NCBI GenBank assembly: GCA_965208105.1
Contig: OZ242318.1
Location: forward strand, 3,328,001 to 3,392,000
DNA from: Candidatus Latescibacterota bacterium
Lineage (GTDB): Bacteria; Latescibacterota; UBA2968; UBA8231
Length of the DNA stretch: 64,000 nucleotides
Direction: 5' to 3'
The number at the start of each line of letters is the position of its first letter. Positions within the stretch are counted from its first letter, which is position 1. Of the stretch, positions 1 through 64,000 are shown in pieces. The notes under the pieces were generated by a model. It saw only the letters and a program-made list of their open reading frames with translations. It was not told the DNA's origin and searched no databases. A program made the position numbers and the translations under genes.

Positions 1-202
1 TCGAAATCCTGGACGGTGATGGTGCGGAAGTCAGAAGGCAACATGCCTACGACGCCGAGGCGCATGATTACCCTTTCAAAATGGGGGAAAGCAAAAATAA
101 GGCAATATGTCGCGAAGGCAATATCGACCAATCTTGCCCGGGGAAAAACTGAAACCCATATTGTAGGCTCCGTTGCGGATCTTCTCAGGGTTGGGATAAT
201 TT

Positions 203-1003
203 GTGAATTTTCTGCTTGGATTTGGCATCTCCGTCGTCTCGGGACTCTATACTTCCTTGTGGGGAGCCTTCAAGGACTCCCCGTATGAAGGGTTCAAGCC
301 GGCAACATTCCCTCGCAGCGTCTACTTCAACGCGGCCATTTTTCTCCCGCTCTATTTCCTTCCTTATTTTCGCGAGAGCTTCAGGGACCTGGGACTGGTG
401 CAGATTTTTTTCCTGATCATGGGCCTGGAGCGCTTCATAGCAGAGCTATACAAGGGATTTTTCAGGACCGAAGACCAGGCCAAGTACTTCGTACCCTCCA
501 GGATCACCTTCTTCGGCCGGCCCATCCGCAGCGAGGGGCTGAGGTATGGGGCCGGAACAGTCCTCGTCGCCATCGTATTCTGCTTCCTGTTGATCGGCGT
601 CAGGATAGAAAGCTTTGCAGGTTTTGCTCTTACCGCCTATGCGACCGGTCTGCTGGTCGCGCTTGGAGGGGCCTACAAGGATGCTCCGTTCGAAGGATTC
701 AAGTGGTTGAAGTTTCAACGGTCCGCCGCCGTGCTTGTCCTCCTGTCTCCCCTATTCTATTTTCTCAACAATCCTCACACTCCGGTTTCTCTGGGATTTC
801 TCATCTACATGAATGGCGGTCTGGAGCGTTTCGCGATCGAGTACTACAAGACCTACGTCCAGAGGAATATGTCGGGGAAGTTCAGGCCGGATCTGGACCG
901 CATTGAGGAACAAGCGGACAAGCGCGAGAAGTACCACTACATGGCCCTGGTAATCATCGTTGCTCTGGCTTTCCTCTGCGCCTATGAAATCAGCGCGTTA
1001 TGA
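203..1003 (+). CDS. Hypothetical multi-pass membrane protein built from two homologous halves
   Basis: 266-aa hydrophobic ORF; internal repeat GAFKDSPYEGFK...GLERFIAELYK vs GAYKDAPFEGFK...GLERFAIEYYK; stop overlaps the next gene. Confidence 0.8.
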   Translation: MNFLLGFGISVVSGLYTSLWGAFKDSPYEGFKPATFPRSVYFNAAIFLPLYFLPYFRESFRDLGLVQIFFLIMGLERFIAELYKGFFRTEDQAKYFVPSRITFFGRPIRSEGLRYGAGTVLVAIVFCFLLIGVRIESFAGFALTAYATGLLVALGGAYKDAPFEGFKWLKFQRSAAVLVLLSPLFYFLNNPHTPVSLGFLIYMNGGLERFAIEYYKTYVQRNMSGKFRPDLDRIEEQADKREKYHYMALVIIVALAFLCAYEISAL

Positions 1004-2492
1004 CGCCCTCATAATCGGTTCGGGCTTTGGAGGGTCCGCCGCCGCCCACGCTCTGGCACAGGCGGGGCTGAAAACGATCCTGTTGGAGAGGGGGGGCTGG
1101 GCGAAGAGGGATGAAGGGGACTGGGACCAGCGCAAAATTCTACTCGAGCAAAGGTATAGAAGCGCTTCTCCCCTGCTCGTCAGGCAGTACAATGACAAAA
1201 AGTTCGAGCCGGTCTATCCCAACGAGGCAGTGGGAGGGATGTCGGTTTTCTACGGCGGAGCATCGCTGCGCTTGCGTGAGAACGACTTCGACAAGTGGCC
1301 GATAAAATACGCCGACCTGGAAGAATACTATTGCAAATCCGAACGCCTCCTCGGGGTCCACGGCGAGTCCGGAGAGGATGTATGCGAACCGCCGCGCTCC
1401 CAGGACTATCCGTTCGGCAGCATTGAGCTGTCCCCTCCGGCGCAGCGGATACGCGCTGCTGCGCACAAGATCGGCTACAGACCCGGCCGAATTCCGCTGG
1501 CCATCAACTTCGCCGACAGGAGAAGACCTTTCTGCGTCAGGTGCAACACTTGCGATGGGTTTCCCTGCAAGATAGAAGCCAAGAACGACCTCGCTGCGAC
1601 TGTCCTGCGGGAGGCCCAGGGCTTCGGCCTCGAGATCATGGCGGGTGCGATGGCAACGAAACTCCTGGAAAAAAAAGGCCGGATAGAATCGGTGGAATGC
1701 ATCGACAAGGAGTCGCGGCGGCCGTTTTCCCTCTCGGCCGGAATTGTGCTCGTCTGCGCCGGCGCCCTCCACAGTCCGGCCATTTTGCTGAGATCCAGAC
1801 TGGAAGGTGAGAAGAATCGCGAATTGGTCGGGCGCTACCTGATGCGCCACTGCAATGCGGTGGTGGGGTCCGTCTTTGCGCGCAGGACCAACCCGCAAAA
1901 CACCTTTCACAAGCAACTTTGCTTCACCGAGTTCTACGAGGACCTGCGCGAAAAGCTGGGTACGGCTGCCGGGATAATCCAGGACATCTATACCCCTGCT
2001 CCCGAGGTGATAGGACACCATGCTCCTCGGGGGCTCAAGAAGCTGTCCGGGCTCGTCGCCCGGCACATGCAGAATTTGCTCTGCATCGCCGAGGACGACC
2101 CCCAGTACGACAACGGGGTCACGCTGGCCGGGGGAAAGGACGTCTACGGAGTGGAAAAAATCCAGATTTATCACAGGTACACGAGAAACGACCGCGAGAG
2201 GCTCAACCATCTCATGGGCAAGGCCAGAAGGGTGCTGCGGGCAGCGGGCGGCGTCATTCCATATACCTATGCCATTAACTCGTTCTCTCACGCGGTGGGC
2301 ACCCTGCGCTTCGGGCACAGCCCCGGACATAGCGTCCTGGACGAGCACTGCCGGCTCTGGGGGCTGGACAATCTCTTTGTTCTGGATGGAAGTTTCATGC
2401 CTACCTCCGGGGGGGTCAATCCCAGCCTGACTATCGCGGCCAACGCATTCAGGGTGTCAGACCACATAATTTCCCATTCCGGAAAGCTCTGA
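984..2492 (+). CDS. GMC family FAD oxidoreductase
   Basis: GSGFGG Rossmann motif, CxxCxxCxxxxC, C-terminal HAVGT...DGSFMPTSGGVNPSLTIAANA; ATG 984 preferred over 960. Confidence 0.9.
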   Translation: MKSARYDALIIGSGFGGSAAAHALAQAGLKTILLERGGWAKRDEGDWDQRKILLEQRYRSASPLLVRQYNDKKFEPVYPNEAVGGMSVFYGGASLRLRENDFDKWPIKYADLEEYYCKSERLLGVHGESGEDVCEPPRSQDYPFGSIELSPPAQRIRAAAHKIGYRPGRIPLAINFADRRRPFCVRCNTCDGFPCKIEAKNDLAATVLREAQGFGLEIMAGAMATKLLEKKGRIESVECIDKESRRPFSLSAGIVLVCAGALHSPAILLRSRLEGEKNRELVGRYLMRHCNAVVGSVFARRTNPQNTFHKQLCFTEFYEDLREKLGTAAGIIQDIYTPAPEVIGHHAPRGLKKLSGLVARHMQNLLCIAEDDPQYDNGVTLAGGKDVYGVEKIQIYHRYTRNDRERLNHLMGKARRVLRAAGGVIPYTYAINSFSHAVGTLRFGHSPGHSVLDEHCRLWGLDNLFVLDGSFMPTSGGVNPSLTIAANAFRVSDHIISHSGKL

Positions 2493-2493
2493 A

Positions 2494-3450
2494 ATGAACG
2501 AGGTCTGTCTGGTGGGGTGCGGGAGCATCGGCAGGCTGCACGCGCGAAATTTGTCCGCGATGGCGAAGCTATCTTTCTGCAGCCGCACCAGGGCAAGCGC
2601 GGAGAGGCTACAGGGTGAATTCAAAGGGGGAGGGGTATTCGAACGGCTGGAGGACGTCCTGGACTCACCCCGGATCAAGGCCGTGGTCCTTGCAACGCCT
2701 CCCCAGGTACACCAGGAGCAAACGGTCGCGGCCTTGAGAGCGGGCAAATCGGTGCTGGTGGAGAAGCCCATGTGCCTCACCGCCGGGGAGGTCGGCGCGA
2801 TCGAGGCGGCTTTGAAGGAACGGCGGGACTGCTTCCTCATGGTCGCCGAAAACTACTACTACAAACCGTCGCTGGATTTGATGAAGAGATTGATCGCATC
2901 GGGCAGCATCGGCCGCATCGAGGTTGTGGATGTCAGGAAGCTCTTTGCGCTGGAGGCCACGGGGTGGAAAGGGGAATGCGGAGCTCTCCTCGAAGGCGGG
3001 GTCCACTTCGTCGCCCTCATTTCCGCGCTGTTCGACGCTGCTCCCGAGATGGTCAAGGCCGAGTTCCCCGGCCGCACGGCGGGGCAGGCGGAACGCAGCT
3101 CGATCGTCGACCTTGCCTATGCCGGCGGAGCCGCGGCCAGGTTGCGCTACGCGTGGAACGCGAGGAGTATCACCAGGGGTGTTTTTCAGCATTCCCGCAT
3201 CTGCGGAGACCAGGGTAAAATCACATTCGAGAGCAATGGAATCTACGTGTGGCTCAACTCCGGGAAAAGGAAAAGGCTCTTTGTTCCTGGGTTTTCGGAC
3301 CTGATGGGCTATCGCCGCATGAGCCGCGATTTCATCCATTGCCTGAACGACCCTGCAAAACAACCTTACTCGGATTTCCGCAAGGCCAGGAGAGACCTGG
3401 GCATCGTCTTCAAGGCCTATGCCGGACTGCAGGATGGAGAAGATCCATGA
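2494..3450 (+). CDS. Gfo/Idh/MocA family oxidoreductase
   Basis: [26 protein letters not shown] motifs. Confidence 0.9.
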
Positions 3451-5132
3451 GCGCGACAGCCGAGAAGATCATCTACTCCATGGTCGGAGTGAGCAAGTAC
3501 CACAACAAGAAGGCGGTGCTGAAAAATATCTCCTTGTCCTACTTCTACGGGGCCAAGATCGGCGTCCTCGGGGCGAACGGAGCAGGGAAAAGCTCATTGC
3601 TGCGCATCCTTGCGGGGGTCGACGAGGAATTCGAAGGCAGGACCGCCGTTTCCCCCGGACACACCGTGGGCTTCCTCGAGCAGGAACCGCAGTTGGACCG
3701 GGGAAAGACGGTGCGCGAGATCGTCGAGGAGGGCGTGCGGGAAACTGTGGAGTTGCTGGCGGAATACAACCGGATCAACGACAGCTTCGCCGATCCCATG
3801 ACCGATGACGAAATGAATGCGCTGATAGAGAGGCAGGCTGCGGTCCAGGAGAAGCTCGACGCGATCAATGCCTGGGACCTGGACAGCCGCCTCGGGATGG
3901 CCATGGACGCACTGCGTTGTCCTCCGGAGGACATGTCCGTGGACCTGGTTTCCGGCGGCGAAAGGAGGAGGGTGGCGTTGTGCCGGCTGCTCCTCAAAAA
4001 GCCCGACATCCTGCTGCTGGACGAGCCCACGAACCACCTGGACGCCGAGTCGGTCGCCTGGTTGGAGCAGCACCTGCAGCATTATGCGGGCACCGTCATC
4101 GCCGTGACCCACGACCGCTATTTCCTCGACAACGTGGCCGGCTGGATACTCGAGCTGGACCGCGGAGAGGGTATCCCCTGGAAGGGGAACTACTCCTCCT
4201 GGCTGGAACAGAAGAGAGAGCGGCTGGAGCGGGAAGAAAAGGCCGAGGTCGAGCGCAAGAGGACCCTTGAGCGCGAATTGGATTGGATCCGGATGGCGCC
4301 CAAGGCGCGGCAGACCAAGAGTAAGGCCCGCATCAGAGCCTACGAGGAGCTGCTCAACCAGGAAAGCGAGAAGCGCGGCCGCGACCTGGAAATCTACATC
4401 CCTCCCGGTCCGCGCCTGGGGAACGTCGTCATCGAAGCCAGGGGCGCAGGCAAGGTCTACGGGGATCGAATCATTTTCGAAGACCTGAGCTTCGTCCTGC
4501 CGCCCGGCGGCATCGCCGGTGTGATAGGCGCCAATGGCGCGGGCAAGACCACCCTGTTCAGGCTGATCACCGGCCAGGAGGAGGCGGACGGCGGATCGGT
4601 CCGCCTGGGGGAGACGGTTGAACTGGCCCACGTGGACCAGAGCCGCGAAACCTTGTCGGCGGAGAAGAATGTCTGGGAGGAGATCTCGGGAGGAGAGGAC
4701 GAAATCGCCCTGGGCGGGAGGCGGGTCAACTCGCGGGCGTACGTGGCGCGCTTCAATTTTGCCGGTGCCGATCAGCAGAAGCCGGTAGGGTCCCTTTCCG
4801 GGGGGGAGCGCAACCGGGTTCACCTGGCCAAGATGCTCAAGCAGGGGGCGAACGTGCTTCTCCTGGACGAGCCTACCAACGACCTGGACGTCAACACCAT
4901 GCGCGCCCTGGAGGAGGCCCTGGAGAATTTCGCCGGTTGCGCGGTGATCATCAGCCACGACCGCTGGTTTCTCGACCGCGTGGCCACCCATATCCTGGCC
5001 TTCGAGGGCGACAGCCGGGTGGCCTGGTTCGAAGGCAACTACTCCGAGTACGCCGCCAACCGCAGGGAGCGCCTGGGCACCGAGTCGGAGGTCCCAGAGC
5101 GCATCAAGTACCGCCAGCTTACCCGCGATTGA
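3447..5132 (+). CDS. ettA: Energy-dependent translational throttle protein EttA (ABC-F)
   Basis: Two ABC cassettes ([25 protein letters not shown]; [16 protein letters not shown]), ELDWIR linker, ends IKYRQLTRD; ATGA overlap with upstream stop. Confidence 0.95.
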
Positions 5133-5269
5133 GCCGGCGCGGCCGAGCTCCTCCCGAAGCTGCGGCCGCCGCTCTCCACCCCTTTCCTCCTTTGACTCCG
5201 ACTACCTGCCGGTCTAACTTTTCCCTGTCGCTCCGCTTCTCACCGTGAACGGAACGCAGCCGAATCTGA

Positions 5270-6391
5270 TTGGAGAGCTTTCCCGTGCCGGGAAACGACA
5301 ACGCCTACGTCGAATTCGAGGGCGTCAGCAAGAGCTACGACGGGCATACAACGGTGGTCGGAAACCTCGACCTGAGGGTCCGCAAAGGGGAATTTCTGAC
5401 CCTGCTCGGACCCTCCGGCTCGGGCAAGACAACCTGCCTGATGATGCTTGCCGGATTCGAGGTGCCTAGCTCCGGCGCAATCCGCATCGACGGCCGCTCG
5501 GTGCACGCGCTGCCGCCGCGCCGCCGCGGTATCGGCATGGTATTCCAGAACTATGCCCTCTTCCCCCACATGACCGTGGGCCGCAACCTCGCTTTCCCGC
5601 TCGAGGTGCGCGGGCTCGACGCCGAGGAGTGCCGGGAGCGGGTGGAGCGGGCCCTGCAGCTGGTCCGCCTCGAGGGTCTCCAGGACCGGCGACCGGCCCA
5701 GCTCTCCGGCGGCCAGCAGCAGCGGGTGGCCATCGCCCGGGCGCTGATATTCGATCCCGCCCTGGTGCTGATGGACGAACCGCTCGGCGCCCTCGACCGG
5801 CGCTTGCGCGAGGAGATGCAGTACGAGATCCGGCGCATCCACCAGAGCCTCGGGGTGACCGTGGTGTACGTCACCCACGACCAGCAGGAGGCCATGGTGA
5901 TGTCGGACCGCATTGCCGTGCTGCGCGGGGGGGACATCGAGCAGATCGCCGAACCCGAAGCCCTCTACGAAGAGCCGGAGTGTTCCTTCGTCGCCCGTTT
6001 CGTCGGGGAGAACAACCGCCTGCAGGGAAGGGTCGCCGCCGTCGACGGGGACATTTGCACGGTGGAAAGCGGCGATCAAATCATCCGGGCCTTGCGCGTT
6101 GCGCCCTGCGGTCCCGGCGACCGCACCACCCTGTCCATCAGACCCGAGCGCGTCGCCATTGCCCCCGATCCCGGCCTCTACACCAACGAGCTCGACGCGA
6201 TCATCGAGGACATCACCTTCCTCGGCGATCACCTGCGCCTGCGCCTGACCGTGTGCGGCTGCTCGGACTTCATCGCCAAAATCCCCAACGTCGTCGGCCA
6301 CGGCGGCGTGCTGACCGGAGACCGCGTCCGCATAGGCTGGACTCCCACCGACTGCCGGGTCCTCGACCCCGACGATGAGGATGGGGCGTGA
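5270..6391 (+). CDS. potA: Polyamine ABC transporter ATP-binding subunit (PotA family)
   Basis: GPSGSGKT, VFQNYALFPHMTV, LSGGQQQR, C-terminal TOBE-like region; start TTG 5270 or GTG 5285. Confidence 0.9.
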   Translation: MESFPVPGNDNAYVEFEGVSKSYDGHTTVVGNLDLRVRKGEFLTLLGPSGSGKTTCLMMLAGFEVPSSGAIRIDGRSVHALPPRRRGIGMVFQNYALFPHMTVGRNLAFPLEVRGLDAEECRERVERALQLVRLEGLQDRRPAQLSGGQQQRVAIARALIFDPALVLMDEPLGALDRRLREEMQYEIRRIHQSLGVTVVYVTHDQQEAMVMSDRIAVLRGGDIEQIAEPEALYEEPECSFVARFVGENNRLQGRVAAVDGDICTVESGDQIIRALRVAPCGPGDRTTLSIRPERVAIAPDPGLYTNELDAIIEDITFLGDHLRLRLTVCGCSDFIAKIPNVVGHGGVLTGDRVRIGWTPTDCRVLDPDDEDGA

Positions 6392-6472
6392 GGGCGTAAA
6401 GAGGGCAGAGTCGGTTCTGGTGGAATGGCAGAGTCAGAGAGATCAAGAAACAATCAGGGAAGCCTACCTCGG

Positions 6473-7261
6473 ATGGGACGCATTGATTCGTGTTTGATCT
6501 GCTCCACTCCACGTACAGGCAGTACCTTGTTGTGTGGATTGCTGGCGTCCTCCGAAGTCGCGGGTCGTCCTGAATCATACTTCCGCCAGCCCGATGAGCA
6601 AAGGTGGGCGGCCCGATGGGACATTGTCCGCTCGTCCGACAGGGGCTTCGAATATTCCGAATTCGTGCGAGCGGCCCTTGCCGCGGGCAGGACCGAAAAC
6701 GGAGTATTTGCCGCCAGGATTATGTGGGGAACTTTGGACTATATGGTCGCCAGGTTGGGGACGGTATATCCAGCTCTCATTGGTAGCGATATTGACCTGT
6801 TGACCCGTGCGTTCGGCCATACGCGCTTTGTCCATTTACAGCGCGACGATGTTCTGGCGCAGGCCGTGTCGTGGCACCGCGCCGAGCAAACCAACGTTTG
6901 GTTTGAGACCGATCAGTCGAAATCGGAACAGCCGGAACAAGAGCCGCGCTTCGACTTCGGTCAGATCTGCAAGTTGGTTCAGGTGATTGACGAGCACAAT
7001 GCGGCATGGCGGGAGTGGTTTGCTTCGGTTGGTATTCAGCCGCACCGGGTGTGGTACGAAGACCTTGATGCCGACCCCGTAAGTGTGACCTGTGGTATCC
7101 TTGACTTCCTCGGCCTCCAGCTACCACCCGGGCGAGAGCTCCGGATACGCCACAGGCGCTTGGCTGACCAACTCAACGCCCAATGGATCGACCGCTACCG
7201 AGCCGAGTTGGCAGAACGCTTGATTGTATCCTCGGAGTCTGGAAAGAGCCAATTCGCATAA
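6473..7261 (+). CDS. Stf0/NodH family sulfotransferase
   Basis: 5'-PSB loop TPRTGSTLLC, GRPESYF, RDDVLAQAVS 3'-PB motif, YEDL; alternative start 6425. Confidence 0.88.
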   Translation: MGRIDSCLICSTPRTGSTLLCGLLASSEVAGRPESYFRQPDEQRWAARWDIVRSSDRGFEYSEFVRAALAAGRTENGVFAARIMWGTLDYMVARLGTVYPALIGSDIDLLTRAFGHTRFVHLQRDDVLAQAVSWHRAEQTNVWFETDQSKSEQPEQEPRFDFGQICKLVQVIDEHNAAWREWFASVGIQPHRVWYEDLDADPVSVTCGILDFLGLQLPPGRELRIRHRRLADQLNAQWIDRYRAELAERLIVSSESGKSQFA

Positions 7262-7335
7262 CGCGACCGCGCCTGGATTTGGGCTGGGCCCTTCGCGCTA
7301 CCTCTGTGCGGTCCGGGCACCCCCAGACGTTAGCA
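7256..7335 (+). repeat. Degenerate attC-like site
   Basis: GCATAAC (contains the Stf0 stop TAA) ... GTTAGCA, inner imperfect stem GCGCCTGGA/TCCGGGCAC; 80 bp. Confidence 0.5.
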
Positions 7336-7391
7336 GCAAGCGGCTTTAGGGAGCCAATCAAAGTACTCGAATTTAAAAAGGAATTTTCGAT

Positions 7392-8135
7392 ATGCCAGGT
7401 GTCATGTCATGGGAGGAAATGAACTGGCTTTTGCCTGATTTTGATGAGACTGGGTTGATCTATCACGGAAGTCAACCTGAGGACCTCGTTAGTATATTCC
7501 AAAATGGACTGATCCCCCGGTACAAATGTCCAAGGGATCGTGCTGAAACTATCTACAATGCGCACTACCGGAACCGGCCAAAGTCCATTCCTGACTGGGT
7601 GGATCCGAGGCAATGCATTTTCGGTTACATGAACAGGGACAGGCAAGGAGGGTTCGACGGAATTGTGGACGGCAGAGTCATCGGAGTAACAATTGGCATT
7701 GAAGCGACCGCTCGTGTACGGAATCGGACCTGGACAGCCTGTTTCCTGTTTTCAGATATGGTGTACTGTCCAGAGGAAGCGGGGTACTTCGACACGCAGG
7801 AGAGAAAAACCTTTTTTAAGGAGAGGATCGAGCCGATTTCCTGTGGAGCATACTGGAAGACCAGCCTTTCCTTTGACGAAAACCTGAAGATTCGCTGGGA
7901 TCACCTGCTTACCATGCAGCAATATCATGAGCTATTGATCTGTACGGAGATCGATCCTGAGTTGCTAAGTCTCCAAGGGTTCAAAGTACGGGGGCGTAAT
8001 GGGATACGCGAGGTTCTAAAAAGTGACCTGGGCGAGGTGTTTGAGAATGCCGAAGAGAAGCTCCGGAACAACATGGCAATTGTGCAGGAACTGAAGGAAG
8101 TCACCGAGTTCAGCGGGAGGGCAGCCAGTGCCTGA
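7392..8135 (+). CDS. Hypothetical protein with ADP-ribosyltransferase-like (DarT/KptA/PARP-type) motifs
   Basis: LIYHGS...SIFQNGLIP N-terminal motif; YHELLICTEIDPELL resembles the catalytic-Glu strand of ART folds. Confidence 0.6.
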   Translation: MPGVMSWEEMNWLLPDFDETGLIYHGSQPEDLVSIFQNGLIPRYKCPRDRAETIYNAHYRNRPKSIPDWVDPRQCIFGYMNRDRQGGFDGIVDGRVIGVTIGIEATARVRNRTWTACFLFSDMVYCPEEAGYFDTQERKTFFKERIEPISCGAYWKTSLSFDENLKIRWDHLLTMQQYHELLICTEIDPELLSLQGFKVRGRNGIREVLKSDLGEVFENAEEKLRNNMAIVQELKEVTEFSGRAASA

Positions 8136-8243
8136 CAACACGGTTCGCGCTGCGCCGCCCATGGCGCTATGGTCCTGCGGCAATCTTTTGAGGTTCGAAC
8201 ACCCGCGAACTCTACCTGAAATGGATCGACCCTGACAGTGCGA

Positions 8244-9044
8244 ATGGCAACAACCATGATTGATGATTTCTATAGTTCGGGAGCAGAGCATTACGACGCG
8301 GCGTACAGCGTCAAGGACGATCTGGTGGACAGATACTTCTACCTCGACCTGGCAGATGAGTATGGAGGACCTGTTCTCGAGTTTGGCTGCGGTACCGGGA
8401 GAATCACCTTGCCTCTGGCGCGAAAAGGTGTGAACGTCACGGGGATTGATGCTTCTCATTCCATGCTGGAGGTCCTGCGCGCAAAGCTCGCCGGAGAACG
8501 CGAAGGAGTACGGCGGAGAACGAGGGTAATTGAGGGAGATTTTCGAAACCACAAAATCGGTGACCGGTTTCCCCTCGTAGTAATCCCATTCAGGCCCATG
8601 CAGCATATGTACACTGCGGATGACCAGCTATCGGCTCTGAATAACGCCGGGAGACATTTGGCAGATGGCGGGGTTCTCGCGTTCGATGTGTTCAATCCCA
8701 GTTTCGAAAAAATTCTCGGGGGCATCGGCGAAGAGTACCTGGACCTGGAGTGGCCTGTAGAAGGTGCACCTGGCCGGATGATACGACGCTACTTTGTAAA
8801 GGACGAGATCGATCTGATAAACCTGAATTTCTCGGGCAGGTTCATCTTCAGGTTGTGCGAGGGTGACCAGGTTCTCTCTGAGGAAGTGCAGCCGTTGAAG
8901 ATGAGCTTCTATACCTATCCTCACCTCAAGGCACTTTTCTGCGCTGCAGGTCTTGAGAGTGCAGGAGAATTCGGAGCATTCGATCGGAGACCGATAGGGC
9001 CGGAGGCACCCGAAATGATATTTCTGCTGAAGCGTCGGCGGTAA
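8244..9044 (+). CDS. Class I SAM-dependent methyltransferase
   Basis: VLEFGCGTGR motif I, GIDAS motif II, HLADGGVLAFD; start could be 8238-8256. Confidence 0.9.
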   Translation: MATTMIDDFYSSGAEHYDAAYSVKDDLVDRYFYLDLADEYGGPVLEFGCGTGRITLPLARKGVNVTGIDASHSMLEVLRAKLAGEREGVRRRTRVIEGDFRNHKIGDRFPLVVIPFRPMQHMYTADDQLSALNNAGRHLADGGVLAFDVFNPSFEKILGGIGEEYLDLEWPVEGAPGRMIRRYFVKDEIDLINLNFSGRFIFRLCEGDQVLSEEVQPLKMSFYTYPHLKALFCAAGLESAGEFGAFDRRPIGPEAPEMIFLLKRRR

Positions 9045-9158
9045 TCCTTTTTGGTTCCACTTTCAATGGCATCCGGTCCAGGTAATCTCCCCCCTCAGCC
9101 TTAGAGGCTAAACGTAATCTGAACTGGAGGTCTTCATATCGCAACTTGCGCGCCCAAA

Positions 9159-9923
9159 ATGGACCTGCCTGACCTTCTCCACATCGAATTCGAGACGAAC
9201 GGAGTTGGATGGATAGGTTACGTCGCTGAACTTCCCGGAGCATTTGTCCGAGGACCCACCGAAGAGGTGAGCTTGTCCAAGGGCGAGAAGGAGGTACGGC
9301 GATACGCGCACTGGCTTGGGCTCGAGCCCAAGGTCTCTTGTTCGCTGCTGCGAACCAGGGTTCATCGAAGCGGACTGTGTGTCGAAGACGCGGACAACGA
9401 AATCCTTCTGGAGTACGACAGGGGGAGGCTGAATCGGTCCACCTTCGATCGATGGTTTCAGATAGCTTTGTTTTCCGGTGCCTGCTTCCAGGAACTGTAC
9501 GATGCTGCGACGCTTCGAGACTGGAGAGATCCGGCTCGAGATCGGGAGACTTTCAACGGAACCGCGCCTTGCTCAATCCGGGAGGTGTATCAGCACGTGG
9601 ATCGCGTACAGGGATACTACCAGCAGTGCCTGGGACTTACACCGGATTTCGGGTCGTGTTCATTCACAGGGCGCAGACGTGAATGCTTGGCGCGCATATC
9701 CGAGTTGTACGGGCGCAACTCAGGACTAAGTGTGCGCCGGGAGGACGGTGAGGAGTGGACGACAGCAAAGGCCCTGCGGCGGTATATCTGGCACGATCGC
9801 ATCCACGCGAAGTCAATCGTCCGTACCTTGCAGAGGCAAATTGAAGAGGGACTTCTCGACCAGTTCCACGATCCCTTCAAGTTCGGAGCCCTGCAGACGG
9901 GTATCCGTTCAGATCTCGTCTGA
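9159..9923 (+). CDS. Hypothetical protein with HicB-like N-terminus and DinB-like C-terminus
   Basis: GYVAELPGAFVRGPTEE (HicB-like); IREVYQHV and WTTAKALRRYIWHDRIHAK (DinB-type His residues). Confidence 0.7.
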   Translation: MDLPDLLHIEFETNGVGWIGYVAELPGAFVRGPTEEVSLSKGEKEVRRYAHWLGLEPKVSCSLLRTRVHRSGLCVEDADNEILLEYDRGRLNRSTFDRWFQIALFSGACFQELYDAATLRDWRDPARDRETFNGTAPCSIREVYQHVDRVQGYYQQCLGLTPDFGSCSFTGRRRECLARISELYGRNSGLSVRREDGEEWTTAKALRRYIWHDRIHAKSIVRTLQRQIEEGLLDQFHDPFKFGALQTGIRSDLV

Positions 9924-9997
9924 CACCTCCACCTGCGCTGCGCCCCTTCCGCTTCTTGTTGTCCTTCGGCAACCGCTTCGCGGGTTGCAAGTTGAGC
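9918..9997 (+). repeat. Degenerate attC-like site
   Basis: GTCTGAC (contains stop TGA)-ACCTCC-ACCTGCG ... CGCGGGT-TGCAA-GTTGAGC (GTTRRRY); 80 bp; next ATG 5 nt later. Confidence 0.5.
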
Positions 9998-10002
9998 ATG
10001 TC

Positions 10003-10512
10003 ATGGATTTCACAATTGAGCAAATTGACGAGGGGCACCCGCGGTGGGCGGAATTGACTGCGTTCATTGAGGCAAATGAATTATCACGAAATGGAGTTTA
10101 CGCGGAAAAGTCGGCTCGGTGTCTGCTTGCGGCAATCTTGGGTGACAAAATTGTCGGGTTCTTGATGTTTCGCGTTCAACCGATCGGCCCCGAAGCAGGC
10201 TGTCCGGTTTTATGCGATCGGAATGGAATTGCGCTGACCGAGGCAAAGATACGTTCATTTCTGGTAATTGAAGGTTACAGGGGAAGAGGAATTGGTACGG
10301 CATTACAGAGGGGAGCGTTGGTGCGAGCTGCCGACATGGGAGTGTATCAGGTGAGGTCACGCAGTGATGTTTCACGAAAAGCGAACTACGCTATCAAGCT
10401 AAAGCTTGGCTACGCCGTCAGCCCGGAAATCACCGACGTAAAGGACGACAGCAAGCCGGGTGGTATACGTCGTACCCAAGGTTACTGCTTTGTAAAGCGG
10501 ACCGATTCATAG
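10003..10512 (+). CDS. GNAT family N-acetyltransferase
   Basis: Acetyl-CoA motif YRGRGIGTAL, ANYAIKLKLGY; ATG 10003. Confidence 0.85.
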   Translation: MDFTIEQIDEGHPRWAELTAFIEANELSRNGVYAEKSARCLLAAILGDKIVGFLMFRVQPIGPEAGCPVLCDRNGIALTEAKIRSFLVIEGYRGRGIGTALQRGALVRAADMGVYQVRSRSDVSRKANYAIKLKLGYAVSPEITDVKDDSKPGGIRRTQGYCFVKRTDS

Positions 10513-10541
10513 TAGAATCCACGTGGGTTTTATCGCGCATC

Positions 10542-10608
10542 CTCCAACAGCGTGTTTTGCCCTGTGTAACTACGGCGGCTTGGCCTTTGGCAAAACCCGA
10601 TGTCTGGA
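10542..10608 (+). repeat. Degenerate attC-like site
   Basis: CTCCAAC-AGCGT-GTTTTGCC ... GGCAAAAC-CCGAT-GTCTGGA: R''-spacer-L''...L'-spacer-R' geometry. Confidence 0.45.
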
Positions 10609-10689
10609 TTGCAGCTCGGCATAAGCCATTCGCAGCAGGGGATTGGGTTTCTATCGTTCCTGCGTTACGTTTCTGCAAAGGAGGGCTTT

Positions 10690-11055
10690 ATGAAAGCTTT
10701 CAGCGTTCGCGAACTGAAAAACAATCCGTCCGCTGCACTACGCGCTGCACGGACACATCCTGTCATTGTACTCAACCGGCATCAGCCGGAGGCCGTTCTG
10801 TTTCACCTCGACGATGATTCGCTACTCGCCGAACCGGGAATCCGCCTCGCGCTCGCCACGGCGTTGTATCGTGACCAAAGCGTCTCACTCGGACAAGCGG
10901 CCCGCTTTTCCGGTATCGGGACTGCCGCTTTCATCCAGCACGTATCCAGGCTTGGCATTCCTGTGGTGCGCGGCAGCCGGGCTTCGGTGTGTGAGGACAC
11001 CGAGGAGATTGAAGCGTTGCGGAAATATTTGTCGCAGCCGACGCAAGCCCCCTGA
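10690..11055 (+). CDS. Phd/YefM-like plus UPF0175 HTH antitoxin
   Basis: MKAFSVRELKNNPS...PVIVLNRHQPEAVL (Phd-like); LYRDQSVSLGQAARFSG (UPF0175); RBS GGAGGG. Confidence 0.8.
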   Translation: MKAFSVRELKNNPSAALRAARTHPVIVLNRHQPEAVLFHLDDDSLLAEPGIRLALATALYRDQSVSLGQAARFSGIGTAAFIQHVSRLGIPVVRGSRASVCEDTEEIEALRKYLSQPTQAP

Positions 11056-11201
11056 GGTGCCTTCAGTTTCTGTACTCATTGGCCTTGACCAGGTCACGCC
11101 GTGGACCGCTCGAGGTTGTCCTCGTTCGCCGGTTAAGAAGGAATGCAACTGTCCATTTTCCTGGCGTTGCCATCACTGAGGTGCTGCCAAATACCTTCAG
11201 T
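11016..11201 (+). pseudogene. Remnant of DUF3368-type PIN toxin
   Basis: VAADASPL and LIGLDQV in different frames separated by a short insert; fits the (V)VxDxSPLI start of PIN partners of UPF0175. Confidence 0.5.
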
Positions 11202-11291
11202 ACGACTGCGGAACAAAAGTAGGGATTGCTAATGGGAGAGGGACACCGAGATGCAAGGGCGGCGAATCCGGTCCCATACAGAACCAGTTGT

Positions 11292-12026
11292 TTATCGTGT
11301 CTTCAGGTATGACTGGATCTTGGCGAGAAGGCTTGCAGCAAAATTGTGGAAGGATAGTTCGGGAGATGGCTCGCTGTAATCTCCTGTCTCGGCCGCGGTT
11401 GCTGGTGATTTGAGAAGGCATGTGGAGTCGTATTTTCGTTCACGAACCAGCTTGGTAAGCAGGATTTCGGTGCGCTTCACGTAGCTTGCACCACGGAACT
11501 CCTCAAAGACTCTGAAGTGAGGCTCGTAGACGCGCACTGGAGTATTGGCCCGATATGAATCGCCAATCAGCATCAAGTATCCAAGCCACGGTTGAGGAGA
11601 GTCACCGAAAGCTCCATCTCTATACGCAGTCCAGAAGTCCTCGGCGTTACCAAGTGACTCTTCCGTCCTGTTATTCAGGTTGTTGCCATATGAGCTGGCA
11701 ATCGATTTGAACTCGATGGTTGCAAGCAGGCGACCATCGAGGATAACAAGCAAGTCCCATTTCTTTGCTGAGCGATAATATCCCGGTAGTTCGAGCTTGG
11801 TGTCCCGGTAAATTGAACTCGAAGGCAGTCCTTCTTCGGTTAACAGTTGCGTGACGAGATTGATGAATCCATTCATTTGTTTGCCGCCGGTTGCCTGCGA
11901 CCTGCGGCCTCGGTCCCGGGCTTCCTCATCTCCTGATCTGCCCTGCCTTTGGCCCTGGCGCTCCAGAGTCATCCAGTAATGTCTGACAGCGGTTCTCACT
12001 CGGCCTTTCAAGTCCGTTCGAGCCAT
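11292..12026 (-). CDS. XhoI/PaeR7I family type II restriction endonuclease
   Basis: GGKQMNGF, LPGYYRSAKKWDLLV, IEFKS, GNNLNNRTEESLG, PWLGYLM; TAATG coupling to MTase stop. Confidence 0.88.
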   Translation of the reverse strand: MARTDLKGRVRTAVRHYWMTLERQGQRQGRSGDEEARDRGRRSQATGGKQMNGFINLVTQLLTEEGLPSSSIYRDTKLELPGYYRSAKKWDLLVILDGRLLATIEFKSIASSYGNNLNNRTEESLGNAEDFWTAYRDGAFGDSPQPWLGYLMLIGDSYRANTPVRVYEPHFRVFEEFRGASYVKRTEILLTKLVRERKYDSTCLLKSPATAAETGDYSEPSPELSFHNFAASLLAKIQSYLKTR

Positions 12027-13054
12027 TACTTTCTTTCCTGGCAAGCGATTTCGGCCGTGCTGAACAGGCCATCCAGGTCTCTGGAGATTCGGGATCGGGC
12101 CAGTTCCATGTACTCGGGGTCCACCTCGTATCCGATGCTGTTTCTCCCCCAGCGGGCAGCCGCTACGGTGGTTGTGCCTGTCCCGAGAAAGGGATCAAGA
12201 ACGGTGTCACCGACGAAGCTGAACATTCTTACCAGACGTTCCGCAAGCTCCAACGGGAAGGGAGCCGGGTGTCGGCGCGTGGACGCGCCGGCTATGTCTG
12301 ACCAGATTTGGCGGAACCATTTCTGGTAGTTCTCTGCGGAGACTATACTGAGAAGACGTTTTGCCGGGCCAGGTTTACGATATCCCCCCGGTTTTCGTTC
12401 CATCAGCAGAAACTCCACATCGTGTTTGATCACCGCATTAGGTTCATAGGGCTTGCCGAGAAAGCCGCCGCCGGTACCTACTTCGTAGGCGGCATTGGCG
12501 ATCTTGTGCCAGAAGATGGGCGCCAGGTTGTCGTATCCCACTCTCCTGCAGTGCTCCTGAATCGACGCGTGCAGGGGCACTACCTGATGACGGCCGTTGT
12601 TTTTTCTACGAGAAAGGCATACGTCTCCCACGACGCAAACCAAGCGTCCTCCGGGAACCAGGGCCTTGAAACACCTGCGCCATACCTTGTCCAACTGGCG
12701 GAGAAATTTCTCGTAGTCGTTCCAATGGCCAAGTTGGCCGTCGCACTCCCGATATTTTTTGAGGGTCCAATACGGTGGCGAAGTCACCACCAGGTGCACA
12801 CTATTCGGTTCAAGCTGGATCTCGCGAGCATCCCCCACAACCAGTCGGTGCGTGGTGGGCAAACGCCTGACAGCCTCTTCGACTTCTCTCATGCGCTTCT
12901 CGTCACGCGCTATAGCAGGTATAGCAGTCTGGAGGTCTCCAAGTTCTCGCAGGCTCACCGGGACATAAGAGTCCAGGGCGGTGAACTGGCCAGAAAATTT
13001 TGCTGCTTTCACGTGTGATTCTCGGGATGGGGCTGAAACTGATTTGAAGGACAT
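12026..13054 (-). CDS. Beta-class N4/N6 DNA methyltransferase
   Basis: VVTSPPYW (motif IV) precedes HPAPFP and DPFLGTGTT (motif I). Confidence 0.92.
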   Translation of the reverse strand: MSFKSVSAPSRESHVKAAKFSGQFTALDSYVPVSLRELGDLQTAIPAIARDEKRMREVEEAVRRLPTTHRLVVGDAREIQLEPNSVHLVVTSPPYWTLKKYRECDGQLGHWNDYEKFLRQLDKVWRRCFKALVPGGRLVCVVGDVCLSRRKNNGRHQVVPLHASIQEHCRRVGYDNLAPIFWHKIANAAYEVGTGGGFLGKPYEPNAVIKHDVEFLLMERKPGGYRKPGPAKRLLSIVSAENYQKWFRQIWSDIAGASTRRHPAPFPLELAERLVRMFSFVGDTVLDPFLGTGTTTVAAARWGRNSIGYEVDPEYMELARSRISRDLDGLFSTAEIACQERK

Positions 13055-13362
13055 CTGAGCCGAAAACTATGCCAATCAAGGTGATTTGTCCACTTCTGGT
13101 TTCTAATCGCTTCCAACCCAAACATGTCCGAAAATAACCGCGTCTTGATCCAGTGTCCGCCACATTGCGGCGGGAGACATCGGCCATCCGTGCCGGTCGG
13201 TCTCTGCCCCACAAAGTGGGCATGAACAGGGACGGATGGCGATGGGCATGGCGGCTGCCGGAAGAGGTCGTTGCCCCGGAAGGATGTAGAGTGTACGTTA
13301 AACTTTTCGGTTTGTGCCGAATGGCAAAATCCATTGAGACCGGAACAACGAGGAGGAGAAAA

Positions 13363-14463
13363 ATGAAGGACATGCATGGGAAGAAGCTCCGCATTGCTGC
13401 TCTTATTTCCATGGCCGCATTGCTGATGGCTCAAACCAGCACCGCGGACGAGGCGATTACCGTGGTTTCCTGGGGAGGGTCCTACGCGCGCGCCTGCGTC
13501 AAGGGCTACCACGAGCGCTTCACCGCGGAAACGGGAATAGCCATCAACCTCGAAGACTACAACGGCGGGCTGGCGCAGATCCGCGCCCAGGTGGACGTGG
13601 GCAACGTGTACTGGGACGTGGTGGACCTTGAAATCCCCGACATGGTGCGGGGCTGCGACGAGGGACTGCTCGAAGTCATCGAGATCGACTCGTTGGCGCC
13701 CGGTCCCGACGGAACGCCGGCGGCAGAGGACTTTTTCCCTGAAACTGTCACAGACTGCGGCCCGGCCACCATATTCTACTCCACCGTATACGCCTACAAC
13801 GAGAAGAATATCCCGGGCGAGAAGCCTGCTACCATGGCCGACTTTTTCGATCTGGAGAAATTCCCCGGACGCCGCGGGATGCGCCGCTCGCCGCTGGTGA
13901 ATCTGGAGTTCGCCTTGATCGCCGACGGGGTCCCCCTCGATTCGGTTTACGCCACGCTCGATACGCCCGAAGGCGTGGACCGCGCTTTCCGCAAGCTCGA
14001 TACCATCAAGGAGCACATCGTCTGGTGGGAGGCGGGGGCGCAGCCGCCCCAAATGCTGGCCGACGGCGAGGTGGTGATGAGCACGGCCTACAACGGCCGC
14101 ATCTTCAATGCCCAGGTGCTGGAGGACCAGCCATTCGTCATCGTCTGGGACGGCCAGGTGCTGGATTTCGGCGGGCTGGCCATCGTCGCGGGAACGCCCA
14201 AACTCGAGGCTGCGCGGAGGTTCGTCGCCTTTGCAGCAACCGCCCGGTCCATTGCCGATGTCGGCCGCTACATCGCCTACAGCCCGACGCGGAGATCAGC
14301 CGTGCCATTGATCTCGACCCACGCCGAAAAGGGTGTGGACATGATTCCGCACATGCCCACCAGTCCGCAGAATTCCAGCCGCGCTCTGCACAACGACTGG
14401 GAATGGTGGAGCGACCACGGCGACGAGATGAACGAGCGCTTCAGCACCTGGCTGGCCAGGTGA
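13363..14463 (+). CDS. potD: Polyamine ABC transporter substrate-binding protein (PotD/PotF family)
   Basis: Signal peptide, TVVSWGGSY, FFDLEKFPGRRG, AYNGRI; RBS AGGAGG at 13351. Confidence 0.9.
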   Translation: MKDMHGKKLRIAALISMAALLMAQTSTADEAITVVSWGGSYARACVKGYHERFTAETGIAINLEDYNGGLAQIRAQVDVGNVYWDVVDLEIPDMVRGCDEGLLEVIEIDSLAPGPDGTPAAEDFFPETVTDCGPATIFYSTVYAYNEKNIPGEKPATMADFFDLEKFPGRRGMRRSPLVNLEFALIADGVPLDSVYATLDTPEGVDRAFRKLDTIKEHIVWWEAGAQPPQMLADGEVVMSTAYNGRIFNAQVLEDQPFVIVWDGQVLDFGGLAIVAGTPKLEAARRFVAFAATARSIADVGRYIAYSPTRRSAVPLISTHAEKGVDMIPHMPTSPQNSSRALHNDWEWWSDHGDEMNERFSTWLAR

Positions 14464-14480
14464 GGGAAGGCAAGCGGTTC
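14270..14480 (+). repeat. 211-bp direct repeat copy 1 (3' end of potD plus 17 nt)
   Basis: Near-identical (a few substitutions) to 16039-16249. Confidence 0.95.
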
Positions 14481-14535
14481 TCTTGAAGATGATGGGGAGG
14501 ATGGGGGCATCTGCCTCTCTCTGGTTGGATTGCGC

Positions 14536-15111
14536 TCAATCGGACTGGCGCAGAGATGCGCCGGGTGCAACTTCCAACCGTTCACCACAAGAGCCGCAGG
14601 AAATACGAATTTCTATTAGTACATTCGCCAATCGATTTTGAGCCCCACAGTGGGGACAACTAAAATGGCGCGGCTGCAGAGGTTGCGGCAGGAAGCCTGC
14701 ACGGGACGTTTTCCCCAACTGGACGGGAAACATACTTGCGGCGGCGTCCATGGCGTGCACAATTTCAGGCAAAGGGGCCTGAAAGAATTCTTTGTTGGGA
14801 TTGACCCGGTACCCTTGCAATGCCAGGTGGGCTTGGCCTTCTGCGGGGTCCCGATCTGAAACGTGGACGAAGTAGACGAGTTGAAAATCTCTATAAACCG
14901 CACTGGAACTGCTCAATTCGGCTATCCGGACATGGGGAGGCCGTGATGATTGGCCAATTTTGAATACAGGATCAGTAAATGAACGGTTGCGGCATGCGTA
15001 GATCCAGCCCAAGCGTCTGTATTCCCGACGCCTTCTGTCAAAGGAGGCAATTGCAGCAAAACTTCCTATGACCGGATCAATTTTTCCCACCATTGCTCCG
15101 TGCCTTCCCAT
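14536..15111 (-). CDS. T5orf172/GIY-YIG domain protein with C-terminal Zn ribbon
   Basis: GWIY...FKIGQSSR...RIAELS...NKEFF; CPHC...CGSC. Confidence 0.85.
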   Translation of the reverse strand: MGRHGAMVGKIDPVIGSFAAIASFDRRRREYRRLGWIYACRNRSFTDPVFKIGQSSRPPHVRIAELSSSSAVYRDFQLVYFVHVSDRDPAEGQAHLALQGYRVNPNKEFFQAPLPEIVHAMDAAASMFPVQLGKTSRAGFLPQPLQPRHFSCPHCGAQNRLANVLIEIRISCGSCGERLEVAPGASLRQSD

Positions 15112-15268
15112 CTTTCGTCAACTATTTTTTAGAATAGGTCAAAATGGTTCAGTATCCTCGGCCCTTAAAGGTGGACTTGCCCAATTGACAGCCGGCCCTC
15201 CTGTGCGAGCAACTGATCCCACAATCCGAGGAGTTGCTGGCACACCCGATTATCTTTGACGAAAAAGG

Positions 15269-15297
15269 TTGAATGGATATATCTAATTAGTTATAGT
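15269..15297 (+). promoter_or_regulatory. Sigma70-like promoter with overlapping palindromic operator for the TA operon
   Basis: TTGAAT-17 nt-TATAGT, ATG 5 nt downstream; near-palindrome TATATCTAATTAGTTATA in the spacer/-10. Confidence 0.6.
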
Positions 15298-15302
15298 CAA
15301 TT

Positions 15303-15689
15303 ATGGAGCGTAAGGGAGTACCCCTCAGAAAAGTCCGGTGGGTTGGAGATTGTAGAGAGCAAATACTGCGGTTTCCCAACCAGGTCCGCAAAGATATCGG
15401 GCATGCGCTCTACCTGGCGCAGACCGGACAAACGCCGCCCTCTGCCAAGCCAATGAGAGGCATTGAGCCGGGCGTATTCGAGATTGTCAGTAATTTTTCT
15501 ACAAACACCTACCGTGCCGTCTATACGGTCAAGATTGGCAGAAGCCTTTACGTGCTTCATGCATTTCAGAAGAAATCAAAAAGAGGGACCGCCACCCCTA
15601 AGAAAGATCTCGATTCAATCAAAGGACGGTTGAGACGAGCCAAGGAGCTGGATAAACAGGAGAGGAAAAACCATGACAGGGGAAATTAA
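15303..15689 (+). CDS. higB: RelE/ParE (Gp49/HigB-like) toxin
   Basis: GVFEIV...TYRAVY...YVLHAFQKKS; toxin-first order. Confidence 0.88.
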   Translation: MERKGVPLRKVRWVGDCREQILRFPNQVRKDIGHALYLAQTGQTPPSAKPMRGIEPGVFEIVSNFSTNTYRAVYTVKIGRSLYVLHAFQKKSKRGTATPKKDLDSIKGRLRRAKELDKQERKNHDRGN

Positions 15690-15999
15690 GGTTCGACAGA
15701 GCAGTGGCAACATTTTTGCCGATTTGGGATTTAGTGAAGAGGAAGCGAAAGAAGAGTTGCTCAAAGCCCAACTTGGCGCGGAGATTTTTCGGATTCTCGC
15801 ACACCGCAAGCTCACTCAGACGAAGGCAGCTGAGATTTTAGAAGTTAAGCAGCCAGAAATTTCCCGGCTTAAAAGCGGCAAGTTTTCCTATTACAGCGTC
15901 GAACGGCTGATGCGGTTTCTGGAGCGCCTGAATTGCGAGGTGAGCATTCATATTGCCTGGCCCGAAAGTGAAGGGGCCAAGAAGGTCATAGCGATATAG
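15673..15999 (+). CDS. higA: XRE/HTH_37 antitoxin
   Basis: SSGNIFADLG, LTQTKAAEILEVKQPEISRL HTH. Confidence 0.88.
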   Translation: MTGEIKVRQSSGNIFADLGFSEEEAKEELLKAQLGAEIFRILAHRKLTQTKAAEILEVKQPEISRLKSGKFSYYSVERLMRFLERLNCEVSIHIAWPESEGAKKVIAI

Positions 16000-16038
16000 T
16001 CAGAGTCCCCACCCGACGACGAATCGCAGCGGTGCCGA

Positions 16039-16249
16039 ACATCGCCTACAGCCCGACGCGGAGATCAGCCGTGCCATTGATCTCGACCCACGCCGAAAAA
16101 GGGGTGGACATGATTCTGCACATGCCCACCAGTCCGCAGAATTCCAGCCGCGCTCTACGCAACGACTGGGAATGGTGGAGCGACCACGGCGACGAGATGA
16201 ACGAGCGCTTCAGCACCTGGCTGGCCAGGTGAGGGAAGGCAAGCGGTTC
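16039..16249 (+). repeat. 211-bp direct repeat copy 2 (orphan potD 3' fragment)
   Basis: Encodes IAYSPTRRSAVPLIS...ERFSTWLAR*, matching the potD C-terminus. Confidence 0.95.
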
Positions 16250-16315
16250 AGGGTAGTCGGCTGGAGTGTCGTCTACAAAAGTTGATTCCGGGGTATTTAA
16301 GGAGAGTTCCCAGAA

Positions 16316-18358
16316 ATGGAAACACAGCAGAGCTTTGCTTTCGATGATCCACATTCCCGCACCCGGAGCGAGGGACTGGAGGTCGTCCATGCGTCCGCAA
16401 AGGGTTCGGAGAGATTCGACAGGGAATCTCTGTTCGGAGGTTTTACGGCTATGCGTGCGCTCACTTATACTCCGAGCATCCCTATGATTCTGGGCCTACT
16501 CAGAGATTACGACTACGAGGATTTCGAGTGTACCTTCGGGCACAGCGGCATATTGTCTCGGGACGCTGCCGACCTGTTGGGGTTCCAGTCCGTTGTGGAC
16601 GAAAAACTAAACAAAGGTTTTGTCGGGATCGGAGGTTTGCCCGAAGAACGCAGAAAGATCCTCTATGACCGCGCCGCGGAGGAAAGGGCCCGATTCTTCG
16701 TCGTCAAAGACGCTATAGCCCACGCCAAAATTTACCTTTTGAAAAAAGAAGGATTCAGGAGGGTAGTTGTCGGTTCCGCCAATCTTTCCGAGACCGCCTT
16801 CTCCGGAAGACAGGCCGAGACTTTGATTGTCTTCGACAACGATGAGACGGCATGGGAGCACTATAGCCGCCAGTACGATGCTGTCCGCCAGATTGCTTCG
16901 AGCAAAGTTCCTCTCCGGGAAAAGCCCATCCTTGCAGAGCATTTGCCAATTGAAGAGACTCCTGCACTGAAGCAGGCTGAAAGCAGCAGCGCCGACGTGG
17001 CACTATATGTTCCATCCGAACAGGAGAATGAGCGTGACTTCAGTATCCCTCAGGTTTTGTCCCAGGTGGAGCACATCAGGTCGGTCCGCCGCCGGGCCTT
17101 GGCTGATATTCACCCTGACAAAAAAGGCAATGTCAAGTTCACTGCGAGCATCATCAAACAGATGACTCGAATCCACACATCCAGACATGAGGATGAAGGT
17201 CCGAAGACATACCTCTCATACAACGGCGGCGTCTTTACCCTCTCCGGCAACGAGATTGGCATGGAGGCCGATCCGTCTCAAGTCCGCAGTGATGTCGGAG
17301 CCTGGTTGGAGTTTTTCGGGAATTATGCCAATGGCTTCGTGGGTGATATTCCAAGATTGCAGCGGGATTACTTCACGTTCATGTGCTGGTTCTATTTTTC
17401 GCCCCTGATGTGCGATTTGAGAAATGCCGCACTGCGCCAGAACCGCTTCAGCTTCGACCAGCCGATGTTCGCGGTACTCTATGGGCAAAGCAATTGCGGC
17501 AAGAGCAGCCTGATCGAAACTCTCATGACCTCCATGTTTTCACACCCGAGAATAGTTGAAACCCAATCTTTTACCCGCAGGAATCTTCGCGGTCTGCAAG
17601 AATCCTACAAACGGTTCCCCGTTGTCTTTGATGACGTCTCACGTGAACGGTTCAGCCGCCATGCTCCAGAGATCATCAAGGACGAGGCAATTTATTTTTC
17701 AGAGTATCCTTGTTTCGCCCTTTCCATGAATGCCGATGCGCGCAGCTTTCTACCCGAGATCGTGAAGCGCTGCCTGATGATTTACACGAGGACATCGCTC
17801 CCGGGCGACAACCCTACAGCCCGCCGAAAACTGCAGAGATCGGTCGCGTCAATTCGCGACAGGATGACCACCGCACTGTATAGGGAGTATCTGAGGCAGA
17901 TTGTTGAAGAATTGGATTCCCTGCGTGAATCTAACGCATCGGAAAGCGGTGAAGTGGATGCGCTCGAACTTTCCTCCAGCGTGTTGTGCCGCATCATGGA
18001 GGAGAACCTGCCGCCCGGAGCAAGAATGCCCGACTGGTGTTCTCCGATGACCTTGAGTGAATATCAGAGCCGGGCATTTGAAAGGCCACGCCTTGTCCTG
18101 GGGAATCTCCTGCATCCAGACAGATACAGCGGCCAGCGCAAACCGGCCGCTGGAAGCTGGACCATAACGGGGGATACGGTGATCATAGCGGGTGATATAA
18201 TGGCGTCGAGCCGTATAAAAAGCGACATACCGGACTGGATTCTGGACGATACCGCGAGCGTATCGGACCAGATCACTCTGAAACGCGACCAACTGGAAGA
18301 ATTTCTGGGCAGGCGCATGAGGTCTCCCCGGCGCTGGCTGCGGTTTCTACGAACTTGA
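16316..18358 (+). CDS. PLD-family nuclease domain fused to P-loop (SF3/AAA+-like) ATPase
   Basis: HAKIYLL...VGSANLS (HxK/GSxN); GQSNCGKSS Walker A, VVFDD Walker B, LSMN motif C-like, VKRC putative Arg finger. Confidence 0.8.
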   Translation: METQQSFAFDDPHSRTRSEGLEVVHASAKGSERFDRESLFGGFTAMRALTYTPSIPMILGLLRDYDYEDFECTFGHSGILSRDAADLLGFQSVVDEKLNKGFVGIGGLPEERRKILYDRAAEERARFFVVKDAIAHAKIYLLKKEGFRRVVVGSANLSETAFSGRQAETLIVFDNDETAWEHYSRQYDAVRQIASSKVPLREKPILAEHLPIEETPALKQAESSSADVALYVPSEQENERDFSIPQVLSQVEHIRSVRRRALADIHPDKKGNVKFTASIIKQMTRIHTSRHEDEGPKTYLSYNGGVFTLSGNEIGMEADPSQVRSDVGAWLEFFGNYANGFVGDIPRLQRDYFTFMCWFYFSPLMCDLRNAALRQNRFSFDQPMFAVLYGQSNCGKSSLIETLMTSMFSHPRIVETQSFTRRNLRGLQESYKRFPVVFDDVSRERFSRHAPEIIKDEAIYFSEYPCFALSMNADARSFLPEIVKRCLMIYTRTSLPGDNPTARRKLQRSVASIRDRMTTALYREYLRQIVEELDSLRESNASESGEVDALELSSSVLCRIMEENLPPGARMPDWCSPMTLSEYQSRAFERPRLVLGNLLHPDRYSGQRKPAAGSWTITGDTVIIAGDIMASSRIKSDIPDWILDDTASVSDQITLKRDQLEEFLGRRMRSPRRWLRFLRT

Positions 18359-18564
18359 ATCGATTCTGACGTGGCCAGGCGCATACAAGAAATCCGGTCG
18401 ACAAACGCCGGCGGATTCCCTGGTAATCGCGAATTCGGCTACTCGCGAAGTGGTCTGCAACTGTGCAGGATTGTTAAAGGCAAACAGCTTAATCTGTGAA
18501 TTAGATGCCTTTACGCAGGAGAAAGGCGGAAAAAAGTATAAATGTCAGAGAAAAAGGAGATTTG

Positions 18565-18854
18565 ATGGACTACCTCGCGGAAAAAAACCTCAAGAAGACC
18601 AGGGAACTATGGGAAAAGCTTGCCAGTGAGCGGGAGTTGGTCATCACCCCAGGGATGGCAAACCTTTGGCCATGATGATCAGCATCTCTACTGAGACCGT
18701 AGAGGAGTCTCTGGCGGAGATTCGTCGGACGCTCTTTTCGGCCGCCATAAGGAGGGTTCGGAAGAGGGCTGAAAGGGAGGGGATACCGGACGACGCCGCG
18801 ATAGCAGCAGAGATCGATCAGAGTAGAAAGGGACGTGGTCTGTTTGAAAAATAG
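18565..18854 (+). pseudogene. Frameshifted Phd/YefM antitoxin, cognate toxin absent
   Basis: RBS AGGAG, MDYL...LWEKLASERELVIT, frameshift in ACCCC near 18647, then RDGKPLAMM...IAAEIDQSRK*. Confidence 0.75.
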
Positions 18855-18863
18855 TGGATTAGA

Positions 18864-20060
18864 GTGATAAACCACGACACCATCATCAAATTACGCGCTG
18901 CGGGTCTGGTCCTGCCGCTGCTGGCTTTCATCGGCCTGACCTTCATCGCGCCGCTGGCGACGATGCTGGTGCGCAGTGTTTACGATCCGGTGGTGGCGGA
19001 GGCGCTCCCCGGGACCCTCGCTCTGCTGCGCCAATGGGACGGGGAGGGGACGCCGGGAGAGGCGGTGTACGAGGCCGCCGCCAGGGAGCTGGTCAAGGCG
19101 AGGGCGGAGCGCACCCTGGGCCAGGTCGCCACCCGCGTCAACCGGGTGCAGGGAGGTCTGCGCAGCGTCCTGACCCGCAGTGCGCGGAAGCTGCAGAAGG
19201 TAAGCGAGGGGCCCTGGCGCGAGGCCATGATCGGGATGGATGCCGCCTGGGCCGAGGGGCAGACCTGGCACGCCATCCGCCGCACCGGAGATCGTTTCAC
19301 CCTGCGGCACTATCTCAACGCCCTCGACCTGCAACGGCTGCCCGACGGCTCCATCGGCGGCCAACCCGAGGAGCGCCGCATCTACCTTTCCCTCCTGTGG
19401 CGCACCTTGCTGGTGAGCCTTGGCATCACCGCCCTGTGCCTGCTGCTGGGATATCCCATCGCCCACCTGATCGCCCACGCCCCGCCCCGGCGCTCCAACC
19501 TTCTCCTCGCCCTGGTGCTGGTCCCGTTCTGGACCTCGCTGCTGGTGCGCACCACCTCCTGGATCGTCCTGCTCCAGAACCAGGGCGTGCTCAACAATGC
19601 CATGGTGGCCCTGGGGCTGATCGGCGACGACGGCCGGCTCGCCATGATCTACAACATGACCGGCACCTTCGTGGCCATGACCCACGTGCTGCTGCCCTTC
19701 ATGGTGCTGCCCCTCTACTCGATCATGCGCGCCATCCCCCCGGTCCAGATGAGCGCCGCCGCCTCCCTGGGAGCGAGTCACCTGCAGGCCTTCGTGCGCG
19801 TCTACTGGCCGCAGACCCTGCCCGGGGTGGGAGCCGGCTCCCTGCTGGTGTTCATCCTCGCCATCGGCTACTACATCACCCCCGCGCTGGTGGGCGGCAG
19901 CCGCGGCCAGCTTATTTCCAACATGATCGCCTACCACATGCAGACCTCGCTCAACTGGGCCCTGGCCGCCGCCCTGGGCGGCCTGCTGCTGGTGTGCGTG
20001 ATGGCCCTGTACTGGCTCTACGACCGCCTGGTGGGGGTCGAAGGCATGAGGCTGGGCTGA
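18864..20060 (+). CDS. potB: Polyamine ABC transporter permease (PotB family)
   Basis: PFWTSLLVRT, LLPFMVLPLYS, AAASLGA (EAA-like loop), GYYITPALVGG. Confidence 0.9.
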   Translation: MINHDTIIKLRAAGLVLPLLAFIGLTFIAPLATMLVRSVYDPVVAEALPGTLALLRQWDGEGTPGEAVYEAAARELVKARAERTLGQVATRVNRVQGGLRSVLTRSARKLQKVSEGPWREAMIGMDAAWAEGQTWHAIRRTGDRFTLRHYLNALDLQRLPDGSIGGQPEERRIYLSLLWRTLLVSLGITALCLLLGYPIAHLIAHAPPRRSNLLLALVLVPFWTSLLVRTTSWIVLLQNQGVLNNAMVALGLIGDDGRLAMIYNMTGTFVAMTHVLLPFMVLPLYSIMRAIPPVQMSAAASLGASHLQAFVRVYWPQTLPGVGAGSLLVFILAIGYYITPALVGGSRGQLISNMIAYHMQTSLNWALAAALGGLLLVCVMALYWLYDRLVGVEGMRLG

Positions 20061-20061
20061 A

Positions 20062-20895
20062 ATGATGGAGCAGGGGCTGGGGCCGCGAATTGGCAGATTC
20101 TGCTACCTGGGGCTGTGCGCCGCGGTTTTCGCCTTCCTGGTCGCGCCGATTCTGGTGATCGTTCCCCTGAGCTTCAACGCCGAGCCCTATTTCACCTTCA
20201 CCGAAGGCATGCTGCGCCTCGATCCGGAGGCCTACTCGCTGCGCTGGTACCGGCAGATCGTCGAGGAGGATGCCTGGACCCGGGCGCTGGCCAACAGCCT
20301 GATCATCGGGGCGGCCTCCACGGCGCTGGCGACCGCGCTGGGCACCCTCGCCTCCCTGGGGCTTTCCAGCGCCGCCATGCCGGCTCGCCGCCTGGCCATG
20401 GGTCTGCTGATCTCGCCGATGGTGACCCCGGTGATCATCTCGGCGGCGGGCATGTTCTTCTTCTACTCCAGCCTGGGTCTGGCCCAGTCGTACTTCGGAC
20501 TGATCCTGGCACACGCCGCCCTGGGCACGCCCTTCGTGGTGATCACGGTAACCGCCACTCTGTCCGCCTTCGATGCCAATCTGACCCGCGCCGCCGCCAG
20601 CCTGGGGGCGGGACCGCTGCGCACCTTCCGCAGCGTGCAGCTGCCGCTGATCGCGCCGGGGGTCGTCTCCGGGGCCCTGTTCGCCTTCGCCACCTCGTTC
20701 GACGAAGTGGTGGTGGTGCTCTTCATGGCCGGGGTGGAGCAGCGCACCATCCCGCGCCAGATGTGGGCGGGCATCCGCGAGCAGATCAGCCCCACCATCC
20801 TGGCCGTGGCGACCTTCCTGATCGTCTTCGCGGTGTTGCTGCTGTTCGTGGTCGAATGGCTGCGCCGGCGGTCGAGTGCGGGTGCGGCCGCTTGA
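20062..20895 (+). CDS. potC: Polyamine ABC transporter permease (PotC family)
   Basis: YSLRWY, RAAASLGA, FATSFDEVVV. Confidence 0.9.
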   Translation: MMEQGLGPRIGRFCYLGLCAAVFAFLVAPILVIVPLSFNAEPYFTFTEGMLRLDPEAYSLRWYRQIVEEDAWTRALANSLIIGAASTALATALGTLASLGLSSAAMPARRLAMGLLISPMVTPVIISAAGMFFFYSSLGLAQSYFGLILAHAALGTPFVVITVTATLSAFDANLTRAAASLGAGPLRTFRSVQLPLIAPGVVSGALFAFATSFDEVVVVLFMAGVEQRTIPRQMWAGIREQISPTILAVATFLIVFAVLLLFVVEWLRRRSSAGAAA

Positions 20896-20934
20896 GCTAC
20901 TCTTCCGGTGCCCCCTGGCGAGAACTACCGGGCG

Positions 20935-22551
20935 TCAGGCGTCGAGCAGCGTTCTGGCGGCCTGGCGCGCCTCGTCCAGGGTTGCGACGATGCGCTCCGG
21001 CGGAACGTTCCGCAGGATGTCGAGGGTTTGCAGGGTATTCTCCACCGAGCCGGAGAGGCCCATCACGATGCATTCGGTCTTCTCTCCCCTGGCCACCCCA
21101 AGGAGTTGCTCGATGACCATGGCGGCGCTGTCGTCCAGGTAGGAGGCTTCCGAGAAGTCGAAGATGACGGCCTCGTGGTCCTTGATGTCGGCGCCGATCA
21201 CCCCGACCAGCTTGTTGGACGAGGCCACGGTGAGCCGCCCCCTCAGGGCAACGAGACCTACCCGGGCGGCGAAGGGGTCTTCTGCGGCAGCCTCTTTCTT
21301 CTCGGCCAGAAAGGTCTGGTCGAGCATGGGCACGGAGACCACGCTGTCGAGTTCCAGGCCTTCCAACTGGCGGGAGTTGGCCATGCCCGCTGCGATCAGT
21401 CCTATCGCCACGGCGGTTACCAGGTCGACGAACACCGTGAGGCTCAGGGTGATCATCATTACCAGAAGGTGCTCGCGCCGGATGCGGTGGACCCGGGTGA
21501 GAAGGCGCCAGTCAATAATGTCCCAGCCGACCTTCATGAGAATGCCGGCCAGAACCGCATGGGGTATGGGCTCCACAAATCGGCCCAGTCCGAGCAGCAG
21601 CCCCAGCAGAATCAGCGCGCGCATCGCGCCGGAAACCGGGGTCCGCCCGCCGGCGCGGATGTTGACCACGGTGCCCATGGTTGCCCCGGCGCCAGGCAGG
21701 CCCCCGAACAGTCCGGCAACCATGTTGCCGATGCCCTGGCCCACCAGCTCCCGGTTGGGGTTGTGGCGAGTACCGGTGAGGGAGTCGGCTATCAGGGAGG
21801 TCAGGAGGCTGTCTATGGAACCCAGCAGGGCGAGGATGACAGCGGGCTCCAGGGCCCTGGCCAGGAAGCTGGCCGAAGGCAGGGAGAGCTGCAGGCTCGG
21901 CAGGGTGGTCGGAATGGGTCCGATTATCGGTGCGTTGCTCAGCCACAGCACTCCCAGCATGGTGCCGACAACCAGCGCCATCAGAGGAGCGGGAAGGTAT
22001 TTCGAGAAGCGGCGGGGCCAGAGCACTCCCACCGCGAGAGTGACGGCGGCTATGGCGAAGGCACTGGTGTTGATCTGGGCTGCAGCCTCGGGCAGGGCGG
22101 CAATCGCGCCCATAGGTCCGCCCGACGCGGTGGGCGCTCCAAGGAACGGCAGGGCCTGAATCAGCATGATGATGATGCCGATGCCGGACATGAACCCGGA
22201 AATGACCACGTAGGGAGTATAGGCCACAAAGCGGCCGATTCTCAACAACCCGAGGAGGACCTGCAGCAGGCCTCCCAGAACAACCACAGTCAAAGCTTCG
22301 GTGAGGGTGGAGGCGTGGGTGGTGACGATGACTGCCATGGCGACGGTCATCGGACCCGTAGGACCGGAAATCTGGGACCGCGTACCGCCGAACACCGAGG
22401 CGAAAAAGCCCACGGCAATGGCGCCGTACAAGCCTGCGGCGGCCCCCAGACCCGACGCTACTCCGAAGGCCAGGGCCACTGGCAGCGCCACCACGGTGGC
22501 GGTCAGGCCGCCGAAGAGATCCCCCCGCAGGGTATGGAAATCGTATTTCAT
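20935..22551 (-). CDS. SulP/SLC26 family anion transporter with C-terminal STAS
   Basis: LPVALAFG...GLYGAI...ISGPTGP, NRELVGQGIGN, STAS IFDFSEASYLDDSA. Confidence 0.93.
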   Translation of the reverse strand: MKYDFHTLRGDLFGGLTATVVALPVALAFGVASGLGAAAGLYGAIAVGFFASVFGGTRSQISGPTGPMTVAMAVIVTTHASTLTEALTVVVLGGLLQVLLGLLRIGRFVAYTPYVVISGFMSGIGIIIMLIQALPFLGAPTASGGPMGAIAALPEAAAQINTSAFAIAAVTLAVGVLWPRRFSKYLPAPLMALVVGTMLGVLWLSNAPIIGPIPTTLPSLQLSLPSASFLARALEPAVILALLGSIDSLLTSLIADSLTGTRHNPNRELVGQGIGNMVAGLFGGLPGAGATMGTVVNIRAGGRTPVSGAMRALILLGLLLGLGRFVEPIPHAVLAGILMKVGWDIIDWRLLTRVHRIRREHLLVMMITLSLTVFVDLVTAVAIGLIAAGMANSRQLEGLELDSVVSVPMLDQTFLAEKKEAAAEDPFAARVGLVALRGRLTVASSNKLVGVIGADIKDHEAVIFDFSEASYLDDSAAMVIEQLLGVARGEKTECIVMGLSGSVENTLQTLDILRNVPPERIVATLDEARQAARTLLDA

Positions 22552-22810
22552 GGAATGGTCTCCTTACAGTGGCTGGAGCGCGCCGGACCGGAGCAAGGCG
22601 AAGGAATAATTCACCTCCATGATTCAGGCCGGGTATATTCCGGATGAACGGGACCCGGCCGATTCCATCCGGCCAGGCAAATGGGAATTAATGCCACGTT
22701 CTCCGGTGACGCAACAACTTCGCAGCCTTCTCCCTCCGTTGGCGGACTGGAGAGGATGTGCTTGACTCTCAGGTCGTATATGGTATTTTCCAACGAAAAA
22801 GGAATGGACG

Positions 22811-23467
22811 ATGCTGAGGTTCCCTGAAGAGCTCATGCTGCTGATCCTCGACGATGAGAACGGGAAATTCGCCCACGTTCCCGAGCGCCACCTGCGCTAC
22901 GCGATGGCGGGTGGAGTCCTCATGGACCTTGCCCTGGAGAACCGCATCGACACGGACCTGAAGCAGCTTATCCTCGTCGATTCGAGTCCGGTCGGGGACA
23001 GTCTGCTCGACCCGACCCTCGCGGATATTTCTCAGGAAACCGGGAGCCACGATGCGCGCTTCTGGGTGGAGCGCACTGCATTCCAGAGCGCCGACGCGAT
23101 TCGCGAAGAGGCGCTCGACCGGCTGGTGGAGCGCGGAATTCTGAAGCGCCAGGACGACAGGTTTCTGTGGGTCTTCCGGTCTCGGCGGTACCCGGTCATA
23201 GATGACCGGGCAGAACGGGAGGTCAAGCTCAGGATCATGGAAATTCTGTTCAGCGACGAGCTTCCCGACCCGCGCGATGTTGTGATCATCGGGCTGGCGC
23301 ATGCCTGCAACCTGTTCAGGCAGATTCTGTCTGCTCGTGAGTTGGAGCATGTTGCTCCTCGCATCGATCAAGTGCGCCGGCTCGACCTGATCGGCCAGGC
23401 CATGTCCCAGGCCATAACCGATATTGAAGTGTCACTTGCCCTCGCGGTGCAGATGAGGCCATATTAG
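22811..23467 (+). CDS. GPP34/GOLPH3 (Vps74) family protein
   Basis: EELMLLILDDENG, AGGVLMDLALENRI, GDSLLD, LVERGIL...LWVFRSRRYP. Confidence 0.85.
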   Translation: MLRFPEELMLLILDDENGKFAHVPERHLRYAMAGGVLMDLALENRIDTDLKQLILVDSSPVGDSLLDPTLADISQETGSHDARFWVERTAFQSADAIREEALDRLVERGILKRQDDRFLWVFRSRRYPVIDDRAEREVKLRIMEILFSDELPDPRDVVIIGLAHACNLFRQILSARELEHVAPRIDQVRRLDLIGQAMSQAITDIEVSLALAVQMRPY

Positions 23468-23658
23468 CCTTTGCCACAGGACGGGGCTCTGCAGGTTTCG
23501 CGGCGTGCCCCGGGCAGGATCCAGGGCCCGTATTGTTGGTTGGAGGGGTCAGTGGCCGGCAGGCAAGCAGGCGGGGGTGAAACCGCGCTTGCCGTCAGGG
23601 ATTTTCCGGAGAATTGGAATCAGGTCGTCAATCATTCATCAAGGGAGACTTGGGAAAG

Positions 23659-23991
23659 ATGGAAATTAAGGTCGAACGCGAGAACGGCACTCTGATCGCC
23701 CAGGTGGAAGGCCGGGTCGATAGTGCCAATGCCCGCGAATTCGAACAGGTACTCACTGAAGCCATCGGCGATGCCCAGGCCGTGGTCGTCGATTTCGAGG
23801 GTCTTTCCTACATCAGCAGCTCGGGCCTCCGCGTCCTTCTGCTGGTGGCCAAGACCTTGCGGCAGCGGTCGGCCAACCTGGCCCTGTGCGCCCTTTCGGA
23901 GTCGATCCGGGAAGTTTTCGAGATCAGTGGCTTCGACAAGATTATTGAGATTCACGATACCCGCGCCGAGGCCCTGGCAGCACAAGGCTAG
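23659..23991 (+). CDS. rsbV: STAS anti-anti-sigma factor (RsbV/SpoIIAA-like), copy 1
   Basis: GRVDS, DFEGLSYISSSGLRVLL phosphoacceptor motif; 110 aa. Confidence 0.92.
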   Translation: MEIKVERENGTLIAQVEGRVDSANAREFEQVLTEAIGDAQAVVVDFEGLSYISSSGLRVLLLVAKTLRQRSANLALCALSESIREVFEISGFDKIIEIHDTRAEALAAQG

Positions 23992-24259
23992 TGCCCCCGG
24001 CGCAATCCAGGATGCCGCCCGGGACCCCGGGTGAGCCCGAACAGGCGCTTCCTCGAGGATGCAGTGGGAGTGGCCTTCCGCTGATCGAACAGGGGCTGCT
24101 GAATCAGGCGGACATCCGGCGGGGAGGGCGCAGGAAGCTGCCGCCGACCGCTCCCCGAGACCTTTTCATCCCCAGAATCATGTCCCTTATCCTCTTCCCC
24201 TCCGATTACTTCCAGGCCATACAACCCATCTGGCGCCGCAGCGCCCGGAGTTGAACCCA

Positions 24260-25426
24260 ATGGAAACGTCTTACAAGATCCTCGTAGTGGACGACGAACC
24301 CGACCTCGAACATCTCGTGCGGCAGCGCATGCGCCGCGACGTTCGCGCCGGACGCTACTCTTTCACCTTTGCCCACAACGGCGTCGAGGCACTGGAACGG
24401 CTCAACGAGGAGCCGGACATAGACATGGTGCTCACCGACATCAATATGCCCCAGATGGACGGGCTCACCCTGCTCGAGCAGATCCCCAAGGTCGACCCGG
24501 ACATCCGTTCCGTGATCGTCTCGGCATATGGAGACATGAAGAACATCCGCACCGCAATGAACCGCGGCGCCTTCGACTTTGTCACCAAGCCCATAGATTT
24601 CCAGGATCTGCGCGTCACCATCGACCGCACCTTGCACCACCTTACCCTTTGGCGCGAAGCCCTGGCCTCCCGCGACAAGCTGGTGGCGCTGCAGAACGAG
24701 CTGCACGTGGCCAGCCAGATGCAGCAGTCGATTCTGCCCACCAGCTTTCCCGAGCGTCCCGGCTGTCAGGTCTTCGGCAACATGGAGCCCGCCCGCGAGG
24801 TGGGAGGAGACTTCTTCGATGTAATAAGCCTGGAGCACGGCCGTCTCGGGCTGGCTATCGCCGACGTCTCCGACAAGGGTGTTCCCGCGGCGTTGTTCAT
24901 GATGTCAAGCCGCACCCTGCTCAAGGGAGCGGCCATTGGAGACTCGAATCCGGGAACGGTGCTGGCGGAGGCCAACCGGCTGCTTGAGCAGGAAAACGAA
25001 GCCTCCCTGTTCGTCACCATGTTTTACGCAGTGTTCGACCCTGAGAGCGGCGAACTGGTGTACGCCAACGGCGGGCACAATCCACCGTTGATTCTCCACC
25101 CTGACGGCAGTTCGACTCTGCTGCCCTCCACCTCGGGGATCGCCCTGGGATTGCTGCCGGACTTCGACTACGAGCAGGACACCGTCATCCTGTCGGCCGG
25201 CGATATTCTCGTGCTCTACACGGACGGCGTCACCGAGGCCATGAACAGCGACGACGAGGAGTTCGGGCTGGAGCGCCTGCACCAGGTGCTGGCCGAAGCG
25301 CCGCAGGAGGACGCCCGCGCGGCCAATCAGGCTGTTTTCGCCGCAGTGGGGGAGTTCGCCGGGGAAAGGCCGCAGTTCGACGACATCACCTGCGTGACCT
25401 TGCGCTACAGCGGCCAGGGCCAATGA
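24260..25426 (+). CDS. rsbU: Receiver domain plus PP2C (SpoIIE) phosphatase, RsbU/RsbY-like
   Basis: ILVVDDE, LTDINMPQMDG, FVTKP; VGGDFFD, ADVSDKG, YTDGVTEA, FDDIT. Confidence 0.92.
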   Translation: METSYKILVVDDEPDLEHLVRQRMRRDVRAGRYSFTFAHNGVEALERLNEEPDIDMVLTDINMPQMDGLTLLEQIPKVDPDIRSVIVSAYGDMKNIRTAMNRGAFDFVTKPIDFQDLRVTIDRTLHHLTLWREALASRDKLVALQNELHVASQMQQSILPTSFPERPGCQVFGNMEPAREVGGDFFDVISLEHGRLGLAIADVSDKGVPAALFMMSSRTLLKGAAIGDSNPGTVLAEANRLLEQENEASLFVTMFYAVFDPESGELVYANGGHNPPLILHPDGSSTLLPSTSGIALGLLPDFDYEQDTVILSAGDILVLYTDGVTEAMNSDDEEFGLERLHQVLAEAPQEDARAANQAVFAAVGEFAGERPQFDDITCVTLRYSGQGQ

Positions 25427-25845
25427 GCACAAAGAGGTCGCTGCGGATCGCGACGGATCTCGGCGAGCTGGAGCGCATCCAGGCCGCAGTGGAAGAGCTG
25501 GAACAGGAGGCGGGCTGGACGCCCGACTTCGTCTACCAGGTCAACCTCGCTCTCGAGGAGCTGGTCGTAAACGTCATCAACTACGGCCACGGCGGCGACC
25601 CCAATCACGAAATCGAGGTGGTCTTCGACTGGGACGCGGACAGGCTCACCATCGAGATGGTGGACGACGCACCTGCCTTCAATCCCCTGGAAGATGCCCC
25701 CGACCCCGATCTGGCCTCGGAGCTGGAAGAGCGGCACGTGGGCGGCCTGGGAATCTACCTGGTCCACACCCTGATGGACGAGTTGAACTACAGGCGCGAG
25801 CGGGACCGCAATCATCTGACACTGATCAAGCGCGTGAAGGGTTGA
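25423..25845 (+). CDS. rsbW: RsbW-like anti-sigma factor/Ser kinase (HATPase_c_2), copy 1
   Basis: EELVVNVINYG N-box, GGLGIYLV G2 box; ATGA overlap with phosphatase stop. Confidence 0.92.
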   Translation: MSTKRSLRIATDLGELERIQAAVEELEQEAGWTPDFVYQVNLALEELVVNVINYGHGGDPNHEIEVVFDWDADRLTIEMVDDAPAFNPLEDAPDPDLASELEERHVGGLGIYLVHTLMDELNYRRERDRNHLTLIKRVKG

Positions 25846-25930
25846 GCAAGGGGTTCACCTTGCCCATCTCTCCTCTTCCGCACCCTCGTTGAAGAGTCTG
25901 GCAGCCCATTGAGAAAGTCCATCCGGGCTG

Positions 25931-27673
25931 CTAGGAGGCGCTCTCGATCCGCACCGCAATTATATCCATGTCGTTGTACTTCTGGTGGCGCACCGAAGAG
26001 GCGTAGTGCCGCAGCAGGCGGAACGAAATCTCGCGTTCGTCCACGAGCTCGGGCTGTTCGCTGAGATAGGCCAGCCGGTCCTCGACGTTCTCTCCCGCGG
26101 AAGAGGCGAGGAACTCCAGCTCCGCGGCGCCTTCGGCCACACGCGCATTGAGGATCAGCCGGCCTCCCCCGGCACCATCCTCGCCCCCATTCTGTTGTAC
26201 CAGGATTGCCAGCGTCTCTTCTCCCGCGGCGCGCAGACGTTCGGTCGAGGCTTCGTTCCAGCCTATTTTCGCGGAGAACCTCTGGAGGAAGCTGTCGATC
26301 TCAGGCAGGGAACGGTCGGCCAGCTCGACCTCCAGCCGCCGCTTCCGCGCTCCCGTCCACTCCAGGAACGCGGTCAGCAGGATCGCGGCCAGACCCCCGG
26401 CGGTCATGCCGTTGCCGAGCAGGTTGCCCCAGGTACTGCCCAGCAGGTCGGCGAAGATCACCTGGTTCTGAAAGCCCACACCGATCCAGAAGGACAGACC
26501 CGCGATGGCGGCCTTGCGGTGATCGAGCCCGCTTTCGACGACCAGCTTCATTCCCTGTACGAAGAGCAGAGCGATGAGGAGGGTGACATAGGCCGCGCCT
26601 ACGGGATTGGGAATGGCGATCAGGAGGGCCGTAACCTTGGGAGACAGGGCCAGGAGTATGAAAATGATGCCGATGTAGACCCCGACGCGGCGTGCGGCGA
26701 CCCCGGTCAGCTCTGCTAGGGAAATGCTGGTGGAGTAGGTGGTGTTGGGCGGGGTCCCCGCGAGCCCGGAGAGCAGGTTGCCCATGCCGTCGGCGTTCAG
26801 GGCACCCTGGACCAGGCGAAAATCAGTTGCCCTCCGCTGCCGCCTCGAGACCCTTTGAATTGCGACGCCGTCGCCGATGGTTTCAATGGCGCCCACCAGG
26901 GTCACGACAATGAATGCCGGCAGAAGGGCCCAGAACTCCGCACCCAGGGAAAGGTCCAATCCGGGCCAGGAACTGTCGGGGAGTCCGATCCAGGGGGCCT
27001 GGATCACTGGCTGAAGGTCGAATAGTCCGAAGGGGGCGGCCACGGCGCATCCCGCCGCGATGCCGATGAGCGGCGCCCACAGCCGCCAGGTTACCGGTGC
27101 CCGCAGCGTAAGGACCACGAGGACGGCGAGGGTCGCTCCCGAGGCGGCGGGGGCCGCCTCGACGGGGGTGCCGGCGGGAACCTCGGTCAGCAGGCCGAAG
27201 ATGACCGGCATTACGGTGACCGCGATCAGCATGATCACCGTTCCGGAGACCACCGGAGTGATGATTCGGCGCAGCAGCGAAAGGCGCGCGGCCAGAGCGA
27301 ACTGAACCAGGGAAGAAGCTACTATCAGGGTCGCCATCAGAGACGGCCCACCCTTCACCAGAGCAGCGATGCAGACCGCAATGAAAGCGCCTGAAGTGCC
27401 CATGATGAGCACGTGCCCGGCCCCGATGCGGCCGACCCGGACCGCCTGCAGGACAGTGCTGACTCCACTGATCATCAGCGCTGCGAAGGCCACCCAGGTC
27501 AGGTAGCTCTGGGGCTGTTCGGCGGCCCTGGCGATGATGACCGCGCTGAGCACCACCGGCGCCAAGACGACGACCGCCGCCTGAAATCCGGCCCCTGCGG
27601 CTACCGAGTGGGGTGGCCGCTCCTCTGGCTCGAAGCGGATGTTTCCGGTTCCCTGCGCAGTTTCCAAGGCCAT
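25931..27673 (-). CDS. NCS2 (uracil/xanthine permease family) protein with C-terminal degenerate RsbW-like domain
   Basis: SGVSTVLQ, TPVVSGTVIMLI, ETIGD, ADGMGNLLSG, LTGVAAR; ~137-aa soluble tail aligning by eye to the neighbouring RsbW proteins. Confidence 0.88.
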   Translation of the reverse strand: MALETAQGTGNIRFEPEERPPHSVAAGAGFQAAVVVLAPVVLSAVIIARAAEQPQSYLTWVAFAALMISGVSTVLQAVRVGRIGAGHVLIMGTSGAFIAVCIAALVKGGPSLMATLIVASSLVQFALAARLSLLRRIITPVVSGTVIMLIAVTVMPVIFGLLTEVPAGTPVEAAPAASGATLAVLVVLTLRAPVTWRLWAPLIGIAAGCAVAAPFGLFDLQPVIQAPWIGLPDSSWPGLDLSLGAEFWALLPAFIVVTLVGAIETIGDGVAIQRVSRRQRRATDFRLVQGALNADGMGNLLSGLAGTPPNTTYSTSISLAELTGVAARRVGVYIGIIFILLALSPKVTALLIAIPNPVGAAYVTLLIALLFVQGMKLVVESGLDHRKAAIAGLSFWIGVGFQNQVIFADLLGSTWGNLLGNGMTAGGLAAILLTAFLEWTGARKRRLEVELADRSLPEIDSFLQRFSAKIGWNEASTERLRAAGEETLAILVQQNGGEDGAGGGRLILNARVAEGAAELEFLASSAGENVEDRLAYLSEQPELVDEREISFRLLRHYASSVRHQKYNDMDIIAVRIESAS

Positions 27674-27795
27674 CTCCCTGATTCAGGTTGAACAAATCGC
27701 CAGAAAGGCCGCTGCCGGGTGCTGCAAGCCGGGGAAGGAACCCCGGCAACCTGGCCGCGGACCACCTCTTTCCAGCCGATTTGAGACAGGATCTT

Positions 27796-28569
27796 TCAAA
27801 GGCGCCATACCAGCAGCAACTGGGCCGTGCTCTCGTCCTGGTCCGTGCCGAGCTTGTTGAGCCAATACTGGTATTCCACTCCCACCATGAACTGATGGGG
27901 AACTCCGGCTACGGCCCTGCCGAGATCCCAGGTGATTTGCGGCTGAGCGAGAACCGACCCTTTGAGGTCCTCGTTCAGCTCGTTGGTGCGACCGCCCAGG
28001 TACTCGGCATGGCCGACGACGGCCAGAGACTGATCCCCGATCCCGAAGGGGAGGGCCCAGTTGAGGTCGATCATGAAGCTGTTGTCGGCCTTGGGGGCGC
28101 CGCCACCCGCCAGGCCGATGTTGTCGTCCATGTAGGCGGTAAGGTCCGTGTTCAGAAACAGGAATCCCGGGATGTCCCAGGATACCCTCAGGCCCGGAAG
28201 GTACTTCAGGACTTTGGCCGCACCGCCCACGTTGACTCCGCCTATGATGGAAAAGTCAGCAACGGGGCCGAGGCTCAACTGCTCGTTGGACAGCTTGCCG
28301 AGACTCAAGGTTGGATACCACTCGGCGTAGAAGTCCCTCTCGTTGAAGCCGTCCTCCCCGCCGTCATTGAGGTAATCCAGAAAGAAGAAGCTGTCACCCA
28401 ACTTCCATCCCGAAGCCTGTTGCATGGTGAATACGAAGGTCCGATCCTGGGTTGCCGAGAATGGATTTTTCAGTTTGCCGTACTGCAGGTGGAACTCCGT
28501 TTGAGCTGGAATTGCGGTCCGGGTCACCAGGACCGCAGCCATCAGAAATCCGGCGTATGCTGTTTTCAT
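27796..28569 (-). CDS. Tsx/OmpK-like (nucleoside-binding) outer membrane channel
   Basis: Signal peptide, SGWKLGDSFFFLD, YAEWYPTLSLGK, GVEYQYWLNKLG, amphipathic terminal strand. Confidence 0.8.
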   Translation of the reverse strand: MKTAYAGFLMAAVLVTRTAIPAQTEFHLQYGKLKNPFSATQDRTFVFTMQQASGWKLGDSFFFLDYLNDGGEDGFNERDFYAEWYPTLSLGKLSNEQLSLGPVADFSIIGGVNVGGAAKVLKYLPGLRVSWDIPGFLFLNTDLTAYMDDNIGLAGGGAPKADNSFMIDLNWALPFGIGDQSLAVVGHAEYLGGRTNELNEDLKGSVLAQPQITWDLGRAVAGVPHQFMVGVEYQYWLNKLGTDQDESTAQLLLVWRL

Positions 28570-28790
28570 TGCCAGGCCTTCACCCTTTCATTGATGACGC
28601 ACAGGCTGGAGTTCAGGACAGATAAACGACCTTGCCCCGGGGCGGGTCAAGAAATTTTTTGGTGCTTTTTTCACGGTGGAGGGATGGTGCAGGCAGTATT
28701 ACTTGACCCCGGTGCATGGAAGACGCCATATTAATTGAATCGGATTGAATTATATCGGCAATAACCTACAACCCACGAGACTCTGGAACT

Positions 28791-29123
28791 ATGGAAATCA
28801 ATGTCGAACGTGAGGACGGAACCATGATCGCCGTGGTGAAAGGCCGGGTCGACAGCGCAAACGCCCGGGAATTCGAGCAAGTGCTCACCGAAGCCATCGG
28901 CGATGACCACAACGTAGTTATCGATTTCGCGGGGCTTGCCTACATCAGCAGTTCGGGTCTGCGCGTCCTTCTGATGGTGGCCAAGTCGCTGCGGCAGCGG
29001 TCGGCGCACCTTGCGCTGTGCTCCCTTTCGACGGCGATCCGGGAGGTTTTCGAGATCAGTGGCTTCGACAAGATCATTCCGATTCACGACACTCGCGCCG
29101 AAGCCGTTGCCGCGCTCGGCTGA
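28791..29123 (+). CDS. rsbV: STAS anti-anti-sigma factor, copy 2
   Basis: Close paralog of 23659-23991; YISSSGLRVLL. Confidence 0.92.
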   Translation: MEINVEREDGTMIAVVKGRVDSANAREFEQVLTEAIGDDHNVVIDFAGLAYISSSGLRVLLMVAKSLRQRSAHLALCSLSTAIREVFEISGFDKIIPIHDTRAEAVAALG

Positions 29124-29193
29124 GGCTGGGCTTCGCGCGCCTTGCTGGGTCCTGCCCCTCCCGCCTCATGCCGGGGTGCCGCAGGTGTGAGCC

Positions 29194-29616
29194 ATGAACA
29201 TTAACCGCTTACTGCGCATAGCGACTGACCTGGGTGAGTTGAAGCGGATTCACGCCCTGGTGGAGGATGTGGGGAAGGAAGCCTCCTGGTCCCCCAGTTT
29301 CATCTACCAGGTCAACCTCGTCCTCGAGGAGTTGGCCGTCAATGTCATCAACTACGGGCACGGCGGCGACCCCAATCACGAGATCGAGATCGTCCTGGAC
29401 TGGGACGATGACCAGCTCACCATCGAGATGGTGGACGATGCCCCCGTCTTCGATCCCCTGAAAGACGCCCCCGATCCCGACCTGACCTCGGCGCTCAAGG
29501 ACCGGCCCATTGGCGGCCTGGGGGTTTATCTGGTTTATACCTTCATGGATGAGTTGAGCTACCGCCACGAGGAGGGCCGCAACCATCTCACATTGGTCAA
29601 GCGGAGGAAGGGATGA
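29194..29616 (+). CDS. rsbW: RsbW-like anti-sigma factor/Ser kinase, copy 2
   Basis: Close paralog of 25423-25845; EELAVNVINYG, GGLGVYLV. Confidence 0.92.
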   Translation: MNINRLLRIATDLGELKRIHALVEDVGKEASWSPSFIYQVNLVLEELAVNVINYGHGGDPNHEIEIVLDWDDDQLTIEMVDDAPVFDPLKDAPDPDLTSALKDRPIGGLGVYLVYTFMDELSYRHEEGRNHLTLVKRRKG

Positions 29617-30776
29617 GGGCGGCGGCCGCCTCACTCGCAGTTTTTACTGCGGTTGTGGCGATTGACGCCGAAGAAACGGGGGTCTCCCACCAGCGCATCC
29701 TCTTTGGCCAGTCGGCGGCATTCAGTGGCCCCGCCCAGGAGCTGGGCAAGAATATGCGGCGCGGTATCCAGGCCGCGTTTGCGGAAGCCAACCGGCAGGG
29801 CGGCGTGCATGGCCGGCAGTTGGAGTTGCAGTCTCTCGACGACGCCTACGAACCCGAGGCCGCCATCGCCAACACCCGCCAACTTATCGAGCAGGAAGGG
29901 GTGTTCGCGCTCATCGGCGCAGTCGGCACCCCCACCTCGCGCTCGGCCACTCCTGTAGCCGCCGCCGCCGCCGTTCCCTACATCGCTCCTTTCACCGGCG
30001 CCGCTTTCCTGCGCCAGCCGATGTGGTCCAACGTGATCAACCTGCGGGCCTCCTACAACCAGGAGACCGAGGCCATGGTCGCGCGCCTGACAGCGGACCT
30101 GGGCATCGAGCGCATCGCGGTGATGTATCAGGACGACTCCTTCGGACGGGCTGGCTACCGCGGGGCGCGCCAGGCGCTCGAGCGCCGAGGCATGGAGCCG
30201 GTGGCCATAGGCGTGTACCCGCGCAATACCACGGCGGTGAAGACCGCCCTGCTCGACTTGCGCAGCGCAGATCCGGGCGCCGTCATCCTGGTGGGGGCGT
30301 ACCAGCCTGTGGCGGCCCTTATCGCCTGGGCCCGGCACACCGGCTGGGACCCGGTCTTCATAACCATCTCCTTCGTGGGCAGCAATGCCCTGGCCCGGGA
30401 GCTGGGCCGCGGCGGCACCGGTGTCTTCGTCACCCAGGTTGTTCCCTTTCCCGCCAACGACATCCCTCCGGTGGTCGCCGCCTACCGCCGCGCCCTGGCC
30501 GCCCATGCGCCTGAAGCCGCGCCCGGCTTCGTATCCCTGGAAGGCTACCTGGCAGGCCGATTGGCCATTGCCGCCCTCGAACGCTGCGGTCCCGAGGTTG
30601 ACCGGGCTCGCTTCCTGGAGAGTCTGCGCCGCGACGGTCTCATCGACCTTGGGGGCTTCGAGCTGAGCTACGGGGAAGCAGACAACCAGGGATCGGATGC
30701 CGTCTTCCTGACCGCGATCGGCAGCGACGGCACCTATTTCCCGATCGATACCCTGCGCGAGGCGAAAATGCCATGA
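29613..30776 (+). CDS. Type I periplasmic ligand-binding protein (LivJ-like fold), no adjacent permease
   Basis: GQSAAFSGP, GGVHGR, LDDAYEP, VGTPTS, LRASY; overlaps both neighbours. Confidence 0.88.
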   Translation: MRAAAASLAVFTAVVAIDAEETGVSHQRILFGQSAAFSGPAQELGKNMRRGIQAAFAEANRQGGVHGRQLELQSLDDAYEPEAAIANTRQLIEQEGVFALIGAVGTPTSRSATPVAAAAAVPYIAPFTGAAFLRQPMWSNVINLRASYNQETEAMVARLTADLGIERIAVMYQDDSFGRAGYRGARQALERRGMEPVAIGVYPRNTTAVKTALLDLRSADPGAVILVGAYQPVAALIAWARHTGWDPVFITISFVGSNALARELGRGGTGVFVTQVVPFPANDIPPVVAAYRRALAAHAPEAAPGFVSLEGYLAGRLAIAALERCGPEVDRARFLESLRRDGLIDLGGFELSYGEADNQGSDAVFLTAIGSDGTYFPIDTLREAKMP

Positions 30777-32986
30777 CCGGCCTGCTCAAACGCCTGCTCA
30801 AGGGCCGTTTCCGCATCTCGGCGCAGCTCTATTTCGGCATCGGCGGCGCCGTCGCCCTTACCATGGGGGCGAGTCTGGTCGGCTGGTTCGCTTTCAACAA
30901 GGTGGGCGACTCCCAGCGTCTGGTAAACGAGGACAGCCTTCCGGAGATGGCGGCCGCCTTCGCCGTCGCCCAGCAAAGCGGCACTCTGACGGCCGCCGCT
31001 CCTCGCCTGACGGCCGCGGCCACTCCCGAGGATTTCGCCAGGGTGGCCGCCGGGATCGCCGCGGAGCGGGAGGCCTTCGAGACCCGCCTGGAGGAGCTGA
31101 CCCGGCAGGGAGGGGAGGATGAGCGCTTCGTGCGCATTCGCGCCCACGGAGACTCGCTGATCGCCAACATCGCCGCCATCGACAGCTCGGTGGCCGAGCG
31201 CTTCGCCCTGGCCGCCCGCAGCGAGGCGCTCCGCGCCGAATTGGCCGCGGTTCGCGGCGGGTTGGTGGGGATTCTGGTCCCCGCCATTGACGATCAGCTA
31301 TTCTATGCCATGACCGGCTACCGGAACCTCGGTGAAGCCCCCGTTTCCCGCGCTCGCCATTTCTCGGAGGTGGAGTTCGACCGCTATCGTCACCTGGCCG
31401 AGCTGCAGGCGGACGCCACCATCGCCATCCAGCTTCTCGCCAGCGCCTTCAACCTGTCTGACGCCGCCCTGATCGAGCCTCTGCGGGAGCGCTTCGAGGC
31501 CGCAGCCGGCAGGATCGAGCGCCGCCGGTCGGTCTTCGGAGCTACCCCTTCGCAGGACCGCATCGCCGGGGCTTTCGAACGCTTGTTCCGCCTGGGGTTG
31601 GGCGAGCAGAGCGGCTTCAATTTGCGCGCCAGCGAGCTCGGGCTCGCGGAGCAGCAAAGGGGGCTGCTCGGCCGCAACCGCAGCCTTGCCATCGACCTCG
31701 TCGCCGAGGTGGAGGGTCTGGTGAGCGAGGCCCGCACGAGCGCCGAGGAAGCCTCCCAGGCCTCCACCGAGGCGATCCTCACGGGACGCCGTCTGCTCCT
31801 TGCCCTCAACGTGGTCAGCATCGTGGGGGCCCTGCTGATCGCCTACCTGTTCGTAGGCCGGGTCCTCCTGCGCCGCCTGGAGCGGTTGTCCGACCGCATG
31901 CGCGGGATGGCCGGAGGTGATCTGGAGACCAGGGTCGATATCGGCGGCCACGACGAGGTCGCCGACATGGCTTCGGCGCTCGAGGTCTTCCGTCGCCACG
32001 CTCTCGAGGTCCAGCGCCTGAACCTAGTGGAGAAGCTGGCCGAAGAGCTGAAGGACAAGAACAGCCAGCTCGAAAGCGTGCTGGCGGACTTGCGCCGCGC
32101 CCAGGACCAGATCGTGATGCGCGAGAAACTGGCCGCCCTCGGCGAGCTCACCGCCGGCGTGGCTCACGAAATCAAGAACCCGCTGAACTTCGTGAAGAAC
32201 TTCTCGGAGGTATCGGTGGAGCTGTTGGAGGAGATGCAGGAAGTCCTGCGCGAGGATGAAGTTCAGCTGGGCGATGAGCAGCGCGAGGTGGTCGAAGAGA
32301 TCTGCGGCGACCTCAGTGCCAACCTGGGACGCATTTGTCAGCACGGCGAGCGCGCCAACGGAATCGTGCACGATATGCTGTCCATGGGCAGGGGCGGGGG
32401 AGAGCGCCAGCTGACCGACATCAACCGGCTACTCGACGAGCATGCACGGCTCGCTTACCACAGCGCGCGGGCGACCGATCCCAATTTCAACCTGACCATC
32501 GATGAGAATCTCGATCCGGGGGCAGGACAGATAGAGATCGTGCCCCAGGACCTTGGCCGCGTCTTCCTCAACATGGTGAGCAACGCCTGCCACGCCACCG
32601 ACGAAAGGCGCCGCGCCGGGAAAGATGGAGAGAAATACGAACCAACCCTGTCCATGGCCACCCGCCGCCTGGACGAGAGCATCGAGGTGCGGATCAGGGA
32701 CAACGGCAGCGGGATCCCGCCGGATGTCATCGATAAAATTTTCAACCCCTTCTTCACCACCAAGCCGACCGATCAGGGAACGGGGCTCGGTCTGGCGCTG
32801 TCCAACGATATCGTGCGCCAGCACGGGGGCACCATCCGGGTCGAGTCCGAACCCGGCGAGTTCACCGAAATGATTGTCGACCTGCCTCTTTCCCCTCCAT
32901 CCGAGGCGCTGGCCGATGGAGAAGGAGAGCCGGAGGGGGCGTCCCTGGGCGAGCCGCTGGGAGAGGGAAGAGAGCAGCCGGCGTAG
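30773..32986 (+). CDS. Sensor histidine kinase with TorS-like helical periplasmic domain and HAMP
   Basis: Two TM helices, long helical periplasmic region, HAMP (GGHDEVADM), AHEIKNPLNF H-box, NACHA, DNGSGI, FNPFFTTK, GTGLGL. Confidence 0.9.
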   Translation: MTGLLKRLLKGRFRISAQLYFGIGGAVALTMGASLVGWFAFNKVGDSQRLVNEDSLPEMAAAFAVAQQSGTLTAAAPRLTAAATPEDFARVAAGIAAEREAFETRLEELTRQGGEDERFVRIRAHGDSLIANIAAIDSSVAERFALAARSEALRAELAAVRGGLVGILVPAIDDQLFYAMTGYRNLGEAPVSRARHFSEVEFDRYRHLAELQADATIAIQLLASAFNLSDAALIEPLRERFEAAAGRIERRRSVFGATPSQDRIAGAFERLFRLGLGEQSGFNLRASELGLAEQQRGLLGRNRSLAIDLVAEVEGLVSEARTSAEEASQASTEAILTGRRLLLALNVVSIVGALLIAYLFVGRVLLRRLERLSDRMRGMAGGDLETRVDIGGHDEVADMASALEVFRRHALEVQRLNLVEKLAEELKDKNSQLESVLADLRRAQDQIVMREKLAALGELTAGVAHEIKNPLNFVKNFSEVSVELLEEMQEVLREDEVQLGDEQREVVEEICGDLSANLGRICQHGERANGIVHDMLSMGRGGGERQLTDINRLLDEHARLAYHSARATDPNFNLTIDENLDPGAGQIEIVPQDLGRVFLNMVSNACHATDERRRAGKDGEKYEPTLSMATRRLDESIEVRIRDNGSGIPPDVIDKIFNPFFTTKPTDQGTGLGLALSNDIVRQHGGTIRVESEPGEFTEMIVDLPLSPPSEALADGEGEPEGASLGEPLGEGREQPA

Positions 32987-33060
32987 ATTCCCTTTGCTCC
33001 TTCTCCACACTCCCCATGAAACAATCGCGGTCGAAAATGTTGATGAAAGGAAGCTGACAG

Positions 33061-33945
33061 GTGGCAAGCCCGATGGAGTCCTCGTTGGCGCTGCTCGCTT
33101 CCGAGGAGGTGTTCCCGATCCCGGACCGGATGAGCAGGAGGAAATGGGATGGTCCGTGGTGGCACATGGCCACTCTCTGCGAGATGGGTGAATCCAACAG
33201 GATCCCCCGGTCGGCTGCCGAAGGGGCCCTGGAACTGCTCAAGCACGGGGCCTGGCCGCGGTTCGTTCTCACCGAGGAAGAGGCTCCCGGGAGCGAGGCG
33301 GACAGGGCGAAGATGGACTGCTGCCACTGCGAGCTGGGTGTGTTCTACATGATACTCTCCGCGTGTGGGTTCGAGGTCGACGTGGAGCTTCCCTGGATCC
33401 GGGCGTGGTTCCTGGAGCACCAGCTTCCGGACGGTGGACTGAATTGTGAACCCTCGGCCTATGGCGGGTCGCGCAAAAGTTCCGTCGTGTCGACACTGCC
33501 TCCGCTGGAAGCCGTGCTCTTTTTCACGAGGCGGGAGTATACGGCTGCCGAGGCCGAATTCCTCGACGAGGGCGCGCGCTACCTGATCGAACATCGCCTG
33601 GTCTGCTCGAAGAAAGACGGTGCTGTCATCAACGGGGAATGGCTGAAACCCTTCTTCCCGCGGTTCTTCGAGTACGATATTTTGCGAGGGATGTACTTTC
33701 TCGTGGAGTGGTCGAGGCGAAGAAGGAAAGTCCTTCCCGGAGATTTGATTGAAGAAGGTCTTCACCGGATTGGAGGCTATACGGGGAAATCAGGGGTCGT
33801 CATCGGCAGGCACGTGAACGACGAGAGCGGCGGCTGGTACGGAAGTTCTTTTCCGCTGCTGCAATCGGTGAGTCAAGTGGGCAAGGAGTCTCCCTACCTG
33901 ACAAGGCAACTGGACGCGGTAGTAGCAGCCGCGCAAACAGGCTAG
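33061..33945 (+). CDS. Hypothetical alpha/alpha-barrel (prenyltransferase/squalene cyclase-like) protein
   Basis: WFLEHQLPDGGLNC QW-like repeat, GARYLIEHRL, FEYDILRG. Confidence 0.65.
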   Translation: MASPMESSLALLASEEVFPIPDRMSRRKWDGPWWHMATLCEMGESNRIPRSAAEGALELLKHGAWPRFVLTEEEAPGSEADRAKMDCCHCELGVFYMILSACGFEVDVELPWIRAWFLEHQLPDGGLNCEPSAYGGSRKSSVVSTLPPLEAVLFFTRREYTAAEAEFLDEGARYLIEHRLVCSKKDGAVINGEWLKPFFPRFFEYDILRGMYFLVEWSRRRRKVLPGDLIEEGLHRIGGYTGKSGVVIGRHVNDESGGWYGSSFPLLQSVSQVGKESPYLTRQLDAVVAAAQTG

Positions 33946-34130
33946 CCTCCCGCCGCGGTTTTTTGACGCACCAGGGGGGATCACTCTTCTTCCGTTGAAT
34001 AGAAGGAGGCGGAGAATGTTTCCATGTAGCGTCCGGATCTCCCTCTGCACAGGTCCGATCCAGCGGTCTGCATGGGGCCATCCCGCCCTCACCGGTAGCG
34101 ATAATTACCCATCTTGATAGGAGAACAGCC

Positions 34131-35516
34131 ATGGGAACATTTCGAAATATATTATTGAACCATTGCCGCAATCTTCCGGCGGTCAGGAGAACATTCGCGG
34201 TGATCGGCGGCCTGGCCTGCGTCCCGACAGTTGCCCATGCCGCCGTCAGCGAGGAGACCATGTTCGTTTTCAACACCTTCTCCTTCCTCGTCTGGGGAGC
34301 CCTGGTGATGTGGATGTGCGCCGGTTTCACCATGCTCGAGTCCGGCTCGGTGCGCACCAAGAACGCCTCCATGATCTGCCTGAAAAATATCGGTCTCTAC
34401 TCTATCGCCGGGCTCGCCTACTACTTCATAGGCTACAACCTCATGTACGTCGACGTAGGAAAGCTGATTGGTTCGTTCAAGCTGCTTTATGGACCCTCCG
34501 CCGCCGACCTCGCGCTGGTGGCAGGGAAGGAGGGGGCAGCGGCCGCGGCGATCGCAAAGGGCCATTCCACCATGTCGGACTGGTTCTTCCAGATGGTATT
34601 CGTGGCCACCGCGGCCTCCATCGTCTCCGGCACCCTGGCCGAGCGCGTCAAGATGTGGTCGTTCTTCCTTTTCACCCTGGTACTGACCGCCGTTATCTAC
34701 CCCGTGGTCGGCGCCTGGACGTGGGGTGGGGGATGGCTGAGCGATATGGGGTTCAAGGATTTCGCCGGCTCCACCATCGTGCACAGCACCGGCGGCTGGG
34801 CTGCTCTCGCCGGCGCCCTGGTGGTCGGTCCCCGCCTCGGCAAGTTCCGCGGCGACGGTTCGGTCAGGCCCACGCCGCCCTCCAACATCCTGGCGGTGAC
34901 CCTGGGGGTCTTCATCCTCTGGTTCGGCTGGTTCGGTTTCAACGGGGGTTCGCAACTGGCCCTGGGCAGCGCGGCTGACGTGGTTGCCATGAGCCACGTG
35001 TTGGTCAACACCAACCTTGCCGCAGCTGCCGGGGTCATGACCGCCCTGGCCATCTCGCGTCCCATCCTTGGGCGCGTGGATCTGTTCGCCGGCCTCAACG
35101 GCGCAATTGCCGGTCTGGTCGCGATTACCGCGGGCCCAGATATCGTCCAGCACTATTGGGCGGTGATCATCGGCGCCGTAGGCGGCGGTGTGTGCACCAT
35201 CGGGATCAAGCTCTTAGAGAGGGTCAAGCTGGACGACGTGGTTGGGGCGGTACCCGCCCACCTGTTCTCCGGCATCTGGGGTACTCTGGCTGTCTGCATA
35301 GTCGGAGGAGGCAGCTTCGGCGTGCAACTGCTCGGCGTGGTGGCAGTGGGAGTGTTCGTATTCGCAGTTTCGTATCTGCTGTGGCGCCTGCTGGAGGCGA
35401 CTATAAGCGTCCGGGTATCGCGCCAGGTCGAGCGCCTGGGCCAGGATGTGGGAGAGCTGGGAATCGAAGCCTATCCCGAATTCGTGCTCATGCCGGAAGA
35501 GGAAGACCAGGAATGA
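34131..35516 (+). CDS. amtB: Ammonium transporter Amt
   Basis: FFQMVF, DFAGSTIVH, WFGWFGFNGGS, DDVVGAVPAH twin-His; RBS AGGAG. Confidence 0.95.
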   Translation: MGTFRNILLNHCRNLPAVRRTFAVIGGLACVPTVAHAAVSEETMFVFNTFSFLVWGALVMWMCAGFTMLESGSVRTKNASMICLKNIGLYSIAGLAYYFIGYNLMYVDVGKLIGSFKLLYGPSAADLALVAGKEGAAAAAIAKGHSTMSDWFFQMVFVATAASIVSGTLAERVKMWSFFLFTLVLTAVIYPVVGAWTWGGGWLSDMGFKDFAGSTIVHSTGGWAALAGALVVGPRLGKFRGDGSVRPTPPSNILAVTLGVFILWFGWFGFNGGSQLALGSAADVVAMSHVLVNTNLAAAAGVMTALAISRPILGRVDLFAGLNGAIAGLVAITAGPDIVQHYWAVIIGAVGGGVCTIGIKLLERVKLDDVVGAVPAHLFSGIWGTLAVCIVGGGSFGVQLLGVVAVGVFVFAVSYLLWRLLEATISVRVSRQVERLGQDVGELGIEAYPEFVLMPEEEDQE

Positions 35517-35795
35517 GGGGCAGTGCGGTCGTTCTCCACTGTCAGGTCGGGGAAGGGCCGCACCGCATCCGTCTACTCCGTTGGTGTATAATAAGGAGGC
35601 AAAGGAGTCAATCTCCCCTTTTGTCGAGGTGAATAGTGAATTTGCCTTATTGCCAATGCTGTAGTACCTTATGTGCCGGACAGTAATTCACTATCATCCC
35701 TCCGAAGATTTCCACGCGTCACCATCTCGCATTTCGGTTCAGATACCCAAACGAGAGAAGCCGCCAGTTATCTCGGGTATCACAGACAGGACGAA

Positions 35796-37076
35796 ATGCA
35801 GACATTCGACTCACTTCCGCTCCATCCTTCCATCCTCCAAGCCCTTTCTGAAGAGGGCTACGAAACACCGACACCGATACAGTCACGGGCCATTCCCGTT
35901 TCTCTCGGTGGACGTGACGTGTTGGGAACCGCGCAGACAGGAACCGGTAAGACGGCAGCATTCGCTCTTCCTATCCTTCATCTGCTGGACGAAGAGCGCC
36001 CCCATAGCGACGAGGGGCCGCGCGCGCTGATTTTGACGCCGACGCGCGAACTGGCGCTCCAGATCGACCGCAGCTTCAAGGCCTATGGCCGGCAGTTGAG
36101 GTTGCGCACTTCGGTTCTCGTAGGCGGCATCCCTGTCCAAAAACAAATTAGCAGCTTGCAACGGCGCCCCGACATCCTGGTCGCGACACCCGGCCGACTG
36201 CTGGATCTGCTCAGCCAGGACAAAGTCCGTCTGAACCGGGTCCGCAAGTTTGTTCTGGACGAAGCAGATCGAATGCTCGACATGGGTTTCATTCCCGACG
36301 TTCGCAGGATCGCCGCGCAGCTCCCGAGGAAACGGCAGACATTCTTTTTTTCAGCAACGATGCCGCGCGACGTCGAAAAACTCGCCAATACGCTGCTCGG
36401 CGCTTCCGTCCGGATCGAGATCGACCCGCCGGCCGCGGTCGCGGACAGAATCACGCAGGCAGTGATGTTTGTCGAGAAGGCCAACAAGCGGGCGCTGCTG
36501 ACCAGCATGCTCAAGGACACCGACGTGAGCCGTGCGCTTGTTTTTACCCGAACCAAGCATCGGGCGAATCGTATATCCCGGCAACTGAAGGATCGCGGCA
36601 TTGCGGCAGACGCCATCCACGGGAACAAAACACAGAAAGCGCGGGAGCTGGCATTGAGCAGGTTCGGCCAAGGGCGTGTGAAGGTTCTTGTTGCGACAGA
36701 TATCGCGGCGCGGGGCATCGACGTCGATGGAATCTCGCACGTGATCAACTACGAATTGCCAAACGACCCGGAAAGCTACATCCACCGCGTCGGGCGCACT
36801 GCCAGGGCTGGAGCCGCAGGGCGCGCGGTGTCCCTGTGCGATGTGGATGAAGTTGACTGCCTGGCCGACATTGAGCGACTGACGAAGCTGAAGATTGCGC
36901 CGATCGAAGATCATCCCTTTCACTGCGGCAGAACCGCAGCGATCTATGGTGAATTGTCCCATGGAATCCGTGGCGGCAAGAAACCCGTATCGCGGCAGTG
37001 GCAGCCCAGAGGACGGAAGGGAAAGCAATTTCGGGGCAAGCTCTCCGCGGCAATCTCCCAAAATAAGACAGCCTGA
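35796..37076 (+). CDS. rhlE: DEAD-box RNA helicase (RhlE-like)
   Basis: Q motif PTPIQ, AQTGTGKT, PTRELA, DEADRMLDMGF, SAT, HRVGRTARAG. Confidence 0.93.
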   Translation: MQTFDSLPLHPSILQALSEEGYETPTPIQSRAIPVSLGGRDVLGTAQTGTGKTAAFALPILHLLDEERPHSDEGPRALILTPTRELALQIDRSFKAYGRQLRLRTSVLVGGIPVQKQISSLQRRPDILVATPGRLLDLLSQDKVRLNRVRKFVLDEADRMLDMGFIPDVRRIAAQLPRKRQTFFFSATMPRDVEKLANTLLGASVRIEIDPPAAVADRITQAVMFVEKANKRALLTSMLKDTDVSRALVFTRTKHRANRISRQLKDRGIAADAIHGNKTQKARELALSRFGQGRVKVLVATDIAARGIDVDGISHVINYELPNDPESYIHRVGRTARAGAAGRAVSLCDVDEVDCLADIERLTKLKIAPIEDHPFHCGRTAAIYGELSHGIRGGKKPVSRQWQPRGRKGKQFRGKLSAAISQNKTA

Positions 37077-37298
37077 GACAACGAGTCGGGTTCGGGTGTC
37101 GCTTGCCAGGATTTTAGCTGCGATGGCCTCGGATTCTTCCAGTTTCTCGGGTTTTTGATCATATCCGCCTCTTGTCGATAGACTGGCCCTGGCACCTATT
37201 ATTCCCGCATCTTAACGCCCGGGAATGGTGATAGGGCAAATGCATCCCAGGCACACGTGCCCGATCCGCTCCCGCACCAATAACCCAAGGAGGATTTC

Positions 37299-37889
37299 AT
37301 GACTCGTTCCAATTTGCACCATATGGCATGGGTTGCCGCCCTGACCTTCGCTCTTGCCGCCGAGACGGCGTTGGCGGAAACCTACGTGGTCGATGCATCC
37401 CACTCTTCGGTCGATTTCAGCATCCGCCACCTGGTCGGCCGCACGAAGGGCCGTTTCGGTGACTTCAGCGGAACCATCGGCTACGACGCCGCCAAGCCCG
37501 AATCCTCCACCTTCTCCGGCATCATTCAGGTCAAGAGCATCGACACGGGCAACGAACGCCGCGACGGCCACCTGCAAAGCGTCGACTTTTTCGAAGCCGA
37601 AACCTATCCAACCATCACCCTCGAATCTACCGAGGTGACCAGCACGGGCGATAACACCCTCAGCGTGAAGGGCAAGCTGACCATGCACGGCACCACCAGG
37701 GAGGTCACGCTGCTGGTCGAGATCCTCGGCACCGGCACCAACCCGCGCAGCGGCAAGGCGCAGATCGGCCTGGAAACCAACTTCACCCTTCTCTGCTCCG
37801 ACTACGGAGTCAATAGCTGGGCACGCTTCAGCGCGGTTCTCGGGGACGAAGTGAAAATTCAGGTGCTGATCGAGGCCAACGCGGAGTAA
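37299..37889 (+). CDS. yceI: YceI family periplasmic isoprenoid-binding protein
   Basis: Signal peptide, HSSVDF, SIDTGNERRDGHLQSVDFF, GKLTMHG. Confidence 0.92.
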   Translation: MTRSNLHHMAWVAALTFALAAETALAETYVVDASHSSVDFSIRHLVGRTKGRFGDFSGTIGYDAAKPESSTFSGIIQVKSIDTGNERRDGHLQSVDFFEAETYPTITLESTEVTSTGDNTLSVKGKLTMHGTTREVTLLVEILGTGTNPRSGKAQIGLETNFTLLCSDYGVNSWARFSAVLGDEVKIQVLIEANAE

Positions 37890-37994
37890 GCCGCGAGGGG
37901 CGGTCGATGGCTGGATCCATCGACTCGACGCACCGGGCTGCCGCAGTGTTTGCGCTTCTCGGGGGCAATGGAGAATCGTTGCGGGTGTTGGCAG

Positions 37995-38465
37995 CTAATG
38001 CGACCCCAGCACCGCCAGGTCGACCTCCCCCAGCAGGGGTCCAGCCGTTTCCAAAAGCGACCGTCTGGTGTCCTCGATCAGCAGCCTGCCATCCATCACG
38101 GCCAGTCTCGGCGTCTCCCACTCCTGGTCTTCGCCAAGCAGGGATACGTCGAAGACAATGACATATTCAACCGGAAGGTACGCGGCCGTACCAACGGATC
38201 CGAAGTTGTTCAATTTCAGGTAGAATGCACGGAAGGTCACAGGTGTTATGCGCTCATCCTCTATGATGATGTAGTTGTCCTCGTCATAGAGGGATTCGGA
38301 CAAACGCCGCTCGATGATGATCCCCTCCCTGGGCGGTCCCGTTTCCCCTTGAGGCCCTTGTGGTCCCTGGGGTCCCATTTGACCCTCCGGCCCGGCCGGA
38401 CCCTGGCAGGCGCCGAGGTAAAAAGCTGACAGCGCTGAAAGAAGCAGGAGAAGCCATGTGCACAT
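37995..38465 (-). CDS. Lipoprotein with short collagen-like G-X-Y repeat
   Basis: Lipobox LGAC followed by GPAGPEGQMGPQGPQGPQGETGPP; RBS AAGGAG. Confidence 0.8.
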   Translation of the reverse strand: MCTWLLLLLSALSAFYLGACQGPAGPEGQMGPQGPQGPQGETGPPREGIIIERRLSESLYDEDNYIIIEDERITPVTFRAFYLKLNNFGSVGTAAYLPVEYVIVFDVSLLGEDQEWETPRLAVMDGRLLIEDTRRSLLETAGPLLGEVDLAVLGSH

Positions 38466-38614
38466 TGTGCATCTCCTTCAGGTTGAGGTAGGAAGCTGGT
38501 TTTATACTAATCTACGAAAATGAGAAGGTTTGTCAGTCAGGTCATTGGTGCTTCCCTCCTTCAAGAACCCGGATAGCAGAAACGAAGAACCTGACGGATC
38601 CCCGGTGCCAGAAC

Positions 38615-38650
38615 AAAAAATCGGCTGGCCTGATCAACCCAGGCCAGCCG
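38615..38650 (-). terminator. Rho-independent terminator
   Basis: 11-bp stem CGGCTGGCCTG/CAGGCCAGCCG followed by a U6 tract on the minus strand, 30 nt after the 38680 stop. Confidence 0.8.
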
Positions 38651-38679
38651 GTGGTCATTTGCGATCTTCCAGGATCTGA

Positions 38680-39480
38680 TCAGTTGCTGGAGTTGCGCTC
38701 CAGGGTTTCCAGCCAGCGATAGCCGTAGGTGGGAATGTTGGCGGACGAAGGGGAGATGCCATCGGTGAACATGCTGAATCTTTCGACCCGCAGGCGATAG
38801 CTGTAGTCGTGCCAGGGCTGGAAATTCACGATCTCACTGCGGAGCGCCCCGCCGTTGACCACGTTGCAGTACACCGGGTGGCTGTCGTCGCACTTGATCC
38901 TGTGCGGCCCCACGCTTATTTCCTCTTCTCCCACAGCCGCCGCTTCGGTTTTTGAGCTGATTTCATTCAACACGTAGCGGCCGTCGTTGTATCTGTTTGC
39001 ACTGAGGGTATAGTGGTAACCGGCCTCGTAATCGAAGTTGGTGATCATATCATTGTAGGGCGCGCCGTCGATCAATAGGCAGAAATCGTCGACCCGGGCG
39101 CATTTCACCCGCGTCGGTCCCACTGCCAGGGTAACGGGCGTGGATGGAGCGCGGGTCTTTTCCAGTTCTTCCAGCAGGCGATAGGCGTAGCGTCCCGCAT
39201 CCTGGGGCGGTTCCTTTCCATTCCAGGGGTCATATACTCCGATGCGCAGGCGGTAGTTGTAGCCTGCCTCGAATTCAAAGCCCTCGATGCCGTCGTAGAA
39301 AAGTCCGCCGTCGACCATCATGCAGGACTGCAGGCCGACGCCGTAGCATTTGGCCAGAGCCGGACCGACGGTTACTTCCCGAATCTCGATGTACTTTGTC
39401 CATGCCGGTCCCGCCGGGTCTTCGCAGGCGGCGAAGACCAGGAGCAAAGGAACGAATAGAACAGAAAGTTTGGATTGCAT
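38680..39480 (-). CDS. Lipoprotein with three DUF4377-like repeats
   Basis: Lipobox FAAC; three VGP...C...C...I.(G/N)F...(GY/DY) units. Confidence 0.8.
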   Translation of the reverse strand: MQSKLSVLFVPLLLVFAACEDPAGPAWTKYIEIREVTVGPALAKCYGVGLQSCMMVDGGLFYDGIEGFEFEAGYNYRLRIGVYDPWNGKEPPQDAGRYAYRLLEELEKTRAPSTPVTLAVGPTRVKCARVDDFCLLIDGAPYNDMITNFDYEAGYHYTLSANRYNDGRYVLNEISSKTEAAAVGEEEISVGPHRIKCDDSHPVYCNVVNGGALRSEIVNFQPWHDYSYRLRVERFSMFTDGISPSSANIPTYGYRWLETLERNSSN

Positions 39481-39725
39481 TTGCCCACCTCATTTCATGA
39501 TGTGAGATTCGGTGTGGGTTAACCCTCGAACGAAGCAGAATAAAAATACCGGGGAAACTCCGGCCAAAGCGTCACCGGGCCCGGCCTTTCGCATGAATGC
39601 GGTAACGGTATCAGCCATTCATTTATTGACTCGATTGAAGGCGGTTGGGTTCCTTCGCAAGAAACGCGACCATCCGGAAGGAAAGAGCGGGCAGGCACTG
39701 ACTCGCATTCTTTTCCAGGTCCCTA

Positions 39726-40881
39726 GTGCTCTGTTAAGGATTCAGGCTTGTACTTTTTCGTACATGTTGGTATCATGGGGACCTATGTCCATTTTTCTGG
39801 GAGGGTCCTGCCATGTGCCTCCATGCTCGAACACCGGATGCGGCCGAATCGAAAGAACTGGGCCGATGGCTGAAGCGGCCACGCAATGCCGTACAGATGC
39901 GACGAGGGCAATTGATCTCCCTCAGTGCCCAGGGTATGCGGGTCCAGGAGCTGTCGGCGACGCTGCATCTGCACGAGGAATACATCCGCTCCCTGGTCCG
40001 ACGATACAACGAGGAAGGGCTGGCGTCGCTTCGCACGCGAGCCCACCCGGGGCGCACCCCAGCGCTGACGCCCGAAGACGAGTCCGTGGTGGTGGAGATC
40101 GCCAAGATGCCCCCTCGGGCTTTCGGCCAACCCTTCAACCAGTGGTCGCTGCGCAAGCTGACCGACTGTCTGGTCGGGCGCAAGATGATCCCCAAGGTCT
40201 CGCACGTGACCATCGCCAAGGTCTTGGACCGGCATAAGGTCACCTACCAACGTACCCGCACCTGGAAGGAGTCGAAGGATCCGGATTTCTCCTCGAAAAA
40301 AAACGCATCGACCGCCTCTACCGGCGTGCGCCGAAGGACTCGGTCGTAGTCTGCTTCGACGAAATGGGGCCCGTGCAGATCAAGCCCCATGCCGGCTCCT
40401 CCTGGGCGCCGCAGAAGCACCCGGTGCGGCACCGAGCCACCTACACCCGGCACGCCGGGGTCAGCTATTTCTTCGGCGCCTACAACGTCCACGAGGACGT
40501 CCTGTGGATGCATCACAAGCGAAAGAAGCACGCCTCGGAGGTGCTCACTTTCCTCAAGGCCATCCGGCACCGCTACCGCAAGGCCCAACGCATCTACCTC
40601 GTTCTGGACAATTTGTCGACGCACGCGACCCCAAAGATTCGGCAATGGTGTCGGCAGCATCGAGTCTCCCTCGTCTTCACCGCTACCAACGCCTCCTGGA
40701 TGAACCGTCTCGAATGCCATCTGACCGCCGCCCACTACTTCGTCATCAAGAACAGCGACCCAAGGGACCATCGAGACATCGGCCAGCGCATGCAGGAATA
40801 CCTCGTATGGAGAAATCGAAACCAGGACGATGCCAAGCTCGCCAAAATACAAAATTCAATGCCCACTCTTTAACAGCGCAC
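39726..40881 (+). mobile_element. IS630 family insertion sequence (1156 bp)
   Basis: IRs GTGCTCTGTTAA / TTAACAGCGCAC (11/12 match); TA duplication at 39724-25 and 40882-83 in a CTAG context. Confidence 0.92.
39813..40873 (+). CDS. IS630 transposase (two ORFs joined by -1 frameshift at A8, 40296-40303)
   Basis: HTH region WSLRKL; after slip KKRIDRLY...CFDE, VLDN, SWMNRLE DDE triad. Confidence 0.88.
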
Positions 40882-41618
40882 TAGCGGTGGACGTCGGCGG
40901 CATGCAGGGCCCCGACGCCTCTCTCCATGCGCAGCAGGTGCCTCTGACGCTCGTTGAGCAGGGCGAACCACTCCGCCGGAAAACCGTCGTGGGGATCGAC
41001 CTGGAAGCGCATCATGTGCTTGCGGTAGTGCCCGAAGAGGGCGTGGCGGTGCTCATTCGAGCGGTTGGCGCCGCCGCCGTGCCAGCACTGCCCGTTGAAG
41101 ACCAGAACGCTGCCAGCGGGGGCCTGGGCATGGTGGACGTGCCTGACCTCGAATCCCTCGGGAGGCAGGGCAAGGCCGCTCCGGTGCGAACCGGGCACGA
41201 TGCGGGTGCCGCCGTTTGCGGGCGAGAAAGGGTCAAGCATCCACACGGTGTTCATCATCACCGGCGTGGCCATGTTGAGCATGGCCGCGGGAATGTCGCT
41301 GTGCAGCTCCTGGTCGCCGTCGCCCGGTCGCACGATGCGCGCGTTGAGGCTGCCCAGGATGAGGCTGTCCTCCAGGTAGTGCTCCAGCAGGGGGAGGACC
41401 CTGGGATGGTCGAGGCATGGGAAGAAAACCCTGTCCAGGGTCGGCAGGTTGCTGACGTGCCGGGCCGTGCCCCTGTGGGTGTGCTCGGTGCCCACCTCTT
41501 CGGCGCAGCGGATCAAGGCTTCCTTCATGGCCGCCACCTGACCGGGGTCCAGGACCTCCTCGACGATGGTGAAGCCGTAAATGTCTATCTCTGCAAGGGC
41601 TTGTTCATGCGCTGTCAT
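40881..41618 (-). CDS. Phytanoyl-CoA dioxygenase (PhyH) family protein
   Basis: GFTIVEEVL, HSD (HxD), NGGTRIVPGSH, WHGGGAN.S...R. Confidence 0.9.
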   Translation of the reverse strand: MTAHEQALAEIDIYGFTIVEEVLDPGQVAAMKEALIRCAEEVGTEHTHRGTARHVSNLPTLDRVFFPCLDHPRVLPLLEHYLEDSLILGSLNARIVRPGDGDQELHSDIPAAMLNMATPVMMNTVWMLDPFSPANGGTRIVPGSHRSGLALPPEGFEVRHVHHAQAPAGSVLVFNGQCWHGGGANRSNEHRHALFGHYRKHMMRFQVDPHDGFPAEWFALLNERQRHLLRMERGVGALHAADVHR

Positions 41619-41865
41619 GCCGGTCCCTCCGCCGTGTTCCCGAGATCCATCTTTTGCTTCCCGACCTGTGGAAAGGAGAAATATAACCTCGGCTGTTCTG
41701 GCGCAAAAGATGGACGCCCGCGCTGCCGGTGTAGAGGGGACAGGAAGGTCCGAGCAATCTGCAGGCACGAGACGAGTTGCCGCGGATTCGCCAGACAGTA
41801 ATTTTGTTGGCAGTGAGCTTGACCAACATGGCTGCGATTGAACTGTTGCCGAGGAAGGAGCGCGA

Positions 41866-42996
41866 ATGACTCCAGGTCCATCCGCCCCCCCGGGCGACTT
41901 GATTCTGCTGGTGGGAACCCGCAAAGGTTCCTTCATCCTCACCGGCGACGCCGACCGGCGGAAATGGGAGATCGGCCCCCTGCACAACCCGGGAGCCGAG
42001 GTCTTCCACATGTGCTTCGACGGCCGCGACGGGGGCCGCATCCTGGCCGCCGCAAATAGCGAAATCTGGGGCCCCCAGCTGCAGTACAGCGACGACCTGG
42101 GTTCCTCCTGGGTTTCGGCACCCGGGCAACCGAGGTTCTCCAAAGACGGCGGCGCCACCGTAAAACGGCTGTGGCACATCGAACCGGGACCCCCCTCGGA
42201 ACCCGGTGTGCTCTACGCCGGCGTCGATCCGGCGGCCCTCTTCAGGTCGGATGACGGCGGTGCCAACTGGCAGGAGGTCGCCGGCCTGTCAGGCCATCCC
42301 ACGCGGCCGCAGTGGGAGGGCGGCTTCGGCGGGCTCTGCCTGCACAGTATCGTCGTCGATCCCCGCAGCAGCGGGCGGATGTGGGTCGGTATTTCCGCGG
42401 CAGGGGTGTTCGGTACCGACGACGGCGGAGCCACCTGGGAGCCGATGAACCAGGGGGTGAGGGCCGATTTCGCGCCGGAACCCTTCCCGGAGTGGGGCCA
42501 GTGCCCCCACAAGGTCCTATCCTCCAGGTCGCGGCCGGAGCTGCTTTACCAGCAGAACCACTGCGGCGTGTTCCGCAGCGACAGCGGCGGCAGAGCCTGG
42601 AAGGATGTCTCCGAGGGTCTGCCGTCCAGGTTCGGATTCGTCCTGGGGCTGCATCCAAGGGACCCGGACACCATCTACGTGGTGCCGGAGGACGAGGCTG
42701 TGGGGACCGAGGTGGGGGGTTGGCTGCGTTTCGTGACCGGCGCCAGGTTCCGGGTCTATCGCAGCCGCAACGGCGGCGGCGACTGGGAGGCGTTGACCAG
42801 GGGATTGCCCCAGACCAACGCCTACCTGCATCTCCTGCGCGAAGCGCTGGCGACCGATACCCTGGAACCTTGCGGGATCTACGTCGGGACCACCAGCGGC
42901 CAGATTTTTTTCAGCCGCGACGAGGGGGACAGTTGGGAGCTCCTGGTCGAGTACCTGCCGCCGATCAACTCGTTGACCTGCGCCCAGGTGCTTTAA
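41866..42996 (+). CDS. BNR/Asp-box repeat beta-propeller (exo-alpha-sialidase-like)
   Basis: Repeated S.D.G..W boxes; GTRKG, GGLCLHSI, YQQNHCG. Confidence 0.88.
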   Translation: MTPGPSAPPGDLILLVGTRKGSFILTGDADRRKWEIGPLHNPGAEVFHMCFDGRDGGRILAAANSEIWGPQLQYSDDLGSSWVSAPGQPRFSKDGGATVKRLWHIEPGPPSEPGVLYAGVDPAALFRSDDGGANWQEVAGLSGHPTRPQWEGGFGGLCLHSIVVDPRSSGRMWVGISAAGVFGTDDGGATWEPMNQGVRADFAPEPFPEWGQCPHKVLSSRSRPELLYQQNHCGVFRSDSGGRAWKDVSEGLPSRFGFVLGLHPRDPDTIYVVPEDEAVGTEVGGWLRFVTGARFRVYRSRNGGGDWEALTRGLPQTNAYLHLLREALATDTLEPCGIYVGTTSGQIFFSRDEGDSWELLVEYLPPINSLTCAQVL

Positions 42997-43182
42997 GGTT
43001 GGTCCCCATGCCGACCTGCCCCGCCTGCGGGGCTTCCCGGAATGGAGGTTGGCCTTGCGCCGAATTCAGGGTTTTGTGAGAATATACCGCTTTGGTGGTA
43101 CAGCTCCCCGCGAAGTTGGGGGAGGACCGCCGCTGGCAACCGACCATCTACTTCCGTTACACGCCGTATCCCAGGAGCCTCC

Positions 43183-44220
43183 ATGATTGCCTCGCCCACC
43201 GGGGTCCGCCTCGCCATCCGGGCGCTGCCGGTCCTCCTCGCCACCTGCGTCCCGGCAGCAGCCCAGGGATTTCCACCCGCCGCGGTAATCGTCACCGAAG
43301 TCCTGCACCAGCCCGTCGAAGGGGAAATCCGCCTGGTGGGTACGGTGCGTCCCCGGCGCGTCAGCCTGGTGGCCGCCCAAACCGATGGGCTGGTGGTCGA
43401 GCGCCGACGCGAGGACGGCGACTACGTCCGCGCGGGCGACCCGATCTTCCTCCTCGCCAACGACCGCCTCCAGGCCGCCCTGGTAGAGGCCCGCGCCGAC
43501 GTGGAATTGCGCTCCTTCGAGCACCGGCAGAGCGAGGCGCTGTACCGCACCGAGGCCGCTTCCGAGGAGGAGATGCGCGCCGCCGCCTACCAGCTCGCCC
43601 GCGCCCGCGCCAAGCTCCAGGACCTGAGCGACCAGAACGACGACCTGGTCGTCCGCGCCCCCTTTTCCGGCTACCTGACCCGGAGCTTCACCGAGGTGGG
43701 GCAGTGGCTCAACCGCGGCGGCCAGGTGGTGCGGCTCATCAGCACCGACACGGTCCGCGTCTATGCCGACGTGCCCGAACGCCACATCGGCGCCCTGAGG
43801 GTGGGAGACGCTGCGCAGGTCTTCGTCGCCGCTCTCGGCGGCGAGCCCCTTGCCGGCCGCATCGCGGTTCTCCCGCCTGAAGGATATCCTGAATCGCACA
43901 CCTTTCCGGTTGTTGTCGGCGTGGACAATCGCGCCGGCCGTCTCAGAAGCCACATGTCTGCCGAGGTGGGCTTTGCGGCGGTGCGGGCCGATTCCGCCAT
44001 CCTGGTCCACAAGGACGCCCTGGTGAGCAGCCCCATGGGACAGGTGGTCTACCTGGCTGTCGAGGGCAAGGCCGAGATGAGGCCGGTCAGGGTCGGGCAG
44101 GCGCACCAGGGTTACGTCGCCGTGGAGGGGGACCTGCCCGCTGGCGCCCTGGCCATTGTGCGCGGCAACGAAAGACTGCAACCCGGCCAGGACGTGCGCG
44201 TCGTGCGCAAGCAACCCTAG
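43183..44220 (+). CDS. RND efflux periplasmic adaptor (MFP)
   Basis: Lipoyl-like halves (DGDYVRAGD, VRAPFSG), helical hairpin; RBS AGGAG. Confidence 0.9.
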   Translation: MIASPTGVRLAIRALPVLLATCVPAAAQGFPPAAVIVTEVLHQPVEGEIRLVGTVRPRRVSLVAAQTDGLVVERRREDGDYVRAGDPIFLLANDRLQAALVEARADVELRSFEHRQSEALYRTEAASEEEMRAAAYQLARARAKLQDLSDQNDDLVVRAPFSGYLTRSFTEVGQWLNRGGQVVRLISTDTVRVYADVPERHIGALRVGDAAQVFVAALGGEPLAGRIAVLPPEGYPESHTFPVVVGVDNRAGRLRSHMSAEVGFAAVRADSAILVHKDALVSSPMGQVVYLAVEGKAEMRPVRVGQAHQGYVAVEGDLPAGALAIVRGNERLQPGQDVRVVRKQP

Positions 44221-44229
44221 GGAATCGGG

Positions 44230-47200
44230 ATGAAGCTGGTCCATACATCAATCATGCGTCCGGTCAGCGTGGCGGTCGGAGTCCTTCTGGTGGCGTTGTT
44301 CGGCCTCGTCTCGCTCTTCCGCATTCCCATCCAGTTGATTCCCGACGTCGACCGCCCCGTCGTCACCGTGAACACCCTGTGGCCCGGTGCCAGTCCCGAG
44401 GAGGTGGAGCGGGAGATCGTCCAGCGCCAGGAGGAACAGCTCAAGTCGCTGCAGGGGCTGGTTGAGATGACCAGCGAGAGCGCCGACAGCTACGCCACGG
44501 TCAGGCTCGAGTTCGCCGTGGGGGTCGATCCCGACGCCACCCTGCTGAAGGTCTCCAACAAGCTCAACCAGGTCAGCGGCTATCCCGGCGACGCCGAGCA
44601 GCCAACCATCGCCCTGGGCGAGGGGGCCACCTCCGGCGCCATTGCCTGGGTCATGCTCGACCAGAGCCCCGATTTTCCCGGCAGCCTCGACGTGGAGAGC
44701 TTCCGCGATTTTGCCGAGGAAGTGGTGGAGACCGCCCTCGAGCGGGTCCCTGGAGTATCCCAGAGCAACGTCTACGGCGGTTTCGAACGCCAGTTGCAGG
44801 TCATCGTCGATCCCCAGGCCCTGGCCGCCCGCGGGCTCACGGTGGACCAGATGGCAGCGGCCATCCAGCGCGAAAACGCCAACATCAGCGCCGGCGCCTT
44901 CGACGAGGGCAAGCGGCGCTACATCGTCCGCACCGTCGGCCAGTTCCACGTTCCCGGGGATGTAGAGGAGGTGGTCATCCGCGCCGGCGACGGCACCCAG
45001 GTGCGGGTCGGCGACATCGCCAGGGTGCGCCTGGGATACGAGCGCCCCACCGCCATGGTGCGGCAGCAAGGAAGGCCGGTAATCGCGGTCAATGTCCAGC
45101 GCGAGACCGGGGCCAACGTCCTCGAGGTCATGGCCGGTATCCGGCTGGCCATCGCCGAGCTCAACGAGGGTCCTCTCGCCCGCGAAGGGCTGCGCCTGAC
45201 CCAGGTCTACGACGAGACCATGTACATCGAAAGCGCCATCGACCTGGTCCAGAACAATATCGTGGTGGGGGGCCTGCTGGCCATCGCCGTTCTCCTCCTC
45301 TTCCTGCGCTCGGTCAGCAGCGTCGCCATCGTCGCCACCGCCATTCCCATTTCCGTGGTCGGGACCTTCCTCTCCATGTTCCTTCTGGGGCGCAACATCA
45401 ACGTGGTCAGCCTGGCCGGCATGAGCTTCGCCGTGGGCATGGTGGTGGACAACGCCATCGTCGCCCTGGAGAACATCTTCCGCCACCGGCAGATGGGGAA
45501 GTCCCGCTTCGAGGCGGCCTATGACGGCGCCCGCGAGGTCTGGGGGGCCCTCCTGGCTTCGACCCTCACCACGGTCGCGATCTTTCTTCCAATCGTCTTC
45601 GTCCAGGACGAGGCCGGCCAGCTCTTTCGCGACATCGCCATCGCCGTTTCCTGCTCGGTGTCCCTGTCTCTCCTGGTGGCCATCACGGTCATCCCCACCA
45701 TGGCCAACAGGATCATCGGAGGCGGTGGCCGGAGCTCCGGGGGGGCCGGGCTCGACCGCCTGGGGAGCGCGGTGCGGGCCTTTTTCGCCGACAGCGTCTA
45801 CCGCATTTCCAGGAGCACGGTTCTGCGCCTGCTGGTGGTCTTCGGCCTCATCGGCTCTTCACTGCTGGTTGCCTGGCAGCTCGTGCCCGACACCGAGTAC
45901 CTGCCAACCGGCAACCGCAACCTCGTCTTCACTATCCTGCTGCCCCCGCCCGGCTACAACCTCGACGAGCTCATCGACGTGGGCCAGCAGCTCGAAGACG
46001 TCCTGCTCCCCCGCTGGGAGGCCGAGCCCGGCAGCGAGGCGGCCGCGGCCCTCGACGACCTGCTCATAGAAAACCATTTCTTCGTCGCATTCGGACGCCT
46101 GGCCTTCATGGGGTCCCAGGCGAAGGATCCCCAGCGCGCCAAGGAGCTCATTCCCGTCATTCAGGGCCCCATTTTCGGTGTCCCCGGCCTGTTGGGTTTC
46201 GTCACCCAGCGTGGTATTTTCGCCGGGATCGGTGGAGGCCGCACCATAGACGTGGTGATCAGCGGTCCCCGGCTGGAGCGGCTGATCCCCCTTGGAGGGC
46301 AGGTCTTCGGCCAGGTCATGCAGGTTCTGCCCGGGTCCCAGGCGCGGCCCATACCCAGCCTCGACCTGGGCAACCCGGAAGTGCGCGTCGTTCCCGACCG
46401 GGTGCGCGCCGCCCAGGTAGGTCTGTCGGCGCGGCAGATCGGAACGGCGGTCAATACCCTGATGGACGGGGCGCGGATCGACACCTACCAGTACCAGGGG
46501 GAGGAGATCGACCTGGTGCTCAGGGGCAGCGAGGACTGGTTCCGCACCCAGGAAATCGGTCAGTTGCCCCTCTATACTCCCGGCGGCCGCATGGTGCCCC
46601 TGAGCGCGGTGGCCGAGGTGGATCTCACCTCCGGCCCCGAGCAGATCAACCGGGTCGAGCGCAGCCGCGCCGTCACCATCCAGGTCTCTCCGCCCGAGGA
46701 GGTGCCCCTAGAGACGGCCCTGGAGACCATCCGCAGCCAGATCGTTCAGCCCCTGAGGGACCAGGGCCAACTGGTGCCGCCCTACGATATCCGCCTGGCA
46801 GGCACCGCCGACGACCTCGAGCGCACCCGCAGCGCCCTGCAGTGGAATTTCGTCCTCGCCCTGGTCATCACCTACCTGCTGATGGCGGCCCTCTTCGAGA
46901 GTTTCCTCTACCCCTTCGTCGTCATGCTCTCGGTACCCCCGGCAACCGCAGGGGGGATTCTGGGGCTGCGAGCGATCAATATGGCCTTCGGGCTGCAGCC
47001 CCTGGACGTGCTGACCATGCTCGGTTTCGTCATTCTGGTAGGGGTGGTGGTCAACAACGCCATCCTCATCGTCCACCAGACCCTCAACAACCTGCGGGCA
47101 GATGAGGAGGTGGGTTCCAAGGAGGCCATCCGCGACGCGGTCTTCGCCCGCGTGCGGCCCATCTTCATGTCGGTGATCACCTCGGTGTGCGGCATGATGC

Positions 47201-47370
47201 CCCTTGTCCTCTTTCCGGGTCCCGGCTCCGAGCTCTACCGCGGCCTGGGCAGCGTGGTCATCGGCGGACTCCTCGTCTCGACCCTGTTCACCCTGTTGCT
47301 GGTGCCGACCTTTCTGAGCCTGGCCATGGACCTGCGCGGCTGGGTGGGCCGGGCATACTCACGGACCTGA
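44230..47370 (+). CDS. RND efflux permease (AcrB/AcrD/AcrF family)
   Basis: 1046 aa; GASPEEVE, GMVVDNAIV, GVVVNNAIL, RVRPIFMS. Confidence 0.95.
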   Translation: MKLVHTSIMRPVSVAVGVLLVALFGLVSLFRIPIQLIPDVDRPVVTVNTLWPGASPEEVEREIVQRQEEQLKSLQGLVEMTSESADSYATVRLEFAVGVDPDATLLKVSNKLNQVSGYPGDAEQPTIALGEGATSGAIAWVMLDQSPDFPGSLDVESFRDFAEEVVETALERVPGVSQSNVYGGFERQLQVIVDPQALAARGLTVDQMAAAIQRENANISAGAFDEGKRRYIVRTVGQFHVPGDVEEVVIRAGDGTQVRVGDIARVRLGYERPTAMVRQQGRPVIAVNVQRETGANVLEVMAGIRLAIAELNEGPLAREGLRLTQVYDETMYIESAIDLVQNNIVVGGLLAIAVLLLFLRSVSSVAIVATAIPISVVGTFLSMFLLGRNINVVSLAGMSFAVGMVVDNAIVALENIFRHRQMGKSRFEAAYDGAREVWGALLASTLTTVAIFLPIVFVQDEAGQLFRDIAIAVSCSVSLSLLVAITVIPTMANRIIGGGGRSSGGAGLDRLGSAVRAFFADSVYRISRSTVLRLLVVFGLIGSSLLVAWQLVPDTEYLPTGNRNLVFTILLPPPGYNLDELIDVGQQLEDVLLPRWEAEPGSEAAAALDDLLIENHFFVAFGRLAFMGSQAKDPQRAKELIPVIQGPIFGVPGLLGFVTQRGIFAGIGGGRTIDVVISGPRLERLIPLGGQVFGQVMQVLPGSQARPIPSLDLGNPEVRVVPDRVRAAQVGLSARQIGTAVNTLMDGARIDTYQYQGEEIDLVLRGSEDWFRTQEIGQLPLYTPGGRMVPLSAVAEVDLTSGPEQINRVERSRAVTIQVSPPEEVPLETALETIRSQIVQPLRDQGQLVPPYDIRLAGTADDLERTRSALQWNFVLALVITYLLMAALFESFLYPFVVMLSVPPATAGGILGLRAINMAFGLQPLDVLTMLGFVILVGVVVNNAILIVHQTLNNLRADEEVGSKEAIRDAVFARVRPIFMSVITSVCGMMPLVLFPGPGSELYRGLGSVVIGGLLVSTLFTLLLVPTFLSLAMDLRGWVGRAYSRT

Positions 47371-47376
47371 TCGGAC

Positions 47377-48260
47377 TCATCCCTCCAGATTGGCCAGGGC
47401 GCAGACGGTCATGGCGCAGTCGGCGGAGTAGGAGAGCCGGGACCAGGCAGGCCCCCCGGAAACGTCGCCGGGCTGCGGATTCCAGAGGCCGTCATCGCTT
47501 TGGCGGGCGGCGAGAACCTCGCCGAGCTCGAGAGCGCGCTGCAGCAGGTCCGGGTCGCCGGTCTCCTCGTAGAGATTCAGCATGGACCAGCCGAACTTGG
47601 TCGATCTGCCGAAATGGGCGGGATTGGAGCGGTGGCGGTAGACCAGGTCCACGTAGCGGCGCGCTGTTCTTCTTCCCCCATATCGTAGGCCATCTCCCAA
47701 TCTCCTCCCGCCTTGCGCGCCAGCACGGAGCCGTCCCGGCGAAAGCGATTGTAGAAACAGGGGGCCCGCTCCTGCTCGTCGATCAGGGCCCGGAAGGTGT
47801 CGCACATGAGGCGGGCGGATTGTAACCGTCCGACCGCAGCCAGGGCCATGCCGGCGCCTCCCGAGAAGCAGACCTCCGCCACCTCCTCGCCGGCGTCCTC
47901 GTCCGCGAGAACGATGCCGCCGCAGCGGGCGTCCTGGAGGTGTTCGAGGCGGTCGGCCATCAGGTGGGCCAGATCGAATCGTTCGGCCGCCGCGGCTCCG
48001 AGGGCGATCCATCCCATGGCGTAGACCCGGTTGGCCGGCGCAGCCGCCGACTGCAGTTCGCCGTCCCCCGCCACGAATTTCTCCATGATCTGCCGGGCGA
48101 CCCGGCCGCCCCGCGAGCGCATGCCCGCCATGGTCATCAGGTACGGCGTTTTGTAGTAGTAGCGCGAATCCTCGGGATCGATGGCGCACAGTCCGTCCGC
48201 GTCGAAGTTGCGCTGCAGCCAGTCTCCGAGTCTGGCGGCGGCGTCGTGGAAGGATTTCAT
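47377..48260 (-). pseudogene. Disrupted alpha/alpha-toroid hypothetical protein
   Basis: N-part MKSFHDAAARLGDWL...EEEQR shifts frame near 47660 into RYVDLVY...RQSDDGLW...LANLEG*. Confidence 0.6.
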
Positions 48261-48436
48261 GGCTCTTCTCCAGTCGGGGGAGATGGAAACTGCAGGCAGA
48301 CATGGAGAAATATCAGGGCGGGGCAATCCGGGCACAACCGGGTATGGGTGCTACGGCCGGGGCGCATCCCTTAGAGACCCCGCCGCCGAGTCTCTCGAGA
48401 CCGGGGGCCGGATCCGTCCGCCTGCGCCCCGACGAA

Positions 48437-48474
48437 GTCAACAGGTTGACCCTCCGTTTTGAGGGAGCTATATT
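48437..48474 (+). promoter_or_regulatory. Sigma70-like promoter with palindrome over -35
   Basis: TTGACC-17 nt-TATATT 12 nt before ATG; GTCAACAGGTTGAC inverted repeat. Confidence 0.6.
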
Positions 48475-48486
48475 CCCCCGCTGCCC

Positions 48487-49659
48487 ATGAAAACATACAA
48501 CGTTGCAGTTCTGGGCTGCGGCAGCCGCGGTGCCGCCGCCGCCCGCGCCTACTACGACCATCCGCGCACAAATCTGTCAGCGCTCTGCGACCTGGTCCCG
48601 GAACGCTGCGACCCCCTGGGGGACGAGCTCGGAGTCGAGTCCCGTTACGACGACCTGGACCGCATGATAGGCGAGACCGGCCCCGACATCGTCGCCATTC
48701 CCACCGGCACCGAGTTCCACCACCCCCTGGCCCTGCGCGTGCTCGACTACGGAATCCACATCGACATAGAGAAGCCGCTCTGCGTCGACCTGGAGGAAGC
48801 CGACGAGGTGGTGGCGAAGGCGGCCGCGAAAGGGGCGCGCATCGCCGTTCATCACCAGGGCCGCAGCGGAGCGATCATGCGCGCCGTGGAGCGGGCCTAC
48901 AGGGCGGGACGCATCGGCGAGCTGCGCCACATCTCAGGCTACGGCAAGTCCTACTACGGCGGCTACGGGCTCATGAACATCGGCACTCACATGATCAACA
49001 CCATGCTCAAGCTGGCCGGCCATTGCCGCAGCGTCACCGCCACCGGCATGACCGACGGCCACCCGATCACCCCCGCAGACGTCATTCCGGCGGCCGGAGG
49101 CATGGGCATCGTCGCCGGCGAGCACCTGACCGCCACCCTCGACTTCGACAACGGGGTCACCGCCAACATGCTGCAGCACCGCTATCCCAAGGCGGTGAAT
49201 CCGGTGATGGAGTTCTGCGGCAGCGAAGGCCGCCTCATGGTGGGCAACCTGCTCTACATGGAGGACAGGAAAGGGGGCATGCTGCTGCCGGAAACCCACT
49301 ACGCCCCGGGAGCCACGGCGGCGCAATGGGAGGACCTGGACCCGATCTTGCCGGACTGCAGGAGGGCGGACGGCGTAAGCCATGTGGAAGACCTCTGGTT
49401 CGTGGAGGAATACGTCAGGGCCCTGGACGAGGGCCGGGACCACGAGTGCAGCGGCAAGGAGGGGCTCCACGTGGTCGAAGTGATGATGGGGATTCTCGAG
49501 TCGGCCGCCTACGGGCGCAGGGTGGACCTGCCCCAGGAGGACCGCTCGCAGCCGCTGATGCGCTGGAGGAGGGAGCACGGCCTCGGAGCGCCGGAGACCA
49601 TGCCGCGGGGCTACGCCGAATGGCTGCAGGCCGAGGACCGCAGGCTGGGGAGGTGCTGA
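48487..49659 (+). CDS. Gfo/Idh/MocA family oxidoreductase
   Basis: LGCGSRG, IEKPL, GLMNIGTH. Confidence 0.9.
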   Translation: MKTYNVAVLGCGSRGAAAARAYYDHPRTNLSALCDLVPERCDPLGDELGVESRYDDLDRMIGETGPDIVAIPTGTEFHHPLALRVLDYGIHIDIEKPLCVDLEEADEVVAKAAAKGARIAVHHQGRSGAIMRAVERAYRAGRIGELRHISGYGKSYYGGYGLMNIGTHMINTMLKLAGHCRSVTATGMTDGHPITPADVIPAAGGMGIVAGEHLTATLDFDNGVTANMLQHRYPKAVNPVMEFCGSEGRLMVGNLLYMEDRKGGMLLPETHYAPGATAAQWEDLDPILPDCRRADGVSHVEDLWFVEEYVRALDEGRDHECSGKEGLHVVEVMMGILESAAYGRRVDLPQEDRSQPLMRWRREHGLGAPETMPRGYAEWLQAEDRRLGRC

Positions 49660-49725
49660 GCGCGGCGGCAGAACCTGGGTGGTGATGCGGAGTTCCATGA
49701 AGGCTAGATTGGCAAAGGAGAGCAG

Positions 49726-50520
49726 ATGACATCCCTGAACTTCAGCGCGCGGGTGCCGGTGATGGACGCCAACGTCGGCGTCGGCCACAAGGCCAAGCGG
49801 ACTGCCCCATTCGACACCCCCGAGGAGCTGCTGGCGGAGATGGGGAGGCATGGGGTGGAACGGGCCCTGGTGCACCACCAGGCGGGAGAAACCACCAGCA
49901 CCATCGACGCCAACGAGCTGCTCACCCAATGGTGCGGCACGGGCGGCCCGCTGACCTACCAGTGGATGGCGGGCCCCGAAGCCGACTCTCTCGCGCAGCT
50001 GCAGGAGCTGCGCCGCGACGGAAGGCTGGACAACGTTCGCCTGCACGACTGCGCCGCCGCAGGCCTCCCCTTCGTCGACTGGCTCTACGGCGATCTGCTG
50101 GAATGGCTGCAGGCCGAGAGGATTCCGCTGTGGGTGTCCATGGCCAACGAGTGGGATCCCACCTGGCTCTCGCCCATGCCCATGACCCCGGTGACCGAGA
50201 TCATGGACACCCTGCGCAAGTTCCCGGACCTGGTCACGGTGCTGGTCGGAGCGCACTACTCCCACGCCCACTTCGTGAGGCCCTTCCTGAAGCTGCTGCC
50301 CAACTGCTACATCGAGCTCAGCCGCTACGAGGTGCTGTGCGATCTGGAAAAGGTGATCGAGGAGTACGGCCCCGGGCGCTTCGTGTACGGCTCGTTCTAT
50401 CCGCGCTACGCCATGGGTCCCATGCTCTACTACATCCACAACATCGGGCTCGGCGACGCGGACCTGGAAGGAATCTGCGCAGGGAATCTGGAACGCATAC
50501 TACAAGGGGGCGCGCAATGA
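49726..50520 (+). CDS. Amidohydrolase-fold protein with degenerate metal site
   Basis: MDANVGVG in place of DxHxH, YGSFYP in place of GSD.P; TIM-barrel pattern matches the downstream paralog. Confidence 0.75.
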   Translation: MTSLNFSARVPVMDANVGVGHKAKRTAPFDTPEELLAEMGRHGVERALVHHQAGETTSTIDANELLTQWCGTGGPLTYQWMAGPEADSLAQLQELRRDGRLDNVRLHDCAAAGLPFVDWLYGDLLEWLQAERIPLWVSMANEWDPTWLSPMPMTPVTEIMDTLRKFPDLVTVLVGAHYSHAHFVRPFLKLLPNCYIELSRYEVLCDLEKVIEEYGPGRFVYGSFYPRYAMGPMLYYIHNIGLGDADLEGICAGNLERILQGGAQ

Positions 50521-51263
50521 TCGAAGGCGGCATTGTAATCGATTTTCACGGCCACCCCGGCCACTGGGGTCTGACGGAAAGCTCGCCCGAAAACCTGCTG
50601 CACGCCATGGATGCCATCGGCGTGGACTACTCGGTGCTGTTCAGCGTCTGGCACCCCGAGGGCACCCGCGGCAACGACCACACCGCCTCCGTGGTCGCCA
50701 CCCACCCCGACCGCTTCATGGGCTTCGCCTACGTCTCGCCGCTCATGCCCGAGGCCATGGTGCCGGAGCTCACCCGGGCATTCGACGAGCTGCATCTGAA
50801 GGGGATCAAGCTCTACCCCCCATTCACCGGAATCAACCTCAACGAGCCACCCTGGTTCCCGATCTACCAGTTCGCCGACGACCGCGGGCTGGCGGTCATC
50901 TGGCACACCGGAATCGAGGCCCCCGCCCAGCCCAAGTACGTGGCGGACGTGGCGCCGCGCTTCCCCAACGCCATTTTCGTCTGCGGCCACTCGGGCAACT
51001 GCCCTCCCATGCGCGCCATGGCCATCGACGCCGCCCGCAACAACCCCAACGTCTATCTGGAGACCTGCTCCACCTTCCGCACCCCCGGCGCCATCGAGGA
51101 GCTGGTGAACGGGGCGGGCGCCGACCGCGTCCTCTACGGCTCGGACGTGCCGCTCATGGACCATCGCTCCCAGGTCGGCAAGATCGTTACCGCCGACATC
51201 AGCGACGAGGCCAAGCGCCTGGTGCTCGGGGAAAACGCCCGGCGCATTCTGAACCTGCCCTAG
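50517..51263 (+). CDS. Amidohydrolase_2 family protein
   Basis: DFHGH, GIKLYP, WHTG, GHSG, YGSDVP; ATGA overlap. Confidence 0.9.
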   Translation: MIEGGIVIDFHGHPGHWGLTESSPENLLHAMDAIGVDYSVLFSVWHPEGTRGNDHTASVVATHPDRFMGFAYVSPLMPEAMVPELTRAFDELHLKGIKLYPPFTGINLNEPPWFPIYQFADDRGLAVIWHTGIEAPAQPKYVADVAPRFPNAIFVCGHSGNCPPMRAMAIDAARNNPNVYLETCSTFRTPGAIEELVNGAGADRVLYGSDVPLMDHRSQVGKIVTADISDEAKRLVLGENARRILNLP

Positions 51264-51318
51264 ATCCGGCCGTTTGCGCCGGTCCTGGCCCCTTAACCCG
51301 ATGGTGAAGGAGGGCCCC

Positions 51319-53031
51319 GTGTCCGCAGCAAGTCCGCCCTACCGCTGGCCCCCGAGAATCCTCTTCAACACCGACGGCTGCCACGCCTTCAAGTACCTGC
51401 GCCGGCGCGACCCTGACGACGTCACCGAGTTGATGGTCCCACTGGCTGGAGCCGGGGTCGACGTGGTCTGCGCCCTGGTGGGAGTCAATGACGATCTGAG
51501 CTGGCGCGGCAGTCCCTACGGCGAGGTCTGGGGCGACACTATGGGGGCGAGCATCGACGACCTGTTCGCCGCAGACGGCACCGTGCGCTCCTCGGTCGCT
51601 CTGAACATCGAGCCCAGCGACCTGCTGCAGATGGGGCTCAGGGCCATGGTCGACGACGGCCACGACGTGCTGCAGCTCTACGTCGACCGGGCCCGCGCAC
51701 TCGGCCAGGGGACCTACGCTTCCTTCCGCATGAACGCGGCCAACGCCAACCTCGAGTACCGCATGGCCGATGGCAGGCGCTCCTCGGCGGTACTGAAGCG
51801 CCAGGACCTGCTCGTCGGGGCCGGGGAGCTGAGCGGCAACGGGAGGGGGTTCAATTTCTGCTGGCAGTGGGATTACGCCCGTGACGAGGTGAGGCAGCGT
51901 TTTCTCGGCCGCATCGACGAGGTGCTCAGGCGCTACGACGTGGACGGCCTCGAGCTGGATTTCTGCCGCAACTTCCCCTTCTTCAAGCGCTTCCAGGGAT
52001 TCAGGCACATCGGCACCATGAACCGCTTCATGGAAGAGGCAAGGGAGATCGTGAGAGGGCACCAGGAGCGCAAGGGAATGGAGATCAAGCTGGCGTGCCG
52101 GGTGGCGTCCAGCCTGGATGCCTGCGCCGAGCAGGGCCTGGACGCGGAACACTGGATCCGCGAAGGCCTGGTCGACGTGGCCGCGATCTCGTCCATGGGG
52201 CACTGGGAACTGGAGAACGATGTCTCCAGAGCGGTTGTCGCGGCAAAGGACAGCGGGGTCCTGATATACGTGGGGTCTTCGGTTGTGCCCCCGGCGTCGC
52301 CGCAGGAAGGCTACGAGAGCGGGCAGCCGACCATCAGGAGGGCGATTGCCCTGAACGCCTACCGCCAGGGCGCGGCCGGGGTCCACCTCTTCAACTACGA
52401 TTATGCCCACGAGCGCGCCCTGCCCCTGGCGCCGGACGACGAGAGCGACCTCCCCGAGGTGGAATATCCCCCTGTCTTCAGCGGTCGCATGGGACTCTAC
52501 GCCTCCGACCGTTTCACCCGGAGGGACCTGCAGTTGCTGCGCGACCTGGCCGACCCCCGCAGTCTCTCCGGCTTGAGCCGCTGCTACAACCTGAACGCCA
52601 GGAAGTATCCGGGGGATTTCGAAGCGCAGATCCCTTTCAAGATACCCCTCCGCGGCAGGGGGGCGGGGCCCCTCCACGCCATGCGCCTGCCCTTGCATGA
52701 CGACGTGCAGGAAGGTCTGGCCGGCGGCCGCATCCGCAAAACCGAGCTGCGCCTGCGCCTCGGCGAGCACGAGCAGAACCTGGACCGCCTCTGCTGCGAG
52801 GTGAACGGCAGGAAGTACGGGTTGAAGGGTGCGCGCGCCATTTCCAATTCAAGCGGCGATACGTGGCTGGTGGTGGATGATCCTCCCCTGGTCAAGGGCG
52901 ACAACACCGTGCTGGTGGTTCTTGAGGGCACTCAATCCCCCAACGGCTGGCACCGCGCCGGAACCGGGGTGGGGCCGAACTGGCCGACCCTGGAGCAGTG
53001 CGAGCTCCTGGTGCTGTGCGGGGACCCCTAG
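51319..53031 (+). CDS. Glycoside hydrolase-like TIM-barrel protein (GHL10-like)
   Basis: ILFNTDG, ASFRMN, YDVDGLELDFCR, GVHLFNY; RBS AAGGAGG before GTG. Confidence 0.7.
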   Translation: MSAASPPYRWPPRILFNTDGCHAFKYLRRRDPDDVTELMVPLAGAGVDVVCALVGVNDDLSWRGSPYGEVWGDTMGASIDDLFAADGTVRSSVALNIEPSDLLQMGLRAMVDDGHDVLQLYVDRARALGQGTYASFRMNAANANLEYRMADGRRSSAVLKRQDLLVGAGELSGNGRGFNFCWQWDYARDEVRQRFLGRIDEVLRRYDVDGLELDFCRNFPFFKRFQGFRHIGTMNRFMEEAREIVRGHQERKGMEIKLACRVASSLDACAEQGLDAEHWIREGLVDVAAISSMGHWELENDVSRAVVAAKDSGVLIYVGSSVVPPASPQEGYESGQPTIRRAIALNAYRQGAAGVHLFNYDYAHERALPLAPDDESDLPEVEYPPVFSGRMGLYASDRFTRRDLQLLRDLADPRSLSGLSRCYNLNARKYPGDFEAQIPFKIPLRGRGAGPLHAMRLPLHDDVQEGLAGGRIRKTELRLRLGEHEQNLDRLCCEVNGRKYGLKGARAISNSSGDTWLVVDDPPLVKGDNTVLVVLEGTQSPNGWHRAGTGVGPNWPTLEQCELLVLCGDP

Positions 53032-53202
53032 TCGGGCGGGAATCCGGGGCGTGGGAGGGAAGTTGGACCGGGGCTTCGCAGGCGCATGAAATTATCTCCA
53101 ATCGTTGTTGCAACTGGGGGCACTCTCTTTCACCAGCGCATCCGCAGCGATTCTCCGGGTGGACCTCGCAGCATACCCGGTCAGACCGTCTCCCCCAGTG
53201 AC

Positions 53203-54240
53203 CTACCTTTCTCGTCTGCGCTCACCCCAAATACGTTTCCAGAGAAGCGAGAGGACTTGGTCCCGGCCCGAAAAGCCTGGAGAACGGCGGCGGAAGTCGG
53301 CAATCTTGCCGGGGTCTCCGGGGTCTGGGAGCAGGCGGAAGGAAAAGACGTAGCTGCCCGAGGAGGTCAGCCAGCTGTCCGAGCGGCCGAAGCGCAGGTC
53401 GTTGAAGTAGAGGTCGCCGTCCTCGGCTGTAACCGTGTAGTAGCCGCGCGAGAACCAGATCAGCTTCTGCACCGGCTCCTGGTCCAGCACACCGGCGATG
53501 AGGCCGGTGTTTTTTTCGATTCGCTGGAACCGTATGTGGTCGTCCGGGTCGAAGACCGAGTGGAGCCCGACCAGTAGGTGGTCGCCGCCGTCGGCCATGC
53601 CCATCCACAGCAGGTTGTTGAACAGAGTGGGGGTGGCGAAGAGGCGGGAATAGGGATGCCGGCCGTCTTCCAGGGCGGCGGCAAATGCCGCTTTGGCCTG
53701 CATCTGGTTGATCAGACCCAGAAGCAGGTATGCGGTGCTCAAACCCAGGCCGATCAGATTGAGTGCCCGGCGCCTGGCCGAGGTGCGCCGGAGAAAAAGC
53801 GCGGCGAGCAGTCCCGCAGCCACCGGCGCGGTGTAGAGTGGATCGATGATGAAGATGGAAGAGAGGGCGACGGGGTGGGAGCTGAATGGACTGAATAGCT
53901 GGGTGCCGTACATGGTGAAGCAGTCGAGCAGGGAATGGGTGATGAAACCCAGGAAAGCCAGAAGGCCCCACTCTCTCCAGGTTGCCCCGCAGCGGCGGTG
54001 AATCGTGAAAAGGAGCCTGCCTGAGCCCGCCCCGGCCAACACCGCAAAGAGGATGGAGTGGGTTATGCCGCGGTGGATGCTCAACTGCATCGACTGGGAC
54101 ACGAACGGTGAGACCACCACGTCCAGGTCGGGCAGGGTGCCGGCCACCGCCCCCCACATAGCGGCCCTGGCTCCAACCTTGCGGCCGAGCACCGCTTCGC
54201 CTACGGCGGCGCCGAGGGCGATCTGGGTTACCGTATCGAT
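53203..54240 (-). CDS. Membrane-bound metal-dependent hydrolase (YdjM/DUF457 family)
   Basis: DTVTQIALGAAVGE, LPDLD, HRGITHS, THSLLD, FIIDP; conserved N-terminus begins at ATC 54240. Confidence 0.85.
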   Translation of the reverse strand: MDTVTQIALGAAVGEAVLGRKVGARAAMWGAVAGTLPDLDVVVSPFVSQSMQLSIHRGITHSILFAVLAGAGSGRLLFTIHRRCGATWREWGLLAFLGFITHSLLDCFTMYGTQLFSPFSSHPVALSSIFIIDPLYTAPVAAGLLAALFLRRTSARRRALNLIGLGLSTAYLLLGLINQMQAKAAFAAALEDGRHPYSRLFATPTLFNNLLWMGMADGGDHLLVGLHSVFDPDDHIRFQRIEKNTGLIAGVLDQEPVQKLIWFSRGYYTVTAEDGDLYFNDLRFGRSDSWLTSSGSYVFSFRLLPDPGDPGKIADFRRRSPGFSGRDQVLSLLWKRIWGERRRER

Positions 54241-54453
54241 GATGGAATCTCCACAGGTCCTTCAGAGGCGGATTGCATCGCCTGTCTTGAATCGGGTGGT
54301 GGTTATTCTCGGTTCTTCTCCCGATAATGCTAATACTTGGCTGCGCTAAGGGACAACCCGGGGCGATGCCTTACGCGATTCTGCCCTGCAGGTTATGTTC
54401 AGGCATGCGGGAGCTCATGCCAACGAACAGCTGAAAAATAGGAGCGAGACAAG

Positions 54454-55572
54454 ATGAAACCTGCGAAAGCGCTCGCGCGCGCCGCCAGGGCAGGCGACCT
54501 GAAAACCATGCGTGCCATGATCAAGGAGGACAGCTCCCTGGCTGCCGACTGGCAGCCGATGATGGATGCATGTTACGTCGGACAGGCGGAGGCCGTGGCC
54601 CTTCTGCTCGAGAACGGCGCCGACCCGAACGTGAAATCCAGGTCGGCCCACCACTACCGGCCCCTCCACCGCACGGTGGAGCACAAGAAGACGGCGCCCA
54701 AGCACGACGGTCATCACGAGGTGGTCGATCTGTTGCTCGATGCCGGCGCCGACCCATTGATGCTGGGAAGCTACTGGCTCATCAGCGCAGTCGCCCTCTG
54801 CGCCACCGGCGATTCGACCGAATTCCTTCCGGCGCTGCTGGAAAGGATCCCCAGGCAGCACGACATCTTCCACGCTGCCGTGCTCGCCGAGGCGGGGCGG
54901 GTGAATTCCCTGTTGAAGAAGGATCCTTCCCTGGCGCAGGCGCATCACGAGGGTACCAGGATCTGGATGAGTGACAAGGGCTGGACACCCCTGATCTACT
55001 GCGTCAGTTCGCGCGTGGGAAGAGACAGCGGGAAGAAGCGCAAGGACCTGGCCCGGACTGCGCGGGCCTTGCTCGATCACGGAGCCGACACCACCGGCTC
55101 CGTCGACCGCGCCATCTACAGCGGCAACCCGGCGGTCCTGGAGATGCTCCTCGAGGCCGGCGGCGCCTGCGCCGACGACGACACCCTCAACCACGCTGCC
55201 TGCGAAGGACATTTCGACGCCTTGGAGCTGCTGCTGAAGTACGGGGCAAGGTTGGACGGAACCCGGGGAACCGATCACCATGGCGGCTACACCCCCCTCG
55301 GCTGCGCTGTCTCCTGCCGCAGCATGCAGGGGACGCGGTGGTTCCTGGAGAAGAACCAGGATCCCAACAAAATCAAGAGCAAGTCGGGGGAAAACTGCCT
55401 GCACGTGGCGGTGCATTTCGGCGCCAGCGCCAAGATGCTGCAGCTGCTGCTCGATCACGGGGCCAGAATCAACCAGAAGGACAAGCTGGGACGTACTCCA
55501 TTGGCTCGGGCTCGGGAGAAAGATCACGGAAAGGCGATTGCCTTTCTGGAAGCCACAGGCGCCAGGGCCTAG
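54454..55572 (+). CDS. Ankyrin repeat protein
   Basis: Multiple ANK units (LLLENGADPN, GWTPLIY, GYTPLGCA, GENCLHVA, GRTPLARA); RBS AGGAG. Confidence 0.92.
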   Translation: MKPAKALARAARAGDLKTMRAMIKEDSSLAADWQPMMDACYVGQAEAVALLLENGADPNVKSRSAHHYRPLHRTVEHKKTAPKHDGHHEVVDLLLDAGADPLMLGSYWLISAVALCATGDSTEFLPALLERIPRQHDIFHAAVLAEAGRVNSLLKKDPSLAQAHHEGTRIWMSDKGWTPLIYCVSSRVGRDSGKKRKDLARTARALLDHGADTTGSVDRAIYSGNPAVLEMLLEAGGACADDDTLNHAACEGHFDALELLLKYGARLDGTRGTDHHGGYTPLGCAVSCRSMQGTRWFLEKNQDPNKIKSKSGENCLHVAVHFGASAKMLQLLLDHGARINQKDKLGRTPLARAREKDHGKAIAFLEATGARA

Positions 55573-55823
55573 TGACCCGTCGCAGAAATATGTCGCCATT
55601 ATTCCGCCGATCCATCCCGGCTCACGGCGTTGCCTTCACTCGCCGTACACCACTGGTACGACTCGCTCAGGCGCCTTGTGAGCCGGGCGCCTCGGCGGCC
55701 CAATTGCGTCAACCTATCTCTGCGACGGGTCACTAGCAGCCTTATTCAACATCCGGGGCCTGTCCGCCACAGACAGTCCTCCGTTCCACTGACAATCATC
55801 GACCTTTCACCCGGGAGAATTCC

Positions 55824-56792
55824 ATGCGCCTTCCCCTTTCCTTCGCCCTCGCCCTCGTCCTCTGCGCCGCGGAGTCGAGATCAGCCTCCGCCTTCGAGTT
55901 CGCCGCCATCGGCGATCTGCCCTACAGCGAGGCCGACAGCCTTGGCTTCGGCCTGCTGCGCGACCGCATCAACGCCGAAGACCTCGCCTTCGTTCTGCAC
56001 GTGGGAGACATCAAGGGCGGCGGGAGCTCCTGTGACGACGCGGCCCTGGAGTCGCGGGTCCGCATGTTTTCCACCTTCCGCCATCCCTTTCTCCTGTTGC
56101 CGGGAGACAACGAGTGGACCGACTGCCACCGGGGTCAGGCCGGCGGCTGGTCGCCGCTGGAGCGCCTGGCCAGGCTGCGCTCCTTGTTCTTCTCGCCCCC
56201 TGGCCGCACTCTCGGGGGAGGTTCGCTGCAGGTGGTCTCCCAGGCTGCCGACCCGGCCTACGCCGAGTTTCCCGAGCACACCCGCTGGACCCTGGGGGGT
56301 GTGGTGTTCGCCGGGCTGCACCTGGTGGGAAGCAACAACGCCATGGCCGACTTTCCGGACCGCGGTCCCGAAAACGACGCCGAAGTCGAGCGCCGCACCC
56401 GGGCGGCCATCGCCTGGATGGCCGCGGCGTTCCAGCAGGCGCGGGAGACGGGGGCTGCCGCCCTGATGGTGGCCATGCAGGCAAATCCGCGCTTCGAGAC
56501 GGACCAGCGCAAGGATCCGCCGCAGATCTTCACCGAGTTTCTCCGGGTTCTGGCGGAAGAGACGGCGGGTTTCGGCAGGCCCGTCGTTCTCGTTCACGGG
56601 GACTCGCATTACTTCCGCGTCGACAAGCCTCTGGCTGGGCTGGCCAGCCAGCGCAGCCTGAGCAACTTCACCCGGCTGGAGGTTTTCGGCTCGCCCAACA
56701 TGCACTGGGTCCGGGTTAAGGTCGACCGCGATGATCCCCAGGTGTTTCGCTTCCACCAGGAGATAATCCCGGAGCACGCCCAGCTCGACTGA
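55824..56792 (+). CDS. Secreted calcineurin-like metallophosphoesterase
   Basis: Signal peptide, GDLPY, HVGDI, PGDNEW, HGDSH. Confidence 0.85.
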   Translation: MRLPLSFALALVLCAAESRSASAFEFAAIGDLPYSEADSLGFGLLRDRINAEDLAFVLHVGDIKGGGSSCDDAALESRVRMFSTFRHPFLLLPGDNEWTDCHRGQAGGWSPLERLARLRSLFFSPPGRTLGGGSLQVVSQAADPAYAEFPEHTRWTLGGVVFAGLHLVGSNNAMADFPDRGPENDAEVERRTRAAIAWMAAAFQQARETGAAALMVAMQANPRFETDQRKDPPQIFTEFLRVLAEETAGFGRPVVLVHGDSHYFRVDKPLAGLASQRSLSNFTRLEVFGSPNMHWVRVKVDRDDPQVFRFHQEIIPEHAQLD

Positions 56793-56879
56793 GAGTCCCC
56801 GACCGGGGGGTCCGGCCGGGCTCGGTGCGCGGAACTGCCGCCGTGAACTGGCCTTTCTACCTGCCCCGGCGAGCTCCCC

Positions 56880-59450
56880 TCAGAACGAAACAGTCACCGT
56901 CATCGAGACCGTCCGCGGAGCTCCGAGCCAGGCCGCGTTCTCCGTGATGGCGGACAGATAGGCCTTGTCGAGCAGGTTGTTGGCCACGACCGAGAACTCC
57001 GTCGAACTGAGCCCCGGTCCCAGGGCCTCCCCTGACAGACTGACATAGGCGTCCGCCAGCCAATAGGCCTCGGTTTTCCAGTCGGCGGTCAGGCTGACGC
57101 GGCGCGGGGATGTGTACTTGGCCGTCAGTCCGGTGCGCAGAGGCCCGGTCCGATCGAGCGACACCACCCACAGCTTGTCCGCTACTCCGGTGACGTCAGC
57201 TCCCGGAACGATGTTCTGGTTGGTATCGACGAGGGGGTCGCCGCTCCCGATGTACTCCGAGTCGTTGATGGTAGCGGCCGTGTAGAAGGACATCTGCCGT
57301 GGCAGCCGCACCGTTGCCGAGAACTCCAGGCCGTTCGTCCGGAGGCCGCCGGCGTTGAAGTAGGCGCCTCCGCCCGGAATGAGGTAGTTGGGACCGGCCG
57401 TGGTTTGCGGGCCGAGGTAGAAGATCCTGTTCTGAAAATCGATGGCGTAGCCAGTGGCACTCAGGGCAAGCAGATCCCCGGTATACTGCAGCCCGACATC
57501 GATGTTGGAAGCGGTTTCCGGCTCGAGGTCCTCGATGCTTCGTCCGGGCACCTCGAGGAGCGTGCTGCTGATCGCCTTGAAGTTCTCGACATATCCGCCG
57601 AAGAGGCGCAGACCCTCAACCGGGGTCTCGTAGGTGAGGCCTCCGGAGAAGAGCAGCTTCGAATCCGAGTCGGCCTCTAGGTCGGGATCGATGTCGAACA
57701 AGTCCTCGCGCGACACCCTGACCAGGAACTGCTTGACGCCGCCGCTCAGGGAGAAAGCTCCGGCGTAGACCGTCTCCTCGACGTACCACTTCAGCACGCG
57801 CTGCGGGAAATCCCACTCGTACTGGTGCCAGTAGGCCTGCTCCTTCCATTTGAAGCTCAGCTCCGGATCCAGCATCTGGTGCCAGTCCCGGCCGAGATCG
57901 CGGCGCGAGCCTTCGTACCAGATGCCGGCGCGCAGCGAGCTGGCCGCCCCGCCGACGGTGGAAAGCCACTCCTCGTCGAGGGTCAGGCCGACGCGGTCCT
58001 TGCCGTAATGGCTGTGGCGGTAGGACTGCACCGCGGTGGCATCCGGGTGGCACGCCGGGTCGACTTCGGGTCCGCCCGCTCCGTAGTAGTTGAAGATGTA
58101 GGAGGACGTGCAGTCAGTCCTCGGTCCGACTGCGGCGCCGTCCCGGTCCACGAAGCGGATCAGGCCGAGCTGGGTTCCGCCTTGCACCGGTGTCCCGTCC
58201 ATCAGCTCCGATTCCGGGCCGCCGCCGTCGTCGGCGATGTCCACGATGTAGGGGGGCAGCCAGTCGCCGCGGCCGCGGTTGCGATGGAAATATACACCGC
58301 CGCTCAGGGAGATGGCCGCACTCAAGGGCCAGTCCGCCTTGAGGTAGGCAAAGGTGTTGTTGCGCCGGGTCTGCCAGCCGGGCCGGTAGAACTGGTTCAG
58401 GTAGGGGACGCCGGGCCAGTCGCCGACCAGGCGGTCCCAGCGCGGGTTGGCCAGGAAGTCGGCCTCGCTGTAGAGCCGCTGGTAGGTGTCCTCGTGGATG
58501 CTGTCGTAGGAGATGTGGCCGGTGAGATCGAGGCCCCCGTGCGTGGAGACAAGCTTGGCGGCCACGTGCTCCCGTTCGTTGCGCGCCGAACCCTGGACCC
58601 AGTCGGTCGCCTCCTGGCGGACCGCGGCGACCCAGGCGCGGGTCTCACCGCCGAACAGCGGCCCCGTGTCGACGCGCATGTAGAACCGCTTGCCGTCGTT
58701 CTCGCCGATGGTGGTCGACGCGGTGTAGCTGCGCTCCGCCGCCGGATCGTCGGTCAGGTAGTCGAAGGTGCCGCCCAGCGCCTCCACCGAACGGGAGGCG
58801 ATGTCGGCGGTCCCCTGGGAAACCTCGACGCCCCCCAGATTCATCGGGTCGATGAAACGATTCGCCTTGGCGCCGCTGAAGTAGTCGGAGGTGCCGTTCG
58901 GGAACCCGTCGATGGTGGTGCCGATCTGCGCCTCGCTGATGGTTACCTGGAAGCCGCGCACGGCGACGTTGCTCGACCAGTCGTCGAAGCCGTAGGCATC
59001 GCCTTCCTGGATGGATACCCCGGGCAGGTTGTCGACCACCGAGGTCACGCTGGTGATGTTCGACTGCTGCTGCAGCATGGGCTCGGCGACGACGTTGCTG
59101 GCGAAGATCCGGGGCTCCTCGCCAACGACGCTGATTCCCTCGAGTCCGACGGCGCTCGGTTCCAGACGGGCGTCGAGAGTGGTCACGCCCGGATTCACCT
59201 TCAGTCGCATCGCCCGGTATCCCACGAAGGAAAAAACCAGAATGTCCTCAGGCGACCGGATGTCAATCGCGTAGGCCCCGACCTGGTCCGTCACCGTCCC
59301 GATGAAGGTGCCCTCGATGACTACGGTTGCGCCCGGCAAGGCCTCGCCGGTTTCGTCCGAGACAACGGTGCCGGAAACCGCACCCTGCCCCTGGGCCTCC
59401 TGGGCCATTTGTACGAAGAAGACGGCGGCGATGGTGAGTGCGAATTTCAT
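56880..59450 (-). CDS. TonB-dependent receptor with N-terminal carboxypeptidase-regulatory-like domain
   Basis: Signal peptide, GEALPGATV...FSFVGY, plug LPGVSI, NNLLDKAY, terminal Phe; RBS AGGAGG. Confidence 0.92.
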   Translation of the reverse strand: MKFALTIAAVFFVQMAQEAQGQGAVSGTVVSDETGEALPGATVVIEGTFIGTVTDQVGAYAIDIRSPEDILVFSFVGYRAMRLKVNPGVTTLDARLEPSAVGLEGISVVGEEPRIFASNVVAEPMLQQQSNITSVTSVVDNLPGVSIQEGDAYGFDDWSSNVAVRGFQVTISEAQIGTTIDGFPNGTSDYFSGAKANRFIDPMNLGGVEVSQGTADIASRSVEALGGTFDYLTDDPAAERSYTASTTIGENDGKRFYMRVDTGPLFGGETRAWVAAVRQEATDWVQGSARNEREHVAAKLVSTHGGLDLTGHISYDSIHEDTYQRLYSEADFLANPRWDRLVGDWPGVPYLNQFYRPGWQTRRNNTFAYLKADWPLSAAISLSGGVYFHRNRGRGDWLPPYIVDIADDGGGPESELMDGTPVQGGTQLGLIRFVDRDGAAVGPRTDCTSSYIFNYYGAGGPEVDPACHPDATAVQSYRHSHYGKDRVGLTLDEEWLSTVGGAASSLRAGIWYEGSRRDLGRDWHQMLDPELSFKWKEQAYWHQYEWDFPQRVLKWYVEETVYAGAFSLSGGVKQFLVRVSREDLFDIDPDLEADSDSKLLFSGGLTYETPVEGLRLFGGYVENFKAISSTLLEVPGRSIEDLEPETASNIDVGLQYTGDLLALSATGYAIDFQNRIFYLGPQTTAGPNYLIPGGGAYFNAGGLRTNGLEFSATVRLPRQMSFYTAATINDSEYIGSGDPLVDTNQNIVPGADVTGVADKLWVVSLDRTGPLRTGLTAKYTSPRRVSLTADWKTEAYWLADAYVSLSGEALGPGLSSTEFSVVANNLLDKAYLSAITENAAWLGAPRTVSMTVTVSF

Positions 59451-59720
59451 GAGACCTCCTGCCGTTTGTGGAAAGTGCGAATAAAATAGAAGATAGCGCT
59501 CTGTGGAGCGAGAGCGGGTTTCCATTCTATTGACCCAGGAGGAACTCGAAATGGCCCTGGTAACCATGGAAGCCGGGACTCGGCGCAACCCGCGGCACCG
59601 GGCGGGCGCCAGCGTACCCTGATCGCCCTGATGGGCCGCTCCTCCCACCTCAACCCCGTGCTGCTCCAGGCCCTGATCCAGGTGCGACTGGGGCCGGCGG
59701 CCCGGAGCCTCCTCCCGGCG

Positions 59721-60863
59721 CTACTCCACCCCTAGCAACCGCGCCGCGGTGCCTCCCATTATCTGCGCCAGCTCCCCGGCGTCGAGTCCGGACCATTGCG
59801 CGAAGGGGACCTCGACCCACCTGCGCGACTGGCGGTAGGTGCAGAAGCGGTTCTGGAACGGCATGTCGGTGCCCCAGAGAAGGTGATCGGCGCCGATATG
59901 TTCCACCATCGCGGCCAGGGTCGGCCACACTTCGCGGTAGGGATAGTCGAAGATGTCCCCCAGGCGCACGGGGAAGCACACCTCGACGTGGCAGTTCCCT
60001 CCGGTGAACGGCTCCCATATCTCCTCCGGCAAGGCGATGGCTTTCTTCTCGTCGTCGAGGAAGGTGCGCCAGGGGAAGCCGTGGGTCAGGCTGCACACCG
60101 CCTCGGGATAGCGCTCCATCCAGCGCATGAGGATGCGGTGCTCGCCGAGATAGCCGCGCTGCTCCTCGCGGCTGGAACGCCGGCCGCCCTCGAGGTCGCC
60201 GGGGCCGGCGCCCAGGGTGAAGAAGACGGGCACCCCGAGGCCGGTCACGGCCTCCCAGAACGGGCGGTAGGGACCGTCGTCCCAAGCCTGGTCGCCGGCA
60301 AGGTAGCACAGTGGAGGAATGAACTTGACCGCGTGGAGCCCGTCCTTCTCGACCGCGCCGACGGTTTCGGCGATCACGGTGTCGGTCTCGGCGATGATGC
60401 GCCACTCGTCCACCGGGGCCATGGAGAAGATGCGCCCGGGAAACCTCCTCACGATCTCCCCCAGGTACGAACTGTCGCGCACCAGCGCCGGATCGGTGTG
60501 GAGCAGGACCGCGTCCACCCCGGCGTGGTGCATCTCACAGTCGAGCCCGAAGGGGGTGAACTCCGCACCGCGCAGATTCGGCGGCAGGAAGTACTTGGTG
60601 TACTCCCGGCCCTCCCAGGTCCACAGCGCCCGGCCCCTCGCCTTGTCCACGCGGAAACCCAGGTCTGGAAGGCGGTCGAGGTCGCGGGTTCCCCCGGGGT
60701 CGAGAACATCGGAAGGTCCCACCCTTCCGTCGGCAATGCGCAGGGCGGGCTGGTGGTGGGTGGCGTGGGCGACCTGGACCCAGCGCATGTGCTCCTCGCT
60801 GGAGGCGTAGCCCCGGGGACCGTCGAGGGGCTCGAAGCAGTAGGCATGAGAGTCGAGGATCAC
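59721..60863 (-). CDS. Amidohydrolase_2 family protein
   Basis: LDSHAY, AVKF, THGFP, WGTDMP. Confidence 0.85.
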   Translation of the reverse strand: MILDSHAYCFEPLDGPRGYASSEEHMRWVQVAHATHHQPALRIADGRVGPSDVLDPGGTRDLDRLPDLGFRVDKARGRALWTWEGREYTKYFLPPNLRGAEFTPFGLDCEMHHAGVDAVLLHTDPALVRDSSYLGEIVRRFPGRIFSMAPVDEWRIIAETDTVIAETVGAVEKDGLHAVKFIPPLCYLAGDQAWDDGPYRPFWEAVTGLGVPVFFTLGAGPGDLEGGRRSSREEQRGYLGEHRILMRWMERYPEAVCSLTHGFPWRTFLDDEKKAIALPEEIWEPFTGGNCHVEVCFPVRLGDIFDYPYREVWPTLAAMVEHIGADHLLWGTDMPFQNRFCTYRQSRRWVEVPFAQWSGLDAGELAQIMGGTAARLLGVE

Positions 60864-61309
60864 GGCTGTTCGGCCACGTCGTCCTTGAAGACACCGCAGT
60901 GCAGCATGGCCCCGCCGAAGTAGGGATTCATCACGGTCCCCTTCTTCTGGATCCAGTGGGCCCCCTGGGCTTCGTTGGCCATCGGGCAGAATGCAAGGCC
61001 GTAGCCCTGGGGAATCTCTCCTTTGGCCATTTGATCCGAAATGGCGATGAAGGCGCTGCGGAGGGCTTCAATTTCATCGGCGGCGGCGGCCTGGGAAGCC
61101 AGCATCGCAATCTCCTCGGAGCCGTGCTCCTGAAGATCCGCCAGGGCCATGCGGGCTTCGTCCAGATGGTCTCCGGCCAGGGCCTCCTGGACGGCGATAT
61201 AGGCGGTGAAATCGGCGCTTTGAACGGGAGGTACTGTCTGCGCACTTTCTCCGCATCCGATCCAGACAAAGCTCAAACTGCACGCGGCGGCTATGAGATA
61301 CTTTTTCAT
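60860..61309 (-). CDS. DUF3347-like metal-binding lipoprotein
   Basis: Lipobox WIGC; FCPMA...WIQ...NPYFGGAMLHCG; RBS AAGGAGG. Confidence 0.85.
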   Translation of the reverse strand: MKKYLIAAACSLSFVWIGCGESAQTVPPVQSADFTAYIAVQEALAGDHLDEARMALADLQEHGSEEIAMLASQAAAADEIEALRSAFIAISDQMAKGEIPQGYGLAFCPMANEAQGAHWIQKKGTVMNPYFGGAMLHCGVFKDDVAEQP

Positions 61310-61413
61310 CTTGTTCTCCTCCTTGGTTGGTTTGCCGTCAGCAGAGGCGCGACGGCGAAGGCTGTCACTTCCGTTTACCAGGTCTCCTGTTCCATCTGGC
61401 CCCGGTCGTTTTT

Positions 61414-64000
61414 TCAAGCACGGCGCCAGGCTTCCCGCCAGCGCAGCTTCTGCTCCTCGACGGCGCAGTAGAGCACCGGAACCATCTGCATGGTGAACAC
61501 GGTTAGGACCATGCCGCCGAAGGTGGGGATGGCCATGGGCACCATGATATCGGCTCCTCTCCCGGAGGCGGTGAGCACCGGCAGCAGCGCCAGGATTGTG
61601 GTGGCCACGGTCATCAGGCAGGGCCGCACCCGGTGCACCCCCGCCTCCAGGGCAGCGCGGCGGATGGCCTCCCGGGTGGACGGCTGCTGCCGGGAGAAGA
61701 TCTGGCGCAGGTAGGTGGCGGTGATGACGCCGTTGTCCGAGGCAATTCCGAAAAGTGCGAGAAAACCCACCCACACGGCCACGCTCAGATTTATCGGCTC
61801 GACCTGGAACAGGGCGCGCATGGAGGTGCCGAACACCGAAAAGTCCAGAAACCAATCCTGGCCATAGAGCCAGATCATGATGAAGCCTCCGGACCAGGCC
61901 ACCAGGATGCCCGAGAAGACCAGCATGGTGGCCGGGACGTTTTTGAACTGAAAGTAGAGGATCAAGAAAATAGTAAGCAGGGCGAGCGGCAATACCACCC
62001 GCAGGCGCTCCTGGGCCCGCACTGGTTTTCGTAGCTGCCGGCGAAGACGTAGCTGACTCCGGCCGGCAGGTCCAGTTCGCCGCCCGAGATTCTGGCCTCC
62101 AGCTCGGCCCGGCATGCTTCCACCACGTCCACCTCGGCGTAGCCCTCCTTCTTGTCGAACAGCACATAGCCCACCAGGAAGGTGTCCTCGCTCTTGATGA
62201 CCTGCGGACCCCGAACATAGCGGATCTGCGCCAGCTGCCCCAGGGGGATCTGGGCTCCGTCGGGGGTGGCCACCAGTATGCGGCCCAGCGACTCCATGGT
62301 GTCGCGCAGCTCGCGCATGTAGCGCACCCGGACCGGATAGCGCTCCCGGCCTTCCACCGTGGTCGTGATGCGCTGGCCGCCGATGGCCACCTCGACGACC
62401 TGCTGCACCCGCTGCAGGGGAATGCCGTAGCGGGCAATGGCCTCGCGGTCGACGGCGATCTCCAGGTAGGGCTTGCCGACTATGCGGTCGGCGTTGACCG
62501 ACGAGGGTTCCACCGAGGGGACCTGCTTGACCAGCTGCTCGATCCGCAGGCCCACTTCTTCAATGGTCTCCAGGTCGGGACCCCTGATTTTGATGCCCAT
62601 GGGGGCCCTCATGCCGCTTTGCAGCATCACGAGCCGGGCTGCGATGGGCTGCAGCCTGGGTGCCGAGGTGGTGCCCGGAAGCTCCGCCGCAGTGACGATC
62701 TGCTGCCAGATGTCGTCCGGGTCGCGGATGCCCGCCCATGGCCGCCTGTCCTCGTTCAACGCCGGGTCCAGGGGCGGGCGCCAGAGGCGGAACGGCCGTC
62801 CCTCGGAGTCGGGGATCAGGCGGCCCTCGCTGTCCCGGGCAAAGCGGCCCCGTACCCGGTAGGGTCGTCCGTCCGCCGCCGGAAGGGGTGTTCCGTCTTC
62901 CGCCCGGAACCAGTCGGGGGTATCCGGCTCGAAGCGAAAGGTCGCCGGCCGGCCGCGCGCGTCGGGCAGGTACTCGGGCCGGTAGTTGATCACGGTTTCG
63001 AACATTGAGATGGGCGCGGGGTCCAGGGCGGTTTCGGCGCGTCCCAGCTTCCCCACCACCGTTTCCACCTCGGGCAGCCCGCTGATGGCCTTGTCCTGCT
63101 TCTGCAGCACGTCGAGGGCCTCCCCAATGGAGGCGTGCGGCATGGTGGTGGGCATGAATAGAAAGGAACCCTCGTCCAGGGGCGGCATGAACTCCTTGCC
63201 CAGGCCGGGGAACTGATGGGCCATGAAGGACAGCGGCCGCGAGGAGACGGGCAGCCACCCGAACAGGCGGTCGAACCCGAGCCAGACCGAGGCGCCCCAG
63301 ATCAGCGCCAGGAGCGGAAACGACACGGCCGCCGCCTTGTGGTCCAGGCACCAGCGCAGGATTGCAGGGTAGGCCCGCTGAAACAGGGCAAAGGCACCCA
63401 GGAGGCCGCCCAGCAGCAAAACCACGAAGAGGAAATTGCGCGGGGTGCCCTGCTCCTGCCCGAGGGGCAGCCAGCGGCCTGCGAGGAACCCGGCCACCAG
63501 CAAGGCGGTCAGACCGATACCCAGGTGCGGCATCCAGCGGCGAACAGCCTCCGGGATCCATGGCGCGGTCAGATGATAAATGCCGGTGCCGGTCAGGAGA
63601 ATGGCCGCCCACCACGGCAGGACTGCAAGGGACGACAACCCCGCAAGGGTCAGTCCCGCGTAGAGTAAACGCCGTACCATGAGGCGTCGCAGGCCGGGGG
63701 CGAAGAGGAGATGGGCGAGGGCGGGCAGAGCGGTCAGGGCCAGGAGAATGGCCGCGACCAGGGCGAAGGTCTTGGTGTATGCAAGGGGTTTGAAGAGCTT
63801 GCCCTCGGCGCCTTCCATGGCGAAGACCGGTAAAAAGCTCACTACGGTGGTGGCCACCGCGGTCAATACGGCTCCTCCCACTTCGGATGCGGCGCGCAGC
63901 ACGACCTCCAGCGCGTCCTCGTCCTCACTCCTTCTTTCGAGATGGCGTAGAATGTTTTCGGAAAGGACCACACCCATATCCACCATGGTGCCGATGGCGA
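61414..64000 (-). pseudogene. cusA: CusA/SilA heavy-metal RND permease, 5'-truncated by the window edge, with a 1-nt frameshift
   Basis: GTMVDMG, GAEGKLFKPLAYTKT, EFMPPLDEG, KLGRAETALDPAP, RVRPCLMT; YENQ/VRAQ junction lacks one base near 62022. Confidence 0.85.

Follow-up and report, generated by a model that had tools for sequence, protein, structure and literature searches.

A regulatory switch whose usual target is a sigma factor is encoded here, and in many unrelated bacteria, without a sigma factor and beside nutrient transporters, instead. What, then, does it act upon? The locus in question, eleven genes at 20935–32986, lies within a 64,000-nt stretch of Latescibacterota DNA (the window). 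We favor, tentatively, a five-gene switch that lacks a sigma factor and acts on transporters, its RsbV protein docking on the tail of an NCS2-fold permease, as the best explanation; the original reading of the locus is thus borne out in part. Gene content, fold, conservation and linkage are matters of observation; each phosphotransfer and binding step is one that we infer.

Genes of the locus

All eleven genes originally proposed are real, to judge from Pfam. Leftmost are a BicA-like SulP anion transporter with a C-terminal STAS domain (20935–22551, minus strand; Sulfate_transp 274 bits, STAS 36 bits; NCBIfam BicA 510 bits, under the cut-off of 880) and, divergent from it, a GPP34-family protein (22811–23467, plus; 163 bits). 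Next come RsbV1, a single-domain STAS protein of the anti-sigma-factor antagonist type (23659–23991, plus; STAS 80 bits); REC-PP2C, a receiver fused to a SpoIIE-type serine phosphatase (24260–25426, plus; Response_reg 88 bits, SpoIIE 192 bits); and RsbW1, a serine kinase of the anti-sigma type (25423–25845, plus; HATPase_c_2 98 bits). Two genes then point the other way: an NCS2-fold permease with a C-terminal pseudo-RsbW domain (25931–27673, minus; Xan_ur_permease at residues 28–401 of 580) and, upstream of it in the same direction, a Tsx-like outer-membrane channel (27796–28569, minus; a borderline Channel_Tsx match, 27.7 bits where the cut-off is 27.2). The plus strand resumes with RsbV2 (28791–29123; STAS 84 bits, and an NCBIfam anti-sigma factor antagonist match of 83 bits, above the cut-off of 53), RsbW2 (29194–29616; HATPase_c_2 89 bits), a periplasmic type-I solute-binding protein (29613–30776; Peripla_BP_6, 207 bits) and a membrane histidine kinase with Pfam TorS_sensor, HAMP, HisKA and HATPase_c domains (30773–32986). 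RsbV1 and RsbV2 are 82% identical in sequence, and RsbW1 and RsbW2 72%, and so both pairs are duplicates.

Two of these genes appear to be shorter than their longest open reading frames. That of RsbV1 spans 23614–23991(+), and relatives begin at the ATG at 23659; that of REC-PP2C starts at 24059, and because relatives align only from about residue 68, the true start is probably 24260. The genes are closely packed. Overlaps of stop and start codons tie REC-PP2C to RsbW1 (4 bp), RsbW2 to the binding protein (4 bp) and the binding protein to the kinase, and since the intergenic gaps in the block are only 70–270 bp, there is no room for a hidden regulator. Among the ORFs scanned across the whole window, none matches a sigma-factor or DNA-binding-regulator family, which bears out the claim that the block has neither. 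In the 4.85-Mb genome, moreover, strong HATPase_c_2 genes number just two, as do single-domain STAS genes, and REC-PP2C is the sole SpoIIE-type phosphatase gene. All of them are here: every partner-switching gene of the genome is found at this locus.

A five-gene cassette without a sigma factor

The eleven genes are not co-conserved as a whole. In a synteny search of 80 related loci, the full block recurs in one, and part of it in one more. What is conserved is a cassette of five genes—RsbV (74 of the 80 loci), REC-PP2C (80), RsbW (79), the periplasmic binding protein (75) and the TorS-like kinase (74). The record labels of these loci span at least six phyla, and REC-PP2C is 60–85% identical across those labeled Latescibacterota, Chloroflexota, Gemmatimonadota, Acidobacteriota, Acidimicrobiales and Alpha-/Gammaproteobacteria. 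The cassette is best explained as a horizontally spread partner switch that has no sigma factor of its own. In the window it is split by the inverted Tsx–NCS2 pair and the duplicated RsbV–RsbW pair; this uptake pair and the duplicates would be insertions that separate RsbW from the gene for the binding protein.

The chain first proposed, from binding protein to kinase to REC-PP2C to RsbV, fits both the co-conservation of its members (74–80 of 80 loci) and the codon overlaps. In RsbV, Y51, S53, S54, G56, L57 and R58, which include the phospho-serine motif, are invariant among 34 relatives. The Peripla_BP_6 protein, presumed to be the ligand sensor, would report a ligand, perhaps nitrogen-related, to the TorS-like histidine kinase, and the kinase would phosphorylate the receiver of REC-PP2C. 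The phosphatase would then set the phosphorylation state of RsbV, with RsbW as the opposing serine kinase, and unphosphorylated RsbV, a diffusible regulator, would carry the output to transporters rather than to a sigma factor.

The binding protein matches a single NCBIfam model, for a branched-chain amino-acid binding protein, and scores 60 bits there, where 477 is the cut-off. The kinase carries a TorS sensor (Pfam PF21689, 38.9 bits) and matches TIGR02956 (TorS) in part, at 167 bits against 676; REC and HPt domains are absent by Pfam, and it is not a hybrid kinase. In Escherichia coli, the binding protein TorT works with the kinase TorS, which bears receiver and HPt domains. Here, too, the gene for a periplasmic binding protein adjoins that for a kinase with a TorS-type sensor, but the kinase has neither added domain, the binding protein belongs to Peripla_BP_6 and the response regulator is a phosphatase instead of a transcription factor.

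Could the switch be a canonical one, after all, whose sigma factor lies elsewhere? RsbW would then sequester a remote alternative sigma factor and RsbV would free it; the transporters would be members of the regulon, or simply neighbors, and the permease tail a dimerization or stability domain, like STAS in SulP. There is precedent in Bacillus cereus, where, as outlined in PMC9912610, signals pass from a histidine kinase (RsbK) to a REC-PP2C protein (RsbY), and on to RsbV/RsbW and SigB. The two systems have kinase, REC-PP2C and the RsbV/RsbW pair in common, yet in that account SigB is encoded in the pathway's own cluster, whereas here no sigma gene is linked, and a TorS-like periplasmic sensor, a dedicated binding protein and transporter neighbors are present, instead. 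RsbW, for its part, is missing from just one of the 80 loci, shows the same degree of conservation as where it does hold a sigma factor, and keeps its kinase motifs (N, G1 and G2 boxes) across 77 cassette RsbWs; in RsbW1 the N-box and G2 box are conserved and the G1 box reads DDA, against the consensus DdG of those relatives. Candidate targets exist as well, in the form of five RpoD/RpoS-like sigma factors of 280–300 aa and about ten of the ECF type. Set against these points, none of the 80 loci has an alternative sigma gene beside the cassette. Sigma-adjacent matches occur at two loci of one lineage, and the one inspected (L061) is a housekeeping RpoD of 633 aa. Nor does any sigma factor in the genome reach the cut-off of the SigB, SigF and SigG models, the best scoring 126 bits against 234. 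The prediction of a sigma-less locus thus stands, and we regard a remote sigma factor as rather unlikely.

Other partner switches invite comparison as well. Vibrio fischeri SypE/SypA and Rhodobacter capsulatus RbaV are non-canonical switches with a STAS output (PMC8256260); there, as we propose here, the STAS protein is active when unphosphorylated, and no sigma factor is known to be a target. Their targets are given there as unknown or as biofilm and gene-transfer functions, whereas at this locus a permease-fused pseudo-RsbW is a candidate receptor, and the input comes from a separate kinase and binding protein. The Pseudomonas switches RssB (itself a REC-PP2C protein), RssC and HsbR/HsbA are described in PMC6482189 as acting on RpoS or FlgM. 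RssB has the same receiver–PP2C architecture and a STAS partner, and is the best NCBIfam match of our REC-PP2C (NF045505), but it scores 124 bits where the cut-off is 700, and so the two are not orthologs.

The permease tail

The tail of the NCS2 permease, approximately residues 440–580 (encoded at 25931–26371), eludes sequence comparison: Pfam gives no match even at E=10, BLAST detects no similarity to RsbW1 and NCBIfam offers no annotation. Its AlphaFold model (pLDDT 75.8) is more revealing. The 13 best Foldseek matches in the PDB, with E-values of 8e-7 to 1e-5, are all UsfX, SpoIIAB or RsbW chains. The tail lacks the N-box Asn and the GGLG of the G2 box, both of which are kept in the 77 cassette RsbWs. 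In fold, as modeled, and in its missing ATP-binding motifs, then, the tail is the pseudo-RsbW that it had been taken for. SLC26/SulP carriers, of the 7+7-TM type, likewise bear a domain from the partner-switching toolkit, a C-terminal cytoplasmic STAS, according to PMC8256260, and one such SulP-STAS protein is encoded at this same locus; the NCS2-fold permease bears, in place of STAS, the fold of the other partner, the anti-sigma kinase.

Genuine RsbV, RsbW and REC-PP2C genes flank the tailed permease here, and thus a candidate ligand for the tail is at hand. A modeled complex of the tail with RsbV2 scores 0.83, compared with 0.00 for the best of three controls; at least 98% of contacts are shared between runs, and the partner has a pLDDT of 92 or more. 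Of 157 solved complexes, 116 reach the mark applied to such models, as do 2 of 215 mismatched pairs, although this model may pass through likeness to solved RsbV–RsbW and SpoIIAA–SpoIIAB structures. The complex sets the phospho-serine loop of RsbV on the tail, S53 and S54 touching the invariant tail residues E51, E52, S116, L119, R121 and H122. Binding of RsbV to the tail, as originally suggested, is thus supported in silico, by fold and by model, and the dead kinase-like tail is likely a docking site for the switch, one upon which unphosphorylated RsbV would settle. A dimerizing role, as the remote-sigma explanation supposes, is plausible too, since anti-sigma kinases with such a fold form dimers, to judge from PDB entry titles. 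Mere dimerization, however, would not require the invariant residues that face the phospho-serine loop of RsbV in the model.

Tailed permeases are joined to the cassette in several separate architectures: an operon of REC-PP2C, binding protein, kinase, Tsx and NCS2-tail occurs at seven distinct loci, and the cassette adjoins a tailed permease at two Opitutales-labeled loci and one Dehalococcoidia locus. Among 79 tailed-permease loci, a Tsx homolog lies directly upstream in 20, and REC-PP2C is present in only 10. Two more tailed permeases in the genome of the window lie far from the switch, in ordinary metabolic or polyketide contexts. Across 168 genomes of the phylum, 70 have both tail and cassette, 2 the tail only, 6 the cassette only and 90 neither; in a sample of 201 Dehalococcoidia genomes the figures are 31, 2, 2 and 166. 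These co-occurrences are confounded, because tail and cassette are confined to the same 10–11 of 49 genera, and a shared habitat or gene pool could explain them without a functional link. Of five genomes in other phyla that carry the cassette, one has no match to the tail.

Might the whole be a mosaic, a chance juxtaposition of cassette and transporters in a rearranged region? The rarity of the full synteny noted above, the low-GC defense island 3 kb upstream and the estimated 8% contamination of the genome would all fit. But contigs from another study's run span the Tsx/RsbV2 and RsbW2/binding-protein junctions at 95–99% identity, and the cassette is tied to tailed permeases or to Amt in many separate arrangements and phyla. 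Already weakened by these findings, a mosaic without joint function strikes us as quite improbable.

Other neighbors seem looser. SulP occurs in 3 of the 80 cassette loci, NCS2 in 3, Tsx in 1 and GPP34 in 8; SulP occurs in 10, and GPP34 in 13, of the 79 tailed-permease loci, and the two accompany Tsx–NCS2 in about nine loci that have no cassette. Nothing that we found across both sets of loci ties SulP to the switch, and on gene neighborhood SulP-STAS and GPP34 appear to be companions of the permease rather than demonstrated parts of the switch. Just beyond SulP lie two ABC-transporter permease genes (Pfam BPD_transp_1; 18864–20895, plus), loose neighbors that possibly provide transport context; homologs with 58–65% identity stand directly upstream of the cassette-adjacent tailed NCS2 gene in the Opitutales-labeled loci L154 and L164.

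The ammonium transporter

By ending at 32986, the original prediction missed a conserved partner. An ammonium transporter gene, Amt, at 34131–35516 (plus; Pfam 325 bits), belongs with the system, and is of the marine subtype (TIGR03644, 515.6 bits where the cut-off is 514). Between it and the kinase is a 294-aa ORF (33061–33945, plus) that matches no Pfam or NCBIfam family and, among the 80 loci, is conserved only in that of the same genus (L017). Amt is the steadiest transporter partner of the cassette: of 67 genomes in the phylum, 66 have a member of the marine-subtype clade no more than 25 kb from REC-PP2C. With every paralog of the family counted, 38 of the 80 loci have an Amt gene no more than 10 kb from the cassette, and in 16 the distance is 400 bp or less. 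Where RsbW–RsbV has become detached from the cassette, four of five genomes have an RsbW–RsbV–Amt operon, one of the Amt matches being partial. The linked Amt clade has a conserved acidic C-terminal extension of its own, YPEFVLMPEE, and a triad of genes for circularly permuted ATP-grasp, Alpha-E and transglutaminase enzymes, within which Amt is embedded, occurs in 24–26 of the 80 loci.

It could be, therefore, that the switch is a nitrogen or ammonium module aimed at the marine-type Amt, at the triad enzymes, or at both, and that the NCS2–Tsx insertion in this genus is an accident of one lineage, devoid of regulatory significance. The frequency of Amt linkage (38 of 80 loci against 3 for NCS2), the triad, the operons and the acidic extension all speak for this; the seven operons that join switch genes to Tsx and a tailed NCS2, the RsbW-like fold of the tail and its modeled interface with RsbV are left unexplained by it. 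We judge it unlikely, and it is compatible with, rather than exclusive of, the explanation we favor, according to which the switch would act on the marine-subtype Amt as well, via RsbV or RsbW.

AmtB–GlnK is the obvious comparison: a small soluble signaling protein, encoded beside the ammonium channel, gates the channel. Genes for small soluble signaling proteins lie beside the channel here, also, but the window Amt has no adjacent GlnK—the two other Amt genes of the genome each do—and sits with RsbV and RsbW, which are candidate partners, instead. RsbV need not replace GlnK, however, because a canonical Amt–GlnK pair adjoins the cassette in six loci.

Genes of the locus

The eleven genes that the original prediction had placed between positions 20935 and 32986, and had read as a sigma-less partner switch wired to transporters, are all there, as ORF listing and Pfam searches confirm. 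The first two are a SulP carrier with a STAS domain on the minus strand (20935–22551) and a GPP34 gene on the plus strand (22811–23467). Next come RsbV1, a STAS protein (80 bits) whose ORF starts at 23614 and whose relatives start at 23659; REC-PP2C (ORF 24059–25426; Response_reg, 88 bits, and SpoIIE, 192 bits), with which relatives align from about residue 68; and RsbW1 (25423–25845; HATPase_c_2, 98 bits). An NCS2 permease of 580 aa (25931–27673) and a Tsx-like gene (27796–28569) lie on the minus strand. RsbV2 (28791–29123; STAS, 84 bits) and RsbW2 (29194–29616; HATPase_c_2, 89 bits) follow, and the series ends with a Peripla_BP_6 binding protein (29613–30776) and a kinase composed of TorS_sensor, HAMP, HisKA and HATPase_c domains (30773–32986). 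Intergenic gaps in the ORF listing are only 70–270 bp, so no regulator gene is concealed between them. The two RsbVs are 82% identical and the two RsbWs 72%, and hence the pairs are duplicates.

Most of these proteins belong clearly to their families. RsbV is a single-domain STAS protein with a conserved serine (TIGR00377, 83 bits; cut-off 53), and neither S53 nor S54 varies among 34 sequences. The RsbWs are RsbW-type kinases, their N, G1 and G2 boxes conserved across 77 sequences and the N-box Asn and the GGLG of G2 retained; the G1 box reads DDA in both window copies (25423–25845 and 29194–29616), against the DdG consensus of the 77 relatives. REC-PP2C is a PP2C phosphatase of the SpoIIE/RsbU type, the sole SpoIIE-family phosphatase in the genome, and the only strong HATPase_c_2 genes (two) and only single-domain STAS genes (two) of the genome are likewise those of this locus. 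The two-component proteins match HisKA (38 bits), HATPase_c (85 bits) and Response_reg in Pfam, and the kinase H-box and the acceptor-Asp motif of the receiver can be seen in the translations. The kinase is not a full TorS—TIGR02956 gives 167 bits against 676.5, and Pfam finds neither a REC nor an HPt domain—and its likeness to TorS is limited to the sensor domain. The permease is a good Xan_ur_permease (164.6 bits; cut-off 27; domain end at residue 401), but it falls short of TIGR00801 (189.9 against 291.8) and of pbuX (208 against 414). The Tsx-like assignment is borderline, at 27.7 bits for Channel_Tsx against a gathering score of 27.2; there is no NCBIfam match, and the orthologue in locus L101 has no match at E 0.001.

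The Tsx/RsbV2 and RsbW2/binding-protein junctions are spanned by contigs, 95–99% alike, from another study's run, and so the arrangement cannot be put down to misassembly of this one genome. Short contigs, also 95–99% alike, from two RNA (metatranscriptome) libraries of one study are scattered over positions 22400–35150 and cover short parts of the GPP34, RsbV1, REC-PP2C, RsbW1, NCS2, RsbW2, binding-protein and kinase genes, of a 294-aa ORF and of an ammonium transporter (Amt) gene. We do not count these as evidence of transcription, since they come from relatives, may reflect DNA carry-over, and cannot show operons; nor is anything to be read into the stretches of the locus that no such contig covers. 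The 294-aa ORF (33061–33945), downstream of the kinase and ahead of Amt, belongs to no Pfam or NCBIfam family and is kept only in L017, a locus of the same genus.

Upstream, positions 6000–18400 have a GC content of 53–58%, against 60–69% elsewhere. This stretch encodes an XhoI-like restriction enzyme with an N6/N4 methylase (11292–13054), a T5orf172 protein (14536–15111), a Gp49-like protein (15303–15689) and a PLD-nuclease/NTPase protein (16316–18358), and looks like a defence island. It splits one ABC transporter, separating the ATPase (5270–6391) and solute-binding (13153–14463) genes from the permease genes (18864–20895).

The conserved cassette and the sigma factors

A search of the genome collection finds REC-PP2C relatives with 60–85% identity in over 590 stretches. 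We clustered all of the ORFs in the best 80 of these, some of which are cut by contig ends, and which are labelled Latescibacterota, Chloroflexota/Dehalococcoidia, Gemmatimonadota, Acidobacteriota, Acidimicrobiales, and Alpha- and Gammaproteobacteria (at least six phyla). Besides REC-PP2C, present in all 80 loci, RsbW is found in 79, the binding protein in 75, and RsbV and the kinase in 74 each, usually in the order RsbV, REC-PP2C, RsbW, binding protein, kinase, and in single copy. Such co-conservation, in 74–80 of 80 loci, implies that the kinase and the receiver of REC-PP2C are probably a cognate pair. Identity this high across at least six phylum labels points to the cassette as a mobile trait of uncultured bacteria, tied to habitat.

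The eleven genes do not hold together as the single unit first proposed. The full order recurs in just one of the 80 loci, L017, and partially in L018; the conserved core is the five genes, next to which SulP and NCS2 appear three times each, Tsx once and GPP34 eight times. Rarity of this kind is what a mosaic of genes without joint function would produce, an explanation that we hold improbable for the locus, given the junctions spanned by contigs of another study and the many separate arrangements in which the cassette is linked to tailed permeases or Amt. The window thus amounts to the common cassette with extra genes inserted after RsbW and before the gene for the binding protein. These are the inverted Tsx–NCS2 pair and the second RsbV–RsbW pair.

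Partner switching is the textbook route to sigma-factor release, and RsbW might act on a sigma factor encoded far away. Families of sigma factors and DNA-binding regulators have no match among the ORFs scanned across the whole 64-kb window, and there is no cognate SigB/SigF-type sigma factor in the window nor one of any alternative type in the 80 cassette loci. Sixteen sigma-70 region-2 matches occur in the genome; of the ten classified, five are short and RpoD/RpoS-like and five ECF-like, and none reaches the SigB/F/G cut-off (TIGR02980; best 126 bits against 234). When the 80 cassette loci, and 79 further loci found with a profile of the permease tail described below, were searched with 15 sigma proteins taken from the genome, strong matches appeared beside the cassette in two, L061 and L067, both from one gammaproteobacterial lineage. 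The gene in L061, the one of the two that was read, is a 633-aa housekeeping RpoD, and was rejected as a target of the switch. A few weak ECF-like matches lie several kb away from the cassette (L064, L095, L096, L159). The description ‘sigma-less’ therefore stands: no alternative sigma factor accompanies the cassette in 80 loci, and the genome search for a SigB/F-type factor was negative. Against this background a remotely encoded sigma factor as the target of RsbW is unlikely in our estimation. The five RpoD/RpoS-like sigma factors (in L001, L004, L005, L006 and L007) are only 281–301 aa in length, and no long RpoD is found among the 16 region-2 matches; one of the five genes, that in L007, is separated from the switch by some 52 kb, and by 4 kb from an Amt gene paired with GlnK, the PII-type partner of other Amts.

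A predicted RsbW-like fold on the permease tail

Beyond its membrane domain the permease carries a C-terminal tail, residues ∼440–580, which matches nothing in Pfam even at E = 10 and has no meaningful similarity to RsbW1 by BLASTP (E = 1.4). By sequence it thus falls outside HATPase_c_2, and of the ways tried to identify it only the fold search succeeded. The tail is strongly conserved, with 2047 database proteins matching at E up to 0.001 among 6816 scored candidates of 319–1015 aa. A structure predicted from an alignment of 20 sequences (pLDDT 75.8, pTM 0.74) finds in the PDB, by Foldseek, anti-sigma serine kinases: the 13 best matches are all UsfX, SpoIIAB or RsbW, at E values between 8e-7 and 1e-5 and TM-scores, by target, of 0.70–0.82. 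In the 20-sequence alignment the tail reads EETL-A-I-L, with aliphatic residues, and E-I-S-F where the cassette RsbWs show the N-box Asn and GGLG, the correspondence of positions being our own reading of two alignments. With an RsbW-type fold and its ATP-binding motifs missing, the tail may fairly be called a ‘pseudoRsbW’. In the Protein Atlas the clusters nearest the tail are unnamed—HATPase_c_2 is found on 15% of the members of one, and Xan_ur_permease on 19% of another—and scores of 0.90–0.93 there are no more than a lead.

Because the tail is encoded here among real RsbV and RsbW genes, its surroundings name a testable ligand for it: RsbV. We predicted a complex of the tail (20 sequences) with RsbV2 (34 sequences) in three runs, alongside three controls. 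The score was 0.83 in all three runs and 0.00 in the best of the controls; contacts agreed to at least 98% and partner pLDDT was at least 92. The mark that this pair passed is passed by 116 of 157 solved complexes and 2 of 215 mismatched pairs, rates that are a rough guide only, because our own alignments were used. In the modelled interface S53/S54, L57 and R58 of RsbV meet the invariant tail residues E51, E52, S116, L119, R121 and H122. By our count 15 of the 24 tail residues in the interface reach 90% conservation or more, as do ∼47% of positions over the whole tail, a mild enrichment. Complexes of RsbV with RsbW and of SpoIIAA with SpoIIAB have already been solved, and so the pass may reflect likeness to these rather than real binding; the model supports the idea that RsbV binds the tail, and does not demonstrate it. 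Two glutamates opposite the phospho-serine would render such binding sensitive to phosphorylation.

Scanning with a single sequence recovered just seven loci with tail relatives, and an alignment-based scan was needed to find the 79. In 20 of these the permease has a Tsx-like gene immediately upstream, and REC-PP2C is present in 10, GPP34 in 13 and SulP in 10. Seven distinct loci have a second type of cassette—REC-PP2C (54–60% identical), binding protein, kinase, Tsx and tailed NCS2, on one strand with short gaps—that lacks RsbV and RsbW. In five such genomes a single RsbW–RsbV pair lies 4–28 kb away, followed in four of the five by a marine-type Amt (one match being partial). The partial match, in L219 (7405–8826; G167:C1:3406335–3407378), covers only positions 1–344 of a 404-position model; the long ORF taken at that site has no Pfam match, and a truncation or frameshift of the gene is possible. 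In two loci labelled Opitutales the cassette is ∼5 kb from ABC permeases, after which comes the tailed NCS2, and in one Dehalococcoidia locus the tailed permease is convergent with the cassette.

About nine loci have Tsx–NCS2 beside GPP34 and SulP and no cassette, from which it appears that SulP and GPP34 go with the permease and not with the switch. The divergent pair of GPP34 and a BicA-like SulP–STAS gene (20935–23467 in the window) is a conserved neighbour of Tsx–NCS2-tail where partner-switching genes are absent (L151, L152, L155, L162, L169, L171, L172, L178), and this neighbourhood sets a carrier with a STAS domain next to one with an RsbW fold. The genome has two further tailed permeases. 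One (L134:8744–18958; genome 4067744–4077958) is found with genes for an alpha/beta hydrolase, a phosphopantetheinyl transferase and a 2129-aa ORF, and the other (L135:8943–10703) lies among aromatic-catabolism genes.

Tail and cassette tend to occur in the same genomes. Among 168 genomes of the phylum, 70 have both, two the tail only, six the cassette only, and 90 neither; in a sample of 201 Dehalococcoidia, leaving out three weak REC-PP2C matches at 41–45% identity, the corresponding numbers are 31, two, two and 166. Among five genomes of other phyla that carry the cassette, four have one to six tailed permeases and one has none. Both traits are found in the same 10–11 of 49 genera, so the co-occurrence, striking as it is, is confounded, and a habitat or gene pool common to the carriers could be its source.

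Ammonium transporters and the proposed output of the switch

Just beyond the kinase, at 34131–35516 on the plus strand, is an Amt gene that reaches the ‘marine subtype’ model TIGR03644 (515.6 bits; cut-off 514). Scores for this model are bimodal over the 168 phylum genomes, 507–533 bits or else 457 and less, and members of the high-scoring clade occur in 72 of the 76 REC-PP2C genomes (one of the 72 partial) and in only one genome without the cassette. Of the 67 genomes in which Amt and REC-PP2C share a contig, 58 have the two genes no more than 10 kb apart and 66 no more than 25 kb; relatives among these genomes do not count as independent cases, yet the distances form several classes. Among the 80 cassette loci an Amt-family gene lies in the 10-kb flanks in 38 and at most 400 bp from a cassette gene in 16, and in six more only a GlnK gene stands between the two. 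The arrangements vary (kinase–Amt, Amt–RsbV, Amt–GlnK–RsbV and others). Two of the four Amt genes of this genome have GlnK adjacent, and that of the window does not. Past the usual C-terminal region, the cassette-linked Amts have a conserved acidic extension, consensus ∼YPEFVLMPEE-D-E (35390–35516 in the window; loci L019–L089), one that GlnK-linked Amts, in this genome as in those loci, do not share. A regulator might dock on this extension. That the cassette is so closely linked to a marine-type Amt lacking GlnK suggests gating of the ammonium channel without PII.

This linkage admits another explanation: that Amt, or nitrogen enzymes, are the target, and that the link to the permease is accidental, a view that gives no account of the fold of the tail. 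We think it slightly less probable than a remote sigma factor, and it is in part compatible with the reading that we prefer, tentatively, to every other: a ligand-driven switch whose RsbV docks on permease tails, in a system that governs Amt as well. A periplasmic ligand would be captured by the binding protein, which would signal to the TorS-like kinase, and this would phosphorylate the receiver of the PP2C. The phosphatase would then alter the balance of RsbV-P and RsbV, with RsbW as the opposing kinase, and unphosphorylated RsbV would dock on the pseudoRsbW tails of the permeases; the linked Amt would likewise be governed by the system. The signalling chain is drawn from family knowledge and co-conservation, and the output step from fold, linkage and model.

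A more ambitious form of this switch-to-permease reading seems to us doubtful, if a shade less so than the remote sigma factor. By this account a large family of permeases with the NCS2 fold took up an anti-sigma-kinase domain that has lost catalysis and serves for docking; a sigma-less switch driven by binding protein and TorS-like kinase acts through a diffusible, phosphorylation-gated RsbV that would gate tailed permeases and the marine-type Amt directly and post-translationally; and the module has been transferred horizontally among habitat-sharing members of at least seven phyla.

Parts of such a system have precedents. Kinase-driven REC-PP2C switches are known, one of them in Bacillus cereus (PMC9912610), and switches with STAS outputs and no sigma factor, SypA and RbaV, belong to a growing number of sigma-less partner switches with mostly unknown targets (PMC8256260). 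What is new is the combination: a fixed input of binding protein and TorS-like kinase, transporters in place of the sigma factor, and a permease family that bears a dead copy of the switch kinase. In a literature search with poor coverage of subscription journals we found no paper that ties partner switching to Amt, NCS2 or other permeases, and on sponge symbionts and anti-sigma genes general papers only. The locus supplies a concrete candidate target, a permease tail that is predicted to fold like the switch kinase and is flanked by kinase and STAS-partner genes. If RsbV does bind it, a second class of carriers would be under the control of a partner-switching domain, mirroring SulP–STAS, and partner switching would reach from transcription to direct control of uptake.

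One further association of the cassette was found, although not in the window. A triad of circularly permuted ATP-grasp, Alpha-E and transglutaminase-like genes, which we found joined with Amt in no paper, follows the cassette in 24–26 of the 80 loci, sometimes with Amt inserted between its genes; examples are L043:15099–19024, L088:16219–20180, L215:8572–13368 and L026:16183–18684.
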